From NCBI GenBank assembly GCA_030390025.1, contig JASTWF010000341.1, forward strand, positions 124,001 through 188,000: DNA of 64,000 bases, given 5' to 3'. How positions within the stretch are numbered: the stretch's first letter is position 1; each line of letters starts with the position of its first letter. Source of the stretch: Squalus acanthias. Lineage: Eukaryota. The notes under the pieces were generated by a model that was not told where the DNA came from, did no database searches, and saw nothing but the letters and a program-made list of their open reading frames with translations. A program made the translations under genes and the position numbers. Positions 1 to 64,000 of this stretch are shown piece by piece.

Positions 1-255
1 GAGGTGTATGGTAACAATTTGTTGGTGCTACTCTCATGCATCACATGCTCAAGATGGGTCACTGGGTAGGGAAAACATCAAACAAAAAGGGGTCATAGGT
101 GTATCAGCCTCTGGGGCACACTTTCCAGCAAAGTTTCAAGACAAACTCGCCACACTCCAGACATTTTCCTTCAGCTTTAGCTTTAACAACCTGTATACTG
201 TCTGCTGCTACTAAGCTTTCACAAGGCACTTCAGCATTTTGTCGATGACCAGACA

Positions 256-280
256 TCATTTCTTCAGCAGTGGCTCCTGC
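256..280 (-). CDS. Tentative last coding exon of an unidentified minus-strand gene ((R)QEPLLKK*)
   Basis: Minus strand reads ttttaatcaaAG|gcaggagcc. It continues the phase-2 end of exon 520-598 to a TGA at 256-258. The acceptor is weak, and another open frame (AGATAEEMMSG...) exists. Confidence 0.25.
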
Positions 281-519
281 CTTTGATTAAAATGTCCAAT
301 GTAAGTAAGGGTCAGCAACATCTGTAGCCAGTTTCCCAATTCCTACCTGCCACCAAACCCTCCCTTGCAAAAAAAAGCCAATAATATTGTCACCTAATTT
401 TAGCATTCACCGTCTTTATTGATTTTTTTCATTAAGAAATTGGTGCCGTTAAACAAAACATGCACTACTGGAAGCAGTGGTTACGATAAATATCTGATGA
501 CTCTGAATGCATGCCTTAC

Positions 520-598
520 CTTAATATCCAGCTCTTTCTCAGCTCCTGGCGCTCCTCAAGAAGTGGCAAAAGACAGCGTATAATTTGGAGCTTTTTTT
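520..598 (-). CDS. Tentative internal exon ((E)KKLQIIRCLLPLLEERQELRKSWIL(R))
   Basis: Acceptor tctttAG and strong donor AAG|GTAAGG; 79 nt with only one open frame (phase 1 to phase 2). Confidence 0.35.
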
Positions 599-3500
599 CT
601 AAAGACCATTCCGCCTTATTGATTTCACACAGCAAAAGCTTTGTCTAAAAAAAAAATTAAAAAGAGCTGGCAATAAAACTAAAAATTACTAAAATAGCCC
701 ATTGGCAAATAAAGTGAGGGGAAAAAAAATCAATATCATCTTTATTACTCCCTTCTACTATGGACAGATCAATAAAGCAAATGAAGTTAATGATGATCAA
801 AATGGATAATATATTTATTTCCAGTAAATCAATTTACGTGGTGCACTCAGGGTGAACCTTTTCAGTTTTAAATAAATGGCTACAAGTTGGCCAGCACAGC
901 AAAGTTAAGGGTCAAAAGGATCAGGTAATGTGGAAACCCTGGACAAAGATCTTATCAGGAGAGACAGATACAGAAAAAACAAAATCATTCTTCACATCTC
1001 AATTGCACATCTCACCTAAAAACAACTGACTCAACAACTACCAGAAACTCTGAAAGAACAGAAGTGCTTGCTGTTTTAAACCACACCAACAATTTTCCCT
1101 CGAAGATTGTCTGTCTCTGTTTCTTTATTAGTTTAATGAAGGTAAATGACAGATAATTGTCTTCTGAGGCCCCTTGTTCATTTGTTGCTGAGTGAAGCTT
1201 TCACATTTTTTTAACTTGCGTCCCTCTGACTGCGACTGACAGTATGTTTGAGACTACAGGTCAGGAGAACAAACAAACAGTTTGGGCACCCCGATTGCCT
1301 GCCTTATCTCACCCTTCTGTTAGCAGAAGACTCGAACAGCACAAATGTTTACAGACTGATGAAAATTTCTTTCCTCTATTTCCTGAAATCACCAAACAAG
1401 GGTGACCTCTCCAGTTCCAGATAGCGTACAGGCAGAAGTGAACACTGCCTTTAACAGGAAGAGTAAGTGCAGGTACGTTCTAGGTCCAGACCTCAGCATC
1501 ACTTCTTTCTGGAGAAAGGGTAAATGGACAAACAAATGGACACAAGCCTTGGGATAACAGGGCAATCCTAATTGTACAAACCAAAGCTTCTTGGAAGTTC
1601 TGAGCAAACAAATGACATTTTTATCTTGGATCTCAAAGTGCTGCTCCAAGTAGTTTTACTTTTATTTCATGTTGTCTACTAATATATTTTTACTACAGTA
1701 AACATTCAATATGAAGAGGGAAAAATATTAACACTGCTCTGCATTTTCTCCTGTTCTCTTCCGCAGACAACTGGCAACAATCAATAGATGTGGGTGGCTC
1801 AAAAATCCTGGAGCCAGTGGGTAGGGAGTGTTAGAGCCTGCTTACTGTTAAGACATGGTTCCCAATGATAGCTCAGAGGCAATGAGTTTTTTAAAACTAT
1901 GTCACAACAATGCTGACATGTTATGGCTTAAATATTAACCACTTAGGTAACATGCTTTGTTTACATTTGAGCACGAAGAGAAAAAAAATTCCAAGCTTCA
2001 CTCAGTAATTTGTCTGTTTTTGACACTGGGAGAAAAGGATTTTTTTTATTCAAGAAAAAAACTGCACTAGGAAGAGGTTGTTACAAAGGCCAGCTCCTCA
2101 GGCTTTGGAGCCATCAGTGCTCCGTTCTACTGTTGTATGCCTACAAGCCCTGCATCTCAACTGGCACAGGTACAGCTCAACACTGACATCAATGCATTTG
2201 AGACCATTCTCTGATTCTTTGCGTGATTAATTGCCAAAGACATGAATGACCATATGGAACAGAGGAAGCATCAAATAATTCATATTTCTGTATATTATTA
2301 GTTGGCCCCTGATGTTTGGATGTACAGGAAAGAAACACTCATACAGCACAGACTCAGTGTCTTGCCCTTGTCAGGCTATTTGGGGTTGGAGTGCCAAGTG
2401 TGTGTAGTTAAGCCGCTGGCGTGTATAGTTGGACTAAGGTTGAGCTTTCCAAAATGCCTTAAATCTTTCACATAAAATGCAGTAAATACTACTGCTGAAA
2501 TAACTCCTTTCTTAGATCAGGAAATGGGATTTGATGTCTGGTCCCTCCACTGTTACAGAAAATCTCAGACTGGCCTGTCTCATACCAAGTAACAATTCTT
2601 CTGTTCTTCTCTATGTCCCTCAGCTTCCCTCATTAGCAGTCTCCCTTCTATAAATACACTATATTTATGTTATTCAACAAACTACCATAGTAACTCTGGT
2701 GACAGTAACTGGGAATTTATCAGGCACATGAAGCTTTAGGGAAAGAGCAGTGACTATAATCGAAAATTTTAGAGTTGAAATAAACATAGCCAGTCTGATT
2801 TTTAAAAAGTGTTTTTTTTGTTTTAGCCATTTCTTTTTTAACTGGGCTATTTCAGCCGAGTTGGTGTTGCCACTGACTTGCAGACATCAGATGAGGTGGG
2901 ATGACATAGTTTGCTTCTTTGATATTAACTCCACGTTGAATATAAAATATTTAATTAATTAAATTTAATCGATTGTGATTTGGAAAACATCTCTGGCTAC
3001 TCATTTGTCTCCTAGTATATTCCTTCACACTTCCAAAGTTTAAAAGGCCTGTCATTTCTCTTATTTTATCTCCCACAATCCCTCATTTTGGTTAGGAGGC
3101 CTTGCACGTCTGATCACTTGACCAGGTTGCACTCTCCTCCCTCAAATAAAAATCTTTGTTGTTAATCTAGTCCTAATCTTTCGTTCCAGTCACTTTACTT
3201 TTTTTTTTAGTAATTCTGTAGCAGGAGCCTCAGATATATCTTTGGCTGTTACCATAGTCAAGGGAGGCTGCTACTCCCTATAGTTAGCAGCTGTTAAGAC
3301 CCTACAGTAGCTTGATTTAAGCTCAGGTTATAGGGCAATTGAACTCCCTTCAAGAGAGTTTAGCTTCTTGTTAAACACCCCCATCTGATCTAGTGAGGGT
3401 TATAAAAAGATTGGACCCTCTTCAAGTTAGAACAGCAAGTTAAGTTAGAGGCCCTAGTACAATCTATCTAAGATCAGAAGGGGACTGGATTCTTGCCAAG

Positions 3501-4351
3501 TGTAGATAGCTTTTATTTACTGCTTTGGCTTTGGCAAGGAAGTGGTAATTCCTCTTTTATAGCAGTTAACTTCTTTTTCTTTCTAGTCAATTTTTTCCCT
3601 TCCATTCCTCTCCCGAAGTCATTGACTCCTTACTGCAGTACTCTTCCACCCTCGAGTACCTTACCCAAGTGGGTATTATTCATGTGGAAGAATTGATAGT
3701 GCATGTCAACAGGCTGTTCACCCACTGGGGGCATCATAGCCAAGCCCGATCCTGCCCTCACCCAATGTTCATACATGCGTAATTCCACCAAGGGTGGCTG
3801 GATACCAATCAAGAGTAGGAATGTTCCCTCCCTAACCTGGTCAACATGTAGCACCTCTACCATTACCCCAGCTGAGGTAATCTATCAGCACAGACTAAAT
3901 CTGGACTTTTTTGGTGTACTTGGCTACTCGCTAGATAAACTGATCTTCCTTCAAGCTTATATTGTAGCTACCCACTCTATCCTTTCTTTTAACCAGTAAT
4001 ACTGAACAAAAGTATCCTCCTCAAACCCTGATACAGTTTTCTGCTCCTTTAACTAGTAAAGTGGAGCAATGATACTCCACTCTTTTCAAGCCTGATAGAC
4101 AGTCCTGCAACTCCTCTTTCAGAAGAAGTGTTTGCTCCACATGCAAGTCACATGTTTATCAGTGTGGGGTGACTGGAAGTATTGATGAAGAATCCCAAAT
4201 ATTTGATACTGAAATCCAATTGAAGCACATAGTGACAACTACTAGTTAAATTTATTACAGAATGGGTATGAATAAAATCTTACACATATACAACACACGT
4301 CATTGTAAACTTCTTGTAGATTTCTGCATTTGTGTAAAAATAATACCTCAC

Positions 4352-4390
4352 CTCCCCCTCGAATGATAATGATTTTGAAATCTTTCCTTA
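4352..4390 (-). CDS. Tentative 39-nt internal exon ((V)RKDFKIIIIRGG(E))
   Basis: Donor GAG|GTGAGG. Acceptor ttccctttaAG keeps the frame between the neighbouring exons. An alternative acceptor at 4421 gives a different product. Confidence 0.3.
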
Positions 4391-4524
4391 CTTAAAGGGA
4401 ATTTTTTGACAATTAAATGGACTATAATAAGTAGAGCACTTTTCGGATGACATATTAAGTTGCCATTCTTTTAAACCTCAAGTAGTAAATTCAAAAGTGG
4501 ATCGTCATGGCTTACATCATAAAT

Positions 4525-5053
4525 AGAACCAATTCTCTATCGTTTGGGTTGCCAAAATGTATTCTTTTACACCAAGCTCGCTGACACTGGCCATAGGAAT
4601 GTAGGCCGACAGCTGCAGGCAGGTCGGTTGGTCCTGGAAGGTGTGTGGGGGGGCGGGGGGGAGGGAGGGAAAGTGAAGCAGAAGCGATCGAGCCTGGCCG
4701 GCTGTGGCCTACAATACTTTTGTGCACCCCTACTCCTCAGAGTCCCACAAAAATAATTTCAAACTTACCTTTTCAGAGCTTCTTTGGCTCTATCGCCCAT
4801 GTACCTGATTGGGGCGTGTGTGGCGCACGCTCCCACCAGTTCAATCCTAAAATGGTGATCGGGGTCCTATGTACGTCATCGGACCCCAATTCGCATATTA
4901 AAAAGGGCCTACCGCCTGAAACAGGCAGGTGATTTGGACACCCAGCAATAGGCCCCAAGGTTGCAGCAGACCAATCGTCGCCACTAACGGAGCGGTATGG
5001 CTACTGAGCCCGTTTATATGCCCTTACTGTCCTGTTAAGGAAAAATCGGTCCC
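4525..5053. mobile_element. Degenerate GC-rich non-autonomous DNA transposon, probably PIF/Harbinger-type
   Basis: GC/CpG-rich island in AT-rich DNA. The right end is the reverse complement of GGGACCGATTTTT; the left end AGAACCAATTCTC matches 8/13, with all differences transitions. Confidence 0.45.
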
Positions 5054-7145
5054 ATTGTGTTCTTTTTAATCAGTTTAAAAAAATTAATATCAGCTTCTGC
5101 GCTTTTGCATCCAGCAAACTTATCTCTGGTTTTACTTTGTTCTGAACAGATATTTTATTCCTCAGGTTCATAAATGTGACATGGTATTTTTAGTAGTTCA
5201 ACATAAGGCTGCCTTAAGACTAGACAAGAAAGGATGTGGTCACTTTAGAATTTTCTGTTACTCTGCTTTAACCCCAATTCTTCAAGTCTAAGAGCTGCAC
5301 CTTATGCTGCCAGGAATGTATGCTTGCCCGCTCGGGTTCTTGAAGTTACAAAAGATAAGTGACTTGGCACCCTCTAATCCATGGGTGATTTACCCTCAGA
5401 GTGGGCTACTCCTTTAGCCTGACATCAATTATGTCAGGACAGAAGTAGGCTTTGCATACACGCCAGATTATATGAAGTGTAAAACATTAGCAAAAAAATG
5501 CTTTTGAAGAGGAACGAAAGAAATTACACTTGCAAAAGGAACCAGCTGACAGTCTAGTCCTTAACAAGTGAATATGCTTCAAACCATTGTGAATGCAGGA
5601 GCAGAGACCGTCCTTTGTTTTCTTTTCCTTAGAGTGTCCTTAACCCAACAGTTGCCTGCACGGCTGAACATATGTTTTTGCAGAAGTACTGAGGCAGAAA
5701 GGAAGTCTTTGTTGTACTCCAGTCTTTTGTATTTAATTCTCTTCTCTTTTGGTCAGATCCAAACACAAGTTACAGCAAGCACTTATGGTCCTTAATGAAT
5801 GCTGAAGAAGTCCGTCTGCTGCATGCTTCAATAATGATTCAGAATTACAGGACAGAATCACGCTACAAAAGCACACAAGCAAATGCATTTCATTGTGCTG
5901 GAGTGTACACTCCACAAGTACATTGCTGAAGCCAAATGTCACTTAAAAAAAGGGAAAGAAAGTTTGCTTACAAAAACAACTTTGTCACCATTACTATTTT
6001 AACCACTTGTGACTTGTATTTAGCCCTATAATAACAGGTGGTGTATGATTAATAAGTGCAAAGTGCTAGTAAAATAATAATCAAACTGTCCTTTAGCGAT
6101 TGAAACATTAATAGCGAAAAGAGGAAGGGGATAGAGAGCAACAGAGTGAGAGAGAGAAAAAGGATTTCTAAAGTGATACGTGAGGGTCAGTGCAAGCACC
6201 AAAGGTCAAAGGAGCAAAACCCCCCCAAAAATGTCCATTGTTAAGTGAATAAACCAGTTTGTGGTCGAATGCACAAAGCTAAAGCTAAACAACTGTGCTA
6301 TGGAGACACAAATAATGTGCTCCCATTGTAACACTTCTACAATAAGTTATTTAGCTTAGAGGGCCCTTGCCTTGCACCCTCCCCATATACAACTTCTGTA
6401 CACATTAACGAAAACAAAAGGAGGCAATTTAAATTGTAACCATGCATTGGGATTATGCATGTGACCTCAAAGGATGGTCCACTTGTGCTTGGCAGATAGT
6501 TTTTTGACAGTTCACACAAGAATTACTACTGTTAGAGAAAGGGAAGGCAATTAAAAACAATCCAAGATGCATGTTCTACAGCTGTCCGAGTTTCAGCTCC
6601 ATCTGACCTTTCAGTGGAAGTCGATAAGAAAAAGGAAGGTGGTACAGGAAAAGAAACTGCAAAAAGACCCTCAGAGGCTGGAGATGTTGGCAAGGTTTCT
6701 GAAGAACCACAACTTTCCTGTCTTTTGATCATCCACACGATCACCAAAGCTGCATATTAGCCACCACAGAAGCTCCTTTAAAGTATTAATATAAAAAAAA
6801 GTGTCTGGTGCAAGCTGGTGAAACACATTCTTTTCTTCTTGCATTTGACTGCTTGGAAGAAGAACAAGTGTAATAAAAACAAGCGGACTTCTGCCACGTG
6901 GGCCTGTTGTCAGCCCTAAATGAACAAACCACTAGAGCAATGCAAACTTTAAAATGCAAACACTGCTCTAAACTGAACAAGAGATTGATTAAGCTCTTAG
7001 AAGAAGTTTAAAGAATTAAGCAATAAAAACTACTGAAGAGATGGATGACTAAAAGAAATGAAAAGGCTTTCAGACAGCTGCAATGCTGCATTTGCAAGAG
7101 AAAATAAAACCTACTAGGAGATGGGCTTAAAGGTAGATTACTCAC

Positions 7146-7262
7146 CTCCAGGCACATTATTCCACATTCTTCGAATTAAGTTATCTTCCACATAACATTG
7201 CATTGCCTCAGTTATCCTTGGTATGTTGAGGATAACAAATGAGGAAGAAATTAATTTGACAC
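7146..7262 (-). CDS. Tentative 117-nt phase 1-1 exon ((G)VKLISSSFVILNIPRITEAMQCYVEDNLIRRMWNNVPG)
   Basis: Long polypyrimidine tract tttctctttctttcgtgtcttgaacaAG, consensus donor GAG|GTGAGT, and a single open frame. Confidence 0.45.
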
Positions 7263-8159
7263 CTTGTTCAAGACACGAAAGAAAGAGAAACTAGGTTCTG
7301 TAAATTATTTTGTGGAAAAAAAACTATAATTCTGGAAATGTAAAACTTTGAAATGTGGTTTTGCATGATTAGTGTTCATTTTGGCTCCAGATGATCTAAT
7401 ATGTGGCACCTTCATTGTTGCCATTGCACATTTTGTGTAGTTAATAATTACCACAGTTATGTTGTTTTGGATTTTATGTTGTTGAAATTGGTAATCAATT
7501 TGGCTCTGCCACAACTAAAAATTCTGAGAATAAGTCCAAGTATAATTCCCTTTTGGTTGAAAGGGCAAATGTATTAGAGGCAGTGCAGTGCGATGGAGCA
7601 CTGATGGGTTGTGCCACTGAGTTGTGAGAACCAATTTCTACACACAGTGTTGCCAACCTCAGCTTTGGCACACAGCAGAGCCCAGTTGCTTCCCTGCATA
7701 GAGAGAGAGAGGAAAATCACAGGCAGACAACCTGACCTGTTATCATCAGAGTGCGGCTTGGGAGCAAGTTTCCATTCTTCTCTCTTGGGTGTAAATAGCG
7801 TGCAGCACTGCCAAAATGGAGGAAGTACAAATACCTGTTTTTTACGTTGATAGTAGCACAGAACTTTACAGCACAGGAGGAAGCTATTTGGCTTATCACA
7901 CCTGCACCACTTTCTTCCGTTCCATTCCCTGGCCCTGTTTCGATATTCTTTAAAATGTTCCTTTTTGAAATAATTATCCATTTCCCTTTTAAAAGCTATT
8001 ATGGATTCTGCTTCTACCAGTTTCTCGCAGGTCATTCCATAACCTAACAATCCTCTGTATAATAAAAAGAAAATCTTCCTACCACCTCCCTTTGTTCTTT
8101 TGGTGATGATCATAAATTTAAGCCCTCTTGTTATCGACTCACCCACCAGTGGAAATAAT

Positions 8160-8903
8160 GGCCCAGAAATTGATCTCGCTCTGTTCCCGCGGGGGTAAGG
8201 AGCAGGCGCGATCTCTCACTCCGCGTTGGCTTTTTCAGATCCAGCTCGCACGAACTTGATGTTCTAGACATCAGCTGGGCAGTGCTTGCGTATCCCACCG
8301 GCGTAGTGAATTCGTGCGAGCTGTGGGATCACGTGACTCAGTTAGAGCCAATGGCAGCACACCATCTTCCATTCATAAGTTTCACTTACGTGCTGTGAAA
8401 GCTATGAATCTTACACACCCCCAAAATAACAGCTAAACCTCAATTAAATTTTAAAAAAAACCCATCACATTAATAAAATAAGTATAGTTAAATAAATTAA
8501 CCATTCTAAATAAAAAATTAATTTTTTGAAAAAATTTAAAATCTTTTAAAAAGTTGTAAAAATAAACTTACCTGTCTTTAAAGTCTCTAAAAAAGATATA
8601 CCTGTTAAAAAAAATTCAAAATAATACTTAATTCACTACTTACCTTGTTAAAAGTGGGTCTTACTCCTCCTTTTTTCGTTTCTAAAATCTTCCGTCCTTA
8701 CCTGCGCGTCCAAAGCACTAAGTGCACAGCGTGCGCGCAGCCTGTAGCGCACACGCGGTGCACCGAGGAACCGCCCCCTTTTCCAAAGACCAAGTGCCGG
8801 TTTTCAGCGCATGCGCAGTGCATGCAGAAAACCGGCAATTGGAGAGAGAATACGCGAGAGTACGCAGTGCGTACTCTCGCGCAGCGGGATCAATTTTTGG
8901 CCC
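8160..8903. mobile_element. 744-bp non-autonomous PIF/Harbinger-type element (MITE-like) inserted in the CR1
   Basis: TIRs GGCCCAGAAATTGATCTCGCT and rc GGGCCAAAAATTGATCCCGCT (18/21). A 3-bp TSD AAT lies at 8157-8159 and 8904-8906. GC-rich ends, AT-rich centre; CR1 sequence resumes on both sides. Confidence 0.85.
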
Positions 8904-9125
8904 AATTTTTCCCCATTACCTCATCAAAAGTCTTTCATTATTTTGAACTCCTCTGTAGTTCTCCTCTTAACCTCTTCTATTCTACTGAGAAGGGCCCCTA
9001 TTTCTCAACTCTTTCCTCATAACTAAAATTTCTCATCTTTAGTATCATCATAATGAATTTCTTCTGTCTTCTCTTATTGGCCTTGATATCCTTCCTAAAA
9101 TAGGGCACCCAAAACTTGACGCAAT

Positions 9126-9218
9126 GGGGTGAAATTCAATTTCTGCGGGGGTATAAAACAACAGCAAATCAGCTGCCCGCTATACACCTCGCCCAATTTT
9201 TCTTTCGATTGAAGTCAT
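9126..9218. mobile_element. Short fragment (about one arm) of a Harbinger-type MITE
   Basis: Starts GGGGTGAAATTC, similar to the TIR at 18309, and interrupts CR1 sequence. No partner TIR was found. Confidence 0.45.
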
Positions 9219-9748
9219 TACTTCTTTGTTTTTATATTTTTACGCACCTTTCTATGGAACCTAGGATCCCTTGTTTTTTTTTTCTTTTACAGCTTTAACA
9301 ACTTGTCCTCCCACTTATAAAGATTTGTGTTTCTGAATCCCTAAGTCTCCCTGTTTCTTTTAAAGTTTTACGATTTAGTTTGTATGCCCTCATCTTGTAC
9401 GTCCTCCCAAAATGTATCGCCGCACATTTTTCCACATTAAATTTTATGTGACAGCCATCTGGCCAATCTACTAACCTGTTTATGTCCTCCTGAAATCACT
9501 TACAGCCCGCTTCACAGTAAACCATCATTCCTTTTTTTTATGTTGTGTGCAAATTTGCCCGTGTAAATAGGGTTTCCACTTTACTTTTAGCACAGTGACG
9601 ATAGCGCCAAATTAATTCACTCCATTGCTATTGGTTCTCAACCAGCCTGGCCACTTCAGTTATTTGTATCCCTTTCTGTGACAAGTCACTCTTAACATTG
9701 TCTATCCAGCAGTTCCTTGGTCATTCTTGGCTTCTTGTTCCATTTACC

Positions 9749-9815
9749 ATATATATATCGAAAGATATGTATATATATATAAAAAAAAAAAAATATATAT
9801 ATATATATATATAAA
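9749..9815. repeat. Compound (AT)n / poly-A microsatellite
   Basis: Direct reading: atatatatat...aaaaaaaaaaaaa...atatatatatat. Confidence 0.9.
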
Positions 9816-10331
9816 TATAATTGAGAAGAGCAATGGTCCCAACATTAACCTCTGGGGGATACCACTGTTTCCATCAGTTCAATCCGTAAAACATCCATCA
9901 ACCACTACTCCCAGTTTTCCATCCTTAAATTAACTTCCTATCCATATTGCCATATTCACTTTAATATTGTGCACCTTAGTTTTATCAACAAGCCTTCTAT
10001 GCAGCACCTCATCAAATGTCTTTTCAAAATCATTGCTTCAGTGACATTAATTCGGAGTACTGGAATTCTCTGCTTAAACATCCTACCTCACTACTTATCA
10101 CTCTCCCAAGCCAAGGCGAGCTGAGACCCCTGTGGAACTCTGACTGATTCCGTGGCTCAGATAGGCTAACTCGGCACAGATCAGGGATGGAATCAAACTC
10201 TGAGGCCTTCCAGACAGGTATCACTCGACTACTTGCTGAGGAAACTCACTGAGCAGGGAGGGCAGCGGGTGTTGGGGGAGAAGACAACCTCCAACCCCTC
10301 TCATCTCCCTGCAGGACTCGTTGCCCCAGAT

Positions 10332-10776
10332 GTCAACCGTGGTTAAGTGGTAGCACTCTCCCCTCTGAGTCAGAAGGTCATGGATTCGAGCCCCAGAGAC
10401 TTGAGTACATAATCCTGGCTGACACTCTCAGTGCAGTACTGAGGGACTGCTGCACTGTTGCAGGTTTCATCTTTGGGATGAGACATTAAACCAAGGTCCC
10501 ATCTGCCCTCTCAAGTGGACATGAAAGATCTCATGGCACTATTCAAAAAAGAGCAGGGGAGTTCTCCCTGGTGCCCTGGGTGAATATTTATCCCTCAACC
10601 ATTATCTCTAAAACTGATTATCTGGTCATTATCTCATTGCTGTTTATGGGACCTTGCTATGCACAAATTGGCTGCCGTGTTTCCTACATTACAACAGTGA
10701 CTACACTTCAAAAGTACTTAATTGGTTGTAAAGCACTTTGGGACATCCTGACATCGTGAAAGGCGTTATATAAATG
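10332..10776 (+). mobile_element. tRNA-derived SINE of the Deu-domain type (SacSINE1/AmnSINE1-like); its 3' tail resumes at ~11719-11745
   Basis: Pol III A-box-like GTGGTTAAGTGG (~10339) and B-box-like GGATTCGAGCC (~10382). The body GATGAGACATTAAACCAAGG...GGCACTATTCAAAAAAGAGCAGGGGAGTTCTCC resembles the Deu core as I recall it. Tail GGCGTTATATAAATG/CAAG. Confidence 0.8.
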
Positions 10777-10960
10777 TCCTCGTACAAGAAACACAGAAAA
10801 CTAGCATGCAGGTACAGCAAGCAATAAAGAAGGCATATGGCATGTTGGCCTTTATTGCAAGGGGGTTGGAGTATAAGAGTAAGGAAGTCTTGCTACAGGA
10901 ATAACAACAGAAAATGCTGGAAAAACTCAGCAGGCCAGGCAGCATCCATGGAGAGAGAAA

Positions 10961-11005
10961 CAGAGTTAACGTTTCAGGTCGAAGACCTTTCGTCAGAACG
11001 TTCTG
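10961..11005 (-). ncRNA. Minimal type-I hammerhead ribozyme-like motif
   Basis: Minus strand: CAGA-AC-GUU CUGACGA A AGGUC-UUC-GACCU GAAA CG UU AAC-UCUG. It has the CUGANGA and GAAA cores, a 5-bp stem II, a palindromic ACGU stem III, and stem I GUU/AAC plus CAGA/UCUG. Confidence 0.6.
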
Positions 11006-11038
11006 ACGAAAGGTCTTCGACCTGAAACTTTAACTCTG
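10994..11038 (+). ncRNA. Mirror hammerhead-like motif with a mutated stem III
   Basis: CTGACGA at 11003-11009, stem AGGTC-TTC-GACCT, GAAA at 11024-11027. It is followed by CTTT instead of CGTT. Confidence 0.45.
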
Positions 11039-12494
11039 TTTCTCTCTCCACGGATGCTGCCTGTCCTGCTGAGTTTTTCCAGCGTTTACTGTTGTTATTT
11101 CGGATTTCCAGCATCCGCAGTATTTTGCTATACAATTGTACAGGGCCTTGGTGAGACCATACCTGGAGTACTATGCACAGTTTTGGTCTCCTTATCGAGG
11201 GAAGGATATACTTGCCTTGGAGGCGGTGCAACGAAAGTTCAATAGATTGATTCCTGGGATGAGAGGGCTGTCCTATGATGAGAGATTGTGTAGAATGGGC
11301 CTATACTCTCTGGAGTTCAGAAGAATGAGAGGTGATCTCATTGAAACATACAATATTCTGAAGGGGATTGACAGGGTAGATGCTGAGAGGTTGTTTCCCC
11401 TGGCTGGAGTGTCTAGAACTAGGGGGCATAGTCTCAGGATAAGGGGTAGGCCATTTAAGACTGAGATGAGGAAGAATTTCTTCACTTAGAGGGTTGTGAA
11501 TCTTTGGAAGTCTCTGCTCCAGAGGGCTGTGAATGCTGAGTCTTTGAGTTTATTCAAGGCAGAGATAGATAGATTTTTGGACTCTAGGGGAATCAAGGGA
11601 TATGGAGATCGGGCGGGAAAGTGGAGTTGAGGTCGACAATCAGCCATGATCTTATTGAATGTCTCGAGGGGCCGTATGGAATACTCCTGCTCTTACTTAT
11701 TATGTTCTTATGTTCTTCAATGCAAGTTCTTCCTTTCTTTTCACTTCTTTCAAAAGCTAAAACCTATCTCTTCAGTTTCACCACTCCTTAATTTCTCCCA
11801 TATCCACCTTTTCCTTATTAAGTGCCCTGGGCTCTTCTCCCACATAAACTGTGTAAGTTGCTGTTAAAGACTTAAATACAAGAACAACATAGTGCTGATA
11901 AACACAAGAATGTATATAGGCAATTTCCCTTCATAATTTCTACGATGATGAACCACTTCAGATGGCTATATTTCTCCCTTAATACAGTTGTCAGTCATTC
12001 TGAATCCTTGTATATTACCATCTGGGACCTGATGCCACATTAACACTTGGCCCCTCCAAGGATTACAGTCTGATCGGTATTTACAGCACTTAAATGGGCG
12101 TGGAATTAGACCCTGGTGCAACTTGGAATTTACATGCACTAGTAAATCCAGATCAGTATCTCCACTTCAAATTGCGTTGGCCGATGAAAACAACACCTGA
12201 ACACAAGCAGAGGCATATGCACTGCACATAATTCTGAATGGAGGAGGCAGATTTTAGGAAGCCAGCTTCAACCTGTTGTCAACCCAGATGAGTTGACAGG
12301 AAAGCAGCTTGCTATCCAGTGTATGTAGTAGAAAGTAAGGATACAATTTCTGCCCTGTAGTTAAAAGCTACCCATGACTTCACTGCTCTGATTGAAACTG
12401 GTTTCTGAATCCTTTCATACATAATAAGGATGAATGTGAAAGTTTAATCTAATCATACGGGCCATTATTTAATGCACGAGTCATATCATTACAA

Positions 12495-12556
12495 CAAGCA
12501 CTTGAATTAATATAGCATTCTGCACATGCACAAAGATGTCTTAAGGTGCTTTACAA
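12495..12556 (-). mobile_element. Old fragment of the same SINE/LINE 3' tail, reverse orientation
   Basis: cttgaattaatatagcattctgcac...gatgtcttaaggtgctttaca is a diverged reverse complement of the SINE tail at 10728-10776. Confidence 0.45.
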
Positions 12557-12717
12557 GAAGGAGGCAAGCAATTTTTTTTAAATGAGCTTCTACTAAGAAT
12601 TCTGATCTAACTGTAAGCGTGCATTTCATTTCCAGTTCGGTCCATTTTAATTTTTTTAAATAAATATTTTTGTTTACACTGTTCATGTTAATGGGACAAT
12701 CAGAATAACTACCTCAC

Positions 12718-12781
12718 CAGTGTTACAAAGACCAGCAGTCAAAGAGAGATAAATTGGTATCACTGGATAGTCACTAATCAT
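12718..12781 (-). CDS. Tentative first coding exon (MISDYPVIPIYLSLTAGLCNT-)
   Basis: gcgccATG with an in-frame upstream stop, donor CTG|GTGAGG, and phase 1 matching exon 7146-7262. Confidence 0.35.
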
Positions 12782-12912
12782 GGCGCTTCAGCAATCTTGT
12801 CATTTTAACTGTGTATGTTAATTCCGTCCTTCACAGAGTCAGATTCTGTAGCTTTTCTCATCCAGTCCTCAAAAATGTCATAAAAAACAGAAACAGGAAA
12901 GAAATCTTGGTA

Positions 12913-13063
12913 GGGCAGATTTTCAACATCCCGCCCAGGCAAAAGACTGACGCTGTGAAACAGTAATCCACTATAGAAAACGGTGACTGTTAATGGTTTG
13001 AAAAATCAGGCTGTCCTATAACGTGAGGCCAATCCTCAGCAGCAGTTTTATGCCCAGGCAGCT
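12913..13063. mobile_element. Degenerate palindromic MITE (Harbinger-like terminus) whose right arm runs into the satellite
   Basis: Begins GGGCAGATTTTCAAC. 12932-12976 and 13016-13060 are inverted repeats (26/45 ungapped by hand, many mismatches transitions). The right TIR is absent from the window. Confidence 0.6.
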
Positions 13064-16000
13064 GATCCGCAGCAGCAGTTATACTGTCGATCCGCAGCAT
13101 TAGTTTTACTGTCGATCCGCAGCAGCAGTTATACTGTCGATCCGCAGCATTAGTTTTACTGTCGATCCTCAGCATTAGTTTTACTGTCGATCCTCAGCAT
13201 TAGTTTTACTGTCGATCCTCAGCATTAGTTTTACTGACGATCCACAGCATTAGTTTTACTGTCGATCCGCAGCAGCAGTTATACTGTCGATCCGCAGCAT
13301 TAGTTTTACTGTCGATCCTCAGCATTAGTTTTACTGTCGATACACAGCATTAGTTTTACTGTCGATCCGCAGCAATAGTTTTACTGTCGATCCTCAGGGT
13401 TAGTTTTACTGTCGATCCTCAGCGTTAGTTTTACTGACGATCCTCAGCATTAATTTTACTGTCGATCCGCAGCGTTAGTTTTACTGTCGATCCTCAGCAT
13501 TAGTTTTACTGACGATTCTCAGCGTTAATTTTACTGTCGATCATCAGCATTAATTTTACTGTCGATCCTCAGCATTAATTTTACTGTCGATCCTCAGCAT
13601 TAATTTTACTGTCGATCCTCAGCATTAGTTTTACTGTCGATCCTCAGCATTAATTTTACTCTCGATCCTCAGCATTAGTTTTAATGTCGATCCTCAGCAT
13701 TAGTTTTACTGTCGATCCTCAGCATTAGTTTTACTGTCGATCCTCAGCATTAGTTTTACTGTCGAACCTCAGCGTTAGTTTTACTGTCGATCCTCAGCGT
13801 TAGTTTTACTGTCGATCCTCAGCATTAGTTTTACTGTCGATCCTCAGCATTAGTTTTACTGTCGATCCTCAGCATTAGTTTTACTGTCGATCCTCAGCAT
13901 TAGTTTTACTGTCGATCCTCAGCATTAGTTTTACTGTCGATCCTCAGCATTAGTTTTAATGTCGATCCTCAGCATTAGTTTTACTGTCAATACTCAGCAT
14001 TAGTTTTACTGTCGATCCTCAGCATTAGTTTTACTGTCGATCCTCAGCATTAGTTTTAATGTCGATCCTCAGCATTAGTTTTACTGTCGATCCTCAGCGT
14101 TAGTTTCACTGTCGATCCTCAGCATTAGTTTTACTGTCGATCCTCAGCGTAAGTATTACTGTCGATCCTCAGCATTAGTTTTACTGTCGATCCTCAGCGT
14201 TAGTTTTACTGTCGATCCTCAGCATTAGTTTTACTGTCGATCCTCAGCATTAGTTTTACTGTCGATCCTCAGCGTTAGTTTTACTGTCGATCCTCAGCGT
14301 TAGTTTTACCGACAATTTTCAGCGTTAATTTTACTGTCGATCCTCAGGATTAGTTTTACTGTCGATCCTCAGGATTAGTTTTACTGTCAATCCTCAGCAT
14401 TAATTTTACTGTCGATCCTCAGCATTAATTTTACTGTCGATCCTCAGGATTAGTTTTACTGTCAATCCTCAGGATTAGTTTTACTGTCAATCCACAGCAT
14501 TAATTTTACTGTCGATCCTCAGCATTAGTTTTACTGTCGATCCTCAGGATTAGTTTTACTGAAGTTTCTCAGAATTAGTTTTACCGACGATCCTCAGAAT
14601 TAGTTTTACTGCCGATCCTCATCGTTAGTTTTACTCTCGATCCTCAGCATTAGTTTTACTGTCGATCCGCAGCAGCAGTTATACTGTCGATCCGCAGCAT
14701 TAGTTTTACTGTCGATCCTCAGCATTAGTTTTACTGTCGATCCTCAGCATTAGTTTTACTGTCGATCCTCAGCAATAGTTTTACTGTCAAACCTCAGCAT
14801 CAGTTTTACTGTCGATCCTCAGCATTAGTTTTACTGTCGATCCTCAGCATTAGTTTTACTGTCGATCCACAGCATTAGTTTTACTGTCGATCCGCAGCAA
14901 TAGTTTTACTGTCGATCCTCAGCGTTAGTTTTACTGTCGATCCTCAGCATTAGGTTTACTGACGATCCTCAGCATTAGTTTTACTGTCGATCCTCAGCAT
15001 TAGTTTTGCTGTCGATCAGCAGCATTAGTTTTACTGTCGATCCTCAGCATCAGTATTACTGTCGATCCTCAGGATTCGTTTTACTGTCGATCCGCAGCAT
15101 TCGTTTTACTGTCGATCCTTAGCAATAGTTTTACTGTCGATCCTCAGGATTAGTTTTACAGTCGATCCTCAGCATTAGTTTTACCGACGATATTCAGCAT
15201 TAGTTTTACTGTCGATCCTCAGGATTAGTTTTACTGTCGATCCGCAGCGATAGTTTTACTGTCGATCCTCAGCTTTAGATTTACTGTCGATCCTCAGCAT
15301 TAGTTTTGCTGTCGATCCTCAGCATTAGTTTTACTGTCGATCCGCAGCATCAGTTTTACTGTCGATCCTCAGCATTAGTTTTACTGTCGATCCGCAGCAT
15401 TAATTTTACTGTCGATCCTCAGCATTAGTTTTACTGTCGATCCTCAGCATTAGTTTTACTGTCGATCCTCAGCGTTAGTTTTACCGACAATTTTCAGCGT
15501 TAATTTTACTGTCGATCCTCAGGATTAGTTTTACTGTCGATCCTCAGGATTAGTTTTACTGTCAATCCTCAGCATTAATTTTACTATCGATCCTCAGCAT
15601 TAATTTTACTGTCGATCCTCAGGATTAGTTTTACTGTCAATCCTCAGGATTAGTTTTACTGTCAATCCACAGCATTAATTTTACTGTCGATCCTCAGCAT
15701 TAGTTTTACTGTCGATCCTCAGGATTAGTTTTACTGAAGTTTCTCAGAATTAGTTTTACCGACGATCCTCAGAATTAGTTTTACTGCCGATCCTCATCGT
15801 TAGTTTTACTCTCGATCCTCAGCATTAGTTTTACTGTCGATCCGCAGCAGCAGTTATACTGTCGATCCGCAGCATTAGTTTTACTGTCGATCCTCAGCAT
15901 TAGTTTTACTGTCGATCCTCAGCATTAGTTTTACTGTCGATCCTCAGCATTAGTTTTACTGTCGATCCACAGCATTAGTTTTACTGTCGATCCGCAGCAA

Positions 16001-18308
16001 TAGTTTTACTGTCGATCCTCAGCGTTAGTTTTACTGTCGATCCTCAGCATTAGGTTTACTGTCGATCCGTAGCATTAATTTTACTGTCGATCCTCAGCGT
16101 TAGTTTTACTGACGATCCTCAGCATTAGTTTTACTGTCGATCCTCAGCAATAGTTTTACTGTCAAACCTCAGCATCAGTTTTACTGTCGATCCTCAGCAT
16201 TAGTTTTACTGTCGATCCTCAGCAATACTTTTACTGTCTATCCTCAGGATTAGATTTACAGTCGATCCTCAGCATTAGTTTTACCGACGATATTCAGCAT
16301 TAATTTTACTGTCGATCCTCAGAATTAGTTTTACTGTCGATCCTCAGCGTTAGTTTTACTGTCGATCCTCAGCATTAGATTTACTGTCGATCCTCAGCGT
16401 TAGTTTTACTGTCGATCCTCAGCGTTAGTTTTACTGTCGATCCTCAGCGTTAGGTTTACTGTCGATCCGCAGCATTAGTTTTACTGTCGATCCTCAGCAT
16501 TAGTTTTGCTGTCGATCAGCAGCATTAGTTTTACTGTCGATCCTCAGCATCAGTTTTACTGTCGATCCTCAGGATTCGTTTTACTGTCGATCCGCAGCAT
16601 TAGTTTTACTGTCGATCCTTAGCAATAGTTTTACTGTCGATCCTCAGGATTAGTTTTACAGTCGATCCTCAGCATTAGTTTTACCGACGATATTCAGCAT
16701 TAGTTTTACTGTCGATCCTCAGGATTAGTTTTACTGTCGATCCGCAGCGATAGTTTTACTGTCGATCCTCAGCTTTAGATTTACTGTCGATCCTCAGCAT
16801 TAGTTTTACTGTCGATCCAAAGCGTTAGTTTTACTGTAGATCCGCAGCAATATTTTTACTGTCAATCCGCAGCAATGGTTTTACTGTCGATCCTCAGCAT
16901 TAGTTTTACTGTCGATCCTCAGCATTACTTTTACTGTCGAACCTCAGCATTAGTTTTACTGTCGATCCTCAGCATTGGTTTTACTGTCGATCCTCAGCGT
17001 TAGTTTTACTGTCGATCCTCAGCATAAGTTTAACTGTCGATCCTCAGCGTTAGTTTTACTGTCGATCCTCAGCGTTAGTTTTACTGTCGATCCTCAGCGT
17101 TAGTTTAACTGTCGATCCTTAGCGTTAGTTTTACTGTCGATCCTCAGCGTTAGTTTCACTGTCAATCCTCAGCGTTAGTTTTACTGTCGATCGTCAGCAT
17201 TAGTTTTACTGACGATCCTCAGCATTAGTTTTACTGTCGATCCTCAGCTTTAGTTTTACTGTCGATCCTCAGCGTTAGTTTTACTGTCGATCCTCAGCGT
17301 TAGTTTCACTGTCGATCCTCAGCGTTAGTTTTACTGTCGATCATCAGCATTAGTTTTACTGACGATCCTCAGCATTAGTTTTACAGTCGATCGTCAGCTT
17401 TAGTTTTACTGTCGATCCTCACCATTAGTTTTACTGTCGATCCTCAGCATTAGTTTTACTGTCGATCCGCAGCATTAGTTTTACTGTCAATCCTCAGCAT
17501 TAATTTTACTGTCGATCCTCAGCATTAATTTTACTGTCGATCCTCAGCATTAGTTTTACTGTCGATCCTCAGCATTAATTTTACTGTCGATCCTCAGCAT
17601 TAATTTTACTGTCGATCCTCAGCTTTAGTTTTACTGTCGATCCTCAGCATTAGTTTTACTGTCGATCCTCAGCATTAGTTTTACTGTAGATCCGCAGCAT
17701 TAGTTTTACTGTCAATCCTCAGCATTAATTTTACTGTCGATCCGCAGCATTAATTTTACTGACGATCCTCAGGATTAGTTTTACTGACGATCCTCAGAAT
17801 TAGTTTTACTGTCGATCCTCAGCATTAGTTTTACTGTCGATCCACAGCATTAATTTTACTGTCGATCCTCAGAATTAGTTTTACTGTCGATCCTCAGCGT
17901 TAGTTTTACTGTCGATCCTCAGCATTAGATTTACTGTCGATCCTCAGCGTTAGTTTTACTGTCGATCCTCAGCGTTAGTTTTACTGTCGATCCTCAGCGT
18001 TAGGTTTACTGTCGATCCGTAGCATTAGATTTACTGTCGATCCTCAGCGTTAGTTTTACTGTCGATCCTCAGCATTAGTTTTACTGTCGATCCTCAGCGT
18101 TAGTTTTACTGACGATCCTCAGCATTAGTTTTACTGTCGATCCTCAGCAATAGTTTTACTGTCAAACCTCAGCATCAGTTTTACTGTCGATCCTCAGCAT
18201 TAGTTTTACTGTCGATCCTCAGCAATACTTTTACTGTCTATCCTCAGCATCAGTTTTACTGTCGATCCGCAGCATTAGTTTTACTGTCGATCCACAACAT
18301 TAGTTTTC
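13064..18308 (+). repeat. 25-bp tandem satellite, left block (~210 monomers)
   Basis: Head-to-tail GATCCTCAGCATTAGTTTTACTGTC with substitution variants; the 25-bp register is kept without indels. Confidence 0.98.
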
Positions 18309-19186
18309 GGGGTAAAAATTCACTTGGTTGCGCCTCCCGTTAGCGCCTTAAGAGGGTGCTAATGGGGCGCAAAGCCGCTAACGCCCGGGCGCAGCGATGT
18401 TTGCGCCGCTCGAGAACTTAACTTGAGATTGTGCGGCGGCGCTAAAACTTACCGCTGCGACCACCTGCGCGCGCAGATTGTGACGTCATTCCATGGTGCA
18501 ACGCCCTTGTGGCGCCCCGTAGCGGAAATTGAGTGGCGCCCCCTGCCTTACCGCCTGGCGCTTCCAACGACCAGACGACTGGAACGCTATCAATCGCTGT
18601 GGGGCTGGGGGGGGGCGCTATTTAAAGGGGGCCTCTTCCTGTCTTTTATTGTTGGTGGCATTTTTGAACTACGCATTCTGAGAGAGAGAGGGAGAGACTT
18701 CTGGAGAGATTCAACGTTGTGTGAAGGAGTTTTGGGTACTGTGCAGCACTTTGCAGGTTCATTTTGATTTGCCATTCCTTGTATCGATTTAGCAGAGACT
18801 GTGGGAGCTGCACTCTGAGCTCTTTGCCTGGTACGCTCCATTGTTCTTTCCAGCACATTTGATGTGCAAGTCTCTCCAGGCCGAGATTCAAGGCAGCAAT
18901 GAACAGGATGTGGATGGAAAGCAAGATTAACCATCCCCTTTAAGAACTGGCCCGTGCCATTGTGTGTGTGTTCCATTGCTGACTGACATTACATGAGCTT
19001 CGCCAGCACTCCGAGTTAGCGCCTCACTGCTCGGCCTTTGCGCCTTAAGAGAGGTGTGCAGCGCCTGCTTTAGCGCTCCACTCACCTCCCGGGGCGGTAA
19101 AAGTAAAGTTTCCTGTCAGTGCCGATAATTAGCGCCAGGCGCTAATATTTGCGTCCGGACGATATTTGCACCCCAATTTCTACCCC
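18309..19186. mobile_element. 878-bp non-autonomous PIF/Harbinger-type element inserted in the satellite
   Basis: TIRs GGGGTAAAAATT and rc GGGGTAGAAATT (11/12). It is inserted at the TTA of a monomer (TTC left, TTA right), with repeated TAGCGCC/GGCGCTA subterminal motifs. Confidence 0.9.
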
Positions 19187-22100
19187 TTACTGTCGATCCT
19201 CAGCATTAATTTTACTGTCGATCCTCAGCATTAGTTTTACTGTCGATCCTCAGCATTAATTTTACTGTCGATCCGCAGCGTTAGTTTTACTGTCGATCCT
19301 CAGCTTTAGTTTTACTGTCGATCCGCAGAATTATGTTTTCCAGTCGATCCTCAGGATTAATTTTACTCTCGATCCTCAGAATTAGTTTTACTGTCGATCC
19401 TCAGCATTAATTTTAAAGTCGATCCGCAGGATTAGTTTTACTGTCGATCCTCAGCATTAATTTTAAAGTCGATCCTCAGGATTAGTTTTACTGTCGATCC
19501 TCAGCATTAGTTTTACTGTCGATCCTCAGCATTAGTTTTACTGTCGAACCTCAGCGTTAGTTTTACTGTCGATCCTCAGCATTAGTTTTACTGTCGATCC
19601 TTAGCGTTAGTTTTACTGTCGATCCTCAGCGTAAGTATTACTGTCGATCCTCAGCATTAGTTTTGCTGTCGATCCTCAGCATTAGTTTTACTGTCGATCC
19701 TCAGCATTAGTTTTACTGTCGATCCTCAGCATTCGTTTTACTGTCGAACCTCAGCGTTAGTTTTACTGTCGATCCTCAGCATTAGTTTTACTGTCGATCC
19801 TCAGCATTAGTTTTACTGTCGATCTGCAGCATTAGTTTTACTGTCGATCCTCAGGATTAGTTTTACTGTCAATCCTCAGCATTAGTTTTACTGTCGATCT
19901 GCAGCATCAGTTTTACTGTCGATCCTCAGCATTAGTTTTACTGTCGATCCTCAGCGTTAGTTTTACTGTCGGTCCTCAGCGTTAGTTTTACTGTCGATCC
20001 TCAGCGTTAGTTTTACTGTCGATCCTCAGCATTAGTTTTACTGTCGATCCGCAGCATTAGTTTTACTGTCGATCCTCAGCATTAGTTTTACTGTCGACCC
20101 TCAGCGTTAGTTTTACTGTCGATCATCAGCGTTAGTTTTACTGTCGATCCTCAGCGTTAGTTTTACTGTCGATCCGCAGCATTAGTTTTACTGTCGATTC
20201 TCAGCGTAAGTTTTACTGTCGATCCGCAGTATCAGTTTTACCTACAATTTTCAGCGTTAATTTTACTGTTGATCCTCAGCGTTAGTTTTACTGTCGATCC
20301 TCAGAATTAGCTTTACTGTCGCTCCTCAGCATTAATTTTACTGTCGATCCTCAGGATTAGTTTTACTGTCAATCCTCAGCATTAATTTTACTGTCGATCC
20401 TCAGCATTCATTTTACTGTCGATCCTCAGCATTAATTTTACTGTCGATCCTCAGGATTAGCTTTACTGTCAATCCTCAGCATTAATTTTACTGTCAATCC
20501 TCAGCATTAATTTTACTGTCGATCCTCAGCGTTAGTTTTACTGTCGATCCTCAGCGTTAATTTTACTGTCGATCCTCAGCGTTAGTTTTACTGTCGATCC
20601 TCAGCATCAGTTTTACTGTCGATCCTCAGCATTAGTTTTACTGTTGATCCTCAGCATTAGTTTTACTGTCGATCCTCAGCATTAGTTTTACTGTCGATCC
20701 TCAGAATTAGTTTTACTGTCGATCCTCAGCATTAGTTTTACTGTCGATCCGGAGCATTAATTTTACTGTCGATCCTCAGAATTAGTTTTACTGTCGATCC
20801 TCAGCGTTAGTTTTACTGTCGATCCTCAGCATTAGATTTACTGTCGATCCTCAGCGTTAGTTTTACTGTCGATCCTCAGCATTAGATTTACTGTCGATCC
20901 TCAGCATTAGTTTTACTGTCGATCCTCAGCAATACTTTTACTGTCTATCCTCAGCATCAGTTTTACTGTCGATCCTCAGCGTTAGTTTCACTGTCGATCC
21001 TCAGCGTTAGTTTTACTGTCGATCATCAGCATTAGTTTTACTGACGATCCTCAGCATTAGTTTTACAGTCGATCGTCAGCTTTAGTTTTACTGTCGATCC
21101 TCACCATTAGTTTTACTGTCGATCCTCAGCATTAGTTTACTGTCAATCCTCAGCATTAATTTTACTGTCGATCCTCAGCATTAATTTTACTGTCGATCCT
21201 CAGCATTAGTTTTACTGTCGATCCTCAGCATTAATTTTACTGTCGATCCTCAGCATTAATTTTACTGTCGATCCTCAGCATCAGTTTTACTGTCGATCCT
21301 CAGGATTAGTTTTACTGTCGATCCGCAGCATTAGTTTTACTGTCGATCCTTAGCAATAGTTTTACTGTCGATCCGCAGCATTAGTTTTACTGTCGATCCT
21401 CAGCATCAGTTTTACTGTCGCTCCTCAGGATTAGTTTTACTGTCGATCCTCAGCTTTAGATTTACTGTCGATCCTCAGCATTAGTTTTACTGTCGATCCT
21501 CAGCGTAAGTTTTACTGTCGATCCTCAGCATAAGTTTAACTGTCGATCCTCAGCGTTAGTTTTACTGTCGATCCTCAGCGTTAGTTTTACTGTCGATCCT
21601 CAGCGTAAGTATTACTGTCGATCCTCAGCATTAGTTTTGCTGTCGATCCTCAGCATTAGTTTTACTGTCGATCCTCAGCATTAGTTTTACTGTCGATCCT
21701 CAGCATTCGTTTTACTGTCGAACCTCAGCGTTAGTTTTACTGTCGATCCTCAGCATTAGTTTTACTGTCGATCCTCAGCATTAGTTTTACTGTCGATCTG
21801 CAGCATTAGTTTTACTGTCGATCCTCAGGATTAGTTTTACTGTCAATCCTCAGCATTAATTTTACTGTCGATCTGCAGCATCAGTTTTACTGTCGATCCT
21901 CAGCATTAGTTTTACTGTCGATCCTCAGCGTTAGTTTTACTGTCAATCCTCAGCATTAATTTTACTGTCAATCCTCAGCATTAATTTTACTGTCGATCCT
22001 CAGCGTTAGTTTTACTGTCGATCCTCAGCATTAGTTTTACTCTCGATCCTCAGCGTTAATTTTACTGTCGATCCTCAGCGTTAGTTTTACTGTCGATCCT

Positions 22101-25100
22101 CAGCATCAGTTTTACTGTCGATCCTCAGCATTAGTTTTACTGTCGATCCTCAGCATTAGTTTTACTGTCGATCCTCAGCATTAGTTTTACTGTCGATCCT
22201 CAGAATTAGTTTTACTGTCGATCCTCAGCATTAGTTTTACTGTCGATCCGGAGCATTAATTTTACTGTCGATCCTCAGAATTAGTTTTACTGTCGATCCT
22301 CAGCATTAGATTTACTGTCAATCCTCAGCGTTAGTTTTACTGTCGATCCTCAGCATTAGATTTACTGTCGATCCTCAGCATTAGTTTTACTGTCGATCCT
22401 CAGCAATACTTTTACTGTCTATCCTCAGCATCAGTTTTACTGTCGATCCTCAGCATTAGTTTCACTGTCGATCCGCAGCATTAGTTTTACTGTCGATCCT
22501 CAGCATAAGTTTAACTGTCGATCCTCAGCGTTAGTTTTACTGTCGATCCTCAGCGTTAGTTTTACTGTCGATCCTCAGCGTTGGTTTAAACTGTCGATCC
22601 TTAGCGTTAGTTTTACTGTCGATCCTCAGCGTTAGTTTCACTGTCAATCTCAGCGTTAGTTTTACTGTCGATCGTCAGCATTAGTTTTACAGACGATCCT
22701 CAGCATTAGTTTTACTGTCGATCCTCAGCTTTAGTTTTACTGTCGATCCTCAGCGTTAGTTAAACTGTCGATCCTCAGCGTAGTTAAACTGTCGATCTCA
22801 GCGTTAGTTTCACTGTCGATCCTCAGCATTAGTTTACTGACGATCCTCAGCATTAGTTTTACTGACGATCCTCAGCATTAGTTTTACTGACGATCCTCAG
22901 CATTAGTTTTACTGACGATCCTCAGCGTTAGTTTTCTGTCGATCCTCAGCATTAGTTTTACTGACGATCCTCAGCATTAGTTTTACTGTCGATCCTCAGC
23001 TTTAGTTTTACTGTCGATCCGTTTAGTTTTACTGTCGATCCGTAGCATTAATTTTAAAGTCGATGCTCAGGATTAGTTTTACTGTCGAACCTCAGCATTA
23101 GTTTTACTGTCGATCCTCAGCATTGGTTTTACTGTCGATCCTCAGCGTTAGTTTTACTGTCGATCCTCAGCATAAGTTTAACTGTCGATCCTCAGCGTTA
23201 GTTTTACTGTCGATCCTCAGCGTTAGTTTTACTGTCGATCCTCAGCGTTAGTTTAACTGTCGATCCTTAGCGTTAGTTTTACTGTCGATCCTCAGCGTTA
23301 GTTTCACTGTCAATCCTCAGCGTTAGTTTTACTGTCGATCGTCAGCATTAGTTTTACTGACGATCCTCAGCATTAGTTTTACTGTCGATCCTCAGCTTTA
23401 GTTTTACTGTCGATCCTCAGCGTTAGTTTTACTGTCGATCCTCAGCGTTAGTTTCACTGTCGATCCTCAGCGTTAGTTTTACTGTCGATCATCAGCATTA
23501 GTTTTACTGACGATCCTCAGCATTAGTTTTACAGTCGATCGTCAGCTTTAGTTTTACTGTCGATCCTCACCATTAGTTTTACTGTCGATCCTCAGCATTA
23601 GTTTTACTGTCAATCCTCAGCATTAATTTTACTGTCGATCCTCAGCATTAATTTTACTGTCGATCCTCAGCATTAGTTTTACTGTCGATCCTCAGCATTA
23701 ATTTTACTGTCGATCCTCAGCATTAATTTTACTGTCGATCCTCAGCATCAGTTTTACTGTCGATCCTCAGGATTAGTTTTACTGTCGATCCGCAGCATTA
23801 GTTTTACTGTCGATCCTTAGCAATAGTTTTACTGTCGATCCGCAGCATTAGTTTTACTGTCGATCCTCAGCATCAGTTTTACTGTCGCTCCTCAGGATTA
23901 GTTTTACTGTCGATCCTCAGCTTTAGATTTACTGTCGATCCTCAGCATTAGTTTTACTGTCGATCCTCAGCGTAAGTTTTACTGTCGATCCTCAGCATAA
24001 GTTTAACTGTCGATCCTCAGCGTTAGTTTTACTGTCGATCCTCAGCGTTAGTTTTACTGTCGATCCTCAGCGTTAGTTTAACTGTCGATCCTCAGCGTTA
24101 GTTTAACTGTCGATCCTCAGCGTAAGTATTACTGTCGATCCTCAGCATTAGTTTTGCTGTCGATCCTCAGCATTAGTTTTACTGTCGATCCTCAGCATTA
24201 GTTTTACTGTCGATCCTCAGCATTCGTTTTACTGTCGAACCTCAGCGTTAGTTTTACTGTCGATCCTCAGCATTAGTTTTACTGTCGATCCTCAGCATTA
24301 GTTTTACTGTCGATCTGCAGCATTAGTTTTACTGTCGATCCTCAGGATTAGTTTTACTGTCAATCCTCAGCATTAGTTTTACTGTCGATCTGCAGCATCA
24401 GTTTTACTGTCGATCCTCAGCATTAGTTTTACTGTCGATCCTCAGCGTTAGTTTTACTGTCGGTCCTCAGCGTTAGTTTTACTGTCGATCCTCAGCGTTA
24501 GTTTTACTGTCGATCCTCAGCATTAGTTTTACTGTCGATCCGCAGCATTAGTTTTACTGTCGATCCTCAGCATTAGTTTTACTGTCGACCCTCAGCGTTA
24601 GTTTTACTGTCGATCCTCAGAATTAGCTTTACTGTCGATCCTCAGGATTAGTTTTACTGTCAATCCTCAGCATTAATTTTACTGTCGATCCTCAGCATTA
24701 ATTTTACTGTCAATCCTCAGCATTAATTTTACTGTCGATCCTCAGCATTAGTTTTACTGTCGATCCTCAGCGTTAATTTTACTGTCGATCCTCAGCGTTA
24801 GTTTTACTGTCGATCCTCAGCATTAGTTTTACTGTCGATCCGCAGCATTAATTTTACTGTCGATCCTCAGAATTAGTTTTACTGTCGATCCTCAGCATTA
24901 GTTTTACTGTCGATCCTCAGCATTAGTTTTACTGTCGATCCTCAGCATTAGTTTTACTGTCGATCCTCAGCATTAGTTTTACTGTCGATCCTCAGCATTA
25001 GTTTTACTGTCGATCCTCAGAATTAGTTTTACTGACGATCCTCAGCATTAGTTTTACTGTCGATCCGCAGCATTAATTTTACTGACGATCCTCAGGATTA

Positions 25101-28100
25101 GTTTTACTGACGATCCTCAGAATTAGTTTTACTGTCGATCCTCAGCATTAGTTTTACTGTCGATCCGGAGCATTAATTTTACTGTCGATCCTCAGAATTA
25201 GTTTTACTGTCGATCCTCAGCGTTAGTTTTACTGTCGATCCTCAGCATTAGATTTACTGTCGATCCTCAGCGTTAGTTTTACTGTCGATCCTCAGCATTA
25301 GATTTACTGTCGATCCTCAGCATTAGTTTTACTGTCGATCCTCAGCAATACTTTTACTGTCTATCCTCAGTATCAGTTTTACTGTCGATCCTCAGCATTA
25401 GTTTCACTGTCGATCCGCAGCATTAGTTTTACTGTCGATCCTCAGCATAAGTTTAACTGTCGATCCTCAGCGTTAGTTTTACTGTCGATCCTCAGCGTTA
25501 GTTTTACTGTCGATCCTCAGCGTTGGTTTAACTGTCGATCCTTAGCGTTAGTTTTACTGTCGATCCTCAGCGTTAGTTTCTCTGTCAATCCTCAGCGTTA
25601 GTTTTACTGTCGATCGTCAGCATTAGTTTTACTGACGATCCTCAGCATTAGTTTTACTGTCGATCCTCAGCTTTAGTTTTACTGTCGATCCTCAGCGTTA
25701 GTTAAACTGTCGATCCTCAGCGTTAGTTAAACTGTCGATCCTCAGCGTTAGTTTCACTGTCGATCCTCAGCGTTACTTTTACTGTCGATCCTCAGCATTA
25801 GTTTTACTGACGATCCTCAGCATTAGTTTTACTGTCGATCCTCAGCTTTAGTTTCACTGTCGATCCTCACCATTAGTTTTACTGTCGATCCTCAGCATTA
25901 GTTTTACTGTCGATCCGCAGCATTAGTTTTACTGTCAATCCTCAGCATTAATTTTACTGTCGATCCTCAGCATTAATTTTACTGTCGATCCTCAGCATTA
26001 GTTTTACTGTCGATCCTCAGCATTAATTTTACTGTCGATCCTCAGCATTAATTTTACTGTCGATCCTCAGCTTTAGTTTTACTGTCGATCCTCAGCATTA
26101 GTTTTACTGTCGATCCGCAGCATTAGTTTTACTGTCGATCCTCAGCATTAGTTTTACTGTCAATCCTCAGTATTAATTTTACTGTCGATCCGCAGCATTA
26201 ATTTTACTGTCGATCCTCAGCTTTAGTTTTACTGTCGATCCTCAGCATTAGTTTTACTGTCGATCCTCAGCATTAGTTTTACTGTCGATCCTCAGCTTTA
26301 GTTTTACTGTCGATCCTCAGCATTAGTTTTACTGTCGATCCGCAGCATTAGTTTTACTGTCAATCCTCAGTATTAATTTTACTGTCGATCCGCAGCATTA
26401 ATTTTACTGACGATCCTCAGCATTAGTTTTACTGTCGATCCGCAGCATTAGTTTTACTGTCAATCCTCAGCATTAATTTTACTGTCGATCCTCAGCATTA
26501 ATTTTACTGTCGATCCTCAGCATTAGTTTTACTGTCGATCCTCAGCATTAATTTTACTGTCGATCCTCAGCATTAATTTTACTGTCGATCCTCAGCTTTA
26601 GTTTTACTGTCGATCCTCAGCATTAATTTTACTGTCGATCCTCAGCATTAATTTTAAAGTCGATGCTCAGGATTAGTTTTACTGTCGATCCTCAGCATTA
26701 ATTTTACTGTCGATCCTCAGCATTAGTTTTACTGTCGATCCTCAGCATTCGTTTTACTGTCGATCCTCAGCGTTAGTTTTACTGTCGATCCTCAGCATTA
26801 GTTTTACTGTCGATCCTCAGCATTAGTTTTACTGTCGATCCGTAGCATTAGTTTTACTGTCGACCCTCAGAATTAGTTTTACTGTCGATCCTCAGCATTA
26901 GTTTTACTGTCGATCCTCAGCATTAGTTTTACTGTCGATCCTCAGCATTAGTTTTACTGTCGATCCTCAGCATTAGTTTTACTGTCGATCCTCAGCATTA
27001 GTTTTACTGTCGATCCTCAGAATTAGTTTTACTGACGATCCTCAGCATTAGTTTTACTGTCGATCCGCAGCATTAATTTTACTGACGATCCTCAGGATTA
27101 GTTTTACTGTCGATCCTCAGCGTTAGTTTTACTGTCGATCCTCAGCATTAGATTTACTGTCGATCCTCAGCGATTGTTTTACTGTCGATCCTCAGCGTTA
27201 GTTTTACTGTCGATCCTCAGCGTCAGGTTTACTGTCGATCCGTAGCATTAATTTTACTGTCGATCCTCAGCGTTAGTTTTACTGACGATCCTCAGCATCA
27301 GTTTTACTGTCGATCCTCAGCATTAGTTTTACTGTCGATCCTAAGCAATACTTTTACTGTCGATCCTCAGCATCAGTTTTACTGTCGATCCTCAGCATTA
27401 GTTTCACTGTCGATCCGCAGCATTAGTTTTACTGTCGATCCTCAGCATTAGTTTTGCTGTCGATCCTCAGCATTAGTTTTACTGTCGATCCTCAGCATCA
27501 GTTTTACTGTCGATCCTCAGGATTAGTTTTACTGTCGATCCGCAGCATTAGTTTTACTGTCGATCCTTAGCAATAGTTTTACTGTCGATCCGCAGCATTA
27601 GTTTTACTGTCGATCCTCAGCATCAGTTTTACTGTCGCTCCTCAGGATTAGTTTTACTGTCGATCCTCAGCTTTAGATTTACTGTCGATCCTCAGCATTA
27701 GTTTTACTGTCGATCCTCAGCGTAAGTTTTACTGTCGATCCTCAGCATAAGTTTAACTGTCGATCCTCAGCGTTAGTTTTACTGTCGATCCTCAGCGTTA
27801 GTTTTACTGTCGATCCTCAGCGTTAGTTTAACTGCCGATCCTCAGCGTTAGTTTTACTGTCGATCCTCAGCGTTAGTTTTACTGTCGATCGTCAGCGTTA
27901 GTTTTACTGACGATCCTCAGCATTAGTTTTACTGTCGATCCTCAGCTTTAGTTTTACTGTCGATCCTCAGCATAAGTTTAACTGTCGATCCTCAGCGTTA
28001 GTTTTACTGTCGATCCTCAGCGTTAGTTTTACTGTCGATCCTCAGCGTTGGTTTAACTGTCGATCCTTAGCGTTAGTTTTACTGTCGATCCTCAGCGTTA

Positions 28101-31100
28101 GTTTCACTGTCAATCCTCAGCGTTAGTTTTACTGTCGATCGTCAGCATTAGTTTTACTGACGATCCTCAGCATTAGTTTTACTGTCGATCCTCAGCGTTA
28201 GTTAAACTGTCGATCCTCAGCGCTAGTTACACTGTCGATCCTCAGCGTTAGTTTCACTGTCGATCCTCAGCGTTAGTTTTACTGTCGATCCTCAGCATTA
28301 GTTTTACTGTCGATCCTCAGAATTAGTTTTACTGACGATCCTCAGCATTAGTTTTACTGTCGATCCGCAGCATTAATTTTACTGACGATCCTCAGGATTA
28401 GTTTTACTGTCGATCCTCAGCGTTAGTTTTACTGTCGATCCTCAGCATTAGATTTACTGTCGATCCTGAGCGATTGTTTTACTGTCGATCCTCAGCGTTA
28501 GTTTTACTGTCGATCCTCAGCGTCAGGTTTACCTGTCGATCCGTAGCATTAAGTTTACTGTCGATCCTCAGCGTTAGTTTTACTGACGATCCTCAGCATT
28601 CAGTTTTACTGTCGATCCTCAGCATTAGTTTTACTGTCGATCCGCAGCATTAATTTTACTGACGATCTCAGGATTAGTTTTACTGTCGATCCTCAGCGTT
28701 AGTTTTACTGTCGATCCTCAGCATTAGATTTACTGTCGATCCTCAGCGATTGTTTTACTGTCGATCCTCAGCGTTAGTTTTACTGTCGATCCTCAGCATT
28801 AGTTTTACTGTCGATCCGCAGCATTAGTTTTACTGTCGATCCTCAGCATTAGTTTTACTGTCGATCCTCAGCATTAGTTTTACTGTCGATCCTCAGCGTT
28901 AGTTTTACTGTCGGTCCTCAGCGTTAGTTTTACTGTCGATCCTCAGCGTTAGTTTTACTGTCGATCCTCAGCATTAGTTTTACTGTCGATCCGCAGCATT
29001 AGTTTTACTGTCGTTCCTCAGCGTTAGTTTTACTGTCGATCCTCAGCATTAGTTTTACTGTCGATCCTCAGCATTAGTTTTACTGTCGATCCTCAGCATT
29101 AGTTTTACTGTCGATCCTCAGCATTAGTTTTACTGTCGATCCTCAGCGTTAGTTTTACTGTCGATCCTCAGCATTAGTTTTACTGTCGATCCTCAGCATT
29201 AGTTTTACTGTCGATCCTCAGCATTAGTTTTACTGTCGATCCTCAGCATTAGTTTTACTGTCGATCCTCAGCATTAGTTTACTGTCGATCCTCAGCATTA
29301 GTTTTACTGTCGATCCTCAGCATTAGTTTTACTGTCGATCCTCAGCATTAGTTTTACTGTCGATCCTCAGCATTAGTTTTACTGTCGATCCTCAGCATTA
29401 GTTTTACTGTCGATCCTCAGCGTTAGTTTTACTGTCGATCCTCAGCATTAGTTTTACTGTCGATCCTCAGCATTAGTTTTACTGTCGATCCTCAGCATTA
29501 GTTTTACTGTCGATCCTCAGCATTAGTTTTACTGTCGATCCTCAGCGTTAGTTTTACTGTCGATCCTCAGCATTAGTTTTACTGTCGATCCTCAGCATTA
29601 ATTTTACTGTCGATCCTCAGCATTAGTTTTACTGTCGATCCTCAGCATTAGTTTTACTGTCGATCCTCAGCATTAGTTTTACTGTCGATCCTCAGCATTA
29701 GTTTTACTGTCGATCCTCAGCATTAGTTTTACTGTCGATCCTCAGCATTAGTTTTACTGTCGATCCTCAGCATTAGTTTTACTGTCGATCCTCAGCATTA
29801 GTTTTACTGTCGATCCTCAGCATTATTTACTGTCGATCCTCAGCATTAGTTTTACTGTCGATCCTCAGCATTAGTTTTACTGTCGATCCTCAGCATTAGT
29901 TTTACTGTCGATCCTCAGCATTAGTTTTACTGTCGATCCTCAGATTAGTTTTACTGTCGATCCTCAGCATTAGTTTTACTGTCGATCCTCAGCATTATTT
30001 TACTGTCGATCCTCAGCATTAGTTTTACTGTCGATCCTCAGCATTAGTTTTACTGTCGATCCTCAGCATTAGTTTTACTGTCGATCCTCAGCATTAGTTT
30101 TACTGTCGATCCTCAGCATTAGTTTTACTGTCGATCCTCAGCATTAGTTTTACTGTCGATCCTCAGCATTAGTTTTACTGTCGATCCTCAGCATTAGTTT
30201 TACTGTCGATCCTCAGCATTAATTTTACTGTCGATCCTCAGCATTAATTTTACTGTCGATCCTCAGCATTAGTTTTACTGTCGATCCTCAGCATTAGTTT
30301 TACTGTCGATCCTCAGCATTAGTTTTACTGTCGATCCTCAGCATTAGTTTTACTGTCGATCCTCAGCATTAGTTTTACTGTCGATCCTCAGCATTAGTTT
30401 TACTGTCGATCCTCAGCATTAGTTTTACTGTCGATCCTCAGCATTAGTTTTACTGTCGATCCTCAGCATTAGTTTTACTGTCGATCCTCAGCATTAGTTT
30501 TACTGTCGATCCTCAGCATTAGTTTTACTGTCGATCCTCAGCATTAGTTTTACTGTCGATCCTCAGCATTAGTTTTACTGTCGATCCTCAGCATTAGTTT
30601 TACTTTCGAATCCTCAGCATTAGTTTTACTGACGATCCTCAGCATTAGTTTTACTGTCGATCCTCAGCATTAGTTTTACTGACGATCCTCAGGATTAGTT
30701 TAGCTGTCGATCCTCAGCGTTAGTTTTACTGTCGATCCTCAGCATTAGATTTACTGTCGATCTCAGCATTAGTTTTACTGTCGATCCTCAGCATTAGTTT
30801 TACTGTCGATCCTCAGCATTCAGGTTTACTGTCGATCCGCAGCATTAATTTTACTGTCGATCCTCAGCGTTAGTTTTACTGACGATCCTCAGCGATAGTT
30901 TTACTGTCGATCCTCAGCATTAGATTTACTGTCGATCCTAAGCGATAGCTTTTACTGTCGATCCTCAGCGATCAGTTTTACTGTCGATCCTCAGCAGTAG
31001 GTTTCACTGTCGATCCGCTAGCATAGTTTTACTGTCGATCCTCAGCATTAGTTTTACTGTCGATCCTCAGCATTAGTTTTACTGTCGATCCTCAGCATTA

Positions 31101-34100
31101 GTTTTACTGTCGATCCTCAGCATTAGTTTTACTGTCGATCCTCAGCATTAGTTTTACTGTCGATCCTCAGCATTAGTTTTACTGTCGATCCTCAGCATTA
31201 GTTTTACTGTCGATCCTCAGCATTAGTTTTACTGTCGATCCTCAGCATTAGTTTTACTGTCGATCCTCAGCATTAGTTTACTGTCGATCCTCAGCATTAG
31301 TTTTACTGTCGATCCTCAGCATTAGTTTTACTGTCGATCCTCAGCATTAGTTTTACTGTCGATCCTCAGCGATTAGTTTTACTGTCGATCCTCAGCATTA
31401 GTTTTACTGTCGATCCTCAGCATTAGTTTTACTGTCGATCCTCAGCATTAGTTTTACTGTCGATCCTCAGCGTTAGTTTTACTGTCGATCCTCAGCATTA
31501 GTTTTACTGTCGATCCTCAGCATTAGTTTTACTGTCGATCCTCAGCATTAGTTTTACTGTCGATCCTCAGCATTAGTTTTACTGTCGATCCTCAGCATTA
31601 GTTTTACTGTCGATCCTCAGCGTTAGTTTTACTGTCGATCCTCAGCATTAGTTTTACTGTCGATCCTCAGCATTAGTTTTACTGTCGATCCTCAGCATTA
31701 GTTTTACTGTCGATCCTCAGCGTTAGTTTTACTGTCGATCCTCAGCATTAGTTTTACTGTCGATCCTCAGCATTAGTTTTACTGTCGATCCTCAGCATTA
31801 GTTTTACTGTCGATCCTCAGCATTAGTTTTACTGTCGATCCTCAGCGTTAGTTTTACTGTCGATCCTCAGCGTTAGTTTTACTGTCGATCCTCAGCATTA
31901 GTTTTACTGTCGATCCTCAGCATTAGTTTTACTGTCGATCCTCAGCATTAGTTTTACTGTCGATCCTCAGCATTAGTTTTACTGTCGATCCTCAGCATTA
32001 GTTTTACTGTCGATCCTCAGCATTAGTTTTACTGTCGATCCTCAGCGTTAGTTTTACTGTCGATCCTCAGCATTAGATTTACTGTCGATCCTGAGCGATT
32101 GTTTTTACTGTCGATCCTCAGCGTTAGTTTTACTGTCGATCCTCAGCGTCAGGTTTACTGTCGATCCGTAGCATTAATTTTACTGACGATCCTCAGCGTA
32201 GTTTTACAGACGATCCTCAGCATCAGTTTTACTGTCGATCCTCAGCATTAGTTTTACTGTCGATCCGCAGCATTAATTTTACTGACGATCCTCAGGATTA
32301 GTTTTACTGTCGATCCTCAGCGTTAGTTTTACTGTCGATCCTCAGCATTAGATTTACTGTCGATCCTCAGCGATTGTTTTACTGTCGATCCTCAGCGTTA
32401 GTTTACTGTCGATCCTCAGCGTCAGGTTTACTGTCGATCCGTAGCATTAATTTTACTGTCGATCCTCAGCGTTAGTTTTACTGACGATCCTCAGCATCAG
32501 TTTTACTGTCGATCCTCAGCATTAGTTTTACTGTCGATCCTAAGCAATACTTTTACTGTCGATCCTCAGCATCAGTTTTACTGTCGATCCTCAGCATTAG
32601 TTTCACTGTCGATCCGCAGCATTAGTTTTACTGTCGATCCTCAGCATTAGTTTTACTGTCGATCCTCAGCATTAGTTTTACTGTCGATCCTCAGCATCAC
32701 TTTTACTGTCGATCCTCAGGATTAGTTTTACTGTCGATCCGCAGCATTAGTTTTACTGTCGATCCTTAGCAATAGTTTTACTGTCGATCCGCAGCATTAG
32801 TTTTACTGTCGATCCTCAGCATCAGTTTTACTGTCGATCGTCAGCGTTAGTTTTACTGACGATCCTCAGCATTAGTTTTACTGTCGATCCTCAGCTTTAG
32901 TTTTACTGTCGATCCTCAGCTTTAGTTTTACTGTCGATCCTCAGCAGTAGTTTTACTGTCGATCCGCAGCATTAGTTTTACTGTCGATCCTCAGCATTAG
33001 TTTTACTGTCAATCCTCAGCATTAATTTTACTGTCAATCCTCAGCATTAATTTTACTGTCGATCCTCAGCATTAGTTTTACTGTCGATCCTCAGCATTAA
33101 TTTTACTGTCGATCCTCAGCATTAGTTTTACTGTCGATCCTCAGCGTTAGTTTTACTGTCGATCCTCAGCATTAATTTTACTGTCGATCCTCAGCATTAA
33201 TTTTACTGTCGATCCTCAGCATTAGTTTTACTGTCGATCCTCAGCATTCGTTTTACTGTCGATCCTCAGCGTTAGTTTTACTGTCGATCCTCAGCATTAG
33301 TTTTACTGTCGATCCGCAGAATTAGTTTTACTGTCGATCCTCAGCATTAGTTTTACTGTCGATCCTCAGCATTAGTTTTACTGTCGATCCGCAACATTAG
33401 TTTTACTGTCGATTCTCAGCATTAGTTTTACTGTCGATCCTCAGCATTAGTTTTACTGTCGAACCTCAGCATTAGTTTTACTGTCGATCCTCAGCATTAG
33501 TTTTACTGTCGATCCTCAGCATTAGTTTTACTGTCGATCCGCAACATTAGTTTTACTGTCGATTCTCAGCATTAGTTTTACTGTCAATCCTCAGCATTAA
33601 TTTTACTGTCGATCCTCAGCATTAATTTTACTGTCGATCCTCAGCATTAGTTTTACTGTCGATCCTCAGCATTAATTTTACTGTCGATCCGCAGCGTTAG
33701 TTTTACTGTCGATCCTCAGCTTTAGTTTTACTGTCGGTCCGCAGAATTATGTTTTCCTGTCGATCCTCAGGATTAGTTTTACTGTCGATCCTCAGCTTTA
33801 GTTTTACTGTCGATCCTCAGCATTAGATTTACTGTCGATCCTCAGCGTTAGTTTTACTGTCGATCCTCAGCATTAATTTTACTGTCGATCCTCAGCATTA
33901 ATTTTACTGTCGATCCTCAGCGTTAGTTTTACTGTCGATCCTCAGCATTAATTTTACAGTCGATCCTCAGCATTAATTTTACTGTCGATCCTCAGCGTTA
34001 GTTTTACTGTCGATCCGCAGCGTTAGTTTTACTGTCGATCCTCAGCATTAGTTTTACTGTCGATCCGCAGCATTAGTTTTACTGTCGATCCTCAGCATTA

Positions 34101-37100
34101 GTTTTACTGTCGATCCTCAGCATTAGTTTACTGTCGATCCGCAACAGTTAGTTTTACTGTCGATCCTCAGCATTAGTTTTACTGTCGAACCTCAGCGTTA
34201 GTTTTACTGTCGATCCTCAGCATTAGTTTTACTGTCGATCCTCAGCATTAGTTTTACTGTCGATCCTCAGCATTAGTTTTACTGTCGATCCGCAACATTA
34301 GTTTTACTGTCGATCCTCAGCATTAATTTTACTGTCGATCCTCAGCATTAATTTTACTGTCGATCCTCAGCATTAGTTTTACTGTCGATCCTCAGCATTA
34401 ATTTACTGTCGATCCGCAGCGTTAGTTTTACTGTCGATCCTCAGCTTTAGTTTACTGTCGTCCGCAGAATTATGTTTTCCTGTCGATCCTCAGATTAGTT
34501 TTACTGTCGATCCTCAGCTTTAGTTTTACTGTCGATCCTCAGCATTAGATTTACTGTCGATCCTCAGCGTAGTTTTACTGTCGATCCTCAGCATTAGATT
34601 TACTGTCGATCCTCAGCATTAGTTTACTGTCGATCCTCAGCAATACTTTTACTGTCTATCCTCAGCATCAGTTTTACTGTCGATCCTCAGCATTAGTTTC
34701 ACTGTCGATCCGCAGCATTAGTTTTACTGTCGATCCTCAGCATAAGTTTAACTGTCGATCCTCAGCGTTAGTTTACTGTCGATCCTCAGCGTTAGTTTAC
34801 TGTCGATCCTCAGCGTTGGTTTAACTGTCGATCCTTAGCGTTAGTTTACTGTCGATCCTCAGCGTTAGTTTCACTGTCAATCCTCAGCGTTAGTTTTACT
34901 GTCGATCGTCAAGCATTAGTTTTACTGACGATCCTCAGCATTAGTTTTACTGTCGATCCTCAGCTTTAGTTTTACTGTCGATCCTCAGCGTTAGTTAAAC
35001 TGTCGATCCTCAGCGCTAGTTAAACTGTCGATCCTCAGCGTTAGTTTCACTGTCGATCCCTCAGCGTTAGTTTTACTGTCGATCCTCAGCTTAGTTTACT
35101 GACGATCCTCAGCATTAGTTTTACTGTCGATCCTCAGCTTTAGTTTTACTGTCGATCCGTAGCATTAATTTTAAAGTCGATGCTCAGGATTAGTTTTACT
35201 GTCGATCCTCAGCATTAATTTTACTGTCGATCCTCAGCATTAGTTTTACTGTCGATCCTCAGCATTCGTTTTACTGTCGATCCTCAGCGTTAGTTTTACT
35301 GTCGATCCTCAGCATTAGTTTTACTGTCGATCCTCAGCATTAGTTTTACTGTCGATCCGTAGCATTAGTTTTACTGTCGATCCTCAGAATTAGTTTTACT
35401 GTCGATCCTCAGCATTAGTTTTACTGTCGATCCTCAGCATTAGTTTTACTGTCGATCCTCAGCATTAGTTTTACTGTCGATCCTCAGCATTAGTTTTACT
35501 GTCGATCCTCAGAATTAGTTTTACTGACGATCCTCAGCATTAGTTTTACTGTCGATCCGCAGCATTAATTTTACTGACGATCCTCAGGATTAGTTTTACT
35601 GTCGATCCTCAGCGTTAGTTTTACTGTCGATCCTCAGCATTAGAATTTTCTGTCGATCCTCAGCGATTGTTTTACTGTCGATCCTCAGCGTTAGTTTTAC
35701 TGTCGATCCTCAGCGTCAGGTTTACTGTCGATCCGTAGCATTAATTTTACTGTCGATCCTCAGCGTTAGTTTACTGACGATCCTCAGCATCAGTTTTACT
35801 GTCGATCCTCAGCAATAGTTTTACTGTCGATCCTATGCAATACTTTTACTGTCGATCCTCAGCATCAGTTTTACTGTCGATCCTCAGCATTAGTTTCACT
35901 GTCGATCCGCAGCATTAGTTTTACTGTCGATCCTCAGCATTAGTTTTACTGTCGATCCTCAGCATTAGTTTTACTGTCGATCCTCAGCATCAATTTTACT
36001 GTCGATCCTCAGGATTAGTTTTACTGTCGATCCGCAGCATTAGTTTTACTGTCGATCCTTAGCAATAGTTTTACTGTCGATCGCAGCATTAGTTTTACTG
36101 TCGATCCTCAGCATCAGTTTTACTGTCGCTCCTCAGGATTAGTTTTACTGTCGATCCTCAGCTTTAGATTTACTGTCGATCCTCAGCATTAGTTTTACTG
36201 TCGATCCTCAGCGTAAGTTTTACTGTCGATCCTCAGCATAAGTTTAACTGTTGATCCTCAGCATTAGTTTTACTGTCGATCCTCAGCGTTAGTTTTACTG
36301 TCGATCCTCAGCGTTAGTTTTACTGTCGATCGTCAGCGTTAGTTTTACTGACGATCCTCAGCATTAGTTTTACTGTCGATCCTCAGCTTTAGTTTTACTG
36401 TCGATCCTCAGCTTTAGTTTTACTGTCGATCCTCAGCAGTAGTTTTACTGTCGATCCGCAGCATTAGTTTTACTGTCGATCCTCAGCATTAGTTTTACTG
36501 TCAATCCTCAGCATTAATTTTACTGTCAATCCTCAGCATTAATTTTACTGTCGATCCTCAGCATTAGTTTTACTGTCGATCCTCAGCATTAATTTTACTG
36601 TCGATCCTCAGCATTAATTTTACTGTCGATCCTCAGCGTTAGTTTTACTGTCTATCCTCAGCGTTAGTTTTACTGTCGATCCTCAGCATTAATTTTACAG
36701 TCGATCCTCAGCATTAATTTTACTGTCGATCCTCAGCATTAGTTTTACTGTAGATCCTCAGCATTCGTTTTACTGTCGATCCTCAGCGTTAGTTTTACTG
36801 TCGATCCGCAGCGTTAGTTTTACTGTCGATCCTCAGCATTAGTTTTACTGTCGATCCTCAGCATTAGTTTTACTGTCGATCCGCAACATTAGTTTTACTG
36901 TCGATTCTCAGCATTAGTTTTACTGTCGATCCTCAGCATTAGTTTTACTGTCGAACCTCAGCGTTAGTTTTACTGTCGATCCTCAGCATTAGTTTTACTG
37001 TCGATCCTCAGCATTAGCTTTACTGTCGATCCTCAGCATTAGTTTTACTGTCGATCCGCAACATTAGTTTTACTGTCGATTCTCAGCATTAGTTTTACTG

Positions 37101-40100
37101 TCAATCCTCAGCATTAATTTTACTTTCGATCCTCAGCCTTAATTTTACTGTCGATCCTCAGCATTAGTTTTACTGTCGATCCTCAGCGTTAGTTTTACTG
37201 TCGATCCTCAGAATTAGTTTTACTGTCGATCCTCAGCATTAATTTTAAAGTCGATCCTCAGGATTAGTTTTACTGTCGATCCTCAGCATTAATTTTACTG
37301 TCGATCCTCAGCATTAGTTTTACTATCGATCCTCAGCATTAGTTTTACTGTCGATCCTCAGCATTAGTTTTACTGTCGATCCTCAGCGTTAGTTTTACTG
37401 ACGATCCTCAGAATTAGTTTTACTGTCGATCCGCAGCATTAATTTTACTGACGATCCTCAGGATCAGTTTTACTGACGATCCTCAGCATTAATTTTACTG
37501 TCGATCCTCAGCGTTAGTTTTACTGACGATCCTCAGCATTAGTTTTACTGTCGATCCTCAGCAATACTTTTACTGTCTATCCTCAGCATCAGTTTTAATG
37601 TCGATCCTCAGCATTAGTTTCACTGTCGATCCGCAGCATTAGTTTTACTGTTGATCCTCAGCGTTAGTTTTACTGTCGATCCTCAGCATAAGTTTAACTG
37701 TCGATCCTCAGCGTTAGTTTTACTGTCGATCCTCAGCGTTAGTTTTACTGTCGATCCTCAGTGTTAGTTTAACTGTCGATCCTTAGCGTTAGTTTTACTG
37801 TCGATCCTCAGCGTTAGTTTCACTGTCAATCCTCAGCATTAGTTTTACTGTCGATCCTCAGCTTTAGTTTTACTGTCGATCCTCACCATTAGTTTTACTG
37901 TCGATCCTCAGCATTAGTTTTCTTGTCGATCCGCAGCATTACTTTTACTGTCGATTCTCAGCATTAATTTTACTGTCGATCCTCAGCATTAATTTTACTG
38001 TCGATCCTCAGCATTAGTTTTACTGTCGATCCTCAGCATTAGTTTTACTGTCGATCCGCAGCATTAGTTTTACTGTCAATCCTCAGCATTAATTTTACTG
38101 TCGATCCGCAGCATTAATTTTACTGTCGATCCTCAGCGTTAGTTTAACTGTCGATCCTCAGCATTAGATTTACTGTCGATCCTCAGCGTTGTTTTACTGT
38201 CGATCCTCAGCGTTAGGTTTACTGTCGATCCGTAGCATTAATTTTACTGTCGATCCTCAGCGTTAGTTTTACTGACGATCCTCAGCAATAGAGTTACTGT
38301 CAAACCTCAGCATCAGTTTTACTGTCGATCCTCAGCGTTAGTTTTACTGTCGATCCTCAGCATTAGTTTTACTGTCGATCCTCAGCGTTAGTTTTACTGA
38401 CGATCCTCAGAATTAGTTTTACTGTCGATCCGCAGCATTAATTTTACTGACGATCCTCAGGATCAGTTTTACTGACGATCCTCAGCATTAATTTTACTGT
38501 CGATCCTCAGCGTTAGTTTTACTGACGATCCTCAGCATTAATTTTACTGTCGATCCTCAGCGTTAGTTTTACTGACGATCCTCAGCATTAGTTTTACTGT
38601 CGATCCTCAGCAATACTTTTACTGTCTATCCTCAGCATCAGTTTTAATGTCGATCCTCAGCATTAGTTTCACTGTCGATCCGCAGCATTAGTTTTACTGT
38701 CGATCCTCAGCGTTAGTTTTACTGTCGATCCTCAGCATAAGTTTAACTGTCGATCCTCAGCGTTAGTTTTACTGTCGATCCTCAGCGTTAGTTTAACTGT
38801 CGATCCTTCGCGTTAGTTTTACTGTCGATCCTCAGCGTTAGTTTCACTGTCAATCCTCAGCGTTAGTTTTACTGTCGATCGTCAGCATTAGTTTTACTGA
38901 CGATCCTCAGCATTAGTTTTACTGTCGATCCTCAGCTTTAGTTTTACTGTCGATCCTCACCATTAGTTTTACTGTCGATCCTCAGCATTAGTTTTACTGT
39001 CGATCCGTAGCATTAATTTTACTGTCGATCCTCAGCGTTAGTTTTACTGACGATCCTCAGCATCAGTTTTACTGTCGATCCTCAGCATTAGTTTTACTGT
39101 CGATCCTAAGCAATACTTTTACTGTCGATCCTCAGCATCAGTTTTACTGTCGATCCTCAGCATTAGTTTCACTGTCGATCCGCAGCATTAGTTTTACTGT
39201 CGATCCTCAGCATTAGTTTTACTGTCGATCCTCAGCATTAGTTTTACTGTCGATCCTCAGCATCAGTTTTACTGTCGATCCTCAGCATCAGTTTTACTGT
39301 CGATCCGCAGCATTAGTTTTACTGTCGATCCTTAGCAATAGTTTTACTGTCGATCCGCAGCATTAGTTTTACTGTCGATCCTCAGCATCAGTTTTACTGT
39401 CGCTCCTCAGGATTAGTTTTACTGTCGATCCTCAGCTTTAGATTTACTGTCGATCCTCAGCATTAGTTTTACTGTCGATCCTCAGCGTAAGTTTTACTGT
39501 CGATCCTCAGCATAAGTTTAACTGTCGATCCTCAGCATTAGTTTTACTGTCGATCCTCAGCGTTAGTTTTACTGTCGATCCTCAGCGTTAGTTTTACTGT
39601 CGATCGTCAGCGTTAGTTTTACTGACGATCCTCAGCGTTAGTTTTACTGTCGATCCTCAGCTTTAGTTTTACTGTCGATCCTCAGCGTTAGTTTTACTGT
39701 CGATCGTCAGCGTTAGTTTTACTGACGATCCTCAGCGTTAGTTTTACTGTCGATCCGCGGCATTAGTTTTACTGTCGATCCTCAGCATTAGTTTTACTGT
39801 CGATCCTCAGCATTAATTTTACTGTCAATCCTCAGCATTAATTTTACTGTCGATCCGCAGCATTAGTTTTACTGTCGATCCTCAGCATTAGTTTTACTGT
39901 CGATCCTCAGCTTTAGTTTTACTGTCGATCCTCAGCTTTAGTTTTACTGTCGATCCTCAGCAGTAGTTTTACTGTCGATCCTCAGCATTAGTTTTACTGT
40001 CAATCCTCAGCATTAGTTTTACTGTCAATCCTCAGCATTAATTTTACTGTCAATCCTCAGCATTAATTTTACTGTCGATCCGCAGCATTAGTTTTACTGT

Positions 40101-43100
40101 CGATCCTCAGCATTAGTTTTACTGTCGATCCTCAGCTTTAGTTTTACTGTCGATCCTCAGCTTTAGTTTTACTGTCGATCCTCAGCAGTAGTTTTACTGT
40201 CGATCCTCAGCATTAGTTTTACTGTCGATCCTCAGCATTAATTTTACTGTCGATCCTCAGCATTAATTTTACTGTCGATCCTCAGCGTTAGTTTTACTGT
40301 CTATCCTCAGCGTTAGTTTTACTGTCGATCCTCAGCATTAATTTTACAGTCGATCCTCAGCATTAATTTTACTGTCGATCCTCAGCATTAGTTTTACTGT
40401 CGATCCTCAGCATTAGTTGTACTGTCGATCCTCAGCATTAGTTTTACTGTCGATCCTCAGCGTTAGTTTTACTGTCGATCCTCAGCGTTAGTTTTACTGT
40501 CGATCGTCAGCGTTAGTTTTACTGACGATCCTCAGCATTAGTTTTACTGTCGATCCTCAGCTTTAGTTTTACTGTCGATCCTCAGCTTTAGTTTTACTGT
40601 CGATCCTCAGCAGTAGTTTTACTGTCGATCCGCAGCATTAGTTTTACTGTCGATCCTCAGCATTAGTTTTACTGTCAATCCTCAGCATTAATTTTACTGT
40701 CGATCCTCAGCATTAATTTTACTGTCAATCCTCAGCATTAATTTTACTGTCGATCCGCAGCATTAGTTTTACTGTCGATCCTCAGCTTTAGTTTTACTGT
40801 CGATCCTCAGCTTTAGTTTTACTGTCGATCCTCAGCAGTAGTTTTACTGTCGATCCTCAGCATTAGTTTTACTGTCAATCCTCAGCATTAGTTTTACTGT
40901 CAATCCTCAGCATTAATTTTACTGTCAATCCTCAGCATTAATTTTACTGTCGATCCGCAGCATTAGTTTTACTGTCGATCCTCAGCATTAGTTTCACTGT
41001 CGATCCTCAGCATTAGTTTTACTGTCGATCCTCAGCTTTAGTTTTACTGTCGATCCTCAGCTTTAGTTTTACTGTCAATCCTCAGCATTAATTTTACTGT
41101 CGATCCGCAGCATTAGTTTTACTGTCGATCCTCAGCATTAGTTTTACTGTCGATCCTCAGCGTTAGTTTTACTGTCGATCCTCAGCATTAATTTTACAGT
41201 CGATCCTCAGCATTAATTTTACTGTCGATCCTCAGCATTAGTTTTACTGTCGATCCTCAGCATTAGTTTTACTGTCGATCCTCAGCATTAGTTTTACTGT
41301 CGATCCTCAGCATTAGTTTTACTGTCGATCCGCAACATTAGTTTTACTGTCGATTCTCAGCATTAGTTTTACTGTCGATCCTCAGCATTAGTTTTACTGT
41401 CGAACCTCAGCGTTAGTTTTACTGTCGATCCTCAGCATTAGCTTTACTGTCGATCCTCAGCATTAGTTTTACTGTCGATCCGCAACATTAGTTTTACTGT
41501 CGATTCTCAGCATTAGTTTTACTGTCAATCCTCAGCATTAGCTTTACTGTCGATCCTCAGCATTAGTTTTACTGTCGATCCGCAACATTAGTTTTACTGT
41601 CGATTCTCAGCATTAGTTTTACTGTCAATCCTCAGCATTAATTTTACTGTCGATCCTCAGCATTAATTTTACTGTCGATCCTCAGCATTAATTTTACTGT
41701 CGATCCTCAGCATTAATTTTACTGTCGATCCGCAGCGTTAGTTTTACTGTCGATCCTCAGCTTTAGTTTTACTGTCGGTCCGCAGAATTATGTTTTCCTG
41801 TCGATCCTCAGGATTAATTTTACTCTCGATCCTCAGAATTAGTTTTACTGTCGATCCTCAGTATTAATTGTAAAGTCGATCCTCAGGATTAGTTTTACTG
41901 TCGATCCTCAGCATTAGTTTTACTGTCGATCCTCAGCATTAATTTTACTGTCGATCCTCAGCATTAGTTTTACTGTCGATCCTCAGCATTAGTTTTACTG
42001 TCGATCCTCAGCATTAGTTTTACTGTCGATCCTCAGCATTAGTTTTACTGTCGATCCTCAGCGTTAGTTTTACTGACGATCCTCAGGATCAGTTTTACTG
42101 ACGATCCTCAGCATTAATTTTACTGTCGATCCTCAGCAATACTTTTACTGTCTATCCTCAGCATCAGTTTTAATGTCGATCCTCAGCATTAGTTTCACTG
42201 TCGATCCGCAGCATTAGTTTTACTGTCGATCCTCAGCGTTAGTTTTACTGTCGATCCTCAGCATAAGTTTAACTGTCGATCCTCAGCGTTAGTTTTACTG
42301 TCGATCCTCAGCGTTAGTTTAACTGTCGATCCTTAGCGTTAGTTTTACTGTCGATCCTCAGCGTTAGTTTCACTGTCAATCCTCAGCGTTAGTTTTACTG
42401 TCGATCGTCAGCATTAGTTTTACTGACGATCCTCAGCATTAGTTTTACTGTCGATCCTCACCATTAGTTTTACTGTCGATCCTCACCATTAGTTTTACTG
42501 TCGATCCTCACCATTAGTTTTACTGTCGATCCTCAGCATTAGTTTTCTTGTCGATCCGCAGCATTACTTTTACTGTCGATTCTCAGCATTAATTTTACTG
42601 TCGATCCTCAGCATTAATTTTACTGTCGATCCTCAGCATTAGTTTTACTGTCGATCCTCAGCATTAGTTTTACTGTCGATCCGCAGCATTAGTTTTACTG
42701 TCAATCCTCAGCATTAATTTTACTGTCGATCCGCAGCATTAATTTTACTGTCGATCCTCAGCATTAGATTTACTGTCGATCCGTAGCATTAATTTTACTG
42801 TCGATCCTCAGCGTTAGGTTTACTGTCGATCCTCAGCGTTAGTTTTACTGTCGATCCTCAGCGTTAGTTTTACTGTCGATCCTCAGCATTAGATTTACTG
42901 TCGATCCTCAGCGTTAGTTTTACTGTCGATCCTCAGCGTTAGGTTTACTGTCGATCCGTAGCATTAATTTTACTGTCGATCCTCAGCGTTAGTTTTACTG
43001 ACGATCCTCAGCAATAGTTTTACTGTCAAACCTCAGCGTCAGTTTTACTGTCGATCCTCAGCGTTAGTTTTACTGTCGATCCTCAGCGTTAGTTTTACTG

Positions 43101-46100
43101 TCGATCCTCAGCGTTAGTTTTACTGACGATCCTCAGAATTAGTTTTACTGTCGATCCGCAGCATTAATTTTACTGACGATCCTCAGGATCAGTTTTACTG
43201 ACGATTCTCAGCGTTAGTTTTACTGACGATCCTCAGCATTAATTTTACTGTCGATCCTCAGCGTTAGTTTTACTGTCGATCCTCAGCGTTAGTTTTACTG
43301 ACGATCCTCAGCATTAATTTTACTGTCGATCCTCAGCGTTAGTTTTACTGACGATCCTCAGCATTAGTTTTACTGTCGATCCTCAGCAATACTTTTACTG
43401 TCTATCCTCAGCATTAGTTTCACTGTCGATCCGCAGCATTAGTTTTACTGTCGATCCTCAGCGTTAGTTTTACTGTCGATCCTCAGCATAAGTTTAACTG
43501 TCGATCCTCAGCGTTAGTTTTACTGTCGATCCTCAGCGTTAGTTTAACTGTCGATCCTTCGCTTTAGTTTTACTGTCGATCCTCAGCGTTAGTTTTACTG
43601 TCGATCGTCAGCATTAGTTTTACTGACGATCCTCAGCATTAGTTTTACTGACGATCCTCAGCATTAGTTTTACTGTCGATCCTCAGCAATACTTTTACTG
43701 TCGATCCTCAGCTTTAGTTTTACTGTCGATCCTCACCATTAGTTTTACTGTCGATCCGCAGCATTAGTTTTACTGTCGATCCTCAGCTTTAGTTTTACTG
43801 TCGATCCTCACCATTAGTTTTACTGTCGATCCTCAGCATTAGTTTTACTGACGATCCTCAGCATTAGTTTTACTGTCGATCCTCAGCAATACTTTTACTG
43901 TCGATCCTCAGCGTTAGTTTTACTGTCGATCCTCAGCATAAGTTTAACTGTCGATCCTCAGCGTTAGTTTTACTGTCGATCCTCAGCGTTAGTTTAACTG
44001 TCGATCCTTCGCGTTAGTTTTACTGTCGATCCTCAGCGTTAGTTTCACTGTCAATCCTCAGCGTTAGTTTTACCAACGATCCTCAGCATTAGTTTTACTG
44101 TCGATCCTCAGCTTTAGTTTTACTGTCGATCCTCACCATTAGTTTTACTGTCGATCCTCAGCATTAGTTTTACTGTCGATCCGCAGCATTAATTTTACTG
44201 TCGATCCTCAGCATTAGTTTTACTGTCGATCCTCAGCATTAGTTTTACTGTCGATCCTCAGCATTAGTTTTACTGTCGATCCTCAGCATTACTTTTACTG
44301 TCGATCCTCAGCATTAGTTTTACTGTCGATCCGCAGCATTAGTTTTACTGTCAATCCTCAGCATTAATTTTACTGTCAATCCTCAGCATTAATTTTACTG
44401 TCGATCCGCAGCATTAATTTTACTGACGATCCTCAGGATTAGTTTTACTGACGATCCACAGAATTAGTTTTACTGTCGATCCTCAGCATTAGTTTTACAG
44501 TCGATCCGCAGCATTAATTTTACTGTCGATCCTCAGAATTAGTTTTACTGTCGATCCTCAGCATTAGATTTACTGTCGATCCTCAGCGTTAGTTTTACTG
44601 TCGATCCTCAGCGTTAGTTTTACTGTCGATCCTCAGCGTTAGGTTTACTGTCGATCCGTAGCATTAATTTTACTGTCGATCCTCAGCGTTAGTTTTACTG
44701 ACGATCCTCAGCAATAGTTTTACTGTCAAACCTCAGCATCAGTTTTACTGTCGATCCTCAGCGTTAGTTTTACTGTCGATCCTCAGCATTAGTTTTACTG
44801 TCGATCAGCAGCATTAGTTTTACTGTCGATCCTCAGCATTAGTTTTACTGTCGATCAGCAGCATTAGTTTTACTGTCGATCCTCAGCATCAGTTTTACTG
44901 TCGATCCTCAGGATTAGTTTTACTGTCGATCCGCAGCATTAGTTTTACTGTCGGTCCGCAGAATTATGTTTTCCTGTCGATCCTCAGGATTAATTTTACT
45001 CACGATCCTCAGAATTAGTTTTACTGTCGATCCTCAGCATTAATTTTACAGTCGATCCTCAGGATTAGTTTTACTGTCGATCCTCAGCATTAATTTTACT
45101 GTCGATCCTCAGCATTAGTTTTACTGTCGATCCTCAGCATTCGTTTTACTGTCGATCCTCAGCGTTAGTTTTACTGTCGATCCTCAGCATTAGTTTTACT
45201 GTCGATCCTCAGCATTAGTTTTACTGTCGATCCTCAGCATTCGTTTTACTGTCGATCCTCAGAATTAGTTTTACTGTCGATCCTCAGCATTAGTTTTACT
45301 GTCGATCCTCAGCATTAGTTTTACTGTCGATCCTCAGCATTAGTTTTACTGTCGATCCTCAGCATTAGTTTTACTGTCGATCCTCAGAATTAGTTTTACT
45401 GACGATCCTCAGCATTAGTTTTACTGTCGATCCGCAGCATTAATTTTACTGACGATCCTCAGGATTAGTTTTACTGACGATCCTCAGAATTAGTTTTACT
45501 GTCGATCCTCAGCATTAGTTTTACTGTCGATCCGCAGCATTAATTTTACTGTCGATCCTCAGAATTAGTTTTACTGTCGATCCTCAGCATTAGATTTACT
45601 GTCGATCCTCAGCGTTAGTTTTACTGTCGATCCTCAGCGTTAGTTTTACTGTCGATCCTCAGCGTTAGGTTTACTGTCGATCCGTAGCATCAATTTTACT
45701 GTCGATCCTCAGCGTTAGTTTTACTGACGATCCTCAGCATCAGTTTTACTGTCGATCCTCAGCATTAGTTTTACTGTCGATCCTCAGCATTACTTTTACT
45801 GTAGATCCTCAGGATTAGTTTTACTGTCGATCCTCAGCATTAGTTTTACTGTCGATCCTCAGCATCAGTTTTACTGTCGATCCTCAGCATTATTTTACTG
45901 TCGATCCTCAGCATTAGTTTTACTGTCGATCCTCAGCAGTAGTTTTACTGTCGATCCGCAGCATTAGTTTTACTGTCGATCCGCAGCATTAGTTTTACTG
46001 TCGATCCTCAGCATTAGTTTTACTGTCGATCCTCAGCATTAGTTTTTACTGTCGATCCTCAGCATTAGTTTTACTGTCGATCCTCAGCATTAAGTTTTAC

Positions 46101-49100
46101 TGTCGATCCGCAGCATTAGTTTTACTGTCGATCCTCAGCATTAGTTTTACTGTCGATCCTCAGCATTAGTTTTACTGTCGATCCTCAGCATTAATTTTAC
46201 TGTCGATCCGCAGCATTAATTTTACTGTCGATCCTCAGCTTTAGTTTTACTGTCGATCCTCAGCATTAGTTTACTGTCGATCCTCAGCGTTAGTTTACTG
46301 TCGATCCTCAGCGTTAGTTTTACTGTCGAAGCCTCAGCATTAGGTTTACTGTCGATCCGTCAGCATTAATTTACTGTCGAACCTCAGCATTAGTTTTACT
46401 GTCGATCCTCGCGTTAGTTTAACTGTAAATCAGCGTAGTTTTACTGTCGATCCTCAGCGTTAGTTTTACTGTCGATCCTCAGCATTAGTTTTACTGTCGA
46501 TCCAGCGGTTAGTTATTAAATGTGAGCCTCAGATTTTTACTGTCGATCCTCAGCATTAGTTTTACTGTCGATCCTCAGCATCAGTTTTACTGTCGATACT
46601 CAGCATTAGTTTCACTGTCGATCCCAGCATTAGTTTTACTGTTGATCCTCAGCATTAGTTTACTGTCATCCTCAGCATTAGTTTTACTGTCGATCCTCAC
46701 ATCAGTTTTACTGTCGATCCTCAGGATTAGTTTTACTGTCATCCGCAGCATTAGTTTTACTGTCGATCCTTAGCAATAGTTTTACTGTCGATCCGCAGCA
46801 TTTAGTTTTACTGTCGATCCTCAGCTTCATTTTTACTGTCGATCCTCAGATTAGTTTTACTGTCGATCCTCAGCTTTAGATTTACTGTCGATCCTCAGCA
46901 TTAGTTTTACTATCGTCCAAAGCGTTAGTTTTACTGTCGATCCTCAGCAATATTTTTACTGTCAAGCCGCAGCATTGGTTTTACTGTCGATCCTCAGGCA
47001 TTACTTTTACTGTCGAACCTCACATAGTTTACTGTCGATCCTCAGCATTAGTTTTACTGTCGATCCTCAGCGTTAGTTTTACTGTCGATCCTCAGCATTA
47101 GTTTTACTGTCGATCCTCAGCATTAGTTTTACTGTCGATCCTCAGCATTAGTTTTACTGTCGATCCTCAGCATTAGTTTTACTGTCGATCCTCAGCATTA
47201 GTTTTACTGTCGATCCTCAGCATTAGTTTTACTGTCGATCCTCAGCATTAGTTTTACTGTCGATCCTCAGCGTTAGTTTTACTGTCGATCCTCAGCATTA
47301 GTTTTACTGTCGATCCTCAGCATTAGTTTTACTGTCGATCCTCAGCGTTAGTTTTACTGTCGATCCTCAGCATTAGTTTTACTGTCGATCCTCAGCATTA
47401 GTTTTACTGTCGATCCTCAGCATTAGTTTTACTGTCGATCCTCAGCATTAGTTTTACTGTCGATCCTCAGCATTAGTTTTACTGTCGATCCTCAGCATTA
47501 GTTTTACTGTCGATCCTCAGCATTATTTTACTGTCGATCCTCAGCATTAGTTTTACTGTCGATCCTCAGCATTAGTTTTACTGTCGATCCTCAGCATTAG
47601 TTTTACTGTCGATCCTCAGCATTAGTTTACTGTCGATCCTCAGCATTAGTTTTACTGTCGATCCTCAGCATTAGTTTACTGTCGATCTCAGCGTTAGTTT
47701 TACTGTCGATCCTCAGCAGTTAGTTTTACTGTCGATCCTCAGCATTAGTTTTACTGTCGATCCTCAGCATTAGTTTTACTGTCGATCCTCAGCATTAGTT
47801 TTACTGTCGATCCTCAGCATTAGTTTTACTGTCGATCCTCAGCATTAGTTTTACTGTCGATCCGCAGCATTAGTTTTACTGTCGATCCTCAGCATTAGTT
47901 TTACTGTCGATCCTCAGCATTAGTTTTACTGTCGATCCGCAGCATTATTTTTACTGTCGATCCTCAGCGTTAGTTTTACTGTCGATCCTCAGCATTAGTT
48001 TTACTGTCGATCCTCAGCGTTAGTTTTACTGTCGATCCTCAGCATTAGTTTTACTGTCGATCCTCAGCATTAGTTTTACTGTCGATCCTCAGCATTAGTT
48101 TTACTGTCGATCCGCAACATTAGTTTTACTGTCGATTCTCAGCATTAGTTTTACTGTCGATCCTCAGCATTAGTTTTACTGTCGATCCTCAGCATTAGTT
48201 TTACTGTCGATCCTCAGCGTTAGTTTTACTGTCGATCCTCAGCATTAGTTTTACTGTCGATCTCAAGCATTAGTTTTACTGTCGATCTCAGCATTAGTTT
48301 TAACTGTCGATCTCAGCATTAGTTTTACTGTCGATCCTCAGCATTAGTTTTACTGTCGATCCGCAGCATAGTTTTACTGTCGATCCTCAGCATTAGTTTT
48401 ACTGTCGATCCTCAGCATTAGTTTACTGTCGATCTCAGCATTAGTTTTACTGTCGATCCTCAGCATTAGTTTTACTGTCGATCCGCAGCATTAGTTTTAC
48501 TGTCGATCCTCAGCATTAGTTTTACTGTCGATCCACAGCATTAGTTTTACTGTCGATCCTCAGCATTAGTTTTACTGTCGATCCTCAGCATTAGTTTTAC
48601 TGTCGATCCTCAGCATTAGTTTTACTGTCGATCCTCAGCATTAGTTTTACTGTCGATCCTCAGCATTAGTTTTACTGTCGATCCTCAGCATTAGTTTTAC
48701 TGTCGATCCTCAGCATTAGTTTTACTGTCGATCCTCAGCATTAGTTTTACTGTCGATCCTCAGCGTTAGTTTTACTGTCGATCCTCAGCATTAGTTTTAC
48801 TGTCGATCCTCAGCATTAGTTTTACTGTCGATCCTCAGCATTAGTTTTACTGTCGATCCTCAGCATTAGTTTTACTGTCGATCCTCAGCATTAGTTTTAC
48901 TGTCGATCCTCAGCATTAGTTTTACTGTCGATCCTCAATTTACTGTCGATCCTCACATTAGTTTTACTGTCGATCCTCAGCATTAGTTTTACTGTCGATC
49001 CTCAGCATTAGTTTTACTGACGATCCTCAGCATTAGTTTTACTGTCGATCCTCAGCATTAGTTTTACTGTCGATCCTCAGGATCAGTTTACTGTCGATCC

Positions 49101-52100
49101 TCAGCATTAATTTTACTGTCGATCTCAGCATTAGTTTTACTGTCGATCCTCAGCATTAATTTTACTGTCGATCCTCAGCGTTAGTTTTACTGTCGATCCT
49201 CAGCGATTAGTTTTACTGTCGATCCTCAGCATTAGTTTTACTGTCGATCCTCAGCATAGTTTTACTGTCGATCCTCAGCATTAGTTTACTGTCGATCCTC
49301 AGCATTAGTTTACTGTCGATCCTCAGCATTAGTTTTACTGTCGATCCTCAGCGTTAGTTTAACTGTCGATCCTCAGCGTTAGTTTTACTGTCGATCCTCA
49401 GCGTAGTTTTACTGTCGATCCTCAGCATTAGTTTTACTGTCGATCGTCAGCATTAGTTTTACTGACGATCCTCAGCATTAGTTTTACTGTCGATCCTCAG
49501 CATTAGTTTTACTGTCGATCCTCAGCGTTAGTTTTACTGTCGATCCTCAGCGTTAATTTTACTGTCGATCCTCAGCATTAGTTTTACTGTCGATCCTCAG
49601 CATTAGTTTTACTGTCGATCCTCAGCATTAGTTTTACTGTCGATCCTCAGCATTAGTTTTACTGTCGATCCTCAGCATTAGTTTTACTGTCGATCCTCAG
49701 ATTAGTTTTACTGTCGATCCTCAGAATTAGTTTTACTGTCGATCCTCAATTAGTTTTACTGTCGATCCTCAGCATTAGTTTTACTGTCGATCCTCAGCAT
49801 TAGTTTTACTGTCGATCCGCAGCATTAGTTTTACTGTCGATCCTCAGCATTAGTTTTACTGTCGATCCTCAGCATTAGTTTTACTGTCGATCCTCAGCGT
49901 TAGTTTACTGTCGATCCTCAGCATTAGTTTTACTGTCGATCCTCAGCATTAATTTTACTGTCGATCCTCAGCATTAGTTTTACTGTCGATCCTCAGCATT
50001 AGTTTTACTGTCGATCCTCAGCATTAGTTTTACTGTCGATCCGCAGCATTAGTTTTACTGTCGATCCTCAGCATTAGTTTTACTGTCGATCCTCAGATTA
50101 GTTTTACTGTCGATCCTCAGCGTTAGTTTTACTGTCGATCCTCAGCGTTAGTTTTACTGTCGATCCTCAGCATTAGTTTTACTGTCGATCCTCAGCATTA
50201 GTTTTACTGTCGATCCAAGCGTTAGTTTTACTGTCGATCCGCAGCAATAGTTTTACTGTCGATCCGCAGCATTAGTTTTACTGTCGATCCTCAGCATTAG
50301 TTTTACTGTCGATCCTCAGCATTAGTTTTACTGTCGATCCTCAGCATTAGTTTTACTGTCGATCCTCAGCGTTAGTTTTACTGTCGATCCTCAGCATTAG
50401 TTTTACTGTCGATCCTCAGCATTAGTTTTACTGTCGATCCTCAGCATTAGTTTTACTGTCGATCCTCAGCATTAGTTTTACTGTCGATCCTCAGCATTAG
50501 TTTTACTGTCGATCCTCAGCATTAATTTTACTGTCGATCCTCAGCATTAGTTTTACTGTCGATCCTCAGCGTTAGTTTTACTGTCGATCCTCAGCATTAG
50601 TTTTACTGTCGATCCTCAGCGTTAGTTTTACTGTCGATCCTCAGCATTAGTTTTGCTGTCGATCCTCAGCATTAGTTTTACTGTCGATCCTCAGCATTAG
50701 TTTTACTGTCGATCCTCAGCAGTACTGCGCCTCAGCATTAGTTTTACTGTCGATCCTCAGCATTAGTTTTACTGTCGATCCTCAGCATTAGTTTTACTGT
50801 CGATCCTCAGCATTAGTTTTACTGTCGATCCTCAGGATTAGTTTTACTGTCGATCCTCAGCATTAGTTTTACTGTCGATCCTCAGCATTAGTTTTACTGT
50901 CGATCCTCAGCATTAGTTTTACTGTCGATCCTCAGCATTAGTTTTACTGTCGATCCTCAGCATTAGTTTTACTGTCGATCCTCAGCATTAGTTTTACTGT
51001 CGATCCTCAGCATTAGTTTTACTGTCGATCCTCAGCATTAGTTTTACTGTCGATCCTCAGCATTAGTTTTACTGTCGATCCTCAGCATTAGTTTTACTGT
51101 CGATCCTCAGGATTAGTTTTACTGACGATCCTCAGCATAGTTTTACTGTCGATCCTCAGCATTAGTTTTACTGTCGATCCTCAGCGTTAGTTTTACTGTC
51201 GATCCTCAGGCATAGTTTTACTGTCGATCCTCAGCATTAGTTTTACTGTCGATCCTCAGCATTAGTTTTACTGTCGATCTCAGCATTAGTTTTACTGTCG
51301 ATCCTCAGCGTTAGTTTTACTGTCGATCTCAGCATTAGTTTTACTGTCGATCCTCAGCTTTAGTTTTACTGTCGATCCTCAGCTTAGTTTTACTGTCGAT
51401 CCTCAGCATTAGTTTTACTGTCGATCCTCAGCATTAGTTTTACTGTCGATCCTCAGCATTAGTTTTACTGTCGATCCTCAGCATTAGTTTTACTGTCGAT
51501 CCTCAGCATTAGTTTTACTGTCGATCCTCAGCATTAGTTTTACTGTCGATCCTCAGCATTAGTTTTACTGTCGATCCTCAGCAGTAGTTTTACTGTCGAT
51601 CCTCAGCATTAGTTTTACTGTCGATCCTCAGCGTTAGTTTTACTGTCGATCCTCAGCATTAAGTTTACTGTCGATCCTCAGCATTATTTTACTGTCGATC
51701 CTCAGCGTTAGTTTTACTGTCGATCCTCAGCATTAGTTTTACTGTCGATCCTCAGCGTTAGTTTTACTGTCGATCCTCAGCATTAGTTTTACTGTCGATC
51801 CTCAGCATTAGTTTTACTGTCGATCCTCAGCATTAGTTTTACTGTCGATCCTCAGCAGTTATTTTACTGTCGATCTCAGCATTAGTTTACTGTCGATCCT
51901 CAGCATTAGTTTTACTGTCGATCCTCAGCATTAGTTTTACTGTCGATCCTCAGCATTATTTTTACTGTCGATCCTCGCATTAGATTTACTGTCGATCCTC
52001 AGCATTAGTTTTACTGTCGATCCTCAGCTTTAGTTTTACTGTCGATCCTCAGCATTAGTTTTACTGTCGATCCTCAGCATTAGTTTTACTGTCGATCCTC

Positions 52101-55100
52101 AGCGTTAGTTTTACTGTCGATCGCTCAGCATTAGTTTTACTGTCGATCCTCAGCATTAGTTTTACTGTCGATCCTCAGCATTAGTTTTACTGTCGATCCT
52201 CAGCTTAGTTTTACTGTCGATCCTCAGCAGTAGTTTTACTGTCGATCCGCAGCATTAGTTTTACTGTCGATCCTCAGCATTAGTTTTACTGTCGATCCTC
52301 AGCATTAGTTTTACTGTCGATCCTCAGCATTATTTTACTGTCGATCCTCAGCGTTAGTTTTACTGTCGATCCTCAGCATTAGTTTTACTGTCGATCCGCA
52401 GCTTTAGTTTTACTGATCGATCCTCAGCTTTAGTTTTACTGTCGATCTCAGCATTAGTTTTACTGTCGATCCTCAGCGTTAGTTTTACTGACGATCCTCA
52501 GCATTAGTTTTACTGTCGATCCTCAGCAATACTTTTACTGTCTATCCTCAGCATCAGTTTTAATGTCGATCCTCAGCATTAGTTTCACTGTCGATCCTCA
52601 GCATTAGTTTTACTGTCGATCCTCAGCATTGTTTACTGTCGATCCTCAGCATTAGTTTTACTGTCGATCCTCAGCTTAGTTTACTGTCGATCCACAGATT
52701 AGTTTACTGTCGATCCTCAGCGATTAGTTTTACTGTCGATCCTCAGCGTTAGTTTTACTGTCGATCCTCAGCGTTAGTTTACTGTCGATCCTCAGCAGTA
52801 ATTTTACTGTCGATCCTCAGATTAGTTTTACTGTCGATCCTCAGCAGTAGTTTTACTGTCGATCCTCAGCATTAGTTTTACTGTCGATCCTCAGCATTAG
52901 TTTTACTGTCCGATCCTCAGCATTAGTTTTACTGTCGATCCGCAGCTTAGTTTTACTGTCGATCCTCAGCATTAGTTTTACTGTCGATCCTCAACGATTA
53001 GTTTTACTGTCGATCCTCAGGCAATAGCTTTTACTGTCGATCCTCAGCATCAGTTTAATGTCGATCCTCAGCATTAGTTTTCACTGTCGATCCCTCAGCA
53101 TTAGTTTTACTGTCGATCCTCAGCATTAGTTTAACTGTCGATCCTCAGCAGTTAGCTTTTACTGTCGATCCTCAGATTAGTTTAACTGTCGATCCACAGA
53201 ATTAGTTTTACTGTCGATCCTCAGCATTAGTTTTACTGTCGATCCTCAGCATTAGTTTTACTGTCGATCCTCAGATTAGTTTTCTGTCGATCCTCAGCAT
53301 TAGTTTTACTGTCGATCCTCAGCATTAGTTTTACTGTCGATCCTCACATATGTTTTACTGTCGATCCTCAGCATTAGTTTTACTGTCGATCCGCAGCATT
53401 AATTTTACTGTCGATCCTCAGAATTAGTTTTACTGTCGATCCTCAGCATTAGATTACTGTCGATCCTCAGCGTTAGTTTTACTGTCGATCCTCAGCATTA
53501 GTTTTACTGTCGATCCTCAGCATTAGTTTTACTGTCGATCCTCAGCATTAGTTTTACTGTCGATCCTCAGCATTAGTTTTACTGTCGATCCTCAGCATCT
53601 GTTTTACTGTCGATCCTCAGCATTAGTTTTACTGTCGATCCTCAGCATTAGTTTTACTGTCGATCTCAGCGATTAGTTTTACTGTCGATCCTCAGCATAA
53701 GTTTTACTGTCGATCCTCAGCATTATTTTACTGTCGATCCTCAGCATAGTTTTACTGTCGATCCTCAGCATTAGTTTTACTGTCGATCCTCAGCGTTAGT
53801 TTCACTGTCGATCCTCAGCATTAGTTTTACTGTCGATCCTCAGCATTAGTTTTACTGTCGATCCTCAGCATTAGTTTTAACTGTCGATCCTCAGCATTTA
53901 GTTTTACTGTCGATCCTCAGCATTAGTTTTACTGTCGATCCTCAGCATTAGTTTTACTGTCGATCCTCAGCATTAGTTTTACTGTCGATCCTCAGCATTA
54001 GTTTTACTGTCGATCCTCAGCATTAGTTTTACTGTCGATCCTCAGCATTAGTTTTACTGTCGATCCTCAGCATTAGTTTTACTGTCGATCCTCAGCATTA
54101 GTTTTACTGTCGATCCTCAGCATTAGTTTTACTGTCGATCCTCAGCATTAGTTTTACTGTCGATCCTCAGCATTAGTTTTACTGTCGATCCTCAGCATTA
54201 GTTTTACTGTCGATCCTCAGCATTAGTTTTACTGTCGATCCTCAGCGTTAGTTTTACTGTCGATCCTCAGCATTAGTTTTACTGTCGATCCTCAGCATTA
54301 GTTTTACTGTCGATCCTCAGCATTAGTTTTACTGTCGATCCTCAGCATTAGTTTTACTGTCGATCCTCAGCATTAGTTTTACTGTCGATCCTCAGCATTA
54401 GTTTTACTGTCGATCCTCAGCATTAGTTTTACTGTCGATCCTCAGCATTAGTTTTACTGTCGATCCTCAGGATTAGTTTTACTGTCGATCCTCAGCATTA
54501 GTTTTACTGTCGATCCTCAGCGTTAGTTTTACTGTCGATCCTCAGCGTTAGTTTTTACTGTCGATCCGTCAGCGTTAGTTTTACTGTCGATCCTCAGCGT
54601 TAGTTTTACTGTCGATCCTCAGCTTAAGTTTTACTGTCGATCCTCAGCGTTAGTTTTACTGTCGATCGTCAGCGTTAGTTTTACTGTCGATCTCAGCGTT
54701 AGTTTTCTGTCGATCCTCAGCATTAGTTTTTACTGTCGATCCTCAGCATTAGTTTTACTGTCGATCCTGCAGCATTATTTTTACTGTCGATCCTCAGCAT
54801 TAGTTTTTACTGTCGATCTGCAGCATTAGTTTTACTGCGATCCTCAGCATTAGTTTTACTGTCGATCCTCAGCTTTAGTTTTACTGTCGATCCTCAGCTT
54901 TAGTTTTACTGTCGATCCTCAGCATTAGTTTTACTGTCGATCCGCAGCATTAGTTTTACTGTCGATCCTCAGCATTAGTTTACTGTCGATCCTCAGCATT
55001 AGTTTCACTGTCGATCCGCAGCATTAGTTTTACTGTCGATCCTCAGCATTAGTTTTACTGTCGATCCTCAGCATTAGTTTTAACTGTCGATCCTCAGCAT

Positions 55101-58100
55101 CAGTTTTACTGTCGATCCTCAGATTTAGTTTACTGTCGATCCGCAGCATTAGTTTTACTGTCGATCCTTAGCATTGAGTTTTACTGTTGTCGATCCTCAG
55201 CATTAGTTTTACTGTCGATCCTCAGCATCAGTTTTACTGTCGATCCTCAGGATTAGTTTTACTGTCGATCCTCAGCTTTAGATTTACTGTCGATCCTCAG
55301 CATTAGTTTTACTATCGATCCAAAGCGTTAGTTTTACTGTCGATCCGCAGCAATATTTTTACTGTCAAGCCGCAGCATTGGTTTTACTGTCGATCCTCAG
55401 CATTACTTTTACTGTCGAACCTCAGCATAAGTTTAACTGTCGATCCTCAGCGTTAGTTTTACTGTCGATCCTCAGCGTTAGTTTTTACTGTCGAATCCTC
55501 AGCTTTATTTTTACTGTCAAGCCGCAGCATTGGTTTTACTGTCGATCCTCAGCATTACTTTTACTGTCGAACCTCAGCATAAGTTTAACTGTCGATCCTC
55601 AGCGTTAGTTTTACTGTCGATCCTCAGCGTTAGTTTTACTGTCGATCCTCAGCGTTAGTTTAACTGTCGATCCTCAGCGTTAGTTTTACTGTCGATCCGC
55701 AGCGTTAGTTTTACTGTCGATCGTCAGCGTTAGTTTTACTGACGATCCTCAGCATTAGTTTTACTGTCGATCCTCAGCTTTAGTTTTACTGTCGATCCTC
55801 AGCATTAATTTTACTGTCGATCCTCAGCATTAATTTTACTGTCGATCCTCAGCATTAGTTTTACTGTCGATCCTCAGCATTAATTTTACTGTCGATCCTC
55901 AGCATTAATTTTACTGTCGATCCTCAGCGTTAGTTTTACTGTCTATCCTCAGCATTAGTTTTACTGTCGATCCTCAGCATTAATTTTACTGTCGATCCTC
56001 AGCATTAATTTTACTGTCGATCCTCAGCATTAGTTTTACTGTCGATCCTCAGCATTCGTTTTACTGTCGATCCTCAGCAGTTAGTTTTACTGTCGATCCG
56101 CAGCATTAGTTTTACTGTCGATCCTCAGCATTAGTTTTACTGTCGATCCGCAGCATTAGTTTTACTGTCGATCCTCAGCATTAGTTTTACTGTCGATCCG
56201 CACATTAGTTTTACTGTCGATCCTCAGCATTAGTTTTACTGTCGATCCTCAGCATTAGTTTTACTGTCGATCCTCAGCATTAGTTTTACTGTCGATCCTC
56301 AGCAGTTAGTTTTACTGTCGATCCGCAGCATTAGTTTTACTGTCGATCCTCAGCATTAGTTTTACTGTCGATCCTCAGCATTAGTTTTACTGTCGATCCT
56401 CAGCATTAGTTTTACTGTCGATCCTCAGCATTAGTTTTACTGTCGATCCTCAGCATTAGTTTTACTGTCGATCCTCAGCATTAGTTTTACTGTCGATCCT
56501 CAGTGTTAGTTTTACTGTCGATCCGCAGCGTTAGTTTTACTGTCGATCCTCAGCATTAGTTTTACTGTCGATCCGCAGCATTAGTTTTACTGTCGATCCT
56601 CAGCATTAGTTTTACTGTCGATCCGCAGCATTAGTTTTACTGTCGATCCTCAGCATTAGTTTTACTGTCGATCCTCAGCATTAGTTTTACTGTCGATCCT
56701 CAGCATTCGTTTTACTGTCGATCCTCAGTGTTAGTTTTACTGTCGATCCTCAGCATTAGTTTTACTGTCGATCCGCAGCATTAGTTTTACTGTCGATCCT
56801 CAGCATTAGTTTTACTGTCGATCCTCAGCATTAGTTTTACTGTCGATCCTCACATTAGTTTTACTGTCGATCTCAGCATTAGTTTTACTGTCGATCCTCA
56901 GCATTAGTTTTACTGTCGATCCTCAGCGTTAGTTTTACTGTCGATCCTCAGCATTAGTTTTACTGTCGATCCTCAGCATTAGTTTTACTGTCGATCCTCA
57001 GCATTAGTTTTACTGTCGATCTGCAACATTAGTTTTACTGTCGATTCTCAGCATTAGTTTTACTGTCGATCTGCAACATTAGTTTTACTGTCGATCCTCA
57101 GCATTAGTTTTACTGTCGATCCGCAGCGTTAGTTTTACTGTCGATCCTCAGCATTAGTTTTACTGTCGATCTGCAACATTAGTTTTACTGTCGATCCTCA
57201 GCATTAGTTTTACTGTCAATCCTCAGCATTAATTTTACTGTCGATCCTCAGCATTAATTTTACTGTCGATCCTCAGCATTAATTTTACTGTCGATCCTCA
57301 GCTTTAGTTTTACTGTCGATCCTCAGCGTTAATTTTACTGTCGATCCTCAGCATTAGTTTTACTGTCGATCCTCAGCATTAGTTTTACTGTCGATCCTCA
57401 GCATTAATTTTACTGTCGATCCTCAGCATTAATTTTACTGTCGATCCTCAGCATTAATTTTACTGTCGATCCTCAGCGTTAGTTTTACTGTCGATCCTCA
57501 GCATTAATTTTACTGTCGATCCTCAGCATTAGTTTTACTGTCGATCCTCAGCATTAGTTTTACTGTCGATCCTCAGCATTAATTTTACTGTCGATCCTCA
57601 GCATTAATTTTACTGTCGATCCTCAGCATTAATTTTACTGTCGATCCTCAGCGTTAGTTTTACTGTCGATCCTCAGCATTAATTTTACTGTCGATCCTCA
57701 GCATTAGTTTTACTGTCGATCCTCAGCATTAATTTTACTGTCGATCCTCAGCATTAATTTTACTGTCGATCCTCAGCATTAATTTTACTCTCGATCCTCA
57801 GCATTAATTTTACTGTCGATCCTCAGCGTTAGTTTTACTGTCGATCCTCAGCATTAATTTTACTGTCGATCCTCAGCATTAATTTTACTGTCGATCCTCA
57901 GCATTAATTTTACTGTCGATCCGCAGCGTTAATTTTACTGTCGATCCTCAGCATTAATTTTACTCTCGATCCTCAGCATTAATTTTACTGTCGATCCTCA
58001 GCGTTAGTTTTACTGTCGATCCTCAGCATTAATTTTACTGTCGATCCTCAGCATTAGTTTTACTGTCGATCCTCAGCATTAGTTTTACTGTCGATCCTCA

Positions 58101-61100
58101 GCGTTAGTTTTACTGTCGATCCTCAGCATTAGTTTTACTGTCGATCCTCAGCGATTAGTTTTACTGTCGATCCTCAGCATTAGTTTTACTGTCGATCCTC
58201 AGCATTAGTTTTACTGTCGATCCTCAGCGTTAGTTTTACTGTCGATCCTCAGCATTAGTTTTACTGTCGATCCTCAGCATTAGTTTTACTGTCGATCCTC
58301 AGCATTAGTTTTACTGTCGATCCTCAGCAGTTAGTTTTACTGTCGATCCTCAGCATTAGTTTTACTGTCGATCCTCAGCGTTAGTTTTACTGTCGATCCT
58401 CAGCATTAGTTTTACTGTCGATCCTCAGCAGTTAGTTTTACTGTCGATCCTCAGCATTAGTTTTACTGTCGATCCTCAGCATTAGTTTTACTGTCGATCC
58501 TCAGCATTAGTTTTACTGTCGATCCTCAGCATTAGTTTTACTGTCGATCCTCAGCGTTAGTTTTACTGTCGATCCTCAGCATTAGTTTTACTGTCGATCC
58601 TCAGCATTAGTTTTACTGTCGATCCTCAGCATTAGTTTTACTGTCGATCCTCAGCATTAGTTTTACTGTCGATCCTCAGCATTAGTTTTACTGTCGATCC
58701 TCAGCATTAGTTTTACTGTCGATCCTGCAGCATTAGTTTTACTGTCGATCCTCAGCATTAGTTTTACTGTCGATCCGCAGCATTAGTTTTACTGTCGATC
58801 CTCAGCATTAGTTTTACTGTCGATCCTCAGCGTTAGTTTTACTGTCGATCCTCAGCATTAGTTTTACTGTCGATCCTCAGCGTTAGTTTTACTGTCGATC
58901 CTCAGCATTAGTTTTACTGTCGATCCTCAGCGTTAGTTTTACTGTCGATCCTCAGCATTAGTTTTACTGTCGATCCTCAGCATCAGTTTTACTGTCGATC
59001 CTCAGCATTAGTTTTACTGTCGATCCTCAGCATTAGTTTTACTGTCGATCCTCAGCATTAGTTTTACTGTCGATCCTCAGCATTAGTTTTACTGTCGATC
59101 CTCAGCATTAGCTTTACTGTCGATCCTCAGCATTAATTTTACTGTCGATCCTCAGGATTAGTTTTACTGTCGATCCTCAGCATTAATTTTACTGTCGATC
59201 CTCAGCATTAGTTTTACTGTCGATCCTCAGCATTAATTTTACTGTCGATCCTCAGCATTAGTTTTACTGTCGATCCTCAGCATTAATTTTACTGTCGATC
59301 CTCAGCATTAGTTTTACTGTCGATCCTCAGCATTAATTTTACTGTCGATCCTCAGCATTAGTTTTACTGTCGATCCTCAGCATTAATTTTACTGTCGATC
59401 CTCAGGATTAGTTTTACTGTCGATCCTCAGCATTAGTTTTACTGTCGATCCTCAGCATTAGTTTTACTGTCGATCCTCAGCATTAGTTTTACTGTCGATC
59501 CTCAGCATTAGTTTTACTGTCGATCCTCAGCATTAGTTTTACTGTCGATCCTCAGCATTAGTTTTACTGTCGATCCTCAGCATTAGTTTTACTGTCGATC
59601 CTCAGAATTAGTTTTACTGTCGATCCTCAGCATTAGTTTTACTGTCGATCCGCAGCATTAGTTTTACTGTCGATCCTCAGCATTAGTTTTACTGTCGATC
59701 CTCAGCGTTAGTTTTACTGTCAATCCTCAGCATTAGATTTACTGTCGATCCTCAGCGTTAGTTTTACTGTCGATCCTCAGCATTAGATTTACTGTCGATC
59801 CTCAGCGTTAGTTTTACTGTCGATCCTCAGCATTAGATTTACTGTCGATCCTCAGCGTTAGTTTTACTGTCGATCCTCAGCGTTAGTTTTACTGACGAAC
59901 CTCAGCATTAGATTTACTGTCGATCCTCAGCGTTAGTTTTACTGTCGATCCTCAGCATCAGTTTTACTGTCGATCCGCAGCATTAGTTTTACTGTCGATC
60001 CTCAGCATTAGTTTTACTGTCGATCCTCAGCATTAGTTTTACTGTCGATCCTCAGCATCAGTGTTACTGTCGATCCTCAGCATCAGTTTTGCTGTCGATC
60101 CTCAGGATTAGTTTTACTGTCGATCCGCAGCATTAGTTTTACTGTCGCTCCTTAGCAATAGTTTTACTGTCGATCCGCAGCATTAGTTTTACTGTCGATC
60201 CTCAGCATCAGTTTTACTGTCGATCCGCAGCATTAGTTTTACTGTCGATCCTCAGCATTAGTTTTACTGTCGATCCTCAGCATTAGTTTTACTGTCGATC
60301 CTCAGCATCAGTTTTACTGTCGATCCTCAGCATCAGTTTTACTGTCGATCCTCAGGATTAGTTTTACTGTCGATCCGCAGCATTAGTTTTACTGTCGCTC
60401 CTTAGCAATAGTTTTACTGTCGATCCGCAGCATTAGTTTTACTGTCGATCCTCAGCATAGTTTTACTGTCGATCCTCAGCATTAGTTTTACTGTCGATCT
60501 CAGCATTAGTTTTACTGTCGATCCTCAGCATTAGTTTTACTGTCGATCCTCAGCATTAGTTTTACTGTCGATCCTCAGCATTAGTTTTACTGTCGATCCT
60601 CAGCATTAGTTTTACTGTCGATCCTCAGCATTAGTTTTACTGTCGATCCTCAGCATTAGTTTTACTGTCGATCCTCAGCATTAGTTTTACTGTCGATCCT
60701 CAGCGTTAGTTTTACTGTCGATCCTCAGCGTTAGTTTTACTGTCGATCCTCAGCGTTAGTTTTACTGTCGATCCTCAGCATTAGTTTTACTGTCGATCCT
60801 CAGCATTCGTTTTACTGTCGATCCTCAGCATTAGTTTTACTGTCGATCCTCAGCATTAGTTTTACTGTCGATCCTCAGCATTAGTTTTACTGTCGATCCT
60901 CAGCATTAGTTTTACTGTCGATCCTCAGCATTAGTTTTACTGTCGATCCTCAGCATTAGTTTACTGTCGATCCTCAGCATTAGTTTTACTGTCGATCCTC
61001 AGCATTAATTTTACTGTCGATCCTCAGCATTAGTTTTACTGTCGATCCTCAGCATAATTTTACTGTCGATCCTCAGCATTAATTTTACTGTCGATCCTCA

Positions 61101-64000
61101 GCATTAGTTTTACTGTCGATCCTCAGCATTAGTTTTACTGTCGATCCTCAGCATTAGTTTTACTGTCGATCCTCAGCATTAGTTTTACTGTCGATCCTCA
61201 GCATTAGTTTTACTGTCGATCCTCAGCATTAGTTTTACTGTCGATCCTCAGCATTAGTTTTACTGTCGATCCTCAGCATTAGTTTTACTGTCGATCCTCA
61301 GCATTATTTTACTGTCGATCCTCAGCATTAGTTTTACTGTCGATCCTCAGCATTAGTTTTACTGTCGATCCTCAGCATTAGTTTTACTGTCGATCCTCAG
61401 CATTAGTTTTACTGTCGATCCTCAGCATTAGTTTTACTGTCGATCCTCAGCATTAGTTTTACTGTCGATCCTCAGCATTAGTTTTACTGTCGATCCTCAG
61501 CATTAGTTTTACTGTCGATCCTCAGCATTAGTTTTACTGTCGATCCTCAGCATTGGTTTTACTGTCGATCCTCAGCTTTAGTTTTACTGTCGATCCTCAG
61601 CATTAGTTTTACTGACGATCCTCAGCATTAGTTTTACTGTCGATCCTCAGCTTTAGTTTTACTGTCGATCCTCAGCATTAGTTTTACTGTCGATCCTCAG
61701 CATTGGTTTTACTGTCGATCCTCAGCGTAAGTTTACTGTCGATCCTCAGCGTAAGTTTAACTGTCGATCCTCAGCGTTAGTTTTACTGTCGATCCTCAGC
61801 GTTAGTTTACTGTCGATCCTCAGCGTTAGTTTAACTGTCGATCCTCAGCGTTAGTTTTACTGTCGATCGTCAGCGTTAGTTTTACTGACGATCCTCAGCA
61901 TTAGTTTTACTGTCGATCCTCAGCTTTCGTTTTACTGTCGATCCTCAGCATTAGTTTTACTGTCGATCCTCAGCATTAGTTTTACTGTCGATCCGCAGCA
62001 TTAGTTTTACTGTCGATCCTCAGCATTAGTTTTACTGTCCATCCTCAGCATTAATTTTACTGTCGATCCTCAGCATTAATTTTACTGTCGATCCTCAGCA
62101 TTAATTTTACTGTCGATCCTCAGCGTTAGTTTTACTGTCGATCCTCAGCGTTAGTTTTACTGTCGATCCTCAGCGTTAGTTTTACTGTCGATCCTCAGCG
62201 TTAGTTTAACTGTCGATCCTCAGCGTTAGTTTTACTGTCGATCGTCAGCGTTAGTTTTACTGACGATCCTCAGCGTTAGTTTTACTGTCGATCCTCAGCG
62301 TTAGTTTTACTGTCGATCCACAGCATTAGTTTTACTGTCGATCCGCAGCGTTAGTTTTACTGTCGATCCTCAGCTTTAGTTTTACTGTCGGTCCGCAGAA
62401 TTCTGTCTTCCTGTCGATCCTCAGGATTAATTTTACTCTCGATCCTCAGAATTAATTTTACTGTCGATCCTCAGCATTAATTTTAAAGTCGATCCGCAGG
62501 ATTCGTTTTACTGTCGATCCGCAGCATTAATTTTACTGTCGATCCTCAGCATTAGTTTTACTGTCGATCCTCAGCATTCATTTTACTGTCGATCCTCAGC
62601 GTTAGTTTTACTGTCGATCCTCAGCATTAGTTTTACTGTCGATCCTCAGCATTAGTTTTACTGTCGATCCGCAGCATTAGTTTTACTGTCGATCCTCAGC
62701 ATTAGTTTTACTGTCGATCTCAGCACTCGTTTTACTATCGATCCTCAGCATTAGTTTTACTGTCGATCCGCAGCGTTAGTTTTACTGTCGATCCTCAGCT
62801 TTAGTTTTACTGTCGGTCCGCAGAATTATGTTTTCCTGTCGATCCTCAGGATTAATTTTACTCTCGATCCTCAGAATTAGTTTTACTGTCGATCCTCAGC
62901 ATTAAGTTTTAAAGTCGATCCTCAGGATTAGTTTTACTGTCGATCCTTAGCATTAATTTTACTGTCGATCCTCAGCATTAGTTTTACTGTCGATCCTCAG
63001 CATTAGTTTTACTGTCGATCCTCAGCGTTAGTTTTACTGTCGATCCTCAGCATTAGTTTTACTGTCGATCCTCAGCATTAGTTTTACTGTCGATCCTCAG
63101 CATTAGTTTTACTGTCGATCCTCAGCATTAGTTTTACTGTCGATCCTCAGCATTAGTTTTACTGTCGATCCTCAGCATTAGTTTTACTGTCGATCCTCAG
63201 CATTAGTTTTACTGTCGATCCTCAGCATTAGTTTTACTGTCGATCCTCAGCATTAGTTTTACTGTCGATCCTCAGCATTAGTTTTACTGTCGATCCTCAG
63301 CATTAGTTTTACTGTCGATCCTCAGCATTAGTTTTACTGTCGATCCTCAGCATTAGTTTTACTGTCGATCCTCAGCATTAGTTTTACTGTCGATCCTCAG
63401 CATTAGTTTTACTGTCGATCCTCAGCATTAGTTTTACTGTCGATCCTCAGCATTAGTTTTACTGTCGATCCTCAGCATTAGTTTTACTGTCGATCCTCAG
63501 CATTAGTTTTACTGTCGATCCTCAGCATTAGTTTTACTGTCGATCCTCAGCATTAGTTTTACTGTCGATCCTCAGCGTTAGTTTTACTGTCGATCCTCAG
63601 CATTAGTTTTACTGTCGATCCTCAGCATTAGTTTACTGTCGATCCTCAGCTTTAGTTTTACTGTCGATCCTCAGCATTAGTTTTACTGTCGATCCTCAGA
63701 ATTAGTTTTACTGTCGATCCTCAGAATTAGTTTTACTGTCGATCCTCAGCATTAGTTTTACTGTCGATCCTCAGCGTTAGTTTTACTGTCGATCCTCAGC
63801 GTTAGTTTTACTGTCGATCCTCAGCGTTAGTTTTACTGTCGATCCTCAGCATTAGTTTTACTGTCGATCCTCAGCATTAGTTTTACTGTCGATCCTCAGC
63901 ATTAGTTTTACTGTCGATCCTCAGCATTAGTTTTACTGTCGATCCTCAGCATTAGTTTTACTGTCGATCCTCAGCATTAGTTTTACTGTCGATCCTCAGC
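19187..64000 (+). repeat. 25-bp tandem satellite, main block (~1800 monomers, continues past the window)
   Basis: Same monomer and same orientation throughout; variant-rich and near-pure domains alternate. Confidence 0.98.

Follow-up and report, generated by a model that had tools for sequence, protein, structure and literature searches.

A 25-bp shark satellite array with a very probable origin in a family of short palindromic MITEs

We analysed a 64,000-nt stretch of shark DNA (the window), in which a 25-bp satellite array abuts a MITE with a monomer-like segment in its arm, and this observation, made in an earlier note on the same DNA, is confirmed. The array very probably originated from this MITE family, and it was probably born in place, at the truncated right arm of this particular copy, through a 33-bp slip, an 8-bp contraction and unequal exchange. 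The features are as follows.

12912..13062, no strand assigned: degraded copy of a palindromic MITE, retaining about 151 of the 170 bp inferred for it and lacking the right terminus; evidence, dispersed copies
12912..12976, plus strand: left terminus and left arm of the MITE; the reverse complement resembles the monomer (13/20)
13016..13062, plus strand: right arm of the MITE; matched by contigs from other places with 6–9 differences in 45–46 nt
13031..13063, plus strand: unit 0, the 33-bp first repeat step; best shift 33, 8-nt alignment gap
13064..64000, plus strand: 25-bp tandem array; TRF and wrap-around parse, 2004 complete units, mean 1.08 differences
13064..13313, plus strand: edge units 1–10, rich in arm-like or family-like alleles; G12C13 in units 1, 3 and 9, G6 in 6 of 10
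18309..19186, no strand assigned: 878-bp inserted element, Harbinger-like; 12-bp inverted ends (11/12), flanks TTC and TTA

Results

Extent and composition of the array

The array is preceded by 13 kb of mixed sequence (window start to 13063), begins at 13064 and is still open at the window end (64000); TRF assigned it a period of 25 and 2039 copies. A wrap-around parse yielded 2004 complete units and a single 878-bp insertion, with 683 of the 2004 units identical to the consensus and a mean distance from it of 1.08 differences. Being at least 51 kb long and composed of similar monomers arranged head to tail (2004 units), the array has the structure of a satellite, with irregular block duplications and no single higher-order period. 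The inserted element at 18309–19186 has GGGG..CCCC ends, a 3-bp duplication (TTC/TTA) and the left flank AGTT, and the array resumes in register behind it with a 3-bp overlap. Indel-bearing units climb to 11–24% at window positions 43000–58000 and 28000–33000, and exact-consensus units are also more frequent in part of these stretches, where assembly quality is possibly lower. A gain in homogeneity with distance from the edge (Spearman −0.22) was rejected as evidence because indels climb there too, maybe reflecting assembly quality. Most likely the array evolves neutrally, and we claim no function for it. An Rfam scan of window positions 1–20000 gave no matches, and neither did scans for the monomer and for a MITE-end motif in a metagenome collection from which the host may be absent.

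A dispersed palindromic MITE beside the array

As described in the earlier note, the array adjoins a degenerate inverted-repeat element with arms at 12932–12976 and 13016–13060, and dispersed copies back the palindrome. Considered alone, the palindrome is weak: complementarity extends to 26 of the 45 pairs, a score that 49 of 2000 shuffles also attain, and the 13-kb flank has 28 axes with 25 or more pairs. The fold z-score of the element is −0.84, i.e. there is no excess folding relative to shuffles, and a mechanism involving a present-day hairpin is not supported, since the single-strand fold is no better than that of shuffles. We nevertheless accept the inverted repeat because dispersed copies match both arms and finish in a mirrored terminus.

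These copies come from public runs queried with positions 11760–13063 (8 runs, three organisms), four of which were aligned on 12364–13113 at 80% likeness, namely X1 and X2 (organism A), X6 (organism B) and X7 (organism C); the comparison rests on 40 of 60 difference rows, 24 of 140 loose ends and 32 of 372 pieces. The arms are repeated in all four, with arm bins at 2.5–14 times single-copy depth, and the MITE centre lies at single-copy depth throughout at the 80% likeness threshold. In X1, depth over the arms reached 80 and 143–147 as against 12 for single-copy sequence, and in organism A the left arm at 12914–12938 stood at 6–7 times single copy. Among the pieces listed, unique contigs of 0.5–3 kb match 13017–13062 alone, with 6–9 differences. 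The alignment of dispersed copies starts at 12913 and runs beyond 13062 into AAGTTGAAAA..CCCC; we place the start of the MITE at 12912, as four terminal G/C letters in other copies suggest. Among those listed, loose ends before 12913 run into different flanks, and loose ends behind 13062 mirror the left end, reading AAGTTGAAAACTTTCCCC in X1 (2 contigs) and AAGTTGAAAATCAACCCC in X6 and X7 (4 contigs each); among the rows listed, 3 of the four runs thus show ends of this latter kind. The other copies possess terminal inverted repeats, the mirror of the left end (GTTGAAAATC) being found 10/10 in X6 and X7. The right terminus, which the earlier note had reported missing, is absent from the entire 64-kb window and is supplied by the loose ends of other copies. 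The element is also of MITE size, with 151 nt present and about 170 nt inferred, leaving no room for a transposase. The contigs of the four runs thus show 12913–13062 to be a member of a dispersed family of short palindromic elements.

Among other copies, the consensus of the left flank ends in ACAC-NNN-G, based on 4 contigs in X1 and 6 in X2, two runs of a single organism; agreement is low (0.57 and 0.49, respectively), and the left flank of the present copy does not match it. PIF/Harbinger elements have a 3-bp target site duplication and an extended target preference, with AAACACCWGGTCTTT as the target of Harbinger3_DR, which the ACAC-NNN-G consensus resembles (PMC3016246 and PMC2836001, excerpts), and further Harbinger features are found in excerpts of PMC9179366 and PMC2836001. 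The MITE is likely a non-autonomous element of Harbinger type.

Besides, the flank contains other repeats. Positions 9126–9212 hold half of a related palindromic MITE, whose reverse complement equals the junction GGCAGCTGAT exactly; 8151–8912 is a further element, whose inverted ends span 30 bp (83%) and whose interior contains palindromes; and a near-perfect 200-bp palindrome at 10900–11099 (95%, no spacer) breaks a LINE-like 3' end, which we take to be CR1. A separate short dispersed repeat at 12764–12838 stands at 6–12 times single-copy depth in four runs, and loose ends at 12824 in organisms B and C fall inside it. Exon-like open stretches with splice-like ends occur on the minus strand at 7147–7262 and 520–601. 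The minus-strand candidate at about 7147–7262 found no convincing homologue (3 hits, 32–41% identity, several stretches), and therefore we do not claim an intronic position for the array.

The seed lies within the palindrome

The match of the right arm (13031–13050) to the monomer noted previously is real: it amounts to 17 of 20 letters, compared with 14/20 for the best other match in the 13-kb flank in any rotation on either strand, and none of 258 flank windows of 50 nt surpasses 14 matches. When reverse-complemented, the left arm shares 13 of 20 positions with the monomer and aligns in register with the right arm. For the half-element at 9126–9212, 19 of 2000 shuffles were equally good against the left half of the MITE, and 6 of 2000 against the right arm when it was reversed. 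A monomer-like segment in both arms argues that the seed belongs to the palindrome and was not captured from the array. Dispersed copies hold the segment once, without an array, and then run on into the missing right terminus. The earlier note had named a lack of dispersed copies, or a family devoid of the monomer-like segment, as speaking against its proposal; in the four runs, copies are dispersed and carry the segment. The direction of descent, as read from these alignments, is from MITE to satellite.

The loose ends behind 12949, which continue the left arm in other copies, and the local left arm indicate G6, G11 and C13 as family letters, and G11, G6 and C13 rank 1, 3 and 5 among 75 minor-allele substitutions in the array; G11 restores a CpG in the monomer. 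G6, G11 and C13 are not positively linked, the odds ratio being 0.30 for G6–G11 and 0.33 for G11–C13 (negative linkage), and this counts against a simple reading. A likeness of the left arm to the monomer tail in 'TTACTGT' was discarded since organisms B and C differ at 12960–12962. Separately, A9 occurs in 14 units across 33386–57168, 13 of them with G6, i.e. as a family-like haplotype, and a G6-A9-G11 unit is also present in organism B.

The junction and the first repeat step

At the junction, the best shift is 33 (20 of 28 matches), followed by 58. Unit 0 consists of 20 monomer-like nt (17/20) and a further 13 nt from the MITE arm, in place of which later units hold 5 nt, so that its alignment to later units requires an 8-nt gap. 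Decayed versions of GGGC(N)GC can be recognised both in GTGAGGC, the 7 nt that precede the leading C of the seed, and in AGGCAGC, the last 7 nt up to 13062. These short similar GG..GC motifs flanking the seed may have mediated a slipped 33-bp duplication, having been more alike before CpG decay; the microhomology is thus reconstructed, not observed. Duplication between short flanking repeats is a route attributed to Haber and Louis in an excerpt of PMC6947457. A contraction by 8 bp, from 33 to 25 bp, would have followed, whereupon repeated unequal exchange would have expanded the 25-bp array, with the missing right terminus displaced to its far end or lost. Arm and edge units would have gone on exchanging sequence afterwards, which would account for the arm sharing T6 with the consensus and G12C13 with unit 1.

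Of the 5 letters of the monomer tail (CTGTC), just 2 agree with this copy, whether the comparison is with upstream sequence (AGGCC) or with the letters after an 8-nt deletion (CAGCT); by eye, the tail is closer to the mixed pattern that the family shows ahead of the seed. Either the founding monomer changed before amplification, or another copy served as the template.

Edge units resemble the arm without forming a linear series

The edge of the array is distinctive and shares sequence with the arm. The motif GCAGCAG, which the earlier note had pointed out in the first unit at 13064, is indeed present in unit 1 and in 5 of 2004 units overall, all within the first 112. G12C13 occurs solely in units 1, 3, 9, 65 and 112, where 65 and 112 represent one block duplication, and the confinement of its 2–3 independent lineages to the first 112 of 2004 units has a chance probability of 0.003–0.0002. 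G6 is found in 6 of the first 10 units, as compared with at most 4 in every later 10-unit window. The idea that founder, intermediate and consensus monomers are all preserved did not hold up as a clean series: unit 1 and the consensus are equally distant from the arm (3 of 20 differences each), and 63 of 2004 units differ from it at just 2 positions and are closer than unit 1. Moreover, the arm has T6 like the consensus, unlike units 1–4, and at monomer position 12 the consensus (T12) has the letter of the left arm and differs from the right arm. Because of this latter agreement, GCAGCAG may be a later local variant common to arm and edge and not the founder state. An arm–edge mosaic produced by later exchange would fit these alleles better than a linear founder series.

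The junction is shared by three organisms

A single gap-free piece spans the MITE–array junction in X2, X6 and X7, the respective contigs being record 9 of X2 for organism A (10 differences, reaching to 13111), record 17 for organism B (62 differences) and record 25 for organism C (63 differences). Flanks in organisms B and C differ from the window by about 8%. The 8 gap letters are fully explained by two listed indels, which leaves the 33-then-25 structure ungapped in B and C; in X6, 38 of the 62 differences are listed, and the 24 at most left elsewhere are too few for unrelated sequence at 13063–13113. The junction is thereby shown to be common to organisms A, B and C, as judged for B and C from gap and difference totals. 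Since an array stands at the orthologous junctions, it is old at this site and predates a split of about 8% non-coding divergence. The earlier note had looked to related species for an intact MITE without an array at this locus; none was seen among the three organisms, all of which already carry the array there.

In B and C, loose ends carry the consensus monomer of the window unchanged, though zero changes in 25 nt at 8% divergence have a chance of about 0.12 and are not significant alone. Dating by the pedigree rate of the epaulette shark (7e-10 per generation, PMC10587355, excerpt; about 6e7 generations) was set aside, and the age is uncalibrated. At window positions 12364–13018, both organism A samples share at least 7 differences from the window (about 1%). 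The source of the window may be a close relative of A and not A itself.

Abundance of the repeat

Summed unit-2 depth relative to single copy came to about 3400 in X1 (55% read), 950–2240 in X2, 760 in X6 and 250 in X7, sums that are not copy numbers and in which contigs of pure consensus are possibly underrepresented. A k-mer simulation of the 2004 units in the window gave 200–13,600 times single copy, depending on the simplification, a range that encloses the sums from all four runs. If each sum reflects one consensus 31-mer, totals of 20–270 kb result; the depth agrees with anything from tens of kb up to a few hundred, and repeat abundance roughly fits a single locus. In record 4 of X1 (2417 nt, single-copy depth), monomers follow about 2.35 kb of non-array sequence absent from the window. 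This record may represent a later insertion in the array, like that at 18309, or else a second locus or free array without a MITE.

Discussion

The proposal that an arm segment was duplicated and expanded about 2000-fold in place holds in part: the MITE origin is very probable, and birth in place is the most economical reading; what has to be amended is the first step, which is 33 bp long and no direct 25-bp copy. Birth at this very copy is less sure than the family origin; the CTGTC misfit and the unexplained junction in X1 record 4 speak against it.

One objection would be that 13031–13050 is just a decayed edge monomer that happens to adjoin a MITE. Degenerate units are usual at array edges, and the palindrome is weak by itself, yet the same 46 nt recur in scattered single-copy contigs, flanked on either side by family sequence, so this reading is largely refuted and we regard it as the least credible of all. 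A more serious contender, if an unlikely one, is that the satellite stems from another copy of the same family, arrived by ectopic recombination or circle reinsertion, and had its edge converted by the local arm. This would be in line with the poor fit of the CTGTC tail to the local copy (2/5), with the family-like A9 haplotype deep in the array and also in organism B (14 units, 13 with G6), and with the second unique-to-array junction in X1. However, a homologous crossover would join within the seed, whereas arm and array actually meet 13 nt past it, in a 33-bp register; abundance is in keeping with a single locus, and the X1 junction could be another insertion in the array like that at 18309. 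Finally, the relationship might be inverted, with an older satellite as the ancestor from which the MITE family captured its monomer, as proposed for miDNA4 of Xenopus (PMC12628747, excerpt). We consider this highly improbable here, as the seed has its mirror image in the left arm, the related half-element at 9126 can be aligned over it (6 of 2000 shuffles equally good), and dispersed copies lie 13–20% from the arm while units average 4% from the consensus. Birth in place at the truncated right arm remains our preferred reading.

The Xstir satellite was reportedly derived from the Xmix MITE by Hikosaka and Kawahara in 2004, and miDNA4 of Xenopus tropicalis is said to go back to Scalvenzi and Pollet in 2014. 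As the earlier note stated, TE-derived satellites are known in general. Xstir, miDNA4 and Tetris are examples; excerpts of reviews list Xstir, miDNA4, D1100 and HindIII as MITE-derived (PMC12628747, PMC9659126, PMC6947457), and corals have entire MITEs arranged in tandem (PMC2872659, excerpt). MITE-derived satellite origin is hence a known process, of which the shark array is an additional instance. For Xstir, excerpts of PMC12628747 and PMC9659126 describe both lone MITEs and MITE–array composites, as here, and in either case the monomer comes from part of a MITE in a vertebrate host. The mechanism given there involves two neighbouring elements and loop excision, whereas one copy and a 33-bp slip suffice for the shark array; the parent of Xstir is of the piggyBac/TTAA type (PMC2872659, excerpt), as opposed to a Harbinger-like parent and apparently about one locus in the shark. 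The Tc1/mariner MITE satellite miDNA4 likewise grew at MITE sequence with short direct repeats invoked (PMC12628747, PMC9659126, excerpts). However, its array sits within intact mobile elements and maybe represents a captured repeat, while the shark seed lies in a palindromic arm with one terminus gone; rather than being foreign to the inverted arms, as in miDNA4, it is mirrored in both, and array-carrying mobile copies were not seen among the pieces listed. In Tetris of Drosophila virilis, the unit TIR-220 likewise comes from the inverted repeats of a class II element (PMC4079207, PMC9659126, excerpts), though from a foldback element and with a unit far longer than 25 bp, the shark seed being single-copy per arm. 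Comparable, too, are Alu, B1 and MaLR minisatellites, with a short unit, a first duplication between 5–10-bp flanking repeats, and then slippage, conversion or unequal crossing-over (PMC6947457, excerpt); the shark array differs in its length of at least 51 kb and its parent, a DNA-transposon MITE.

The excerpts of two shark genome papers (PMC11406177, PMC10620051) mention satellites, though not the present one, and the monomer motif was found neither in open literature text nor in two supplementary files of PMC11406177. A keyword search of the literature, with subscription papers, repeat databases and other supplements outside its scope, found no MITE-derived satellite of sharks.

In summary, the present work adds a clean new example of a known process and reveals no new mechanism or function. 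Transposon origin of satellites has mostly been inferred from similarity between monomer and TE consensus (tables in PMC9659126 and PMC6947457, excerpts). In the present case the parent copy survives, as do the first duplication step and, in other species, orthologous junctions, so that slipped duplication and the pace of homogenisation become directly testable. Tentatively, and with somewhat less than even confidence, we suggest a single-locus satellite whose birth scar (arm, 33-bp step, 25-bp units) is frozen at its edge and common to shark-type lineages about 8% apart, with the consensus monomer unchanged and ancestral MITE alleles segregating, as one case of a genome-wide growth of 10–60-kb arrays from TE fragments. 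If true, this frozen scar would amount to a natural experiment, with a date attached, on how a satellite is born and how very slowly it homogenises.
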